From the NCBI GenBank assembly GCA_030704615.1, contig CM060734.1, forward strand, positions 21,824,001 to 21,888,000: a stretch of 64,000 bases of DNA. The letters are read 5' to 3'. A model generated the notes under the pieces. The model saw only the letters and a program-made list of their open reading frames with translations, searched no databases and was not told where the DNA came from. The stretch is from Takakia lepidozioides (lineage: Eukaryota; Plantae; Bryophyta). Both the position numbers and the translations under genes were made by a program. Below, in pieces: positions 1-64,000 of this stretch. Every line of letters begins with the position of its first letter. The first letter of the stretch is position 1.

Positions 1-330
1 ACTCATCCACAAGGACCTCATTGCCTCTGGAATCCCTTGTAGAAACGTAAAAGACTGCGGATCCATCCAAATACCCATGAACAAACTCGGCCTCCAACAT
101 CAGGATGTCCTTGACGAGGGGTGGACGAACGACGGGCATGGAAACCAACCTACACAGGGGAATCTTCAACCGCCCACCCGGGGCAAGCATACTTTACACC
201 ACAAGCTGAGAGTTTACCTCCTGACCCCCCAACATCTCAGCGGCTTTGCTTTCATAGAACTCATCGTCTACATCAACAATGATCTCCTTCCCCTGCCCCG
301 AAGGGATCTCATCCGCCACACTTTGCATCT
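1..330 (-). pseudogene. 5' part of an uncharacterised, probably transposon-associated protein, possibly ParB/Srx-like; runs off the window
   Basis: Manual translation: MQSVADEIPSGQGKEIIVDVDDEFYESKAAEMLGGQEVNSQLVV*SMLAPGGRLKIPLCRLVSMPVVRPPLVKDILMLEAEFVHGYLDGSAVFYVSTRD; one in-frame stop. IPLxxL...RP...L...F..G spacing resembles ParB N-termini, but the diagnostic motif would lie outside the window. Confidence 0.35.
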
Positions 331-373
331 TCTCCTACAGGGTTGTTCATTCAATTTGATATAAGAGAGAGGC

Positions 374-1763
374 ATGAAACGATGGTGTTTTGAGCATGGC
401 AAACAGGCCTTGTGTGGCCCAATTTCTCATCAGAAAACAAGCATTGTGGGGGCCGAAAACACCGTGCGTTGCCGCACAATGTTTCAGCTTCCAAATTCAG
501 GTGTTTTGAACATGATATTTGGCCCCATGTGGCACATTTCCACAAAAAAAACAGGCAGAGAGGGGGCCACAAGGGGGCACAAACAGTGTGCATTGCCGCA
601 CACTCTTCGTGCTTCCAACTATGGGAGTTTTGAGCATGCATATTGGCCCTGTTAGGCCCAATTTCACATAGAAAAACAAGCAGAGAGGGGGCTCAAAACA
701 GTGTGCGTTGCCGCACACTGTTTGAGCTTCCAATAAGGGTTGGATTCAACCTGCCAGAGTGGCCCCAGGAGACCGATTTTCACATCAAAAGCAATCACAT
801 AAGGAAGCTCAAACAGTGTGCGTTGCCGCACACTGTTTGACCTTGCAATAAGGTGTGATTTTAATATGGCATAATGGCCATGAGTGGCCAATTTGAAATA
901 AAAGAAAAGGCAGTGAAGGGGGCTCAAACAGTGTGCGTCAGCGCACACTGTTTGAGCTTCCATTTTGGAGTCGAATCAACTTGCCAGACTGGCCGTAGGT
1001 GCACAATTTCCATATCCATAAACAAGCAAATCAGGGGGCTCAAACCATGTGCGTTGATGCACACTGTTTGGGCTGCCAGGTAAGTGTGAATTAAACCTGA
1101 CAAAGATGACCTTTGTGGTCGATTCTAAAATGCCAGCTGCCAGGTAAGTGTGCATTGAAGCTCAAAGAGATGCCCTATGTGGCCGATTTTCAGATAAAAA
1201 AAACAATGACATGGTGGGCTGGAATAGTGTGCATTGACGTGCACTGTTTGAGCTGCTAGGTAAGTCTGCATTGAACCTCAAATACATGCCCTACGTGGCT
1301 GATTTTCACATGAAAAAAACAATGACAAGTTGGGCTCAAACAGTGTGCGTTGACGCACACTGTTTGAGCTGCCACTTAAGTGTGCATTGAAGCTCAAAGA
1401 GATGCCCTATTTGGCCGAGTTTCAGATTAAAAAAACAATGACATGGTGGGCTCAAACAGTGTGCATTGACGCATACTTCTGGAGCTGCCAGGTAAGTGTG
1501 CATTGAAGCTCAAAGATATGCCCTACGTGGCCGATTTTCAGATTAAAAAAACAATGACATGGTGGGCTCAAACAGTGTGCGTTGACGCACACTGCTGGAG
1601 CTGCCACGTAAGTGTGCATTGAAGCTCAAAGATATGCCCTACGTGGCCGATTTTCAGATTAAAAAAACAATGACATGGTGGGCTCGAACAGTGTGCGTTG
1701 ACGCACACTGTTGGAGCTGCCACATAAGTGTGCATTCAAGCTCAAAGATATGTCCTACGTGGC

Positions 1764-1806
<43 letters not shown>

Positions 1807-2745
1807 AATGACATGGTGGGCTGGAACAGTGTGCGTTGACGCACACTGTTTGAGCTGCCAGGTAAGTCTGCATTGAACCTCGAATACATGCCCTATGTGG
1901 CCGATTTTCACATGATAAAAACAATGACAAGTTGGGCTCAAACAGTGTGCGTTGACGCACACTGTTTGAGCTGCCACGTAAGTGTGCATTGAAGCTCAAA
2001 GAGATGCCCTATGTGGCCGATTTTCAGATTAAAAAAACAATGACATGGTGGGCTGGAACAGTGTGCGTTGACGCACACTGTTTGAGCTCCCAGGTAAGTC
2101 TGCATTGAACCTCAAATACATGCCCTATGTGGCCGATTTTCACATGAAAAAAAACAATGACAAGGTGGGCTCAAACAGTGTGCGTTGACGTACACTGCTG
2201 GAGCTGCCAGGTAAGTGTGCATTGAAGCTCAAAGAGATGCCCTATGAGGCCGATTTCGAAATGAAAAAAACAATGATAAGGTGGGCTCGAACAGTGTGCG
2301 TTGACGCACACTGCTGGAGCTGCCAGGTAAGTGTGCATTGAACCTGAAAGATATGCCCTATGAGGCCGATTTCCAAATGATAAAAACAATGACAAGGTGG
2401 GCTCAAACAGTGTGCATTTACGCACACTGTTGGAGCTGCCATGAAATTGTTGATTGAACCTCATAGAGATACCCTGTCTAGACGATTTTATTTTGAAAAA
2501 AACAATGAGAAGGGGGGCTCGAACAGTGTGCGTTGCCGCACACTGTTTGAGCTTCCAATTCGGGGTGGATTGAACCTGCCATAGTGGCCCTATGTGGCCG
2601 TTTTGCACATCAAAAAACAAGCAAAATGGGGGGCTCAAACAGTGTGCGTTGCCGCACACTGTTTCAGCTTCCAGTTCGGGGTGGATTCAACCTGCCAGAG
2701 ATGCCGTGTGTAGGCTATTTTCATATCAAAATACAAGCACAACTG
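374..2745. repeat. 116-bp tandem satellite, ~19 units, each with a 36-bp palindrome
   Basis: GCTCAAACAGTGTGCGT-TG-ACGCACACTGTTTGAGC or variants at ~451, 577, 691, 807, 922, 1038, 1218, 1334, 1450, 1566, 1682, 1820, 1936, 2052, 2169, 2285, 2401, 2517, 2633; central period 116 bp; poly-A expansion at 1770-1805. Confidence 0.95.
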
Positions 2746-4271
2746 GGGTTCACATCAGCAATGAAGCACAAAGGTGGGTCTCAAACATTGTACCTTTTTT
2801 TTGGCTGCTCCAGAAGACTCCCCAATCGCCGGGGACCCTTTGCGCTTCGGACTGCTCTCTACGCTGAGCATGTTCTGGAGCATCTCCCCCATCCTCTTTT
2901 CCACTATCTAGCTCTTCGTGAGGCCAGCATCAACATCATCTTCGGCGTCTGTCTCTCCCTCGGATGCAGTCTCCTCCTCACCTGTTCTTGGATGTATGGC
3001 GGACTGCTGTTCTTGTCCAGATTCCTGCTCTTCCATCGTCAGACTTTCCTCTTTGCCATCTTCTTTGCCCTTTTCCTCTTCGTCTACTATTTCCATCCTC
3101 ATTCTATATCTGGCTCTATTCATGTTCCTAGTGCTCATGAAATATAATGACTTCCTTCTCTTCCTCCTCCGCTGGAAACAAGGGCTCCCCACGCTGCCTC
3201 TAGAGCTCTCCAGTTTGACGTTTGCAACAAGGGTTGCTATGGCATGTAATCAAAATAAAAATTGGACATTGTTAACCGTATTTGGATGCGGGTGTTATCA
3301 TTGTGGGCGAACGGAATTCATCCATTTCGACGTCTTTGTATTGTCCAAGAAATAAAGTGCTAGAAAAAATGTACATCCGTTACATGTACTTGTGATATAT
3401 GTCAGATGTACTTCGCCGCCTGCCAATATATGGCAACCTTCTTGCATTCTTTCAAATTCGGAAGTGTCGTATAAATCTAATGCTAGTTCAATTTTGTGCA
3501 GTACTTGCAGATTCGCAATAATTGTTATGCTTCACATATGCATCCACATGTGTTCTACTGCCTACTCTTTGGTTTGCATTTTGCCGTCACCGTCGCAATG
3601 TGGTCATTCGGTATAAAGGGTTTTGTCGGCAATGGTCATGTGTTGCACACATTCGTGCGAGGTGTCTCCCAGAGTGTCAGTGTTTGTGCTGTGCTCTTCT
3701 GGCACAGCACAACCTCATTACATTCGGGGTCTTCCTGTTTACTGCTCTCCAGGGTTGTTGTCGTCTTTCCATAATGGATGGTTTCATGTCATGTTCAGGG
3801 TTTGTTTTTCATCCAAATACAGCACGGCTTCTTGTGGCTTCTTGTCTTTGAAAACAGTTTTTCTGGTTGGTGTCTCTTAGTGTGGTTGTCTGCGAAGTTT
3901 GGTGCATGTCATTCCTACATCCTTTGCATGCATCGCCCGCAGTCTTTGGGTTAGTGCTAACCTTATTGACCTCAGTTTGTTTGTGGTGGATCCCCTTTCC
4001 AGAATTACGGGCTATCAGTTCGGGGATTCCGTTGTGAATCGCAACTTTCAGTCAGTGGAGGAAAACATGTCGAGGGAGCGAGATAGACTCGCTCGATTTC
4101 ATTCCAATGCAGGTAGTCTTCCACTGACTACCACTACAGACGACGATGGGTTTGCAGTTGTTCATGAGGATGAGCTGGTTACAGTGTTCCCGCTGGAATT
4201 GGGTTCTCTGCTATTCAAAAAGAGGTGTATGACGAGGATGGGAATTTGGATTCTGGGCACTTGGAGAACCA

Positions 4272-5700
4272 TTGGTTGGCGAGTGTGGAAGGACGTGGAG
4301 AGTCCTTCCAGGCACATACCGTGTCCTTGGAAAAGAGAGAAGACAATCAGCAGGATCAGTAGTTACCCCTGGCACTGCAGCATCAGTCGTGCAGCAGAAG
4401 AGCACAGGTCATGTGAAACAAGAGGTGAGCACATCCACTACATTCGTGACTCTTTCAGACTCGTCCTCAGAGGATGTTTCTGAGATTCCTCCGCCAGTGC
4501 AGACTCCCATCTTGGATGATGACGAATTGCAGGAGATAACGAGTGTCATTCCGAAATTGAAAGTCCTCGCAGGGGTGCCTGGGTGCAATAACGAGTTGCG
4601 TTTTGTTGATTGGGAGTCCCTTCGTGTGCAGCGGGTTCAATACATGCCAGCAGAGTTTGATGGGGACATCTTGTTTGAGCTCAACCCTCCCACATCTTCC
4701 AGTGGACTGGCTGGGCTTCTGCAGGGCATGGACAAGAAACATGACGGACACCCTTGGTGCAGGACAAAAACATCGAACATCCACAACGACATTGGATTGA
4801 AATTTCGAAGGTCGATTTGCGTTGGGCATTGCAAGTTCGTGAATATTTCTTGCCCTCGGCTGAGAAACAGCGCTAATCGGCTGATCACGAATCGGGTGCA
4901 GATCGGGTGCAGATCACGAATGCAAGATGGAATCGGCTAGAATTTTGCAGGCTTGGGTGACTTGTATCACCGAAGTCCCTGCCCCGGGATATGGACGGAT
5001 TTACACAGTGCTGTCTATTGGCTCAATTCTTCATGGCAAAGAATATCAGGTTACCGTGGGGAGTTTCCCTAAATGCACTTGTCCGGATTTTGTAACGATG
5101 CGTGAGGGCGCTCTCGGCATGAGAAGGAAGTGGGTCCCCTGCAAGCATCAATATTACATATACCTTGTAATTATGTGTTGCGACGGTAAGAGAGACCAAT
5201 TCATTCACCAAGCCACACTAGGCTACGGAAAAGTCATCACCCTTCTGCAGCGGGACACCTCACATGGGGCTCTGCCAAATTCTCTTTAAACACATACGAG
5301 CCATGCCCGCTTCCCATGCTGGTTTCCAGATTACCGTGTGAAGACTTTGCATTTATGACAAACACATTCATTTCGTTCACGGAACCAGGGCAAATGCACA
5401 TGCCATTCATTGTAAGCGTCTATCTGTGAATTGAAATAAAGTGTGTCAATCATTCTGAGCTCAAATCTGCCATATTTTCATATTCCTCTTTTTGTGCAGG
5501 CATTGCAGACATGGTGCATGGTGGCCCCCTTTGTTTTGTCCACGGTAATAGGCCCTCTTCCTGCAATCCTCGCCTATAGGACCTGCTTCTCCAGCAAATT
5601 TGTGCCGCTCATGCTTCCCTGAAGCGTGAGCTCAGCTCACGCTTTGCAGCTTCAACGTGAGCTCAGCTCCCAGGCTCACGGGGCTGGGCTCACGCCGTAG
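4272..5700 (+). mobile_element. Internally deleted MULE-like transposon copy (N-terminal DNA-binding region joined to SWIM finger, DDE core lost)
   Basis: GMDKKHDGHPWCRTKTSNI (ORF 4272-4940) and FPKCTCPDF...CKHQYY (ORF 4927-5289) match the two ends of the 8531-11494 transposase; palindromic GCGTGAGC..GCTCACGC motifs at 5624-5697 near the right end. Confidence 0.8.
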
Positions 5701-5706
5701 CTACGC

Positions 5707-6120
5707 TGATGGTGGACTAACTTGATGCCACCCGCACTGCTCAAGCGTGCATTTGATGGGGTGCAGCGGCCAGCACACCTCACAGTGGATAGCATTTTGG
5801 ACACAGGGAGGCAGTCTCAACGTGTGAGACACGATGACCGGTCGCCTTTGGCAGTGGTCAACAGGGTGAATCAACCACGAGCAGCATTACTTACATTGCT
5901 CAGCTTCCCAGGATCCCATGCTTTTTGGGATGGTGGACCTGGCCTCTTGTGGGATAGCCAGTTGCAACAATTAGTGGAGCCCAATGCTGACGAGCGCGAG
6001 CGAGCGATGGGTTTTACCACTGGTACCACGGCGGTGCCATCTCTTTCTGAGGCATCACGTCGTCAGGTGTTGGGGCAAGCAATGGATCTCAATTGCTTGA
6101 CCTGGATTATCAGCTTGGCT
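5707..6120 (+). pseudogene. DNMT3-like DNA (cytosine-5) methyltransferase C-terminal part (motifs VIII, IX, X) within the Gypsy polyprotein
   Basis: WWTNLMP matches motif VIII (DNMT3A YFWGNLP); DERERAMGFTTGTTAVPSLSEASRRQVLGQAM matches DNMT3A [32 protein letters not shown]. Same frame as RT. Confidence 0.82.
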
Positions 6121-8530
6121 ATGGCTGAGCAACGCAGAGTACAGAGTACACTTCCCTTCATGGTCTCCCCGCCTACCGAGACGGTACAGGCAGCGAGTGG
6201 GGGCGAGCAGGTGAGGACCACGAGGTGCAGGCCGCATCCATGGCACACGTGGGAGGTGCTCGAGGTTCAGAAGGAGTTGGCAGCCAAGGCGGCGGTGATG
6301 GATCAGGTTGGGGATTTTTCTCGGATTGAGGAGGTCCTCAAGAATGGGATGATGGGGCAGGATGAGACATTGTCACTGACAGAGGAGGTAGTGGTCACTC
6401 CTCAAGAGGTTGCAGCATAGCAACCACGGGACGCGTCTTCTACCTCTAAGCCTGCTGGACTCAAGGTTGCAGTCACGGAGGACAACTGGGAGCCTGATGT
6501 TGGACCTATAGTCACCGGAGGAGAGAGACGACGTATACAGCGGTTCTTGAGGGCTTATAAGAACTACTTTGCCTTCAGTTTGAAGGACTTAGGAGCACTG
6601 AAGGGTCAAGAGATTCGCATTGAATTGGCTACTGATACGCCAATCTTTCGGAGACCCTATAGATACAGTGACATGGAGAGGTCCTTGATTCAGATGAGAA
6701 CTCAGGACCTTTGGGAGGCTGGTTTGGTGGAGCTATCTGGGGGAGAGTATGCTTCAGCCACAGTGATGCCAGCCAAGAAGGATGTATATGGCAATTGGAC
6801 GGAGAGACGTATGTGCGGTGATTACCGGCCTGTAAATCGTCAGACCAAGTCCGATAGGTATGCTATGCCGACACCAGAGGAGATCTTTGATGCCATTGGG
6901 CATGCCAAGGTCTTTAGCACTTTGGATTTATGATCCGGATATCACCAGTTGCCGATCAAGGAGGCGGATAAGCAGAAGACGGCATTCTGGGGGATCAATG
7001 AGCACGGGAAGGATTGCCTATACCAGTGGCGGTTCTTACCATTTGGGCTTAAAAACGCTCCTGCAGAGTTTCAAAGAGTTATGGACAGGATTCTAGCAGG
7101 GGTGGAGTTTGCTCGGTGCTACATAGATGACATCATCATCTTTAGTGCTATGGTGGAGGAGCATGAGAGACACCTTCAGGGGGTAAGTTACATCCAGGAA
7201 AGTGCAAGTTTTTCCACAACCAGATTGAGTATCTGGGTCACATGATATATCCTGGAGGATTGGGGGTACAGCAGACTAAGGTAGAGTCCATTGCACAGAT
7301 TCCATGCCCCACGGATGTGAGCCGAGTTCGAGCTTTCATGGGGTTAGTAAACTATTATAGACGGTTTGTTAAGGGAATTAGTGCCATTGCAAAGGCTCTA
7401 ACCAAACTGACCAAGGTGGACCAGGAGTGGCAGTGGGAAGACGAGCAAGAACAAGTTTTTCAAGAGCTCAAGGCGAGGTTGACCTCGGCACCCATCTTGA
7501 GACGACCTATCAGGGGGCGTCCTTTTCAGCTGCATACAGATTGGAGCATGATGGGGCTTGGAGCGGTGCTCACACAGGTGGATGATGAGGGAAGAGAGTT
7601 CGTAGTGGCTTATGCTAGCCGCTCAAACAACGCTGCAGAGTCTAAGTATAGCTCATATGAGGGAGAATGCTTAGCTGCAGTGTGGACCGTGGCACACTTC
7701 AGGTGCTATCTATACGACAATCTCTTCACCCTTGTCACAGATCACCAACCACTCAAGTGGTTGATGGAGTCGGACAAGCTTACGGGGAAGCTTGCACGGT
7801 GGGCACTTATCCTTCAAGAGTATGACTTTCAGGTGGTGCATCGACCGGGTTTGGTCAATCGGGATGCAGATGGGTTGAGTCACAATCCATGCACGAGCCA
7901 GCAGGATGACACTGGAGCTCGGTGGCATGGTGAGACGGACGAGGAGATGGTGCTCGGATGGCATGCATCTGCATTTCTGTGTATCTTGGTAGCGGAAGAC
8001 CAGGTTGGACCTGCAACAGGGATGATTGTAGATCAAGTGTCTGAGGACCCTGAGGCTAGCAACGAGCAAGGTGGCGCCAAAGATATACATGAAGATTCAG
8101 TTGTGTTGGACTACCTCCGCACTGGAGACACTGCAGCCACTGTGACTACCAAGGAGAGGGATCGGATCCTACAACGAGCCAAGAGGTTCAAGTGGGAGGG
8201 GACACACCTGCTCCGAGTGTGGGAGGATGGTCGAGTGAGGATTGTGCCTCACCCAACACAGCGGGCACGGTTAGTGCGGCATGCCCATGAGGAGTTGGGG
8301 CATTTTGGGGTGCAACGCACTCGTAGTCTACTGCAGGGGCAGTATTGGTGGCGTGGTATGCACACAGAGGTGCAACAATTTGTGGCTAGGTGCATGGTGT
8401 GTGACAGGGTGCGTGCTTCATTCAACGCCCCTACTCCACAATTGCACCCTCTTCCGATCATGGGATTGGGCTATGTGTGGTGTAGTGTGGACAACGATGT
8501 AGTTGTGTAGCGATACGTATGCGCACGACA
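5707..8530 (+). mobile_element. Truncated Ty3/Gypsy LTR retrotransposon: DNMT C-terminus - RT - RNase H - integrase zinc finger - LTR 3' end
   Basis: RT motifs RMCGDYRPVN, LDL*SGYHQL, LPFGLKNAPAEFQ, YIDDII; RNase H FQLHTDWS, YSSYEGECLA, LVTDHQPL; integrase HEELGH...CMVC; truncated at HPLPIMGLGY; 8475-8530 matches the end of the LTR at 48223-48729. Confidence 0.92.
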
Positions 8531-11494
8531 CTACCCATGTGTTGTATCCCGCTGCAATAGAGTATCGACCTCGTTGAAACTCATAGTGGCCTGGTGAATG
8601 AAGTTGTCACGTTTGGGATCGCAAACCATCCTCTTCAAAAATATGAAATACAAATGTTTGCAGGGTATGAATTTACCTCTCTTGCCCAAACTGGTTGATA
8701 GCATATTCACAAAATCACGACATGTACAATTGGGGAAATTGGAAACCGTGATGTCGTAGGTCCTGTCATGAACAACAGATATGGAAGTGATGATTGTGAA
8801 TACCCGACCATATCCTGGATCGGGTACTTCCGTGGTGCTTCCAACACGAGCTTGGAGCATTCTTGCGGACTCCACTTTGCCAAAGTGTTCAGCGGTTGGA
8901 GGGAAACGCCGAACGAGCTTTCCATCTCGTTTGGTTGGCCACAAGTCAGGATTTGCCGGGGGGACTCGGGAGGACGCAGAAGTAGTAGCACATGCATGGA
9001 GTTGGGGTTGTCTCGCAAGGGAAAAGCCTGCTTCCTCCAGCATTTCAATCTCCTGAAATCTGAGATGTGTTCCCAGCTTCACGGGCCAAACGGTTGGAGG
9101 AGATGGCTTCATCACTACTGAAGGACGCACAGTTCCATGCACACATCTGGCACAATCATCTGTGCAGAACCAAAACTTGTGGTTCTTGGCTTCTGGTTGA
9201 CCGTATGGACGCATCAAACCCGTGAAAGTCGGAGTAGGAGTTCGGGCACCATTTCTAGATATAGATGAAGTGTACTTCTTGAAATTAGTTGCCCTGATCG
9301 CTGTACATTTCACACGAGACCCTACACTTGTGCGTTCTATGTGCCAAACGTGGTCGGGGCATGCGGACTCAAGCACATCAAGGGGGTTGTTTCTCTCCTG
9401 CACCATTTCAATGGCACTGTTTGATGCTGGAGCTTGCCGTCGTGTTGGAGGTTCCTCCACAATGGAGGTTCCGGACATGGAGCTGTCATGCAGGGGAACA
9501 CGAGGCTTCGAGAAGTTATCACGGTCTGCCCTGTGTGAATTGGAATCCGAACCAGGTGGAGTGTTCAATTTCCTCTTACAGGAGCCAAATCTCTCCTCCC
9601 CTTCAAGATGTGGAACTCTAGAAACAAGTGGTGTTCCTTGGGCATATTTGTTCACCGCCCGTGCTATCTTGATTGGATCCCCAGATCTGTTTGCAGCACG
9701 CAACATCAACTCCCATTTGTCCGGACCCTTGCCACCAACCCCACCTCGCAAGAAATCACGGTATCGGGTTTGTTGTTGCAAGGCACGTATCAAATCATCT
9801 GTTGTTGCCACATACAAATCCCGACCTCATTTCCCAGACTGCTGCAACCATGCATTGTGCACAATTTCTGCCAAATTGCAAGATGGCATGTCCGTCATTT
9901 CCTCAATGGACATGTTCTGCAAAGTAGAGAACCACACTTCAAAACAGTGAACAGAAAACAACATAAAGAAAGCGAGGAGACAATAAAATGGAAAGTAAAT
10001 GTATGAATAAAGCAAGAAATATAAGCCTCGTACCACTGCCATGGCTGCTCCCCACTATCTATACCGGAAATGCCAAAATGCCAGCCAATCTTCCAATGCT
10101 CTCATACTCTCAAGTGATGCAGCTCCAGAAGAGAACCACCATGCACGAATTGTCTGGAACAAAGTGTCCGCCTCCTTCATTGTTCTAGCATATTTGTACT
10201 CTTTGCACAATTTACGGTGCTGAGTCTGCATCTCTGGTTTGATGTCCGACTTTGTATGTTTTTCCAGAGATTGTGTCCAATGGAATAGACATGTACGCTC
10301 TCTTCCTCGCATTGGCACTTTTGGGTCGCCCGATCCGAAGACAATACGAACAGCATTGAAATTTGCTTGAGCACTATCCACCATGAAACCTGCGAAATTT
10401 GGAGATGGCAACCCATGGCAGCCCATGACACGTATCAGGGAATTCCACATGAGCTTCTGGGATTCCGTATCCTCGGATTGCATGTCACAAACTGCAATTG
10501 TCATAACTCGTTGGTACACTGGATCGTAGACATGACAAGCCATTGTCGTCCAATCCTTCACTCGTTTCACATGATCAAATATAAGAAAACAGTTCTGCAA
10601 GTCCCCAGTCTTCTGCATCCGCTTCACGAGGCTAACCCCACTGCCCTCCCCAACAGTCGACATTTTGAAAAGAAAAACTTTGATGGCACCTTGACCTGGG
10701 AATACATTGTCCTGGATGTAATCGTACTTGCTCACTCGTTTCAACTCCAAAATGTTGTCTATGTAGCCTCTGATAACAGAGCCCATTCTTAATGCATTGA
10801 TCTGATGCCGAATGTTAGGTGAACTCAAAGTGGAGAAATGATCCATGACCAGGTCCAATGCTGCACCGTCAAGTTTAGTCCCCACAGAATCCCCTTCACT
10901 CAAAATATGGCTTTCCAAGAAGGACTTGCTTGCGCCAAGAGCAATTGCAGATGTTGTTGCGGATGGGTTTATCCCGAACTCCTGTTTAATCAACCTCGAT
11001 ACTGTCTCAACACTCTCCCTGTAATCCCCCTTCGAGACAGGATGGTTATGGAATCCGAAATGCACACAAGCTCTTGTCATTGTTTTCAAACGGTGGACAA
11101 CATAGTACATTCTTGCTCCGCAGAGCGCCAAGCAGGATTACACAAGTTTGCAGAATTTGCAGACGAAAGTGTTTGCCGGTGGTGGGGCCGTCCCAGGCTG
11201 AAATGGATTTTCCGCCAGACCCTCCCATTCGCTTTGATTATGAACCCCAGACTGAAGAAAGTGTCTGCAATTCAAATTATCACACCTAAGGTGTCCATTG
11301 CAAACTGTTCTTCTGAAAATAAGCTTGTCATCATTCTGAATATTGGATGTTTTTGTTCTGCACCACGGGTGCCCGTCGTGTTTCTTGTCCATTCCATGCA
11401 TCATGATTGTTACACCTCCAACTCGCGGAGGAGGAGGCAGCTCGAATATGATATCGCCATCAAAAGTCTCTGGCAAGAACTTCACAGGGTTCAT
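8531..11494 (-). pseudogene. Mutator/IS256-like DDE transposase with WRKY/GCM-type N-terminal domain and C-terminal SWIM zinc finger
   Basis: DGHPW...C..C...CVHFGFHNHP; D1 IFDHVK; D2 FMVDSAQAN; CxxH TCLFHW; E in NLAEIVH; SWIM CTCRDF...CKHLY. In-frame stops at ~11138, ~10055, ~9827; probable intron ~10033-9918. Confidence 0.85.
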
Positions 11495-13632
11495 TTGGAA
11501 AGAAAAATAATCAAAGAATCAACTATCATTTAAATTGCAATATGTATGAATCCATCTCAAAAACCTCCCTCAGTCTTGTCATATCCATTGTGCTTTCATC
11601 TACAGTGTATTCATGCGTGCTCCATTTCATGAATGTTTTCCTTTGTTCAACATCCATTGTACATTCATCCTCTGTACTCTTTAATCCACCCCACAAACCT
11701 ACCACATTCATGTCATATACGTTGTGCATTCGTCTAAAGTTTTAGTCATGCATCTTCCTGTCATGAATGTTTTCCATTGCTCAACATCCATTATACATTC
11801 ATCCATTTGACTCTTATCCATCCCTCATTCATCCATCTACATTCATTTTTCACACTCATCCATCTGTTTATCATCCAACTGTACATTCATCCATCCTTTA
11901 TTCATTTGTTGCTTTCAGGTGGGAATGACCACTGCCTTTTATTATGTCGTCCAGCTTGTTTCCGCGGTAAAGGGTGCCAATCCGCAGGAATACACTCCAC
12001 TTCTTCTTGGGCGCGTGGTGACGCGGTATTCAAGTGTGATGACGTGGAGTGAGCCCCGTGATGTGGCATTGGCGCAAGGTGACGTGGCGTGAGCGCAGTT
12101 GCGCTCACGCGACCAGGCTCACGCAGAGGCATCCCTGCACTCGTGCCTCATTCAAAATTCAAGAAAAAAATCCTTTGCTCCGACCGTCAATCGTCACTAG
12201 AATTATCAACTATTCTCCATACCGTATTTTTTCTGACATCCTGGGCAACTTTTAAGCCAGTGGGCCCCCCACTACCCTGCCAATAGCAGCGCACCGTTTG
12301 GATGGGTCATCCTTGCCAGGTGGCAGCCTTACTGCAGGCGGCGGCAGACGCTAGGATGACTTCTATCGGAAAAGACGTAACTCGTGGTGTCACTTTACTC
12401 CAAATGGCTATACTACCATCTTTTTGGAATGTGGACACCTTCTAACAGCCGGGAAAATTACATGTTCAAATTCAATGAGTAAAGCCATTCTAGTTTGTTG
12501 ACATGATGATAGTGGGTAATATGCAACAAATGCTCCCTTAAAAATGGAGGCAATTTATGAATTTTGGTGCCAAGAATAAGAGCTCTTTATGCTACAAACA
12601 ACTTTGTCTAGTCATTGCATGTGAAATATGCATAGTTATCAACAAGCTTCAACTTGGGAAAAAACAAAAGACAAGCCCCCCTGGAGATGTAGGTTGTTCA
12701 TGATCATTGAGAATGCAAAGTGTAACAGGTCCACAACATAGACCACGACAATGCTCCATGGAAACTTGGTGACATGAAATTAATCTACGAATTTGAACTA
12801 TAGTATCACGATCGCAAGTGGAACACAAGAATCTTGCCTTGCATACTTTTGAAAACCAATTTCAATGCAACCGTCTTCCTCCGCTTTATTTCTTCATGCT
12901 TTCTCATCAATTCTCTACTATTGATATTAAGATGGTCTACACTAGAATCTACTAAGAAAAAATTACAGATAGCTATATAAACATGCTAGTGACTACATAT
13001 AGAAAAATTACATTTGGGGACATGTAGTGTCACTTAGCAAAATTATAGGGGCCCCCAACCATAGAAGCACCACAAGTGCACCACCGTTGTGGTTCACCCC
13101 CGCGCCTCATTTATAGTTACTAGGCTAGCTAGGCTAAAATAATCTCAAAACAAACTTATTTTTCTTACCTATTTTGATCCAAAAACAATAGCAATCAGTA
13201 AGATCTTAATGCAAGCGTGCGGTTTGCCTGTGCTTTCGTCATGGCAGGGCGTGTCAGCGGGGCGACTGCGGGGAAGCGAACCCCACGTTCGCTTCGCCGG
13301 GCGAATTCGCTTCACTGTAGGTAAAGTGTATTTGTTTTTCATCTTGCGTAGTAGAAATCAGCTTGTTTTATCCAGTAAAAATGGAGCTGCGTCGTCTCGC
13401 ACATGTTGCGGCGACCTGTGCAAGACCTGTCGTACTGTACTTGCTAGGTTTTGATTTTTTAAGTGTATGCTTTCTCTACAGTAGAGCAAACATGGAAGAT
13501 TCTCTTCCCAGCTCTTTCTTGGGTTATTTTCTAGAAGGAGTTGAAGGGTTTTCCTCTTCCTCTCCTCGAGATGTGCAAAAAAATGTGCAAGCTCTTCAAG
13601 CTCCTCCAAACCATTTGCAGGAAGTCTAAGCT

Positions 13633-14445
13633 TTGAAAAATCATGTACAGATAGTCCCAGCTCAGGAAGATGGTGGGAGACTGTGGACAAATCCCTGCAT
13701 TGAGTTTTTGTTGGATTTGTGGGAGGAGAAACATCGGGAGTACAACCGAGAACACATGAGAGAAGTGAATTGGAAAGAGCTTGCAAAGTTGTTGAACCTG
13801 AACTTTGCAAATCATGTGCAATGGACCTGAAAGCAATGCAGAGAAAAAATCAACAAGATGGAGGACAAGTATATAGAGGAGAAAAAGAAGACTAAGGTGA
13901 CAGGTGCCGTGCCTTCAGATTGGTCTTGGTTTGATAGATTTGACAACATTTGGGGAGGAACCTCGAAAATTAATGTTGTCCCTCATGCTATCGATCAGGG
14001 AGTTTATTCTACTCATATTGAGCCTGTGGAAGTGAGTGATGATGAGGATACTGTTCCACAAACTCAGCAGGAAGATGTACCGAGGACTCCTAGTGAACGC
14101 ATGACTCCTGTTTTTGGTGACGGTGTTGAGGATGTTGCACCTGAGCATGCTGCTTTGGCTAGTTCACCAAGGACCAAAGCTTGCAAGCTCCCTGGTGTGC
14201 AGGGAAAGCCGCATGGGAAAGCAGATAAGAAGAGGAGGCGTTTGTCTGTAGGGTCCTCTGTAATTGCACATGCTATCAAAGACTTCGGCGATGGTGTGAA
14301 AGAAATAAAAAAGTTGAAGATGGAAATGACTGAGAGAATCACTACTCAGATGCTTCAGAGTGAACAGGTAAGGAGAGATGTGATAGTGCAAGGACAATTG
14401 CAGATGGCTGCCCTCTTTGCAGAGGTTTTGAAGCCTAAAGAATAA
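13633..14445 (+). pseudogene. Harbinger Myb/SANT (trihelix-like) DNA-binding protein
   Basis: LWTNPCIEFLLDLWEEK...NWKELA...WT*KQCREKINKMEDKY...SDWSWFDRFDNIW; internal stop at 13828. Confidence 0.85.
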
Positions 14446-14579
14446 TGCAGAGCTTGGTATGGTTTAGGGTGCTGTGTGTGGGAAAGCATCCAATGTTGAG
14501 TTACAACTGCAATAAAAATTTGTTTGATCTCGATACCAAATGGAGTACAGAATAGGCGTTTAGGCCTTAGCTGGATTAT

Positions 14580-15828
14580 CTATCAACCACTGCTCAAACA
14601 ACTTAGTCCTTAATCTTTCTCCTTCTGCTTTTGCAATCTCTCCATCTTTCAGTGTCGGTAATCTATCAATTCAAAAACCCGCCAAACGATCTCTTTTAGC
14701 TGGGGCATTGACAAGCCCTGGCTCAGGAGCACCCCACAACTCACAAAAATTATGCAAGACACAACAAGTTACCGCAATTCTAGCAGCTCTATCAACTCCA
14801 GAATTAAAATGTTTCAGAATAAGCCATCTGGTTTTTAGATATCCAAAAGCATTTTCTATTGTCATCCTGCCTAAGTTCATGCTAGAATCAATCTTCTATA
14901 TGTCAGCAGGATTGCGGGTTTTCCAATTCTTCTGCAAGTATGTGCGGATAGGATAAGCTGCATCTCCAATCAAGTACGAAGTGTATCTCATGCCTCCAAG
15001 TGTGACCACTGGCTCGACATCTTGAACAGTCCTCCATCATGAACCCCTCCTAGTCGGCCCGCACATACATTCCAAAATATCTTGTCTGCATCACAAACGG
15101 CTTGCAGCACAATACTTTGGAATTTTTTCTAGTCTAAAAATCACTAAGTGCAAGTGTGACTCTTTTATTGGGAAGCTCAGCTAAAGGAATGTGACTGCCA
15201 TCAATTGCTCCACAAACATTAGGTAGCCCTGTGAGCTCTTGGAAACGGTTTATAATCTCGTTCAAACGGTCACCTGAAAGGATACTAATGTACTTGTTGA
15301 ACAATTTATTTCTATCAGTTAGAATGTTACAAACAATATCAACATACTTTCGTATGGTTGATGCACCCACATTGAAACGATCAGCCATATGTGTAGCACT
15401 ACACCCATGAGCAAACCTATATAGAACAATGGCCACAATTTTTCTGATCTCTAATTGTGGCCTCACAGGATTAAGAGATCGAGATTGCAAGAAAGGTGTC
15501 AATTCTAAAACTAAGTTGTTGAAAGTTCAAAACTCATTCTGTAAAACATTAAACATTTATTGTCTCTCATTTCAGGTGTAGTATGCCACACGTTTCTTTC
15601 TACATGATCCCAATGCGTGTATTGTCTAGGTTCTTTCCACCACAAGCAAGGTGGATGTCTCTTTCTCTTTGCAATGACACAGAAAATTGGAAAGAAACTA
15701 AACCCTATTGGTGGTTCATTGTCTGCAAGCAAGTGCCTCACTCTGGACTTGAACATTCCACAGTTTCCTAAGGTAACAGAAAGAAGCATCAAAATGAGCA
15801 AAACCCTTCCCATGAGAGCTCGGTCCAT
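14580..15828 (-). pseudogene. Harbinger DDE transposase (HARBI1/ALP1-like)
   Basis: GLPNVCGAIDGSHIPL, VLQAVCDADK, YLIGDAAYP, IENAFGYLKTRW; frameshifts and stops. Confidence 0.9.
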
Positions 15829-16703
15829 TTTTCTATGGTTGGGTTTGGAAAGTTACAAGCACTTGAGCGCGTAATGGCAAGCACCTCATCATATAATGGC
15901 AAACACCTCAGCATGTAAGGGCAAGCACTGAGCTTCGGTAAAAACCAACTCCAAAAAGAAAAATGCGACAGGGCCACCAACCGTTTGCTACATGTGCCGG
16001 GTACAGCCCTTCGCTTCACTCCCTTGACGTTGGGCCCACCGCTGGCGAATTCGCCAGGCGAACGGGAATGAGCGAAGGTGCATGTGCGCAGGCCTACTAG
16101 CTCCTTCGAGAGGCCCCTTTTCAAATCCTCCCCACCCCCTCTTAAGCCGGACTCACTATTATTTTAGAAGAGAGAGAGAGAGGGATGACACCAACTGTAG
16201 TTAGCGTAAATAAAAGCCTCTTTCTCTTGCAGGTAGTGCTCCCGATCGAAGATTTTAGAATACTAATGGTTGTCATGCAATGACAAGTAATTTTTTGGTA
16301 ATTACTTGGTAATGGTGGTAGAACTGTCACTTTGGTGTTGGGTCAATTATTGACATTTGGTGTTTGGTGTCATTCCAATCTGTATCACTCTTGAGAGGGG
16401 TTGGGGAAGACTTGACAAAGAGCAAACAAGCGTACCTTGCTCTCAGAGATAGCCCGGTTGCACAGCCTCCTTCCACGTGGTCAAACAAAAGTGTGAAGTT
16501 ATAAGGAGATCAGCTCCCTTTCACCCGCTATCGTTAGTTGGTATTTGGGATGACATATTGAGTAGGTCTTTTTCTTCAGGTTTTTTCTTTTCTTCTTGGC
16601 TCTCTTTTCTTCATTAGAGCAACTGGTTCATCTTGGGAGATGAGTTGGTTACATGGACGGCCGGCCAAAAGGCTTTTTTTGGGGCGTCCTCCTACCTCAC
16701 TAA

Positions 16704-17841
16704 AGCCTAGCCGCACTGCCCTATTTCTTTGTGGCTACGTCGAGTTTAGCCAGCTTCGTCTATTTGGCTCTTGCACTACACAATTTAGCCGTAGCTAAAT
16801 ATTCGCCACAACTAAACTACCCCGTTTATTTGCCGTGCCTATTAAACTCTCTCCCCCCACGTATTAATTTTAGCATTTGGGGGCAAGATGAGGAAATTTC
16901 AGAAAGTGCCCGCTCCTCCTTCTCGCTCCTCTCTCCTTGCCTTCTCCTTGTGAAAATGAAGCCTGACAGGTTGCAGTGAGGATGAGGACCTGATTTCAAC
17001 CTGGAGGAGGTCCACTTAATTTCACTTTAAGGACGCTTATATGCGTTATTTTTTGCTTATGTCAAATTTGTGTGGTGTCTGTATTTGAAGTCTCCAACAC
17101 CTTTCTCTATGTCTCTTCCACTTATTGTGATGTTAGAGCCCACCTTCACAAAGAGTCCAATATCCTTGAACCTGATCTTAGTTACCTTGACTTGAGCAGA
17201 GTACCCTCACCCCTCTTTTTTACTAGGGTATGGAAGGCACCATGAGATTGTTATAATGCTGATGTACATTCAAAGAATTGTATATGAGATAAACACGGTG
17301 TTCATAATTTGAAATGGCAGTAGTGTGGACTGAATTATTCAGACAATGAGCTCTCAAATTTGTCATAGTGGTCATCATGTATTTGGTCTTGGATTGAAAT
17401 TTGCAAAGGTCTATGGGCCGGACATTATGTGATCATCCAACAGCTAGAGACACGAGTAATTATGAGCTGTTTGATATAATTGTAGGGACTCGATGCACAT
17501 ATCTACCTCATAAAAGAAGGCAGGAGTGATAACTTATGTTGCTTTTTGGCATCAAAGTCTTATGGGATCTATGGTGTTGTTTTTTATACACCTCCAGCGT
17601 GCCCCTCACACCACCCATGAGCTATGGCGTCCCCCATGTAGCTCTTGTTTCCCATTCTCTTTTTCCTTCTGCATCTAATGAGCTATTGCGTCCCGCGTAG
17701 TGAAAGAAGCACAGCTGGGCAATGAGGACGGTAACATTCCTTAACCATGGCTTACTACAGCTATTTGCTGCCCTGTAGCCATGGCTAACTAATCACAATT
17801 TAGCCAGCCACGGTTAGTGGTGGCTACAGTGTGGCTGGGCC
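16704..17841. mobile_element. Degenerate non-autonomous Harbinger-like element
   Basis: Imperfect TIR AGCCTAGCCGCACTG / CAGTGTGGCTGGGCC (12/15), TAA on the left flank, TAGCC-rich subterminal motifs at both ends. Confidence 0.4.
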
Positions 17842-18129
17842 GAAGAGAAATGAAAGTTTGTTTTTGTTTTTTTTGTTTTTTTTGGGCTAGGGCCGTTGTT
17901 TCCTTGGAAACCAAAAACAAAAAAAACAATAGGAATAATGTAAGAACTTAACACACGAGTACGATCTGACAATACTTCCACCGAATTCAAGTAGCTTCCG
18001 CTCCTCCAGCGGGTGGCGAAGGGGCGTGTGGGGATATAAGTTTATTCAGCGAGTTTGGGGTAGCGGGGCAGTGGGACTTAGCTCATCCTATCAACTCTTC
18101 CCCACCCCTCTTACCCGGGACTCACTAAT

Positions 18130-18570
18130 AAATATTTCAGAATGCATGATCTCACCTTCTTCCACTGCATCCACTCCATGGATCTTCTTCTCCACCGCAT
18201 CTACCCCTTAATTCATGGACTCCGTATAACCCCACATAATCAAGGAGTCAGACAACTCCTAAATTTTCTACTGTCACACCATAAGTCCAGATGGTTCAAC
18301 CTCATCAATGTGGGAACGTTCTAAAGAAGGCCATCAGATTGCACTATACCCTTGTGGCTCCTACCATGCACATGTCTAGTTCACCCTTGTCACTACCGAT
18401 CAAGACTCTGTCTAGATATCTTAGTAATCCATGGACTCCCTATCACGTCGACATTATCAAACAGGGCCACTCCCATCCCTCATCTTTCATATGATAGAAT
18501 TCACATTCTGTCATAATAGGTACCCAGACAATTGATTACATATAAACGTGACAAATACGAACCCCTCATA
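18130..18570 (+). mobile_element. Old fragment of an RLE-type non-LTR retrotransposon, same family as 47020-47726
   Basis: Broken frames read HN..V...LL......WFNLINVGT...TIPLWLLP...RLCLDILVIHGLP...HMIEFTFCHNRYP. Confidence 0.7.
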
Positions 18571-19947
18571 ATGGGCTTTTGTCAGCATGGATGGAACGTG
18601 GCCCCTTGACTATTATCACCGGAGGTGTCAGGGGAGGCACACATAGCCATAATGTCCACATCCTAAAAGAGAACCTCAAACTACTTCTTGAACGCACCAC
18701 CCTCCTTCTATGCACCGGGGGTTGGTAGAACATGAGTTGAGCACGAGAAAACGTGGGCGTGAGCACAAAAACACCGCAGGATACACATGTTTCCACGGAC
18801 ACAAAATTCACGCGAATAGGGTTCCAAAATAGAGAAAATGTTAGTTGTGTGCCTATTTTTGTGCCTATCTTTGTCCCTATTTCTGTTCCTAAACCCTAAA
18901 CCCTAATGAAACTAGGCACCTGTAATGTATATCTTCAAGCTCCAAGTTCCACATATCTACAGCTTTGGTATCCTACAAAAGAATAACACATTAGGGAAAA
19001 ACAAAGTCACAATAACCAACACCATCCAAAACACACAAACACCAAACAATAATTGAACAACGGGTTTCAATAGCGAAATAAATCAAGGTATCGGGTTTCG
19101 CCAGCGAAATTTCCAGGTATCGCTGTGTAGGTCATTATCCAATGGTTTCGTGGGCAAAACAAAATGTGTTGTGTTTGGTTTTGCATATAAGAGACGACGT
19201 GAGATTGTTTTATTTCGCTAACGAATTGTTATGTGCTTATTGCGGCATGTTGGTACCCATGTTTTCATGGGCGAAACAGAATGAAATAATTCTAGTTTCG
19301 CGTATTACTGATTGCATCGAGCGGTCTCACCTGCACTTGACTAAATATGCAACTATTAAGCAACGAAAATCCTTGATGGAGACGGCACCTACCGGATATT
19401 CCTTATGCCCCAACTTCGCGTGGCTTGTGCTCACGTGAGCACAAATTGCACGTTTTAGTTTCGCCATCGCATATTTTCAAGAATATTCTACGAATTTCCG
19501 GTATATCCTCTTCTGCTCTACCCAACCTCCTACGCACCATACATTTTACAACTATCCCATCGCCCTTAATCCTCAACAAGCGCATGATTGATGGTGGTCA
19601 GCTAGCCAATGTGTGACTGGCCTGGTGCTAAGCCCACTCCTGAAAGGGGGCAGTACCCGCAAGGGGAAGAGACTCTTATTTACACTAGCTCTAGTTGATG
19701 TCTATATACAACGACGAGTAGCCTACTAGTATGATGGTGGGGATGGTAGCTATGAGGATTGGAATTCTTTGTGGGCCATAGTTTCACCCCGCTGTTGTAG
19801 GTTAGTGTCACCCCCTCTTTGTGTCAACCCAGCTCCTGTGGTTCGTGTCACCCTGATCTGTGTCACCCCCACTTGTGCGGTGTAGATTTCAAGTGTTTGA
19901 TGTAATTTCCTCTTAGTACATTGTAGACTTACTCAAATTTGGACTTA

Positions 19948-20367
19948 GAGCATCTCCACGGTGCCACAGTACTTGCCCGAAAACGGCAATCTAACGACGC
20001 GGGGTCCAAAAAAGTAGCGCAACTTGCTCCACGGTTGGCTCAGCCCGGTAGAATTGCTACCGGGCCCGCCTTAAATGTGCCTCCCACCCGGCACTTTTGC
20101 CAATCATACCGGGACCCGCCAACCACTCTACATCAAATTTGTAAGTTATTTGTGAGTTAATGAGATATGATGTCCTCGGTCAACGCGCCAAGATTGTGAT
20201 CGAGCGGCGGGCCCCCCTCGGGGCTATCTCCCTGGGGGCTATCTGTGCCGGGTCTCCTACCGTCCCAACCGTGGAGTGTCAGCCAACCAGTCCTTGTAAA
20301 AAATGCCGTCGCCCTTGTAACCAGGGTATATAACGTTTGACGGGCCATGCTCACCATGGAGATGCTC
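19948..20367. mobile_element. Tourist-type (PIF/Harbinger) MITE
   Basis: TIR GAGCATCTCCA(C/T)GGTG, 15/16 identical; TTA TSD at 19945-47 and 20368-70. Confidence 0.93.
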
Positions 20368-20541
20368 TTAGTCAGTCAAATTTCGTGACACCAAGTAGGA
20401 GTTACACTGATTAGGGAGTGTCACTCCGGATGATAGTGTCACCCCATTGCATGTCACCCCAAAATGTCACGTTGGGTGGGAACGACTTAACATGCCGAAA
20501 ACCAACATAATGTATGGTCAGAGGTCGCAAGTGTGCATTAA

Positions 20542-21183
20542 CCCTTAAACGCCCAGTAGCCCGTTTCGGGCTTTTGGGTTTAGAAAAATCTGAATAACTT
20601 TTTGCATTCTCCATAGAATTGTGTGAAAAAAAAATATAGTGTTCTTGGGCACATGGCACACCAAGATTCATTGCCCGATTGCCTCGGATCTGCCAAGTTG
20701 CAAAGAGGTCTCATCACGCAAGCAGGGGGGTCACGATTTGATAAAGGTAATTCTCGTTGTTTCATTCTTCACACTTGTGTCAGAGAGGGAGAGAAACATG
20801 GGATTTTCCCAGGTTTGACCAAGTGGCAACATCACATGCATTGGCCAAATTGGATACTTTTTGGCTTGTTGGATGAGGGATCTGAAGGGGATGAAACCCT
20901 GCTAATTTCGCCTCAATCCCATTTGATACCGTCACTCAAATCTTTAAAAAATTACCAAAAATGGATATGTTTCTCAAAAGGGCCCCAATAATGGGGCCCA
21001 CATTCAACGGTGGCATTTTGTGGATCTGGGGCTGATTGGCCTCAAATTCGGCAGGTGGAAGGTACGCACCTAATGTGCGGTCAAGTTCTTTAAAAAGTTA
21101 ATTTTCTGAAAGTTACACCTTTTTTTCACTTAAGGGGTCATGTTTTCTGAAAAAATCAAACTATGGCACTGGGCGTTTAAGGG
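20542..21183. mobile_element. piggyBac-like non-autonomous DNA transposon
   Basis: Perfect 16-bp TIR CCCTTAAACGCCCAGT (20542-57; 21168-83) with TTAA on both flanks (20538-41; 21184-87). Confidence 0.82.
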
Positions 21184-21339
21184 TTAAAGTGCTTACATTA
21201 TTCCTATTGTTCCCATAATCCCTACTTTTATTTTATAACAGCATCTTCAAAGAACTTTAGTGTCTCTACCTGTAAAGCAAAAAAACAAAAAAGTCTCTCT
21301 TAACTTCCCCCGTAAGTTAAATTGCAAATTGGAATTGTA

Positions 21340-21490
21340 CTTCCAACCCTCGTCAGTAATCCTAACCTCAACAATTACCATTATAGCCTTGAGGCGATTG
21401 TGCTTCTCAAGAGGAAATGATTTGGTCCATACATCCGCTACCATATCTTCAGTAAAACAAACGATTAACTCGATATCACTAATTTCACAG
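21340..21490 (-). mobile_element. Ty1/Copia RNase H C-terminal remnant
   Basis: DIELIVCFTEDMVADVWTKSFPLEKH resembles the Copia TxDMxADxxTKxL terminus. Confidence 0.55.
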
Positions 21491-22010
21491 CTTACAGCTT
21501 TAACGCTCCTGAAGCTAACTATCCCAAAAAGACGTCCCAAATGTTGGGTTGCCCAGAGACTGGGAACAATGCTTTCCAATTGACCGAGCCCTGCGATGGA
21601 AATGCAAATAATTCAAAATGCATGCATCTGAACAATACTAACCTCAGGCCCTTGTCTTGACTGATTAGAGGTACACCACCAAACCACCAAACCACCAATG
21701 AGGGGAAGCCCCCTCTGATGTCTCCATTCACAGGCATGGAGTAGCAAATATCACCCTTTTGGGAATGTGGCAAATTGTAGCCCGAGTTTGCCAGATTCCG
21801 TATCCATCCTTCAGCCAGTCTAAGTAAGAATCCAGTTGATGGAGAGGAGTGAAGTCCTTTGTTGCAAATACACCTTGCCAGGGAGGCTAGGCTCTCGATT
21901 GTTAGGGGACATGAAGAGACGTTCGGAATTTTGAAGTTCAGAGAATCATTTACTTTTTCCCCATCATGGCACCTTTTTGTAAATAGTTCTATTATTCATC
22001 TCCATGTTTC

Positions 22011-24822
22011 TTATCTGTCCGAATAAAAACCTTCGTAGGGAACCAGTGAGGCAAGATCTGTGCTCGGTTGAGGTAAAAGCCAATCAAAAAATTCTATACA
22101 GCCCTGCCTGCTTAGCCTGCGCTTCCCATAATCTACAAGCATACTCCATAGCTCCCCCACACACCAACCTTCTTTCATTATCCAGTCCACAATCTCCTGC
22201 AAACACCAGTGCAACATAAGATCATAAGAACAAAAATCCAGCCTTGCTTATTACTCTTCACCCTTATTAAGTTAAAACTAGGCTGGCACAAGTTTAGTTC
22301 AGTGATTATCACCAGCAGTTATCTGAACACTTTTGTCGCTATGTACTGACGAGATTAAGGCCAATCTGCGCCACACTTGCATACAAAAGCAGAACCAGAA
22401 TAAAACGAACCCAAGAATCTGCTTAGGTAAGATCACGTTTATAGTGAAACTTTAGGACACTGGCAACTACTAGGGAAGATCTATTGCAAGTACCAGGGTT
22501 ACGTGCAGGAAGCCGTGGATGTTTGACTTATCCTCATGAACAATAGAGCACCTTGAAGAAGAAGAAAGAAAGTATCATATCCCCTCAAACTCTCAATGTT
22601 TTCCAATTAAGATCTTGAGTCTAGGTGTAGACCCTGTAACTGTTCTGAATTTCAATTAGAACGTGTCTACAGTGGTCTTAATGCCAAGGTTGAAATGGGA
22701 TTTTACTTGGCTGTATTTGAGAAGAAAATCTTCAGTCCTCATACCAGAAACCATATCCCAGTAAGTCTGTAAGTTTCTCATTCCTTCAGCAGAGCTTAAA
22801 GCATAAGAATGTTGTCATCCTTCAAGAAATATTTGAATGTAACCTAGCTTTACCTGCAATCTTTGTGCTTCAGGGTTTTTAAATGTGAAATAGAGAACGT
22901 TAGGCCGTCCGGCCTGCGAGGCTGCCAGCCATTGCAGCATACTCTTGAGTTGAAGATTGCCACCAAATGCTCCACACCCCCAGTTTCCAGTTGCGATTCC
23001 AGCAGTAGTCTCGTGACGTGCATGGCTAGTCATATCCCGAGTGTCCAGACTTCTACAGTTTGTATCCATGCTTACATTCCTAGCTCCTTCACTTGTTTGA
23101 TCCCTGCCATCATAGCCCTGATCTTCACTTGCTGCCTCAGTAATATTTACAATATTTGACTGCATGTAGTTGTTGGTAGTTCCAGCTTCCTTCAAACTTC
23201 TAGCATTGTGCTCATTACAGAGGTCCAAGTCTGTGTTTCTGGTATCCACCGTTTCCTTACCTCGCATCTCAACTTGCCCCCAATCATTATAAGAAACACT
23301 CTCAACAAATCCACTGGTGTCGTTTGCAAAGCCTGCTCCACTTCGGGCGCTCTTGGTGGTGTTCCTTGCTTCAATAATGTTGACGCTTGCAAGCCCATTG
23401 CTCGCTTCACCTGATAATGGCAAAGCACTGGCGCCCCTTCTGCATCCAGCAGTTTCGAGAAATCCACAGAAAGCTTTATTCATCTCCCGATCCATCAGAT
23501 CAAGGCGAAATTGGTCTTCTCCAGGATGAGAGAGAGCATCAATGGCTATAATGCGAGTCTGTCTGCGGCCCCATGCATCTCTGGAGGTATTGTCAAGATA
23601 ATCACCTGTAAAGCGAAATCCTGATGCATAGCCTTCGTAGGAGCTAAATCTCTCTGCACCGACAATTTCAATGGACTCGTTATCCGCCATAGCAGGCAAA
23701 AAAAGCATTCCCGCAATGAGCTCCGGGCTGATCATGAAGCGAATTTCCTCCTGCATGCATGTGAACCATCTTTTATATACAACCCAAACCAACGCTAACT
23801 GGGGGAGGACGGCACCTTATCTGAGCCAGTGCTCCAATCAGCAGGCCTGAGCTACGAAGGCATGGATGCCCTAAGCTTGAAGAGCATACCATTCCTCAAA
23901 AAAACTGTAATACAATCTAACAGTTCGAATTCGCACTGTTGGAGAATACCTGTACACAGCCCTCCCTAAGAGCTCCGCCTCCCAGAAATTTGTTTGCAAA
24001 ATCGACCTGCAAGTATTCATGGCCGGCGTTTTCTATGCTTCCGTCTTCCATCACTGTGATAGGGCAGAGAGGAGACTTACTATGGCACCAAAAGGAGTCA
24101 GAAGATCCTTCGCTTCGAGAGGGAAGTACTTTCCGCTCGAAGGATACCATGCCTTGTGGCATTCTTCCGCATACGCGCTCAAAATAGTTTACGATACATA
24201 GCATCTTCTGCTCTATGCGCTCGCCACGCTCGAAAACCCCACCAAAAAGTCTATCAAAATTAATATCGGGTAATCGGTCCCTCCTCCTTTCTTGTGTGGG
24301 ATAGAGACAGAAGAAGGAGCATGCTAACAGCCCCGCCACCATCTCCTGGCTCAAAAGTACCAGACCAGCTTGTTGAGGGTGCATGATCTGCAGTACCATG
24401 TCCGAATTCAATGCCATTTGCAGGGAACCGTCTTCAGCCACATCGTGCTTCGAAGAGATGCTGGAATTGTGAGTCTCGAGTAAAACGGGTAGATGGAGTG
24501 CAAGCTTGGCCATGGCTGGCAGTGTGGAATTGAAGAAAATCTGAGCATTTTCATAAGGCATTAGATCGTCAAAGAAAAGAGTGAGTCCAGCTGCGGCGCT
24601 ACCAGACAAACTGGTATGGGGGAACCCACTCTCTCTTCGCATATCCACGATACAATCATACAAAGCTTCTCCGCTGCTGCTTTGGCTAGTCATGGGCCCT
24701 TCTGCCAGGCCCAGCAGTGCACGCTTCACAATCTCTGGCCATGCGTATGCTCCAGTCACGCTATCTTTTGTCACTGGCAAGAATGCATCCACTGATGAAA
24801 CCCTACCACCCGACATTGCCAT
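22011..24822 (-). CDS. PARG: Poly(ADP-ribose) glycohydrolase; exons 24822-23950, 23750-22854, 22196-22011
   Basis: VDFANKFLGGGALREGCVQ|EEIRF signature split by a GT-AG intron; YEGYASGF; ATGNWGCGAFGG; C-terminal WCVGELW exon; frame intact across junctions. Confidence 0.93.
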
Positions 24823-25533
24823 GCATCTCACACAACACCTGCATTCATGACTTTAGCCCCTGCTTGCCAGTCTAACGTGCATTTTGAAGTTCAATGGTAT
24901 CACATGCGCATCTCGGTGTAAGCACACCACTGCTCTGGTATGGGCCGTGAGTTGAGCCATCTACAAAGAACTTTCAATCTGTAGTTCTGTGGGTTTTCAG
25001 CATTGTGAAACTGCTCTGGTGTGGACGGTGTGATGAGCCATCTACAAAGTACTTCTGTGCAAGGCTGTGTGGATACCAGACACCTTTGGTTGCAAAACAT
25101 TGTGTGAAGTCTGTACCTACATACTGACAAATTTTGGCCAAACATACCCTAACCCTTGTTAAGCACAAATGCAGATACTAAACATCTTGAAGCACAGGGT
25201 CAGTTTTCCTGCACTTGCGACATCAGGGATTCAATTCTGGACAACTCCTGTAACAAAGTTAGCCATATTGCTATTGGGGGATGATCATGTGCATGAAATG
25301 GTGATCGCATGGCACCTCACAAAAGAAACTGTGCTGCCAATACCCGAATGAATCCAACTTTACTCTTCTGATACAAAAAATAATGATGAGCCACCCCCTA
25401 AGTTCCATCCTCATGTTTGAAGCAACACTCTTTCTTGAGCAGGCAGGCCAAGCATGTTGAGTAGTGGGCTCTACAATTCAGCTGGGGGTTAAACAATCTT
25501 TTAACTTTCCATCTTTCAAGCACCTTGCCTATT

Positions 25534-28479
25534 TCACCAGTAATCCCCGCAAGAACAAACTCCATCTTGGAAGTGGTGAAAACGGTTGGCATCCCTTACA
25601 ACAATTACAGGGCGAACAATCTTGGATATGAACTTGAAGGCGGTGTGGCAGTCACCACAGACCCGAAGGTTCTTGATGATATGGATTGGTGTCCCGGGAG
25701 GTGTGCTGATCAGTCCAAAAGCCATGGCCAGCTTCTCACTGTGGTAGCAAAGAGATAATTCCTTCTGTTCCTCCTCCACATCATGCAATACAAAGTGCGT
25801 GTCCGGCACATACCCAGTCTCTTCCATTTGCTCCGCCAATCTCCTCAGCTCAGCATGGATCTCCTCCATTTGGGGATGTGACATGTCTTCTACAACAAAC
25901 GTATGCACTCGGTCATGTACCTCAATGCAGCTGCGACCTGGCTCCTTTCTGACCCCTCGGGCCTGCATAATTTTTCTCACCTTTGCTGTATCGTCCCACC
26001 TGCCGGCAGCAGCATAGATGTTTGATAGCAGCACATAAGTTGCAGCATCCTGTGGATCCCACTTAAGAAGGCATTGTGCCACATGTTCTGCTACACGTTC
26101 TGCTACATCCACCTTACCATAAATTCTGCAGGCACCAAGCAAGGCACCCCACACTGCACCACCCGGTTTCATCGGCATTTTATGGATGAAGTCCTCTGCC
26201 TCATCCAGTCGGCCTGCACGGCCAAGAATGTCCACCATGCAGCCAAAATGCTCCACCGTAGGGGTGATTCCATGATCTTGACTTATGGAATCAAAGTAGT
26301 GCCAGCCTTCAGCCACTAGGCCCACATGGCTACATGCAGAGAGAATACATACAAAAGTGATACTGTTCAGCTTCAAGCCTTCCTGTTGCATTTCTTCAAA
26401 TAGTTGTAGAGCCTCCATACCATACCCATGCTGACCATACCCTGCAATCATCGCACTCCAGGAGACCACATCTCTTTTGGTCATATTGTCAAACACTTGG
26501 CAAGCTTCCTTCATGTTCCCACATTTGGCATACATGTCCACAAGGGCAGTCTGCAGAACGGCACCCTGTTCAATTCCAGCTTTGATGATGTCAGCATGGA
26601 CCTCTTTACCCTTTTCCAGGGCTGCCAGGCTGCCACACGCATTAAGAGCACAAAGGAATGTGACCCTGTCGGGTGTTACCATTTCCCGTATCATTTGTTC
26701 ATAGATCTCTAAAGCTTCCCTACCACAGCCATGCCGAACACATCCTGCAATCATCACACTCCATGAGACCACATCTATTTGAGCCATATTATGGAAGACT
26801 TGACGTGCGTCCTTAATAGTTCCGCATTTGGCATACATGTCGACAAGAGCAGTCTCTAGAATGATATCTGGGGCTATTCCAGCTTTGATGATGTCAGAAT
26901 GGACCTCTTTGCCCTTTTCAAGGGCTGCCAGGCTGGCACATGCACTGAGAACGCAAATGAATGTAACATTGCTTGGAGTCACCCTTTCCCATGTCATTTG
27001 GTCATACAGCTTGAGAGCTTCCCTACCATACTCATGCTGAGCATATCCTGCAATGATTGCATTCCATGAGACCACATCATGTTCACCCATATTTTGGAAC
27101 ACTTCACATGCATCCTGTATGCTCCCGCATTTTGCATACATATCAACAAGGGTGTTCTCCAGAATGATATCTGGGTCAACTCCAGCTTTCATGATGTCAG
27201 CATGGACCTCTTTGCCCTTATTCAGGGCTTTTAGGCTGGCACATGCATTCAGAACACTAATGAACGTGATCTTGTTGGGCATTGTCCCTTCCTGTATCAT
27301 ACAGCTATACATGTGAAGAGCCTCCCTCCCACACCCATGCTGAGCATATCCTGCTATCATGGCACTCCATGAGGCCACATCTCGGTGGACCATATTGTCA
27401 AAAACTTGGAGTGTGCCAATCATGCTTTTGCATTTGGCATACATGTTAAGAAGGCTATTCTCCAGAATAATGTCTGGTGCAATTCCAGCTTTGATGATGT
27501 CAGCATGGACCCCTTGGCCTGTTTTCAAGGCCACCAGGTTGGCACATGCATTGAGAACGGAAGTGAATGTGACCTTGCTGGGCATCAGCCCTTCTCGCAT
27601 CATTTGCTCATACATCTCCAGAGCCTCCCTACCACACCCATGCTGAGCATATCCTGCGATCATCACATTCCATGAGACCACATCTCGGTGAACCATATTG
27701 TCAAACACTTGACGAGCATCCCTTACACTGCCTCATTTAGCATACATGGCAGAAAGGGCGGTCTCCAGAATGTTATCTGGTGCAATTCCAGCTTTAATGA
27801 TGTCACCATGGACCTCCTTGCCCTTTTCCAGGGCTCCTAGGCTGGCACACGCCTTGAGAACACAAATGAAAGTAACCTTGTTGGGGATCACGGCTTCCCA
27901 TATCATCTCCTGATAGATCTCCAAAGCCTCCCTACGAAACCCATGCTTTGCATATCCTGCCATCATTATAGTCCACGTAAACACACTTCGTTCAGGCATT
28001 TTGTCGAACACTTGTCGTGCATCCATCAAACTTCCACACTTGATATACATGTCCACAAGGGTGTTGAGTAAAAAGATGTTTGGCTTGAATCCAGCTCGAA
28101 TAATGTGGGTGTGCACCTGCTTTCCCATTTCCAGGTCGTTAACTTTGACACACACCCGCAACAGACAAACATAAGTATTGTTGTCTACTGAAATGCCTTG
28201 GTGATTCAAAATGTACAGCGCCTCTTTCATTCGACCTGCCTTACCCAGTGTCCTCACATCCCCACACGTGGCACAAGAGTTCATGTTGACTCCTTGCGTC
28301 TGTCCTTCACACCAGGCTGGTTGATACTCAACTTTGTCCATTGTTCGTGTTTGGGCAGGCTGTGTCCTTTGACAATGATCTGAACCATCAACAGATAGTG
28401 CTCTGCCTTGTACCATGGTGGCTACCTCTGCTGTCACCCAAAGAGGGGTTGACCAATTGTGAATGCACAGGGCCTCCAT
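25534..28479 (-). pseudogene. Intronless PLS-class PPR protein with E1-E2-DYW (C-to-U editing factor), one premature stop
   Basis: L-S-P repeats, P2-L2-S2, PG box PGRSCIE, HSEKLA, CGDCH, terminal DYW. ORFs 27733-28479 and 25534-27708 are in frame, separated by MYAK*GS (TGA at a conserved Cys). Confidence 0.92.
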
Positions 28480-31400
28480 CTTCTGCTACCCCCAACCAAC
28501 GTCCACACAGAAACTCGCCTTATAAATTCAATCCAAGTATAGTCAGTACTGCTTTTAGGTATGTCTGGAGACTCCTGAATGATGGAAAAAGACAGTGAGA
28601 GTCTTTGTCATGCTATTACAAAATAAATCCAGGAAGAAAATAACCATCCATCTGGGTCGCGTTTTCCTGCAGTGTCTAGAAACACCTAACCATAATTTTC
28701 TTAGTCTGCATTTGTTGATATGGGAAACATGGACCAAAACAAAACAACCCAAACAAGTGCGAAGGCTGACCTGAGTTGGCATCTTGCAAGCATATGCCTG
28801 CACACTCGCTCTCTTCAGATATTTGCACTTTTGCACAGACACCTGGTGCAGACAAGAAATCCAAGAGTTCCTACATGAATAACAGTGGTCACAAATTTTC
28901 TTACTTTATTCAAGTGCTGATTTGTCAGCGAAGTGGAAATAAAAGTGACCCAAGGCGATAACCAGTCGATCACACTATCCTCTGACAAGCACTGAAAATG
29001 CAAGCGATTTGACCTTGAACAAACAATCTCAAAGCACTAGAACTTCCTTCGTCCCGGGCACAACGGGCCATTCAACCTGAATCAAAACATGTTTATTCAT
29101 AGTTGTCTACAATCGCCGGTTATTGAAACTCTACTACCCGTGGTATCAATATCTTAATATCCAGTTTGATACCCGGCCTATAGATACCCTGTTCACTCAA
29201 TACTGCCCAACAACACTGCTAGATACGCTGCAGCTGTATGAGCTACTAAATAATTCAGCTGCCCAACGGCGTCATTGCATCCAATAAATCTTGTCTGCAG
29301 AAAGCAACCTCATAAAATGCAGCTTCACCATTCCGAAGAACCTAATGTTATCCAACCGGTTTTTGAAGGGAAAACCTAAAACCTAATGTCCCTGTATATT
29401 CAACATTCATAACTAATCAAGAATTGAAGAGCCAGAAATTACCCCACTCAAAAATGAAGATCCATCGGGACGTTCCACATGGTTGACGGTGCACGGTCCC
29501 ATCAGCCATTGGCATGTTGCCAAAGCTCAATGAGCTGTTGCACCAACATCCCACACTCGATGAGATAGTGTGAGTGATAGAAAGAGAGATATATGGAGCA
29601 CTAAAATCTCCTAGCTGTAGTGTTGTGGCCATAGACCAGCGCCTGGAGTGGATGGACATGAGAGGGCTGACAGAAGGGGGAGGGAAGGTTGTTTGGGGGC
29701 GATGGCGGCGGTGGAAAACAGTATCGGAGTTGGTGCCACCACTGAAGTAGAGAGAGAAAGGCACAAGAACAAAGACAGACACATTCAAGACTAAATTCAC
29801 ACACCACACTCTCTCTCAGCTTCCCTATTCTCACTCTGGGCGTGACCAAAGGCAAGTTCTGGATCAGCTCATAACCCAGTGGGTTGTACCGTTGTAACGT
29901 TGTAACCCACAAGCAGCTGGAGCTATATTGTACCTGGACTATGCACACAAGACCAATTGGTGAATCTCTCCTTCTCACCACCGGAACAAGAAACGTTGAA
30001 TCTTCCTCTTTCACCCTCACCATATGAAATGGTTCATCACAAAACAAGAGTGCAGTACCACATAGCATTGCAGCTGGCTTCGGTCCCCCAAAGGACTCTA
30101 TGAGACGCTTATTCTAGCGACGACCGAAGGTCGGAAGCTAGTTTAGCGTAGAGCAGATATAGGGTGCCAAGTCATCGTCGCCACGTCATTATCGCCATGT
30201 CATCGTCGCCACGTTTCGTGGCCACGTCATCGCCTTCGTCAATTTCCTTGGAACCTGCCCCAAAATAACCAAGAGAGGCGTCCCTTGGCACTATGTCCCA
30301 AGACTTTCATGAAAGTACCGTGGGCCCGGGCTGCCGTCCTCATGCCCGGCCTGGCTTGTTCCTGGCTCCGTCCCACGTCGGCTCCTTTTGATCGTTGCCC
30401 TGCCTTCTAGCTAGCTCCCTGCCACGTCGCGAAGTAGATTAGATCTAGATATCAAACGAGATATCGTAATCACAACTTTGGGCTTAAGCGGAGCCCGCAA
30501 GTAAGAAATGATAAGTAGTTTCTGCCATCCGAGCTCCCATCTAGACTGCGTTGTTGAATGAAGCAAAGCCTGCTTGCAAGCAGGTGCAGGCAGTTGAAAC
30601 CCATCAACAACCCATCAAAGTTCAAGAATCAGCCCTCGGGATCAAGCTTGTCAAATAAGGTAATCGACGAGTCCGCTGCAGGTATCAGTGAGATAAAAAC
30701 ACTGGTCAACAGAGGAAGTAGAAGGGACGGGACAGTTGGACCTCGGCTGGTATGATCGTGTCGATCTAATTCTTGGAGAGTGCATGTCGAATTCGGGGCC
30801 ATCACCCTTTCTGGTCCAAGTCCAGACTCCAGATTCATACTGCACAGTTTCTGAAGTGAGAGCTGCTGATAGCTTCACGTCCATCCTGCACGTCTGACTT
30901 ATCACACTCTTTGACTCGGAAAAGTAGTAAAACCCTCTAAAGCTGGTCTTCCTCCAGATCTTAGTGACATATCTGTTCACCACTAACTGGTCGAAGAAAT
31001 GTAGAGATTTCGTGCTCTTGAAAATGAGTGCTTCAGAATAAAATTGCTTGTAGATCCACGGGTAAGGGGTTCTTCTTCAAGCGAGTGCGTTGGCTTCCAT
31101 CACTGCCTCATGGGAAACTGGGACCCTTGACAACAGTAACCTCCTGCACGAATAACTTGCTCCAATATGATCGCCCCGGTGTTGGGGCGTCGACATCAAG
31201 CGAAGCCCGCGGGCCAGCAAGAGTGCATGGGAGCGCGTCGCAGGAGGAGCTGACCTGGCAGCGGGGCCAACCAGCAACCCAGCCCGGGCCGACGGCACTA
31301 TCCTAAAAGGGCTTGGGAGGGCCAAAGAGAGGCGTCTTACAACGCCGAGGGAGACATTTGCAGATTATGAGTACACCGCATGAGAGCTGGAATTTGCACG

Positions 31401-31863
31401 ATGGTGGGACAACCGCAATCGCAAGGTGTGGCTTTTCTTAATGTACAATGTGAAGAAGTTTGTCTTGCAAATGTCGGCTCTTGGCTCATGTTAGTACCAC
31501 GATTTGATATTCTTCCTGATGTTTACAAGGTTCTTGGGAGAGTCAGTTTGGTCTTAGCTAACAGACCGTGTTTCAATTTCTGCTTGCTCGTGGTGGTTAT
31601 CACAGACCAATCCGACATCACCTGACTACAGACACAAGCAGCACACACAAGAGGTCTTTTTGGATTGATGGTCGGTCAAATCCTCCATGGGTCATGACAT
31701 AGGGTCAAGGACAATGTAGTGAGGGCACTTTCTTCTTCGACCTTTTCAGCCTGTTTTGCCCTCTCATCAGACTCGGCCCTGATATGCATATTGAATTCTG
31801 ATAGTTAGCTCGTTGGGTAGATCTGTGGTGGTTTGGAGTGACTTTGACAAGTTATGTGGCAGC

Positions 31864-32447
31864 TGTCAAGGACGAGAACATGACTGAACACAAACAAGAG
31901 ATCAGACTAGAGGTACAGACTAGACAAGAAGTCAAGGTCGGCATGGCCGAATGCATGATGGGTAAACATGAATCAAGATGATCTTTATAACAATGGACAA
32001 GAGTACAAGATACTGGAACTCGACTTGAATACTGAAGTGCTGGAAACTGGACTGGAGTACCAAATACTGGAAACTGGACTAGAGTACTGGAAGCTGGACT
32101 GGAGTACTGGGACTGAAAACAAGAGTAGTTTGAACTTGTGTTGGCGAGACTGAATAGTGTCCAGTCTCGCCTCCTATATATACTGGCTACTAGGAAGTTC
32201 CATAAGAAGCTTCCCCAATGGAGGTTTCTTGATGGAGAAGTTTTATTAAATAAAAGAGGTATCTTGATGGAGAAGTTTCCTCCAAAGGAAGCTTCCTGAG
32301 CAGTTTCCCAAGTTACTCTCGGTAACTTGATAATTAATGATAACTTATGGTAAATCATGATAAATCTTGATAACTTTCGGTAACATCATAACTTGGAAAC
32401 TTCTGGTATTTACTCCTGGTAAGTTCCTCTGGCTATGTCCGTGACAT
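31864..32447 (-). mobile_element. 3' LTR of a Tcn1-like Ty3/Gypsy element
   Basis: TGTCACGGAC...GTCCTTGACA on minus, preceded by polypurine tract AGAAGAGGGGG; homologous to 42864-43470. Confidence 0.9.
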
Positions 32448-32799
32448 CACCCCCTCTTCTAGCGCCGAGTTCCTCGAGGAGCGGTAAAATCTTGGACTTG
32501 CTTTGGAGTTGGGAAAAATCCAAAATCCGACGAATAGTACTTGCCAAGTATTCGGCTCTTCGTTCTTGACTCAAATGATTTATAGGTCCCTGCAACCATC
32601 GATAGTGTCCAACACCTTGAACTTGGGACCACGCAGTGATTTGAGCATTCTGATTTTCGAAACTGCCTGCAAACATGATTTCGTTGCCCCCTGGGTTCGA
32701 AGCCTCAACCTCCAACAGCATTATCAGACTTCGAGTAGGCTCCACTTACCATCGTACGGGGTCCAGATGAGGAAGTACACGTCGCATTGGTGGCTCATC

Positions 32800-33860
32800 G
32801 TCCGCCATTACTGGAGGTCGCTTATTTTTTTAATTTTGGAAAATGGATCGACCGCCATATTTTGCGATCGTTTTTTTGGGTTTTTTAAATGGAGCGACCG
32901 CCAAGGTGGCGGTCGCTTCTACGAGGTGTGCCCTGCGCATGGAGCGAGGAGTGAGGCGGGGGGGAGGGGCATATAAGCTTCGACTCATTCTCCCCTCACT
33001 TCCATTACTGGCGGTCGCTTGAAGTTTTTTTTTTTTTTGTAAATGCAGCGACTGCCATTATTGGCGATCGCTGTAATTGTTCTTTTTTACTGGCGGTCGC
33101 TTTTATTTTATTTTATTACGAAATGGAGCGACCGCCATTTGTGGCGGTCTTTTTTTTATGTTTTTTAAATGGAGCGACCGCCAAGGTGGCGGTCGCTTCT
33201 ACAAGGTCTGCCCTGCGCGTGGAGCGAGGAATGAGGCCGGGGGGGGAGGGGGGGGGCATATAAGCTCCGAATCATTCTCCCCTCGCTTCCATTACTAGCG
33301 GTTGCTTGAAGTTTTTTTTTTAAGAAAATGCAGCGACCGCCATTACCTGCGGTCGCTTTTATTTTTTATTTTTTCGAAATGGAGCGACCGCCAAGGTGTC
33401 GGTTGCTTCTACGAGGTCTGCCGTGCGCGTGGAGCGAGGAATGAGGGGGGGGGGGGGATATATGTTTTGTACATGCAGCGACCGCCATTACTGGCGGTCG
33501 CTGTAATTATTTAATTTTATAAATGACGATTTTATTTTAATTTCTTTGGAAATGAAGCGACAGCCATTATTGGCGGTCGCTTGTTTTTTTTTTGGGGGGA
33601 ATGGAGCGACCGCCATTACTGGCGGTCGCTTTAATTCTTAATGTCACTATAAATGTAGCGACCGCCAATGCTGGCGGTTGTTTATTTATTTTATTTTCGG
33701 AAAATGGAGCGACCGCCAGTTCTGGCGGTCGTTTTTTTTTTTTTTTTTCGGAAAATGGGGCGACCGGTCACTTCTAGAAGGTTTGCCCTGCGCGTGGCCC
33801 GAGGAATTGGGGGGGGGGATATAAGCCAAGGGAGGCTCATTCTTCCCTCACTTTCTCTCT
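32800..33860. repeat. Array of GCGACCGCC-N4-6-GGCGGTCGC palindromes within longer direct-repeat blocks
   Basis: More than 15 copies separated by T-rich linkers; repeated block ending GGGGG..ATATAAGC. Confidence 0.9.
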
Positions 33861-33930
33861 AGACAACTTCTATGTGCGTAGCATTTCATTATTCCACGAC
33901 ACGTAGTCACGTGGAAAAGGAGGCCATTGG

Positions 33931-34745
33931 TTGGGTGGGGGGTATTTTTTTGCTGCGATTTCTGTGAGGTCATCGCAGAATGCTCCCATAGGCCCTCCTC
34001 TGGCTTCCAGGATGTTTGGATCATGTGAACATATGTTCCATCTCACATGTCTTATCCCGCAAGCTTTGCGGATGAGTGCTTGCCCAGAATGCCGTATACC
34101 AATCCATCGCCGTTTCTATGAGCTGGTGGGCTTGGAGGATCGGATGCCCATAGGTTTTGAATACAATCGACACAACCTCCCATTGGATGGGCTACCATTT
34201 ACATTTCTGAATTGTGTGCATTGGGGCAAGAACTGGGATGCAGACAGAGAGATGCATGGCATACATGTCGGAAACCTGGCATACGTCAAAGATCCCCAGT
34301 ATTCTGGGTTACATCTGACTGGGAGATAATTATATGTGCGGGAGACATTCCCGATTGGTGGGAAAGAGAGCAGTTTTGCCGCAATTTGGGAGGGCATTTG
34401 AGTCAGAGAAGGTCCAGGTTTATCCGGCTCCCACAGGTTCCATGGATGCCGGAGGAAAACAAATTGTATGACCGAGAACCAATTGGGAGACATTTGTTGC
34501 TATCCGAACTGGAAGATGCTATAATATGTCAACGCCAAATGAATGAGGCGTACGAGGCGGCTTATCGTCGAAACGACACAATGATTAGGGACAGGGCCCG
34601 CGAGAGACGGTTGGAAAGTTTCAAAAGTACTATAAAGACAATTGTAGAGCAATGGAGGCGACTACGGACATACCGTTATCATCGTGTTTCGGGGGCTCTA
34701 TTGCCGAATATGGACGGCCTCGTTGCCGATTTGCATGCAGCCTGA
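33931..34745 (+). pseudogene. RING-H2 zinc-finger protein, frameshifted
   Basis: SCEHMFHLTCL...CPECR fits CxHxxHxxC...CxxC; continues in a shifted frame 34212-34745. Confidence 0.7.
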
Positions 34746-35409
34746 GCACTTGTTGTCGATCCACCTCCGCTACGTCGTGAGAGTGAAGAAGAAAGTCAAC
34801 TTTCGCCACGAAGTAGGCGGATGCAAGCCAGAATTGATCACATGCCATTGGGCCCCTCATTGATCACGAGATCACGGTCGCAAGCTCTCCGTATTGGCAG
34901 TGCAAATCAGGCCACAACATCACATCCCTTGTCCTTGGACAGTGACGACTAGGCTTTTTAATGACTGACAGCATAGTACATAGACAATGTGCATTCTTGT
35001 TGTACCTTGAATATTGTTGGAAAACACAGTGATAGCATTCCGCCAATTTTGTATATCACCAATTTTGTTAATACACAATGCACATATGCGGCACCTACCA
35101 ATTTCAATTGCATGAGCAGCGTTTTCTTCACATTTACACTCGTGTGATGGGGAAGAAGTGGTTCACCCTGTAAACAAATTTACAATGGTGTCATATTTGG
35201 TCATGACGTGTATGTGGATATCTGCAATGAACTCCGAAAGCTGGAGAACAAGGAAAATTGATGTTAACCAATAAGTTATAACGAGTTACGAACGGTCGTC
35301 TTCCAAACAAATTTCGCCTAGTCCCTGCGTATTTCATAATCATTTCGCAAAATCTATGATCTTTTTACGTATGACGAACATACCCACAAAGTTCTCAAAG
35401 CACAAAATA

Positions 35410-35830
35410 ATTTCGATTCATCTCATATTACTCTGGGGCCTGTGAGATGGTACATTGAACACACTGCCCAAGTCTCAAAGCGAACGAAAATCATTTGGAT
35501 GGGCAACCATCTATTGGCCCATTGAACGAATTTTGATTGATCTCATATTACTATGGGGCCTCTTACATGGTACATTGAACATACTGGCCAAGTTTCAAAG
35601 TGAACCAAAATGATTTCGATGGCCAACCATCCATTGAGCCATCGAATGAATTTCGATTGATCTCATATTAGTTCGGGACCTGTGAGAGGGTGTCCCGAAC
35701 GTACTGGAAAAGTCTGGAAGCAAACAAAAATGATTTGGATGGGCAACCATCCGTTCACCAATTGAATGAATTCCGTTGGATCTGCTATTACTTTGGGACC
35801 TGTTGGACTACATTTCGCGTGCTCATGATT
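35410..35830. repeat. 120-bp tandem repeat, ~4 units
   Basis: GATTGATCTCATATTA-like starts at 35415, 35535, 35655, 35775. Confidence 0.85.
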
Positions 35831-36419
35831 TGTTTTTCATTCCATTTTTTAATGGGGCGTGTAATGACTCAATATGCAACGTGCGTGCCAAATTTGGGAA
35901 CGAACAAAATTCATTTGGACCCAAAACCACAGTTTCTTCCTTGTTTTGCACTCCAAACTTGATTTGTGTTCTACTTCATGCACTCTTCATAGAGAGTTTT
36001 GCAATAGTAAGCAAAGATAACATTTTTTCTTTGGGACATTTTTTATTGGTCCAAATTTTGGCGCGGGGGGGGGGGGGGGGGGTTAGTGGTGGGATGCTTG
36101 AAGCCGCAGAACAAAATTGAGCCAAAAACAAAATCGATACGTGCCAGAAACCCCCAATGAAAGGCAATGAAGACCTATTTATTGGCTTAAAATTAATTTA
36201 AATTCAATTAAATTTTCGAATGGCTTGAGGGGTGAGCACGTCGATGGGGAGGCAAATGATTTATTCGTCTGTTGTGTCTCCGCACATGTGTCGCACACAT
36301 GTTCAAGCACATGCGGGCAAAAGAGGGGCACGGCTATTGCACCCATTGAACGGATATGGTTGCATTGCAGGATTTCTTTTTCGCAATGAACAAAAACCAG
36401 ATGACAAGTGAACGTCTCA

Positions 36420-36835
36420 TTGGCCCATCAAACAAATTTTGATTGATCTCATATTACACTGGGACTTATCAGATGGTACATTGAACACATTGGCCAAGTC
36501 TCAAAGCGAACGAAAATCATTTGGATGGGCAACCATCCGTTGGCCCATTGAACGAATTTTGATTGATCTCATATTATTCTGGGGCCTCTTACATAGTATA
36601 TTGAACATACTGGCCAAGTCTCAAAGCGAACCAAAATCATTTCGATGGCCAACCATCCGTTGAGCCATCGAATGAATTTCGATTGATCTCATATTAGTCC
36701 GAGACCTGATACATGGTATATTGAATATAGTGGCAAAGATTGAAAGCAAACGAAAATCATTTGGATAGGCAACCATTCAATCGCCCATTGAATGAATGGG
36801 GTTTCGTCTCATGTTAGACCGGGACTTATTACATG
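36420..36835. repeat. Second block of the same 120-bp repeat
   Basis: Units at 36441, 36561, 36681, ~36805. Confidence 0.85.
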
Positions 36836-38520
36836 GTATCTCATTTGAAGCTCTTTTTGTAGTGTCTCCTGCTTTGTAATGCGGTGCTTCTTCATGTCCA
36901 CTTTTGTCGATGTTCCCCACCTGGAACAGATCCACACATGTGTGCATAAATCCTTAAATAAGCAAATGACCATCTCCACTTTTATAAGCCTCATCCGCAG
37001 CTTCCAGTTTTGATGGTCATTTGGTTTTTTAAGTATTTATATACGCATGTGTGGATATGTTCCAGATGGAGAATATCAACATTGGAAAAATAAGAGTTGG
37101 AGAAGCACCTCATTACGAAGCAAGAGACATTATAGAAGACCTCACCATGTTGAACATCTGGATGAAGAACCTTGCCTATCGTCGCTTCAAGCGCTTCTGA
37201 AATGATCACATGTTTGTTGGTGGAAGCTGATCTCGTAGGCCACATTGATCTCGTACCCATCGAAGACTCTCGTAAGCCACATGGAACGGTTCATGTGATA
37301 CATTTTCACAAATGCAATGTGATACATTTGTGAAATGGTATCACATCAACCGTTTAATGTGGCCAATGCACCTCTTCCGCACCATGGCGGAAATGTTCGT
37401 CACTTGAAGGCACAAACACAAATAATCCATGCAAACAATCTCAAGAATCATATATACTGCAAGGTGTTTTATACTGCCGATGTTCATGTAGCTGAATTAT
37501 TTAGGAATCGTTTTGCTACTCCCATGCCAACAACATCAGGTCCACTGGGACTATCATATTCCGAATTCCATATCAGCCACCACAGACATGAAACTAGGAA
37601 CTTCGCACAAAATCTCCAATTAATTCAATTTATGGTGGGCCGTGGCTGCAGCCTGCAAGCTAGCTGGGGTGGCTGATACGTTCGTTTGAACATGACAGTC
37701 TCCAGAGGACCTGATGTTGTTGGCATGGGAATAGCAAAAAGAGTACTACAGAATTCAGCTAGATGAACAATAATAGCATGAAACACCTTATCGTAAATAT
37801 GATTGTTGATATTGGTTGTGACAGCTCCAATCAATAGAGAACTCGCACCATCAGTTGCGCTCCTGCAGCAGCACCGGTCCCCCGAGTAAATAAAGTTCCG
37901 TTGTAAATAATAAATTGCATACGCTCGAACCTCACAGATGTCATTACTGCAAAACCGGCCGTGTATTGTGTCACTGTTTGTAACTTCGAATGTTTCAATG
38001 TTTCTGACAGGGTACTGAGAAAATGATATATTGGTTCCGTACGAGTTAGACAACAAACGTTCCATATCTTATTCAAATGTCGATACTATCATGAGTGACA
38101 AGGATAAAAAAACTAATAGATATACATGCGACCTCCGGACGTTCAAGTAGACCATTCGCTGGACCTAGTATCAAACATTCGGTCTTCGGAGGTCGCATGT
38201 GCCCCTATTAGTTTCCGATCCATGCCTCTCATGGTAGTGTTGCACATCCGACTGAGATGTGGGACGTTTGTTGTTTAACTCCTACGGAACTAATACATCA
38301 TTTTCTCATAACCCTAACGAAAACATTGGAACATTACAAATATAAATAGTGAGACAATACACAAACCATTTATGTTGCGATGACAGGTGTCAGGGTCGAG
38401 CATATGCAATGTAGTATTTACAATGAGATTTTATTTATTACATGCACGATCAAAATTGAGTTCTGTCTTCATAAAAGAACCATTGTACTGCCACGAATCT
38501 CATATCTACGAGACTATGGT

Positions 38521-39993
38521 CTACTCTGTCCTATATACATTTTTTGGCTCAGGCCAATTGAATGGCTTGCCCATGAACCGAAGTACTACATGGGCTAATG
38601 TGACTCTCTTATTTTTGTTGTTGTCGTACAACCTTTGTAGCATTGAATGCCAACAACCTCCCATAAATTGGTCCTCGAACATACTTTCATCATAATAAGT
38701 GCCGCCATTTATTCGTACTGCTATATTCCCAATGGCAAATGCCTCCGACGTCATGTCCTGGGGGGGGGGGGGGGGGGGGGGGGTGACATTCGCATTGAAA
38801 ACCGATGTAATATATTTTTCCATCCACCATCTTTTCGCGAGTTCCCGGTCCAGCTTGTCTGGGTTTTCAAATTGGTACGACGAGGCTTTGTGTATGCCCA
38901 ATGGGGTGGCTAAGCCCTAATCACACACCCCAATCTTGATTTCATCGGTGCCATCTGGAAAATGCAACAAGATGTTGTTGAGGAACAAGTCGTTGTGCAT
39001 GACACTGTTCTTGTGGACAGCATCCATGATGCACACCAGTGCCCAGGCAAGTTTACTGTGCACTTTCCGGAAACGAAGCAAACGATCGCATTCCTGGAAC
39101 TTTGCTTCCGTTCCTCTTTATTCCAAAATCACCCTATTGTCCGAATCGTTGCCCCATTTTCTGTCAAGGTTCATCATGTCACGTATTGTCCCCCCATTCC
39201 ACTAGCGAGTGTAACCCTCTACCTCACGTGCATTCACAGCAAAATATGAGATAACACCCGGATGCTGGAACTCCACTGCCAAACACTCGTCGTTATGTTG
39301 TCTCAATGCATTTTTTGGATTTTTGGACTTGGGTTTTTTTCCCGCTAGCTCCCAACGCTCCGATATTCTAGAATCACCAATAATCCTACACTGATGGACC
39401 TTAGCATACCCTCATTCTTTGTAAGGGCCAATCTCTACCACCTTCGCACTAAAGTTCAGGTAATAAAGACCAATTGTGCCTCCCCCGCCCGATGACCCCG
39501 CCTTCCAAGGGACAACCTTAATCCAGCGATGTGAATTTTGACTTGTCGAGCAAGCCCAATACTCGACATGTCGCATTAACTCAGCTTTGGCGGAGGGCAC
39601 TTGACCCTCGGTTGTTCTACCCTTCCATGTCTTCATTAGCTGCCTTAAATTCCACGTGACGTCTTTCGCCCTGCTTTGGATCCACCGATTGAACTTCGGC
39701 TTGTCCCTGTCCGCCGTCCACTTAACCCCCGCCAAAGCGTTCGTCATTTTCCTCTCCATATTCTGCTGGAAAATCTGAAACCCCTCCCATCCATGCCTGA
39801 CATAAGCACTCTCCAGCCTCATCATGTCTCTACCCTTGAAATGATCCACCACCACTTCTTTCACCCTATCCAAGGCATCTGGTCCCGGTTAATCTGGCTT
39901 GTTGACCTGACTATCCTGCTCGTGGGCACGTTTTCTCTTCCTCCGACCCCCATACGACCCCGCCCCACAACTTGAATCCACAACCCCCGACAT
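38521..39993 (-). pseudogene. Atypical protein kinase pseudogene
   Basis: One frame read through stops: KE*GYAKV (Gly loop), LAGKK, NDECLA, HPGVI, WNGGTI, MHNDLFLNNILL (catalytic loop), GVCD*GLA (DWG), SEAFAIG. Confidence 0.82.
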
Positions 39994-40339
39994 TGTATAA
40001 ACCTTTGCCCACTACAGGGAACAAAACCTCAGAAAACGGTAATAGACGCGTGTGGATGGTGTCTTCGTAGTTTCTGCAAAAAAACAGGCCACAGGAGATC
40101 CGAAAACAGCAAAATGGTGATACGATGATTGGACCGTGAACAAGGGTGTGGGACTGACCAATACAAAACCGACAACCGCCCCCCCCCTAAATAATCACCT
40201 TTGCACCTTCCGTTGGTAGTGCTAAGCAACGAAGTCCGAGAGGACTATAGGATGCCAAGGAACCGCACCACGAAAGGGGCAAAAGTGATCAGAAAAGGAA
40301 GGGGGAATGGTTTATATAGGCGCGCACCAGCCCCCCAAG

Positions 40340-40950
40340 TCGCTTCATTTTTTTTAAATATATTGAGTAAGCGACCGCCAAACGGCGGTCGCTTAATTTA
40401 AGAATCAAAATCAAATCAAGCGACCGCCGCCAAATGGCGGTCGCTGTATTGTTTATTAACAAAAATAGCGACTGTCGCTGCATTTTTCAAAAATTTACTA
40501 AAGAAACGACCGCCAAACGGCGGTCGCTATTATTAAAAATAAAAATAAAAATAAGCGACCGCTAATGGCAGTTGCTAATTTTAAAAAAAAAACTAAAACG
40601 ACAGCCACATGGCGGTCGTTGTATTTTTGCAAAATATATTAAAGATATAATAATAATAATATAATAAAGTGCGAGCAACCGCCAATCTAGACGGTCGCTT
40701 CATTTAAAACATAATAAACTTCAACCGACCGCCAATATATGCGGTCGCTTATTTTAAAATATAATAAAATACAAGTGACTGCCAATATGGGCGGTCACTT
40801 CATTTAAAAATTAATAAATTACCGGCGACCGCCAATATAGGCGGTCGCTTAATTTAGCAAAATATTAAATTACAAGCGACCGCCAATATGGGCGGTCGCT
40901 TCATTTAAAAAATAATAAATTATATGCGATCGTCAATATAGGCGGACGCA
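40340..40950. repeat. Array of ~12 GCGACCGCC-N-GGCGGTCGC palindromes, ~50-bp period, A-rich linkers
   Basis: Copies at ~40371, 40420, 40468, 40506, 40555, 40598, 40674, 40726, 40775, 40825, 40876, 40926. Confidence 0.92.
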
Positions 40951-41161
40951 TTTTTCAAAAGGAATTAATAAATATTAATAATTAGCCACGTCTGTTTTAC
41001 ACCGTGGCTGCCATGTCATTAGAAAGGGTAGAAGTAAATCGTAAAAATCAAATGTAAAAAAAATTACATGGGTAAACGTCCGGATTCGACGTGACGTGAC
41101 GCACGTCGGACATGACGGCCGACGTGTCAGCGCCATGTCACGGTCAGGAATGATAACTAGG

Positions 41162-41795
41162 CTTGAAATCTTGATATTGAGTGGGTAATGTTGAAGTACT
41201 TTTGTCTGTTGTGGTCTTGATTGGAGTCGCATAAAGTGCAAATGCTGCATCTTTTTTGGTAGCTCTCATGCAAGCTCTAGCTCCAAGGAACAGGGGTTGA
41301 ATACCTTTGATATTTCTACATTTTTGTCTTGCAGAATTTTTTCACGATCGCTAGTCGATGTCAGGATTGTGAAGTACAAACCAGGGAAGTCCAAGGATCA
41401 CAGGATTCGTTGGAGACTGGATGACGTTAAGAATAATATATGATGCTTGATCTTTAAGCTTCACTTCAAGTAGTCGAGTTTCATGGTCGATATTTTTTGA
41501 TGCTAACGGTCGTCCATCGATGACTTCAACGGGGGCCGAGAGTTTCTTCTTTACGAGTGTTAAATTGTGTTGCTTCGTAAAGTTTTTGTCAATAAAACAT
41601 GCTAAAGCCCCTAAATCCAAAAGTGCTTCTACAGAGATATCTTGATTTTGCACTCTGATTTTTACCGGAACTGTGAAGCAAGGTGCAAGGTCTGGAGATA
41701 GAAAGAGACATTTTTTTGGTGAGGAATTTGTGGTGTCCAGCCGCATGGTCCCTACTGTGACTGGATATCTTCGTTTTCCGACCTCCAATTCAGTC
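41162..41795 (-). mobile_element. Gag end and aspartic protease of the Tcn1-like Gypsy element
   Basis: VEALLDLGALACFID, VEVIDGRPL, VILGLPWFVLHNPDID; gag stop SENEDIQSQ*. Confidence 0.88.
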
Positions 41796-42863
41796 AACCA
41801 GCTAACTTGCAGAATTCAACATGAAAATTTAGGGCCGATTCTGATAAGAGGGAAACACAGGGTGAAATGTGTTGAAGAATGTGCATTGATTAGTAGTGCC
41901 TAATTTTATCAATTGTGTCGCTGCTGCTGCGGCTTCCAGTTGACCATCTACCTATGCAGGTTTCTTGTAGCTATCCTTCCCCAGTGAATCATAGATAATC
42001 TGGAGCTTGAAATCTGGCCATCTTGGATGAATCTGGACCCACACTCTGTCCCTGGTCCTTCAGCTATCCATGCCTCTGCACAGATCATGCATACATCTTT
42101 GCCTTGCTGCTAGCAGCTGACAATGACAGCCTAGAATTGTTCCAGCAAACACCCCAACCCTACTTATCACACTAGTTCATATGCTGACTTGCATCTGCTT
42201 CCAACAGACATTCACTTTTTTGCCTCGATTGTTCCACCATTGACTGGGGTCGGAAACGCATTCATTCCAGAGCTTCTCCTCGTCTCTGTTATCTATTTTT
42301 CGATTCTCTCCTGTTGCCACATTGGCAGTAACATGTCAAAATCACTCCAAAACCACCATAGATCCACCAACGAGCTAACTTTATGATAACAGGGAAAAAC
42401 AAGCTGAAATGTGTTGAAGAAGGTGCCTTCATTAGCAGTGCCTTGTTCTATCATTTGCGCTGCTGCCGCTGCTGTTTTCAGTTGACCATCTACCCACGCA
42501 GATTTCTTGTAGCTATTGATCCACATGGAATCAAAAGTAATCTTCCGTTTGAAATCCGGCCCTCTTGGATGAAGCTGGACCTCTATCCCTGGTCCTTCAG
42601 CTATCTGCCTGTGTACAGATCATAAATATATCTCAGCCTTGCTGCTAGCAGCTGACATTGACGGCATGAAGTTCTTCCAGCAAACATCCCAACCTTACTT
42701 ATTGCAGTAGTTCCAATTCTGAATTGCATCTGTTTCTCTCTGTAATCCAACAGACATTCACCTTCTTGTCTCCATTGTCCCACCATTCACTGGGATCGAA
42801 AAAGTGTTCATTCCAAAGCTTCTCCTCATCTCTGTTGTCTGTTTTTTGATACTTTCATGCTAC
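41796..42863 (-). repeat. Two ~550-bp diverged tandem units of the Gypsy insertion-site sequence; a third unit lies at ~31650-31863
   Basis: AACGAGCTAACT...GAAATGTGTTGAAGA blocks at ~41796 and ~42370 match the reverse complement of 31700-31863. Confidence 0.75.
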
Positions 42864-44452
42864 TATCACGGACATAGCCCAGAAGAACTTACCAGGAATA
42901 AATACCAGAAATTACCAAGTTACCATGATTTACCGTGATTTATCATGATCTATCATGATTTACCATAAGTTGTCATTAGCTACCAAATTACTGAGAGTTT
43001 ATCAAATTACCGAGAGTAACTTGGGAAACTGCTTTGGAAGCTTCCTTTGGAGGAAACTTCTCCATCAAGATACGTCTTTTGTTTTAGGAAAACTTCTCCA
43101 TTAAGAAACCTCCATTGGGAAAGCTTCTGAGGGAACTTCCTAGTAGCAAGTATATATATGAAGCAAGACTGAACACTATTCAGTCTCGCCAACACAAGTT
43201 CAAGCTACTCTTGTTTCCAGTCCCAGTACTCCAGTCTAGCTTCTAGTACTCTAGTCCAGTTTCTAATATCCGGTATTCCAGTCCAGTTTCCAGTACTTCA
43301 GTATTCAAGTTGAGTTCCAGTATCTTGTACTCTTGTCCATTGTTATAAAGATCATCTTGATTCATGTTTACCCATCATGCATTCGGCCATGCCGACCTTG
43401 ACTTCATGTCTAGTCTTGTACTTCTAGTCTGATCTCTTGTTTGTGTTCAGTCATGTTCTCGTCCTTGACAGTTTGACGAGACTAAAGTTTGTTCTTTAGT
43501 TAGTTAAGATGGAAGACACATTTGCGGAAATGGTCGCCACCTTGTAGAGTCTTCAGCTTCAGATGCAAGAACTTTGTACTTCTATCGCCCAATTACAAGC
43601 TGCCCAGTCTCAAGATCTTGGCAACGTTCTCCACAATTTGCAACAACAAATTTCAGAGTTAAAGGAGTCGAACAATGGATCTTCAACCATACGAGTCCCT
43701 ACTGCAACAGCTCTTATTGCAACAGCTCATATGCAACGGTTCCTCCTCAACAGATTACGAGAGAACCAAAGATTAGCATGCCCGAGAAATTTGATGGGAC
43801 GATATCAAGATTTCGCGGTTTTGTTCAACAAGTACGATTTTCCTACGACTACATCCACAACGCTACCCCGATGAAGGTATTCAAGTGGGATTCGTGGGCA
43901 CCCTTCTATCAGACACTGCCCTATCTTGGTTTGCACCGCTATTTAAAAAAAAATCGCATTTACTCTACAATTTTGAAGCGTTCATGTCCGAGTTCACTGC
44001 AACGTTTAGAAAGAATGATAGAGAAAGAGTTGCAGAGACAAAGATGCGAAATCTTCGACAAGGAGCATGTCCTGTTTTCGTTTATACTGCCGAATTTCGA
44101 CAACTTGCATGCGACCTCGACTGGAGTGAGAAGAGTCTCATTAGTCAGTTTCGATGTGGGCTAAAAGAGGATGTAAAAAATTTGTTGCTGACAATGTCAA
44201 ACGTGAGTACACTGAGCAAATTCATCACCCAAGTCATTGCATGCGATAATCATTTGTTCGAAAGATGTCAAGAGAAGCGATCTGGATGGTCGATGACACA
44301 TCATGCCGCTGCTACTACGGCACCAAACACAACGATCTATCAGACATCCGGTAGTGATCCTATGCAGATTGATGCTGTCCGATTCAAGCCATTGACGCCA
44401 CAAGAAAAACAAAGACGACGCTCGAATGGATTATGCATCTATTGCGGAGAAT
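42864..44452 (+). mobile_element. 5' LTR (42864-43470) and gag of the Tcn1-like Gypsy element
   Basis: LTR T(A)TCACGGAC...GTCCTTGACA; gag REPKISMPEKFDGT, LRQG, QFRCGLKEDVK, PMQID, GLCIYCGE (truncated knuckle). Confidence 0.9.
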
Positions 44453-44572
44453 ATCGAACACTTGAGTTGCGCCCCGAGCTTTGAATCTTTTCTTGTTGGG
44501 GGCAGTTTAATGTTATGTGATCTGATAGTTTGGAGTTATTTTTCTGAATGATGGGACAACCGAGGCAAAAAG

Positions 44573-44838
44573 GTGAATGCCTGTCAGATTCCAGATGTCA
44601 TTCTGAACATTGCCCTGGTGGACATGTATGCCAAATGTGGGGGGATGAGGATGCAAAGGGAGTGTTCAACACTAAGGCTGAACGAGATGTGGTGTCGTGG
44701 AGTGCGATGCTTGCAGGGTATGCACAGCAGGGGCACGAGATGGAGGATTTGGAGACCTATGAGCAAATGATGGGGGAAGGGATGAAGTCCGACCACATAA
44801 CGTTTGTGTATGTGTGCGTAAGATTGCAGGAGGTTTGA
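44573..44838 (+). pseudogene. PPR gene fragment
   Basis: PDVILNIALVDMYAKCGG then RDVVSWSAMLAGYAQQG...SDHITFV across a frameshift. Confidence 0.8.
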
Positions 44839-46355
44839 AGAACATTTTCAATGTCTCAGGTGTACTTCAGCTGGCAATTACATTCCAGAGAAGCATCTTC
44901 TATGGAGGGGGCATTCACCCCGCGCTTTGAGATGACCCCTGGTTTCTCGCAAATGAGCAATAGAATTGGAGGGCGTCTCTATAGAAATAGAGAAGGAGTA
45001 CACTCTCTGTATGTTTGGCATTTAAATTCCTGTCTTCCAACTCTGAAGGTTAGGGTTTGTGATTATTCGAAGAAAAGGCCATGGGACTTGGTGAGTGCAT
45101 GTTACACCAGAGCTCTAACTGCATTTGAGTGTCATTTCCGGAATCAAGATGAGAATAGTTGAAGTTGTCTTGGGCCAGGTCTTTTTCTGTCCTCAAACTG
45201 ATCCGGGGGTAAAGTAAGTCCAACCCATCTCTCATGCTCTAAATTTCTGACATGCTCTGGGACATTTGCTGCATGACATATCTAGATGGTGGGCCTTGGT
45301 TTTTTGGTATTGATATAAGGGCCTGCACAGACATCATGCTAGAGTACACTATAACCCCTTCTCCCTTCACTTTGCCTCATGTAGGTGATCCACGAAGCTG
45401 ACTAAGGAGGGGAGAGAGAGAGAGAGAGAGAGAGAGGATCATAGAAGCCTACCCTGTGTTTAAATTTCAGTCTAGTGCCGTCTGTTTAAGAGCATCTGGG
45501 GAGTACAGCTGAACCATGATGTTGACATCACAGATCCCAACTTTATGTTAGAAAGCTGCCTGTCTGCAGGTCTCTCAAGAGAGGCAGCTGAAGCTTACTT
45601 GGAGTCAACCAAGGATGCAAACATTAAATTACACCTCAAGGCGAGTGCTCAGTCCATTGCTGAAGTGACTAATGAGGTTTAGATACCTGGACTTAGGGTG
45701 TCAGCTTGGCTCGGGCCACCCCTGGATTGAACTTGGATGAATAGAAATTGTGAGGAAATATATGGGCAGTACTTGTGAAAGTGCAGTGAGTAATCTCAAT
45801 CACAGCCCGCTGCCACAGTTGATGTGTGGTGATCTTGCAACTAAGGTAATTGCTCGTTGTGCAAATTTTCCCCTGTGTCTTGTCTATTGGCTTTCCTTGC
45901 CTTTTCTTGATTTAAACCTGCAAAAGAAGGCTACAGAACATCAGCTTTTGAAACAGATTTGTGATCATTCTGCTTGGAAGGCTTTTGAACGGTTTCTTAA
46001 CCAATTGAGCAAGCCCTGCACAACAGATTCTTGATTGCACAATCATGTTTTCCTTATATTCACGTATGAATGGACAAAGGTGTCCACCTTTCTACCGGAA
46101 TGCAGTAGCCCTTCTGTGTCAAGTGACACCATAAGTTACGCTTGCTTCGGCAACACGTCCACCTTCCTTTCCTTTTATGAATGGACTGTACAGTGTTGGC
46201 ATTGACCCTTGCAGCCATGGTCTACGTGCAACAGAGATGGAAGGGTTTGCTTGTGGTACAAACCCGAAAGCTTGTACGATAGATTGCCTGCAATGAATCT
46301 GGAGTATCCTCGTAGCGTACAATTTGACGTGAAAAGACCTGTTTTCGGCTAACAG

Positions 46356-46405
<50 letters not shown>
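46356..46405. repeat. Poly-A tract, ~50 nt
   Basis: Direct reading. Confidence 0.9.
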
Positions 46406-46409
<4 letters not shown>

Positions 46410-47019
46410 GCATTCTTATGGGGTTGGAGCGAGGAGAGCTCATAGAACAAAGTACCTTCAACTTTGAAGAGAAATATCAATATCAGTATCGGTATTTTTT
46501 ATCAAGACAAAGATTTTGTTCATCAAGCCAATTATGTTTATGTAGACAACTGTTTTTTCTTAAGAACGTATCTTCGGATATATACTCGTTATCAATTACA
46601 TCAAAATGCTAATGTCCACGGTAAACAAAAAAAACCTTGGGAATGCGGGTAATTTCAATTTTCATATAATATAAAAAACAAAATGTTAATGCTTTAGATA
46701 AAGACAAATATAGAATGAATGCCCGAACAAATATGCATTAAATAAAAACAACCAAGTTTTTTGTGAAACCGTGACATTAAATGAAAAAATCCAAACTATT
46801 TGAAATCTAAACCAATTGAAATTGAAAAATATATCATATAAACAACATCCATAATCCAAATCTGCTTGCCATTGTATCAAAACGAGCCCCACAATCATTA
46901 CACCAGTCAAATGAATATGGAATAAAACAAATGCATGGTTACATCCAAGCCCTGCCCTAACATAATTATGAATTGATTGTGAAATGATTGACATATGCGT
47001 TGGGAGTTTAAATGCTAGA

Positions 47020-47726
47020 GAGATGACTCTGGCCGAAGCCGGCGTAACTAAGAGCCACTTTGCCTCGCGCCTAATGCCCCCTTTTGGGGGTGGGCCCTAC
47101 GAAACTAGAGGGTGCCGGGGGGGACACCCAGCAACCGAAGGAGAAAGGGTACCCCGGGGTACCTAAGAGATAGCGGATAGACTGGATTCAAGCTGCCTTT
47201 TGTTAGTGATAATAGCAGTGAGAGAGCGTATCGCCGTCAGATGGATTGCTTTAAAACATTTGTGTATGGGGGAGAAAGGGATTTTGAGGTTTTCGTGAAG
47301 AGCAGAGATGTTGGCATTGTGGATGCTGCCTCTGGTGCTGGCGGTAATGACAGTTAGGGGGCATGTGGACCAGCCACGCCGGCGTAGTGTGAGGATGAGC
47401 GGGGCGTATTTTTGACGTTTTTCTAGAGTGGAAGAGCTGGGGTAGCGGTCATTACAGTATGTGAATTCGATAAAGTGAATGGTGAGGTTTGGGGATGGGG
47501 TGCTAGGCGGTGGTGCATTTATGGGCAGCCCATGCATTAGTAGAATGTTCGGACAGAGTCAGGCGGGGCATGTACAGGATGGGGATGATCGGCAAGAGGA
47601 TGGCAGTAGCCATGACGGTACAGTGTGGTCAGGGGGCCTGCCCTGGTAGGTTCCAGCATTGATGAGTGAGAACCAGTGTGTTTCATGACGTCGTAAGAGA
47701 AGTTTATGGATGTGCCAGACGACATG
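47020..47726 (-). mobile_element. 5'-truncated non-LTR retrotransposon with a C-terminal restriction-like endonuclease
   Basis: 14-bp TSD GTTTAAATGCTAGA (47006-19, 47727-40); frame reads PA*LCPNILL (decayed RPDIL)...IHFIEFTYCND...EKRQKYAPL. Confidence 0.85.
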
Positions 47727-47779
47727 GTTTAAATGCTAGATAAATTGGTTTGTGGTTGGTCCAAGATTTTCTTTTTGTT

Positions 47780-48180
47780 CAATACTATAGCATAACTGGA
47801 CACTCAACATGAGTTATCTCCTTCTGCTATTGTGTGATTTGAATCACTACTAACTTAAGCTAACTAAACAAAATTATATAAGATAAGCTATGCTATTCTA
47901 GTACTCTGTCTTGAGTAACTGCTAACTGAAGCTAAATTAAGCTAACTAAACAAAATTATCTGAAATAATTATAGCATAGCTGCATGGTCAACTTGAGTTA
48001 TTTTCAACTGCTATTTTCGGTACTTTGACCTAAATAATTACTAATTTAAGCTAACTAGCAAAATTACTTGAAACAACTACAACATAACTACATGGTCAAC
48101 TTTAATTATCTCCAGCTGCTATTTTGGTACTCTAACTTGATGTACTGCTAATTGAAGCTAATTTAAGTTAACTGAGGGTT
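47780..48180. repeat. Degenerate AT-rich tandem repeat (~3 units)
   Basis: Recurrent AGCATAACT..GGTCAAC..TTATCTCC..CTGCTATT and AAGCTAACTAAACAAAATTA. Confidence 0.6.
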
Positions 48181-48222
48181 TTCACTGTTGTTATGAGTGG
48201 GATGGGTAAGTAGTGACTAGCC

Positions 48223-48908
48223 TGTCGTGCGCATATATATCGCTACACAACTACATCGCTGTCCAAAACCACACAACACATGTGCACGCCACACACTAGT
48301 ATACCACTAGTCCACCACTAGTCCAACCACTAGTCCAACCACTAGGCTCCAACTAGTCAGTCAGTAGGCTGCCACTATGCTGCCCACTATGGCAGTCACT
48401 AGTCCACACAATAATAAAGAAAGAAGAATACAAGCACGAGCTCACAAAGCTGAAGCATAAACTCATGCATATATAACCTCATCACTCAAATACAAGTCAA
48501 GCCAAGTGCACCCCACACCATGGGGAATCCACACTACGGCGCCATAGCTAGGCGCGGTGAGGCTCAACTCAAGAAAGATGAGCCTCCCGCGCTTGCCGTG
48601 AAGATAACCACTCCAGGGCCTAAATCTGCCTTGACCCCTGGATTGACACTTGGGCCAATCCCAAATGCCAATATGTAAAAGCTAGCTATTTTCTAGCTAG
48701 TTTCACACTAGTGGTAAAATAACTTGACAGCCGTCGTGCGCATACATATCGCTACACAACTACATCGTTGTCCAAAACCACACATCACATGTGCACTCCA
48801 CACACTAGTATACCACTAGTCCACCACTAGTCCAACCACTAGGCTACAACTACTCAGTCACTAGGCTGCCACTATGCTGCCCACTATGGCAGTCACTAGT
48901 CCACATAA
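48223..48908 (-). mobile_element. Solo LTR (48223-48729) plus an adjacent partial second copy (48732-48908)
   Basis: Minus strand TGTCAAG...GCGCACGACA with TATA; the 3' ~56 bp match 8475-8530. Confidence 0.75.
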
Positions 48909-49332
48909 TCGCCCCCCTAGCTGGTGCTTAGGTCCCTCTAAGTCCAGGTAGCCACAAGATGTGATAGTGACCATAGCCTCACTAAGTCCTCCACCACTGT
49001 CCCTACTACACTCAAACTCGATAGATCAAGAGGCCGGGTGCAAGAGTTGCCCCATTATTAGTCGCCGTCTTGCAACCTGTGAACTTGAGCCTGAGATCTC
49101 GTGTATTGACTCCTATGAGCTCGGCCTCCTATGTCTTGTTAGCTGCCTCTAGTCATGTCCATTGTCACTATCCCAAGCAGTGTGGACATAACCAATCTCC
49201 ATCAGGAACCCTCTCAAGAGGTGGTGTCAAGCATCCCATATGCCAACCTCTTGAGCATCGATCACACACCAGTATAGTGGCTGTCCCTTTGGCAGACCCA
49301 CAGAGCATGCACCTCAAACCTGCAGGTACCAC

Positions 49333-52300
49333 TGTTAGAGGGCTGTTTGGGACTTAGACGCTTTTACGGGTTCTGTGGGGTACCCTTAATTTTTGCGCAG
49401 ACTGAGACCAACAGGAGCCTTAGGGGTGGCAAGAGCAGGCTTTAGGGGGGTTACACAGCCCGACACAACTTCACACAGCCCGACACAGCCCGACACATCT
49501 TCACACAGCCAATCACAGCCCGACACAGCTTCGCACAGTCAGTCACAGCCCGACACAGCTTTACACAGCCAGTCACAGCTGGGCACAGCTTGACACAGCC
49601 TGTCATAGTACATGGGGAACAGTTATCATTGACAGGGAACGACTGTGTGGGAACGATATCTGCAGAAGGAACGTGTTACTTCAGGGGTGACGGTTAGTTA
49701 GTTAGGTGGTTAGAACAGCTTGCGGGTAGCTTAGGCAGAGCGGCAACGGGAAGGGGATCACTTCTGGAGGAGGGCGACTTGTTCAGGAGAGGAAGAGACG
49801 TAACGGAGAGCGGAAACAGTGAAGAGGAGATGATGACTTGAATGAGGCTTAGTTCATGCAAGGTGTAAAATTATACAGTAGGGTAGAATAGAGACACCAT
49901 GGCATAGGCATGATACATGATTAATCTTAATCCGATACTGAATCGATACAAACATACTGTGTAGAGAGACACGAGAGAAGCTGTGGAATGAATGCATGAT
50001 TAATTGGAACTTAGTAGATACTGAAGCAATCTGATGCTTCAGTATACACGGTAATGTGATAACATGAAGACAAGAAGGACTACAAATAGGAAGCAAAACC
50101 ATGATTCACTAGCTGCAGGTCATGACTGATTGTTCTGAGCGGGCTGAGTGCTTAGAGATATCCAACTCTTCTATCTTGGAGTTTCCACCTCGGATAGCGA
50201 AGGGATGGGTGAGTAAAAGCCGCTCGACATTTGGCGACCATACTGGGGATCTGGGTCATGAACAACCAGATGTGACAGGCATCTGGTGGGATCATGGTGG
50301 TTGGAGAATTAAAGAATTTTATGTGAATCAAATTCCCTGTGGAACTAAGAAGGAAAGATTGTCTAAACAATTCTTTCAGAGGTTCTTAGAATTGCCAGAC
50401 GGTTGTAAAGAAAACATTCTTAAGAGAGTGCATGATGCTGACCCTGAGTGGGGTCTGGAGAAAGGAGTGATAAAGATTTATCAGGTGGCCTGTAGAGGAA
50501 GAGCACATTGGTTACCAACACTGGTTTATGTGATAGCATTGCTATCCATTAAGCGAGTAGAGTTTGAAGGCTTGGAGGAAAGGAAGGTGAATGTTTATAC
50601 TCATATGCATGAGGAGCTTGTACTGGTAAAGAATTGGATTCCAAAGGATATTCTGTGGATCAAACTCACACCAAGAACAACTTTTCAGACTTGTTTGCCA
50701 TATGGTTATATGGTAACAGAGACTTCTAGTATAGCCAAGGGTGCATTGAAGCTTGAAAGAAACCCAGGCATATATGAGAGATACTACAGAAGAGAGTTTT
50801 GGTTATTGCCACATTAAAAAAATGAAAGACATGGGACATGAGTGATGAAAGAGAAGCTAGACTCCAGAGATATTCAGCAAAAAGAGAAAGTTATCTGAAA
50901 GCTAATTATCCATATCTTTGGGAGAGAGGAATAGACACAGGGGAATCATCTGGACCTTAAGATCAGAGAGTACATCACCCATACCGGAAGAACTAGAGTT
51001 GGATGCCACTCCTTCTTTTTCTTTGCAAGAAATATTAAGGGAATTGGTACAGGAAGAAGATCAACCACGAGGTGAAAGATCTGAGGTACATCCCTGGATA
51101 AAAGATTTGACAGAAATATTTGATAAGAGTTTGCATGGAACACCAAAAGCAGGAACTCCAGTTTCTGAAATGGAAGACGAAGAAGGAGGAGAGGATGTGG
51201 CCGAGCCAATAGAGAGTTCAGACTCTCCAACACCACTGCAATTGAGTTACATGAGTGAAGAAGAAGAAACCCAAGGGCAGAACTTGGAAGATGAAAATAG
51301 AGAGAAGAAATTGGAAGAGGAAGAGTATGAAGAAGTAGACCCAACAGCTGAGATTGAGACTACAACCAGGACATCCCAACCCGTTGGACCTGGATCAAAT
51401 GGAGCACTTGGATCACAGGCCAACGAAGGTGTCGGCTCAGGGGGATCAGGCGGGCAGCCTGGATCTGGCTCTGGGGGGACACGGAGTGTGGGAAGTAGTG
51501 CAACTAGAGCTAGGAATACTGTGAATATAGTGGGGCCAGTAGCAGGGAGTGCTCAGGGGCCAGCACTTGGTGGAAGTTCCACCACAACTACAACACGTCC
51601 TCAAGGACCAGCACCAGCAAGGGGGCCAACACCTGTCAGTGGGCAGGGGGTAGGGCCACAGATGGCGTTACAACCAACACGGGTAAAACCACATTTTCCA
51701 ATATATTCAGGAAAAGGGGATCCTGATGTACACATTAGCCAATTTGAGCACATGTGTATTCTGAACAATAAGAATGGCGATGATGCCAAGATGAGACTGT
51801 TTCCTTGTTCACTTATAAAGAAAGCAAGTGAATGGTATGCAAAATTCCTTGATAATCATTTCCTAACTTGGAATGGCTTGAATACAACATTCCAAAATAG
51901 GTTCAGGACAAGTAAAACTGAGGATGAAGTGTATGAAAGTTTACAACAGTTAAAGCAAAAGAAGCATGAAACTGTTGAGGAGTATATGAATTGACGATGA
52001 AAAAGTTGGCTGCTGTACCAACACTAGGTTTACAGAAGACTTGGTTTGTGAGTGGACTAAGACCAGAGTTGCAAAAGAAAGTGGATATGTTACCCCATAA
52101 TACAGTGGAGGAGGCATTTGAAACAGCGAACAGAATTGAGAAATTAAGAATGCTCAGGAGAGAGAAAAGGGATGATGAGGACTCTGAGGATGAGTCAGAT
52201 GAGGAAGAAGAGCAAGAGCTTAAGAGGAAGAGTAAAAAGAAGGAAAAGTTGAAGAGGGATAACTATGAGAAAATATTAGAAGAAATCTTGAAGAAGTATG

Positions 52301-55300
52301 CCACAGAGGCTGCAACACATTGGAGGAAGGGTGTTTGGTGTGCAAAATGCCAGAATGAAGGCCATACCACCACTGAATGCCACATGAAGGAGAAACACTG
52401 TACTATCTGTAAAATGGATAACCATTCTACAGAGAATTGTTACTACAACAGAAGGACAGCAGCAAGAGAACCTAGGCAAGTAAGGGTGCATCAAGTGCAG
52501 CCCCAGCCAAGAAGAAACAGTGATCAGGACCACTATGGTAGGCTTGGTGGTTATAACAATGGCATAGAAGGGAGAGGTAATCCAAGAGGGAATTACCAAG
52601 GAAATTCCAGAGGCAACTATCAGGGTAATCCAAGGGGAATTACCAGCCAGGGAATCAGGATTACAGAAACAATCCCAGAACAGACCAAGGGCGAGGACCT
52701 AATGGGGAAGAACTGTGTTACTATTGTAATCAGGCAGGACATCGCAAGGCAACCTGTCCATTCTGGATCAGACACCAGAATGAGATGAGAGCTCCTGTGA
52801 ATGAGGGGCCAGTGGTGGCAGCTCACATGGTTAGGCCATATGTTGTACCAGAAGTAAGTACAATGATAGTAACTAGAAGCAAAGCCAAAATAATACCTCT
52901 AGTAGATGAGGAAGGTGATGATAATGAAGATGGCAGTGATGTGCCTGAAGATGATAAGGCTTGGAGAGATGAGAAGGAACTGCACAAGGAAGTGGCAGAT
53001 ACCATAAGGGAAATGCAGAAGAGTACTGATATTCCTATGGCAGATTCTTCTGATTCTGAAAGAGAAGAGGAAGTGAGTGAGGATGAAGGGGAAGAAAGAA
53101 GCTGCAAATGCAGAGTAGACTTTGGCTGAAGTAATATGCCAGTCCAAAGCGGAGATTACCATTGGACAGCTATTGGCTGTGGCACCTTATTGTAGACATA
53201 GGCTGTATCAAGCAATCAGTCAAATTGCCCATGTGACAGGGAACACAGACCTGAACAGCAAGGTGACCAGTTTATTGTGAAGCCGGAAGGGCGAGAAACA
53301 GTCATGGACTTTGATGATTCTATGCCAGTAATCCAATTGAGAATTGGAAGCAAAAACTAACTGATGTACTGATAGATGGAGGCTCTGGAGTGAATATCAT
53401 GACAGACCAATTAAGGCAGAAGCTTGGTCTAAGTAACATGAAACCACAGTAACAATGGCAGATCAAAGAAGTGTACAGCCATTGGGATTGATAAGAGGAG
53501 TTAAGATACAGATTCAAAAGATGATCTTTATGATCACAGTAACTGTGTTGAAAATGGATGAAGTCATGGAAGCTTACTCCTTATTGCTGGGTCGACCGTG
53601 GCTGAAACATGCCAGGGTATTCCATGATTGGAATTCCCAGTTAACTCTGCATGATGGGATGCACAAGATACAAATCACCACTAAAAAATCTAGTAGACTA
53701 CCTGCTACGAGAAGACCTCGAGGGGTCAGGGAGTATGACTGGAGGGGAGGACTTGATGAGGAGCAGGAAGCTACCCTGTTCGCTGCACACTAAGAGTGGG
53801 ATCAGGTTGCAGAGATGCAACTGGAAGGCCTAAGTTGTTTAAAAGGTATCTGCTGTGGTGTAGTGACAACAACACCAATTGAGGGTGAAACAAGCAGTTA
53901 CCCACCACATTTTATGAAGAAAGAGAGGGAGAAATGGAAATCCTAGAAGAACCAGCCACTGTGAGTTTTACAGGATGAAGTGGTGACTGGTTGGACAATC
54001 ACAACTGATGAGCATGTGAGAGAAGTGAATGTGGGAACTGAAGGGGAACCGAGGATGGTGAAGGTAGGGGCTGATTTGGAGCTAGAATTCTTTGAGGAAG
54101 CTAAGAGTCCGTTCATCAATACAGAGATGTATTTGCTTGGAGCTACGAGGATCTGAAAGGGATACCACCTGAGATCTGTCAGCATAAGATTGAACTGGAA
54201 CCAGGGTCAATACCAATCAAACAGGCAAGGTACAGAATGAATCCCAACTATGCACAGAAGGTTGGAGAAGAGATCAAGAAGTTGGCCGAGGCTAAGTTTA
54301 TATACCCGATAGAGTATACAACTTGGTTGTCACCCATTGTGATAGTTCCCAAGAAGAATGGTAAACTGAGAGTTTGCGTGAACTATAAGAAGTTGAATGC
54401 TTGTACGAAGAAAGATCCTTTCCCTTTGTCATTCACAGAAGCGGTATTGGACACTGTGGCAGGCCATGAGATGTACTCATTCATGGATGGCTTCAGTGGT
54501 TATAATCAAGTGCAAGTGGCAGAAGAAGACCAGGGAAAGACAACTTTCATCACAAACTGGGGTGCTTATGCATACAAAGTCATGCCTTTTGGACTTTGTA
54601 ATGCACCAGCAACCTTTCAGAGAGTGATAAGTGAATCTTTTCATGAGTATCTGGATGATTTCATGCATGTGTTCTTGGATGATTTCAGTGTGTACCGCTC
54701 TAAGAATGAGCACTTGCATAAATTGGAGCTATATTTGGCCAGATGCAGGATGAGAGGTCTGGGCCTGAATCCAGAGAAGTGTACTTTCTGTGTGAACTCA
54801 GGGGTGCTTTTGGGACACATTGTGTGTAAGAGGGGACTTCTTGTGGATCCCAGAAAGACAGAGGCCATTAAAGCCTCTCCACCACCAGTAAATGTTAAGA
54901 GTCTAAGGAGATTCCTTGGACAAACCAGTTATTACAGAAGATTTGTCAGACGGTATGCACAGATAGCAGCACCATTGAGCAAGCTTCTGAAGAAAGATGC
55001 AGTGTTTGCATGGACAGCTGAATATCAACAGACTTTTGAGGAACCTACATTGTCAGTAACAACTACACCTGTGTTGATTAACCCTCACTGGCATGTAGTA
55101 TGTCATGTTCATTGTGATGCCTCAGGAGAAGCGTTGGGAGCAGTGTTAGCCCAAAATGTTACAGGAAATATAGATTCACCTGTGTACTATGCTAGCAGGT
55201 TGATGAACAGTGCTGAAAGGAACTATAGCACAACTGAAAGAGAAGCACTGGCAATGATTTATGCAGTCAAGAAATTCAGGCATTATCTATTTGGAATGAA

Positions 55301-56000
55301 GTTTATGTTTTATGTGGATCACCAGGCTCTGATATATCTGGTGAACAAACCTTTGATAAGTGGAAGGATAGCAAGGTGGTTAATAATCTTGCACGAGTTT
55401 GAGTTCGAAGTTGTTTACAAGCCTGGCCGTTTACATCTTGTGGCAGATCACTTGTCACGCCCTTCAACAGGAGAGCCCGCCACAGGAGTAGACGACCAAT
55501 TACCTGATGCGAGTTTATTTGCGGTGGAGGTGCAGGGAAGTGTAGATGACTGGTTAGATTGGCAGTGGCCAATTGGATACTACCTTACTCATGGTCAGTG
55601 CCCACCTAGTTATGAAAAGGAGTAGAGGAAGAGAATCGCTATCAAGGCTTTACCTTATACTATGGTAGGGGGCAGAATGTATAAGCTAGGACCTGATGGA
55701 GTACTTAAACGATGCTTGTATCACCATGAAGTAAATAAAGTTTTGGATGAAGTTCATAAATGAGTGGCTGGAGGTCATTTTGGAGAAGAGACTACCAATA
55801 GAAAGATACTACTTGCAGGTTACTGGTGGCCTACTTTGTTCAAGGATGTACACAAGTATTGTAAGAGTTGTGATGAGTGTTAGAGGCTAGGACCATTGCA
55901 GAGATCTGGGAAGATGGCTTTGCATCCTACGATGCCTACTGAACCATTTCAGAAATGGGGACTAGACTTTGTTGGACCAATACACAATGCTTCTCGCAAT
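49333..56000 (+). mobile_element. Ty3/Gypsy non-chromovirus-type element, 3' truncated: LTR 49333-50229, PBS, extra ORF, gag, protease, RT, RNase H, start of integrase
   Basis: PBS TGGCGACCATACTGGGG at 50232-48; CX2CX4HX4C knuckles; VLIDGGSGVNIM; MDGFSGYNQ, MPFGLCNAPATFQ, FLDDF; CDASG; QKWGLDFVGP. Confidence 0.92.
49454..49605. repeat. 10-bp minisatellite (ACACAGCCCG variants) inside the LTR
   Basis: About 14 units. Confidence 0.85.
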
Positions 56001-56564
56001 GAAAGGTTGGTGGTAGTGTAAGAAGGCTCGATTTGCACTTGGTAGTCGTTGTGGAACACCGCTGCCAGAGGCATCCATTGGCCATGCTTTGTCTGCACAG
56101 CCCCCCTCCAACAGTCCCCATACCACCATTCACTTCATTATCCACCATATTACCTTTAGCTCTAAAATGTAGGTTCAACATAATCTCAAAAAAAATTCTC
56201 ATAAAATATTACGTTAACAAATGAACCAGCAGCCGTTAGAGTCATGTGTTGGAAAGATGCCAAACCCTAGACTTTTAGTGGTAGACTCACTTTATGAAAA
56301 ACAAAACTCAGAATCATGGTCCACTTGCAGTACTGCACAAGATGACTTTATGATGATGCCATGCCAGGTTTATTCTTCAATTTTTTTACAAATGTCTAGT
56401 AGTCTTACAGCAATTATAAAATACTGCTTTCTCAAATCATCCTTGGAGAAGGAAAATTAATCAAATATGGAGATGGACAAAAGACATGTCAATACCAAGG
56501 AAAGCAAGGGATGTGACAATTGAATGATGGCTTACCTGATCAACAAGAGCAGTGCATGTTAAGT

Positions 56565-56709
56565 AAGAGAAAAAGAAAATGGTGAAGTTGATCGGTACCG
56601 CGCTCGATTGGTGGCAAAAGGGTTCTCCCAGACACAAGGTATTGATTTTGACGAGACATTTGCTCCAGTGGCAAAGTTTGCATCAATTCGCACAATGCTA
56701 GCCATGGCC
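56565..56709 (+). mobile_element. Ty1/Copia RT fragment
   Basis: [44 protein letters not shown]. Confidence 0.9.
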
Positions 56710-58097
56710 TCCTTCTGTTCCAACTCCTCGAGGTGAACCCCCCGAACTTCATATACTATGTACATCTTTTTCCGCCATAGTTGATTTTGTTCTCTTGGCC
56801 TCAACAGTAACGTTCTCTTTTCAAACCTCCTTGTTGCTTCGGAAAGAGACAACTCGTCAAGCAGCATGTTAGTGCCCCTATTTTTTCCGGAGCTTGTCTT
56901 ACGTCCCCCTCTGCATCCACCAAACTCTTTTGAAGTGAGGCCCTCTTCGTCTTTCTGAGCAACAACAGTATTTTCATGAAACCTTTTTGTTTCCAAGTTA
57001 TGTGCATATGCAAAATATGATGTTCTGCGTCGAAGCGGGGTTAACAACACTTCTTTCTGTATTTCTGGCAGAGTACTCCTTCTCCTCAATTTCTTCCTCA
57101 TCAATTTCTTCCTCATTTTTAAGCACTAAAATGCTCGAATACCTTGACCCAAGAGCCAATATAATGTCCTCCATGCTGCTCTTCACCTCCTTCAGGTCTA
57201 CACTGCTCTTACAGTAGTTGGATAATCACCAAGTGCCGAGGCAAAAGTACTAGAGCCCGAAATTCGTCTCCAAATTAATATGAAACTGAAGCGCAAAGAT
57301 ACCGGAAAAATACCAATGAGTCCATGAAAAATATTAGACTACCTTTCTATTGGACGGTGTGGCGAGCGAGGAGAATCAGGCTACATAGAAAACTGACCTA
57401 AAGGATTTTCTGCACCTAATTCTACACAGGCACACATAATTGATTGAGAGAAAGGCAAATACGCATTATCCTTGCACAGACTTTATATTCGGATAGCAAA
57501 GTAATAGCTTTTCTAGGTTACAGATTGTTATAGATTACAGATTGTTGCATGTATAGGATAAGCTTTTTGATCCTCTTCATAACAGGTCGCACCAATGTTG
57601 GCTTATGGCTCGCTTGGGTGAAAATGCCCTTCCATTTGTCTTTTGTCGTTGTAGCTCTAATTTACCCTCACACATACACTCCGCACATGATGTGGTTACA
57701 AGATTTCTGTTTCACCTGCCTGATTCTCTTCGCACCTGCTGGTATGATCGCTGTTTTTTCAGATGCGTAAGGAAATGCCCTAATCTGCAAAGATGCTAAA
57801 AGATACCCCATGGTTACTTTCTGGCAGTGAAAAATCCCTAAGAAGTGCATTTCAGACGAGGCAGGAAGGGGAGAACGGGGGTGATTGGCTGGCAGTTCAA
57901 TGCACTTGAGGACGAGCACGCAGTGCCTATTGTTGGTTGATTGTTGCAAGGCCTCACGTTGATGGATGACAATCATCCAACAAAAACATTGGTCCCTTGA
58001 AAAGCTGGTCCCGCAACAAGCGGGAGAAACCAGTTGCGTAGTTTCTGCCTAAGGAAGGGCCAATAAATGTTTGTCTTTTCATAAAACTTTGAATATA

Positions 58098-58433
58098 CCC
58101 CATCCAACGAACTTACCTAGCTTATTAGGCACTTCCGGGCCTAATAATTAATTAAAAAATGGAATATTATTAGGCAGATTCGTTTTTATTATTTAGGCAC
58201 CTCACCTAGGTAATTTCCAAACATTAGGCATGTATTACAGTCGACCCTATTGTTCAGATATTTTTCTTTTAAAAAAAATGTAGTAGTTTTGAAAATAGAA
58301 TTCGAGCAATTAGGCACTTCTCAGGAATTGTTTCCAAGTTTTAGGCACATTTTCCAAAAATGTTCTAAATTTAATTAGGTACTTGATTTTGAATTAATTA
58401 TTGCCTAATAAGCTAGGTAAGTAAGGTATGGGG
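58098..58433. mobile_element. MITE-like element
   Basis: Perfect 21-bp inverted repeat ACTTACCTAGCTTATTAGGCA (58111-31; 58402-22), outer CCCCAT/ATGGGG, internal TTAGGCAC repeats. Confidence 0.7.
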
Positions 58434-59984
58434 ACATTGTTCTCACGAGTCGTCGCTAGTAGTGCGGAGCAACGCGAAACCCTATTATATTACCAGGAAC
58501 AATGCAGCTGTTGCGAGAATAACTGTGTAGTCTAGTGCTAAGAGTAACCAGGAGGTTGTGGGTTCCATCTCTTGTTGATACATGGATGGGGGTGGTTGGT
58601 TTGGGCAATGGAGGTAGTCTAGCTTATTTCTGCAACTACGTTCATGGAGGAAATCATGCAACTACCTGCATGGAGGTAGTTACTCGTGCACATATTAGAC
58701 AAATGGAAGAAAAAGCATAGTGTTAAAGCCTGAATTACCCAAAAATGTGACCAGAAGAGAGTTTGAGGCTCAAGTATGCATGACATGGAAAATATGCGGA
58801 CCCCCTTGCACTTTCAGTATCTCTCTCTCTTCTTCTCAGCTCATACACACACACAAACAAACCCAGTAAATCTTACACCAGGAATACGATAAAAAATATT
58901 TTCAAAAGCATGCATTCTGACAAACCCAGACGATGAAACCACTGAAACTTCTTTCACATCAAAACCCCCACACCCACACACTTAACTTTGCTTGCTCTGC
59001 CACGAATCAACGCAAATTTTCTCATACGGTAAGAGAATTGTAATAGAAGCCTTTCAGAAGAATTGTGCGGTGTAGATTGTTGACCGAGTATAGTGAGCCC
59101 AGGAAAAAATCTATCTAAGAAAAAGTATAAGAAAGAAAGACTGATGATGGCTTGTTGAGGTAGATGTGAACTTCGTAACGCAATAATGGAAGCAGATGGC
59201 TCTGATGAACCATGAATGTGGGCTATCACAACAGTTTGTGCCAGACTCACTATTTGAGAATTTGAAGTATGCCAATGTCGAATCATTCTTGCCATTGAGC
59301 AATGTACAAGATTGTTTTTTGTTTCTTATCATGACAAATTCACCATGGGATTGGGCATTTATGTTGCAGGAAAACTCAATGATGCATGTTCCTCCAGTCT
59401 ATCTGTTCTTGTTTGCTGAGTTCAGAGAGGCATTGTACCAAGAGCCAAAGCTGTGGCATACTTTGGGCTCATCAACTAACCAAGATTGATGGTACAAGCC
59501 CTTCCTTCAAAGGTGAAATGACACCATGATTTATGCTTGTATCAGTAGGAGTCAACCTTTACTTCTTTGATATAATCACCTCAGCTGTTGCTTCAGAATT
59601 CTTGATGGTAAACCTCACATTTTGGTGGTGAATCCGAAGTACACAACATTTTCTGCTGTTTTGTACATGAATTTCCAGAGCTATGGTACAAACCTGTCCT
59701 CACAACACTCCAGTAACTACTTGGCATTAACATGTAAGGCATGTCATATGACACAGTAAGTAGATGTTATAGCCATAACTCTATGAAGCTGGCCATGGCT
59801 CCCTCTCCGAAAGGGTTGTGTATACACTTAAGTCAATTAGACTACAGATTAGCTGGTCCTTTCCAATATTACAGCAATTAATAGGGAACTCTATATCAAG
59901 GGGTGGAAAACAGTGAACACAGCAAGGGTATTATCATTAGGTGCAACCTCAGCAACTCATGCACTGGTTGTGCACCGAGGAGGT

Positions 59985-60274
59985 TTAACCTCTGGTCCTC
60001 ATAATGGTGATGGTGCCATTGCCTTCAGTATAGATCTTGGTACAAGCGACAACAGACTTTCCAGAGAGGCCTGCCCCTGACTGCAATGCAGTTCTCTCAT
60101 CATCAATAGCAACTTGCTGATGTACAGGCCTTGATGGAGGACTAAGTATGCGTTGATTGATGTCGTTCAGCGTCACATCCCCTTGGGCTCCACTAGGTTT
60201 CAGAAGTGCAAAAGGATATGCCACCGGTGTTGATGCTTTCACTTTGAACCTACTCATGGCACTTGATTTCCGAC
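59985..60274 (-). CDS. XRI1: Terminal exon of an XRI1-like protein
   Basis: YPFALLKP..GDVTLNDINQRIL..P...GLSGKSVV..TKI.TEG.GTITIMRTRG*, the conserved XRI1 C-terminus; acceptor ggcag at 60275. Confidence 0.8.
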
Positions 60275-60319
60275 CTGCCAGCACCCATGAAAAGTGTTCA
60301 GAATGTACTCATAAGACGT

Positions 60320-63300
60320 TGTTTGCCGTAGCCTTGTGGCCATTGACCCCGCGCCCAGTTTGAGCGGAAACCAAAGGGACAGAACCTACCTCTGTCAGGG
60401 GCTGACGTTGGTAGTAAGACTTACCTTGATACATAGAATTGATCCGGGTTTTCCAGATATCCTCTAGAAATCTCTTCACACAAGCATCAATCTGCTGTGT
60501 GTGATTTGCCCAAAAACTAGGCCTCAGAAGGGCCTGGGATTTTGGCTTAACCTCGAGACTTTCAAAGTTGGTAAACAGAACAACCCTGATGAACTGGAGT
60601 ATATTTCAATGGCTTATAACGCTCCCATTAGTTCTTCTGAGATTGTGGAAGCAATTGAACATTTAAACGGATATAAAGCTGGTGGACCTGATGGCATAGT
60701 CAGCGAGCTTATCAAGCACGGTGGCGATCCCATGATAGAGGCCCTAGTTCTCCTCTTTAACCTTATCTGGACAACTGAATTGATCCCCTTTCGCTGGCGA
60801 CAGGGGGTCATTGTCAATCTCTACAAGAAGGGTGACAGAGAAGAACCAGGGAACTACTGTGGCATCACGCTCCTCAATGCTGTTGGCAAGACATTTTGCA
60901 GAGTTATAAGTACTCGTCTCGAGGTTGATCTGGAATCTAGAGGTTGTTTCCACGAAGGCCAAGCTGGCTTTCGGCGAAACAGGGGCTGTGTGGATCATAT
61001 CTTCACTCTAAGCCAGATTATCCAGGGAAGGAAAAAAGAAGGGAAACTCACTGTTTTTTCCTGGATGTCAAAAAGGCTTATGACACAGTGTGGAGAGATG
61101 GCCTATGGCTCCGCCTCTGGTCTTGTGGGATCAAGGGAAAGATGTGGAGAGTTGTCCACAACTTGTATGCTCACACCAAAAGCTGTGTCACTGTTAATGG
61201 ACAGGAGTCCAACTTCTTTGACATAGACCAAGGTGTAGCTCAAGGTTGTACTCTCTCCCCTCTGCTCTTCAATGTTTTCATCAATCAACTCCTCGAGGAT
61301 GTGGAAAGTGGTTAAGGGTGGGTGATACCACCATACCAGCCCTTATGTTCGCGGATGACTTCGCAGGCATAGGGGAGACTCCAACCAACCTCCAGGAGTT
61401 GATTGATTGCGCGAAGAGATACTTTGATCTTTGGGGGCTAGAGGCTAACGTCAGCAAATGTGCAGTGGTAGCATTCAACGATAGAGGAGAGGGAGGAAGT
61501 GATCTTAAGTGGCAGTGGGGTAGCCAAGAGATCCTGGTCCTCCCTTCCTACACTTACCTGGGAGTTGAGTTTTCCTCCAATTGTAATTGGGATGCACATA
61601 TCCGGAAAGTTGTTCAAACTGGCAAGGGCAAAGCTCTGGGGCTCACTAAATTTGCAGAGGGGTCAACTCTGAGGTTAAGAAAACCATGCTTTGTCACGTT
61701 ATTAGACCTGCCTTGGACTACGGATCTGCAATATGGGTTGATAACTCCAACCAGGCTAAGTCTCTAGAATCCATTCAAGTGGGGGTGCTTAAGGAGTGTA
61801 TGTCAGCATGCTCCAAAACAGCCAATGTGGCTGTTCGGGGTGAGTTTGGCATTCCGTCCTTAAGCTCCCGACGAGATGAATTCAAGGTCAGATGGTGGGG
61901 TCAGCTGCAACATATGTCCAACACCAGATTTCCTAAGTTAATCGACTCTATATCTTGGAAACAGGACCGCCCTGTCAAACAGGCTAAGTCCTGGCAGAAG
62001 AGAGTAGAAGAGATTCTCAAGGACCTGGATCTGGATCCGCAAGTCTTGACCCTGCTGGATAAATCTGACTTAGAGGCTGTAGTGTCCAAAGCCATGTCTG
62101 TTGCCATGAAATTCTCTGATGAAAATGAAGTTAGGCAGAAAACTTCCCTGAATTTGTTTCCAGTCTGTGACATGGGGGAGGACATCTTGGATGACCTCAA
62201 GGGTCTACCCACTCTCGGCACTAGACTGAAATTTAAACTCAGGGCAGGAAGCCTACCTTTGAACAGCAAACAGAAGCAGAGAGGAAAGGGAGAGTGCAAT
62301 TTCCCGTTGTGTGGGCAACCTGAAGACAGTATTCATTTTCTGATACACTGTCCGAGGTTCTCTCACCAAAGAGACGCTCTCTTCAAATCTATCAAGGGAA
62401 TTGTTTCCAACTGTGTCCTTCCATTCATCAGAGGACCCTTCACTGTTAGACCTAGAAGTTCTGCCAAGGATACTGTAGTGAGTTTCAAAGGTTTTGACAA
62501 TGTCAACCGATGAAGTCACCACTGCACCTTTAGTAGTCTTCAGCGCTTGTACTTGCTGACCGCTTTTCGGCTTGTACAGACGTTGAAGGGCCAACCCGAA
62601 TCTCTTGTCATTACCACCATGATGGTTTGAGTTTATTTCACTGTATAACTTGTCCCAGTATAATTTCTTCTGAGACCTTACAAGCCGATTGATATCTTTA
62701 CGGAGCTGGTAGTACCTCGCCCACAATTCTCTGTTGGTTATCAAATTGCAGCGCTCTTTGTAGAGGGCTCGTCTCTCAGCTATCTTGAGTTTAATCTCAT
62801 TGGTCCACCAATTAACAGCTCTACCGCAGACAATTAGTTTCCTCCCATTGATCTTGTCAGCCACAGAGGAGACGAAACTCTCCCAAGAGTCCACTGCTCT
62901 TTCGACTTCATTTCTTGCGTTGTCAGAGCGAGGCTGAAGTTCTTGGAGCGAGTGGACAAAATGAGGGAGAGCCTCTTGCAAGGCCTGGGCATACTCAGCC
63001 TTGACCTCTTCATTATGGAATTTTTCTATGCGCCACTTCCGAATCGAACGTTTCACAAATCTCTTGGTGTTGGGAAAACACCTTTTGATCTCAGTCCAAA
63101 CCAGGAAGTGGTCAGAGGTACCAATATCAGTTCTGTCGATCAACACATTGGCACACTGGGGAAACAAATTTTTGTCCATTATGATATAGTCCACAATGGA
63201 ACGTTCCCCAGTTTGGGTTTTCTCACGAGTCCACTGCACTTGGTCACCTCTTGTCCTGTTATTCAAGGTCAAAAGCTGAAGCTCTTCCAGACAGTTAATT

Positions 63301-64000
63301 AACCGTCTGCCATTAGAATTCAGTTCGTCCTCACCAAAAGGCCCAATGATATCATCCTGATGGAGATCTTTGCCCACCCGGGCATTGAAGTCACCCAATA
63401 GAACCACCTTGGCAGGAACGAAGCACAGTCCAGCTTTACATATTCGAAGGCTTTGTCTGCGTCAACACTAAGGGTCCCCTCTGTGGGCATGTATACACAA
63501 CCCACAAAGAGGTCCTTCGTATTCACGCCCTTCAGTTTCAGTTTTAGCCAGATACTATGCTCATACCTCAAACCCTTGTTGATAATTTCACAATTATCAA
63601 ACAAGAAATCGCGGACAAAGGAATCCAACCCCTTTTTGGTCGCGTTTGGCAGAGGCTGCCTTGAGAGTACACATCTTACCCGTCCACTTATACCCATTGA
63701 CATCTCCAACCAATTTATCCGGTGTTTCCCAAGTCTCTTGACCAGCACAGATATGAATGTCATTGGCCTGAAGAACTTGTCCCACTTCGAGTTGTTTCCT
63801 TTGGTTAGTCAGCCCTGAGAAATTGAAAGTGCCCAGCCGCAAGCCAGCCCTTTGCATATGAATTGTTTGTCGTCGAGGTAGCTTATGATTGCTCCTGGAC
63901 GGCCAACCGTTCTGCAAAGGGGGGACAGTTACCCCGTGTGTAGATTTTGCTCGTCTTGTGTAAACTTTGAGGATTGGTAAACCATTCAGGGTACCAAATC
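60320..64000 (-). mobile_element. APE-type LINE, probably in the XRI1 intron, with its RT segment (60566-62412) inverted
   Basis: Minus strand: GTFNFSG, AGQETW, LLGDFNARVG, IVDYI, SDHFLV. Plus strand: KAGGPDGI, QAGFR, FLDVKKAYDTV, GVAQGCTLSPLLF, FADD, YLG, EDSIHFLIHCP. 3' tail GRGVNG on minus. Confidence 0.92.

Follow-up and report, generated by a model that had tools for sequence, protein, structure and literature searches.

The window, by which we mean the whole 64,000-nucleotide stretch of Takakia lepidozioides DNA that was analysed, contains a PARG gene, a PPR gene that we take from its sequence pattern to be of the PLS-DYW type, and a tangle of nested elements, in which positions 5709-8530 are, judged from their sequence, a truncated and dead copy of a moss Ty3/Gypsy retrotransposon of which multiple copies exist. 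On the forward strand this copy carries the C-terminal half of a C5-cytosine methyltransferase of the DNMT3 type (5709-6132, from the end of the motif VIII region through the target-recognition region to motifs IX-X, assigned from homologue searches and the fold of a complete relative), a linker divided by a stop codon, a reverse transcriptase (RT; 6547-7184, RVT_1, E = 1.8e-15) interrupted by a TGA at 6931-6933 and by a 28-nt deletion at 7184/7185, the RT C-terminus with RNase H (7185-7880, RT_RNaseH, E = 1.9e-35), and the HHCC zinc finger of an integrase (8253-8472, Integrase_H2C2, E = 1e-16) whose catalytic core is deleted 3' of 8472. The last 58 nt (8473-8530) derive from a terminal repeat, B; they match both B copies of a second copy in the window (48223-48281 and 48733-48785, 88-89% identity) and terminate in CA, where the element itself reaches its 3' end. 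The end motif at 8530 is the same as in relatives, and the flanks beyond it are mixed among the contigs of the sequencing runs. These domain matches, together with the protease (PR)-RT-RNase H-integrase order of the family, uphold the Ty3/Gypsy assignment made in an earlier note on this DNA.

Translation of 5710-7185 bears out a further claim of that note, that methyltransferase segment, linker and RT share one frame (ORF 5710-6420, segment 6421-6933, RT 6934-7185), with in-frame stops at TAG 6418-6420 and TGA 6931-6933. That point stops alone break this frame holds for the TGA, which is private to the window copy (a sense codon stands there in >99% of contig depth), and fails both for the TAG, which is conserved, and for the deletion at 7184/7185, where other copies in the sequencing-run contigs have 28 more bases. 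WWTNL, ERERAMGF and RRQVLGQAMD are all found in the translation, so that motifs VIII-X are present as the note described, except that the H-R-x-R of motif VIII has been lost in addition to motifs I-VI, whose absence on the 5' side it had rightly reported. Element DNA begins at 5709, and other copies in the run contigs extend 5' with motif VIII codons; the methyltransferase part of the window copy is its first 141 codons, and the lost 5' half was not found anywhere within the window. The copy abuts, at 5708, a high-copy SWIM-domain repeat that is presumably Mutator-like from its motif pattern; the stretch 5620-5708 was considered as a degenerate motif VIII and rejected, as it belongs to this neighbouring repeat. 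At the other end a large deletion at 8472/8473 took the integrase core and the PHD finger, while other copies carry on into the integrase core. With the private TGA, the 28-nt deletion and these losses, the copy is indeed dead.

On the reverse strand lies the second copy of the family, which is also truncated. It comprises a PHD finger at the C-terminus of Pol (49174-49350, PF00628, E = 7.2e-12, 73% identical at the DNA level to the PHD-coding part of the related locus L033), a polypurine tract directly before the first B repeat (48910-48925, matching that of L033 at 85% over 52 nt), and a split 3' end (48223-48909) consisting of B1 (48909-48732), a GC spacer, A2 (48729-48413) and B2 (48412-48223), in which B1 and B2 are 89% identical and the B|A junction resembles the palindrome of the relatives. 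As to the host, the land-plant origin stated earlier agrees with a tree of a PARG exon (20 rows, 19 chosen from 76 matches), which is sister to Sphagnum and Ceratodon with support 97/90 in what is a one-gene tree with paralogy possible. This placement suggests an early-branching moss lineage, the position expected of Takakia.

The methyltransferase and its family

The 236-codon ORF alone has no Pfam match and no PDB sequence match, because only the part of the C5-methyltransferase after motif VIII is present. The PF00145 match that the earlier note anticipated is therefore missing for the window fragment itself and is found in 27 of 34 longer homologous proteins recovered by protein search (best E = 9.5e-69, 59% identity), 14 of which are named: 12 from Marchantia polymorpha, one from Calypogeia fissa and one from Sphagnum fallax. 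An exhaustive homologue search returned 759 representatives at E<=0.001. The fragment aligns to residues 198-343 of the complete domain of the related locus L001 (146 columns, 68% identity), the predicted model of which has a pLDDT of 94.5 and matches DNMT3A/B at E = 1.3e-18. In structural alignment DNMT3A/B score Z 28.7 (274 residues, rmsd 2.6 A), and a bacterial CpG methylase comes behind them at Z 25.7. A profile of 14 relatives gives the same ranking, with DNMT3A at E = 8.7e-25 vs 7e-14 for plant DRM and 3e-8 for M.HhaI. A model of the fragment by itself is weak; DNMT3A heads its matches at a nonsignificant E of 0.019. In relatives, motifs I, IV (PC), VI (ENV), VIII, IX and X follow in linear order. 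Since DNMT3A/B come first by profile and by the fold of L001, the DNMT3 likeness that the earlier note had read from motifs stands, and by sequence and modelled structure the domain is a DNMT3-type cytosine methyltransferase with predicted activity.

The catalytic cysteine motif is retained in 7/10, 63/69 and 92/104 proteins of three architecture classes (162/183 stored proteins spanning the site), and the ENV and RxR motifs are kept among relatives, many of which have GWEC instead of GWPC. Between the window copy and L001 the methyltransferase part shows pN 0.19 and pS 0.74; between families its pN is 0.19-0.34 at pS 0.73-0.95, with a linker pN of 0.39-0.55, and amino-acid identity is 52-69% in the methyltransferase part and 24-43% in the linker. 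These values indicate that purifying selection acts on the methyltransferase between families. Within the decayed sister family no purifying signal was seen (N/S 0.69-1.49), a comparison that is uninformative and in which the RT part is partly out of frame. Both this frame problem and a second peak of stops at codon 553 arise because the reference, L001, has a frameshift; the peak is absent when L029 serves as reference.

Contigs of four sequencing runs show many copies, with 33,183 pieces aligned from one run (contig depth is not taken as copy number), and a 5009-nt contig of a second organism covers 5709-8473 with 98 differences and extends beyond both sides. Because the run contigs carry intact versions of the lesions of the window copy, and because of the second-organism contig, the link between methyltransferase and RT is a trait of the family and the window copy a dead member of it. 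Of 230 confirmed related loci the best 80 were kept; 70 of the 80 form a single sister family with a linker that matches the Sphagnum fallax protein P0021. Dozens of loci keep methyltransferase and RT in frame, and one of them, L029, is open across 2162 codons with two stops only. A pattern scan of viral contigs gave 55 pattern matches, of which none was confirmed.

Split repeats and priming

Full loci read A1-Gag-PR-DNMT-stop-RT-RH-INT-PHD-polypurine tract-B1-GC-A2-B2. Two identical full LTRs are absent; instead, A stands at the 5' end and B-A-B at the 3' end, an arrangement found in L030, L033 and L071, and also in L068 and at 48223-48909 of the window. Relatives start with TG and end with CA, and a 4-bp target duplication, scored in relatives since the window copy has lost its 5' end, is perfect in seven of the eight loci with both ends (6/7 distinct insertions) and matches at 3/4 positions in the eighth. 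These duplications and the rve integrase of the family rule out the DIRS/Ngaro tyrosine-recombinase elements as its class. The B|A junction is a palindrome, GACA-GC-TGTC, and the two identical palindromes hold CG and CAG/CTG sites.

No tRNA-type primer site was found after A1 in the relatives. Its place is taken by a 13-mer that complements a stretch at a fixed position, 31 nt behind a TATA-like box; in L071, the best locus and chosen afterwards, the complement is 13/13, which none of 20,000 shuffles reached, and 11 of 21 left repeats, all from relatives outside the window's own family, have their best complement where it is expected. The primer site after A1 could thus pair with the predicted RNA 5' end, and primer site and polypurine tract would together define the reverse-transcribed repeat as a permuted B-GC-A. 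If the repeat is so permuted, the integrase must cut the internal palindrome, and two blunt cDNA ends would then be joined to give A2|B2. Precedents exist in Tf1, which uses an 11-base self-primer (PMC7175516), and in the foamy-virus integrase, which cuts palindromic LTR junctions (PMC1180852), each as described in the accessible text. Taken jointly, Tf1-type self-priming with a permuted repeat, a palindrome-cutting integrase and ends joined as A2|B2 seem to us somewhat favoured.

Fifteen distinct 3' ends comprise six of the form B-A-B, eight with B only and one that is cut off; the mirror form A-B-GC-A..B was not found among them (0/15), though the junction model predicts it. One insertion occurs in both states, as L051 (B-A-B) and L055 (B only) have a common 3' flank. 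An origin of the A..B form from 1-LTR circles is rejected on this ground, and the form derives from the full one by recombination or assembly collapse.

The conserved stop and the role of the enzyme

In the window copy, a variable linker (6133-6417, delimited by its low amino-acid identity between families) leads to an in-frame stop in a readthrough-type context, TAG CAA CCA (6418-6426), which is followed by an open linker without an AUG (6427-6546). The sequence TAG-CAA-CCA is invariant in four sequencing runs: none of them lists a variant at 6416-6426 at a frequency of at least 1%, and differences are present on both sides. When near-duplicates of the sister family were merged to 57 copies, 49 of these covered the site, 47 of the 49 had a stop (34 TAG and 13 TAA), and all 49 had CAAC after it; at other codons stops average 1.1%. 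With L029 as reference, the site is the sole shared stop (55/61); the next-commonest stops occur in about one third of copies and lie, we infer, at deamination-prone codons, and no frameshift is common to the copies. Three families with linkers of 37-43% identity all retain the stop and the C-A-A-C-C that follows it. L029 has the same context as the window copy, both matching UAG-CAR-YYA exactly; L061 reads TAG-TAG-CCA, in which the second TAG is presumably a decayed CAG; and in the L001/Sphagnum family the context is CAA-CCC, which fits CARYYA at 5/6 positions. Marchantia and Calypogeia ORFs likewise end within the linker. The stop is not universal, as in P0180, P0298, P0028 and P0032 the methyltransferase runs into RT without one. 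The earlier note had regarded the TAG at 6418 as a point mutation in a continuous Pol frame, which this conservation contradicts; because the TAG is conserved, the methyltransferase belongs to a Gag-protease-DNMT first ORF, which the linker before the stop terminates.

UAG-CAR-YYA is the readthrough signal of tobamoviruses (tobacco-mosaic-type), and works with UAA too (PMC3542737, accessible text). Compared with this type I readthrough, the window copy and L029 agree in the exact motif and in an open downstream frame, while the L001 family departs from it by its CAA-CCC; readthrough in the present family is a prediction. A long stem may form 3' of the stop, with the same pairing predicted in four families and double changes at 4 of 22 pairs, and its folding scores are not significant (z 0.47 to -1.63). 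Occasional readthrough of the conserved stop would, quite probably, yield RT-RNaseH-integrase-PHD.

The explanation that we consider best, with a probability of roughly 0.68, is that the window holds a dead Gypsy copy of a family that encodes Gag-PR-DNMT3 up to the conserved TAG, likely passes this stop by low-level readthrough, and would likely methylate its own cDNA. Gag-protease-DNMT would be the abundant product and RT-RNaseH-integrase-PHD a rare extension of it, so that the methyltransferase would be made at the Gag level, in bulk together with the particle protein, and could act on the element's cDNA in the particle or on the fresh insertion. The enzyme is predicted to be active, and we put cDNA or the fresh insertion as its target at slightly less than even odds; for the DNMT3 of a dinoflagellate retrotransposon, de novo CG methylation is described (PMC5890265, accessible text). 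A much more doubtful elaboration, with restriction-modification-like logic in an old green-lineage Gypsy clade, is that the enzyme marks one of the two identical palindromes and the integrase opens only the other. This would explain why the self-renewing form, A..B-A-B, is observed and the mirror form is absent.

It is possible, if on the unlikely side, that the methyltransferase is kept for another role: it might act in trans on the chromatin of the host or on competing elements, bind nucleic acid inside the particle, or restrain the spread of the element itself. Expression at the Gag level would provide far more enzyme than one cDNA requires, GWEC replaces GWPC in many relatives, and de Mendoza et al., in the text accessible, do not settle on a role and name host benefit among the options (PMC5890265). 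Against these points, the catalytic cysteine and the ENV and RxR motifs are kept, the location inside the particle polyprotein places the enzyme beside the cDNA, and the main split of the methyltransferase tree agrees with that of the RT tree.

We consider it improbable that, in the same family, the stop merely terminates ORF1 and expression of RT-integrase depends on reinitiation, on splicing or on a promoter inside the element. Reinitiation is possible in the L001/Sphagnum family because an in-frame ATG stands right behind TAG-CAA-CCC (48/49 copies), but the window copy and L029 have no AUG between the stop and the conserved RT sequence. The gene models P0006, P0013 and P0021 (Marchantia, Sphagnum) splice across the stop, but these are automatic predictions and their junctions differ. 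Moreover, RT remains in the frame of the methyltransferase, and the families agree in positions +1 to +5 behind the stop.

Origin, relatives and significance

Among 277 stored proteins bearing the methyltransferase, the domain precedes RT in 15 and follows RNase H in 104, and RT is lacking in 158; one protein with the domain between RNase H and integrase comes from the chlorophyte Monoraphidium, which indicates that the module is older or wider than charophytes and land plants. Trees of RT and methyltransferase (34 and 53 rows, both subsets with only two outgroups) each contain a strongly supported bryophyte clade that includes the window copy, and a separate clade for the class with the domain after RNase H. 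No host DNMT3 sequence appears among the matches listed (best 120 of 179), and no sequence named as Klebsormidium appears there or among the 34 homologues.

A phage or bacterial methylase rather than a host DNMT3 is an improbable source of the module, perhaps captured more than once. Phage records matching the L001 domain number 229 (best E = 3e-13, about 27% identity), the third cluster in the Atlas is rich in phages, the bacterial CpG methylase lies near DNMT3A/B by fold score (Z 25.7 vs 28.7), and the domain occupies two positions in Pol. DNMT3A/B nevertheless rank first by profile and fold, and, in trees with no more than two outgroups, both positional classes group in a single methyltransferase subfamily and a single RT clade. 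A single capture event involving a host DNMT3/DRM exon, or the chance adjacency of unrelated fragments, which the nested-element locus and the lack of a direct Pfam or PDB match for the window fragment might have suggested, is refuted by the second-organism contig, by the related loci, in which methyltransferase and RT stand in frame without introns, and by their common domain order, with motifs in the linear DNMT3 order and not the DRM rearrangement. The earlier note's view of a family is thus sustained by the 34 homologues, the 80 of 230 loci kept, the contigs of four runs and the shared domain order.

The closest known system is KnitGypsy-Dnmt3 of Klebsormidium nitens (PMC5890265), which shares with the bryophyte family the Gypsy domain set, an intronless DNMT3-type domain with conserved catalytic residues, and DIRS-like A1..B-A2-B repeats. 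In its accessible text that source describes the element as specific to K. nitens and places the methyltransferase within the Pol ORF. Compared by description, the moss and liverwort family differs in the conserved stop between methyltransferase and RT, so that the two are in the same frame and not in the same ORF (as they are in P0180 and P0298), in a C-terminal PHD finger, and in that target duplications, polypurine tract and putative self-primer have been mapped. Among the self-priming Ty3/Gypsy elements of the Tf1/sushi kind, the nearest is Tj1 of Schizosaccharomyces japonicus. As far as its published description was accessible, Tj1 has a primer site that can pair with the predicted 5' end of its RNA (PMC4600332, PMC7175516), as the bryophyte family may have too, and it shares with that family an in-frame stop upstream of RT, which in Tj1 is needed for activity (PMC4600332); the Tj1 stop follows Gag, its LTRs are ordinary and its duplications measure 5 bp (PMC4600332), whereas in the moss family the stop follows protease and methyltransferase, the repeats are split and the duplications measure 4 bp.

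SymbioDIRS-Dnmt3, SymbioLINE-Dnmt, DAM-LTRs and EpiLTRs are further retrotransposons with DNA methyltransferases (PMC5890265; bioRxiv 10.64898/2026.05.21.726589); in the accessible descriptions they belong to other retrotransposon classes or carry a DNMT4-related or adenine enzyme, and their hosts are algae or protists. The host proteins PpDNMT3a/b of non-flowering plants have a similar linear DNMT3-type catalytic domain and are described with a C-terminal DUF3444, (PMC6453930, accessible text), whereas in the element protease and RT lie on either side of the domain. Within the openly accessible paper texts searched, we found Gypsy-Dnmt3 reported only for K. nitens and no report of land-plant copies; one 2025 paper and one 2026 preprint, in their accessible text, speak of 'streptophytes', citing the 2018 work (PMC5890265).

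Copies of such elements inflate or confuse counts of DNMT genes in bryophytes. The split repeats and target duplications point to integration via an internal palindrome, which is unusual among LTR elements, and the conserved stop predicts that the enzyme is a bulk component of the particle, not a minor Pol domain. The role of retrotransposon methyltransferases could not be settled after 2018, as the hosts were algae in which genetics was not available. Marchantia polymorpha, a transformable model with methylation mutants, carries the family, with long open Gag-PR-DNMT gene models, and the question therefore becomes testable.

Mobile-element remnants around the Gypsy copy

The dead, truncated Ty3/Gypsy copy carrying a partial DNMT3-type methyltransferase is faced from either side by a SWIM-finger transposon remnant, one at 3881-5708 (plus strand) and the other at 8531-12130 (minus strand), which from their motif pattern we take to be Mutator-like; both harbor hairpin-rich ends of the form GCGTGAG..CTCACGC, at 5622-5700 and 12084-12130. 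A second truncated member of the DNMT family, on the minus strand, is interrupted by an unrelated Gypsy element (49434-57125) that has Gag, RT and RNase H domains and a 10-bp tandem repeat. CpG is strongly depleted in this element (observed/expected 0.20, versus 0.53 in the DNMT copy).

Other repeats and host genes

Positions 400-2790 hold a tandem array with units of ~116 bp and internal palindromes. At 13630-15850, a Myb/SANT ORF (Pfam match) adjoins a transposase-like ORF on the opposite strand, presumably the arrangement of PIF/Harbinger elements. Long inverted repeats of 93% identity (31863-32432 and 42879-43471, 10.8 kb apart) enclose GC-motif tandem repeats and ORFs, for which a Pfam search returned no match, and remnants of a LINE-like RT and endonuclease occupy opposite strands at 60468-63818. 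The host genes, PARG and a PPR gene, are located at 22815-28485 (minus strand); the latter, which we assume from its sequence pattern to be of PLS-DYW type, has no introns and is broken by a stop near 27733.

Other carriers of the DNMT module

The related locus L068 represents a third, more distant DNMT-Gypsy family; at 9107-9565 it too displays the layout polypurine tract-B1-2 nt-A2-B2, A and B being parts of the split terminal repeat. In the 1198-aa protein P0034, a degenerate DNMT-like segment precedes RNase H, and the protein looks like a different retroelement class with a decayed copy of the module.

In P0031, P0141, P0287 and ~100 further Gypsy polyproteins, DNMT is positioned between RNase H and integrase, with a C-terminal PHD; a literature search found no paper on a Gypsy class of this arrangement. 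One member harbors a Tudor domain and some a G-patch, and the only one with a named source belongs to the chlorophyte Monoraphidium neglectum. The DNMT of this class belongs to the same subfamily as that of the window's family.
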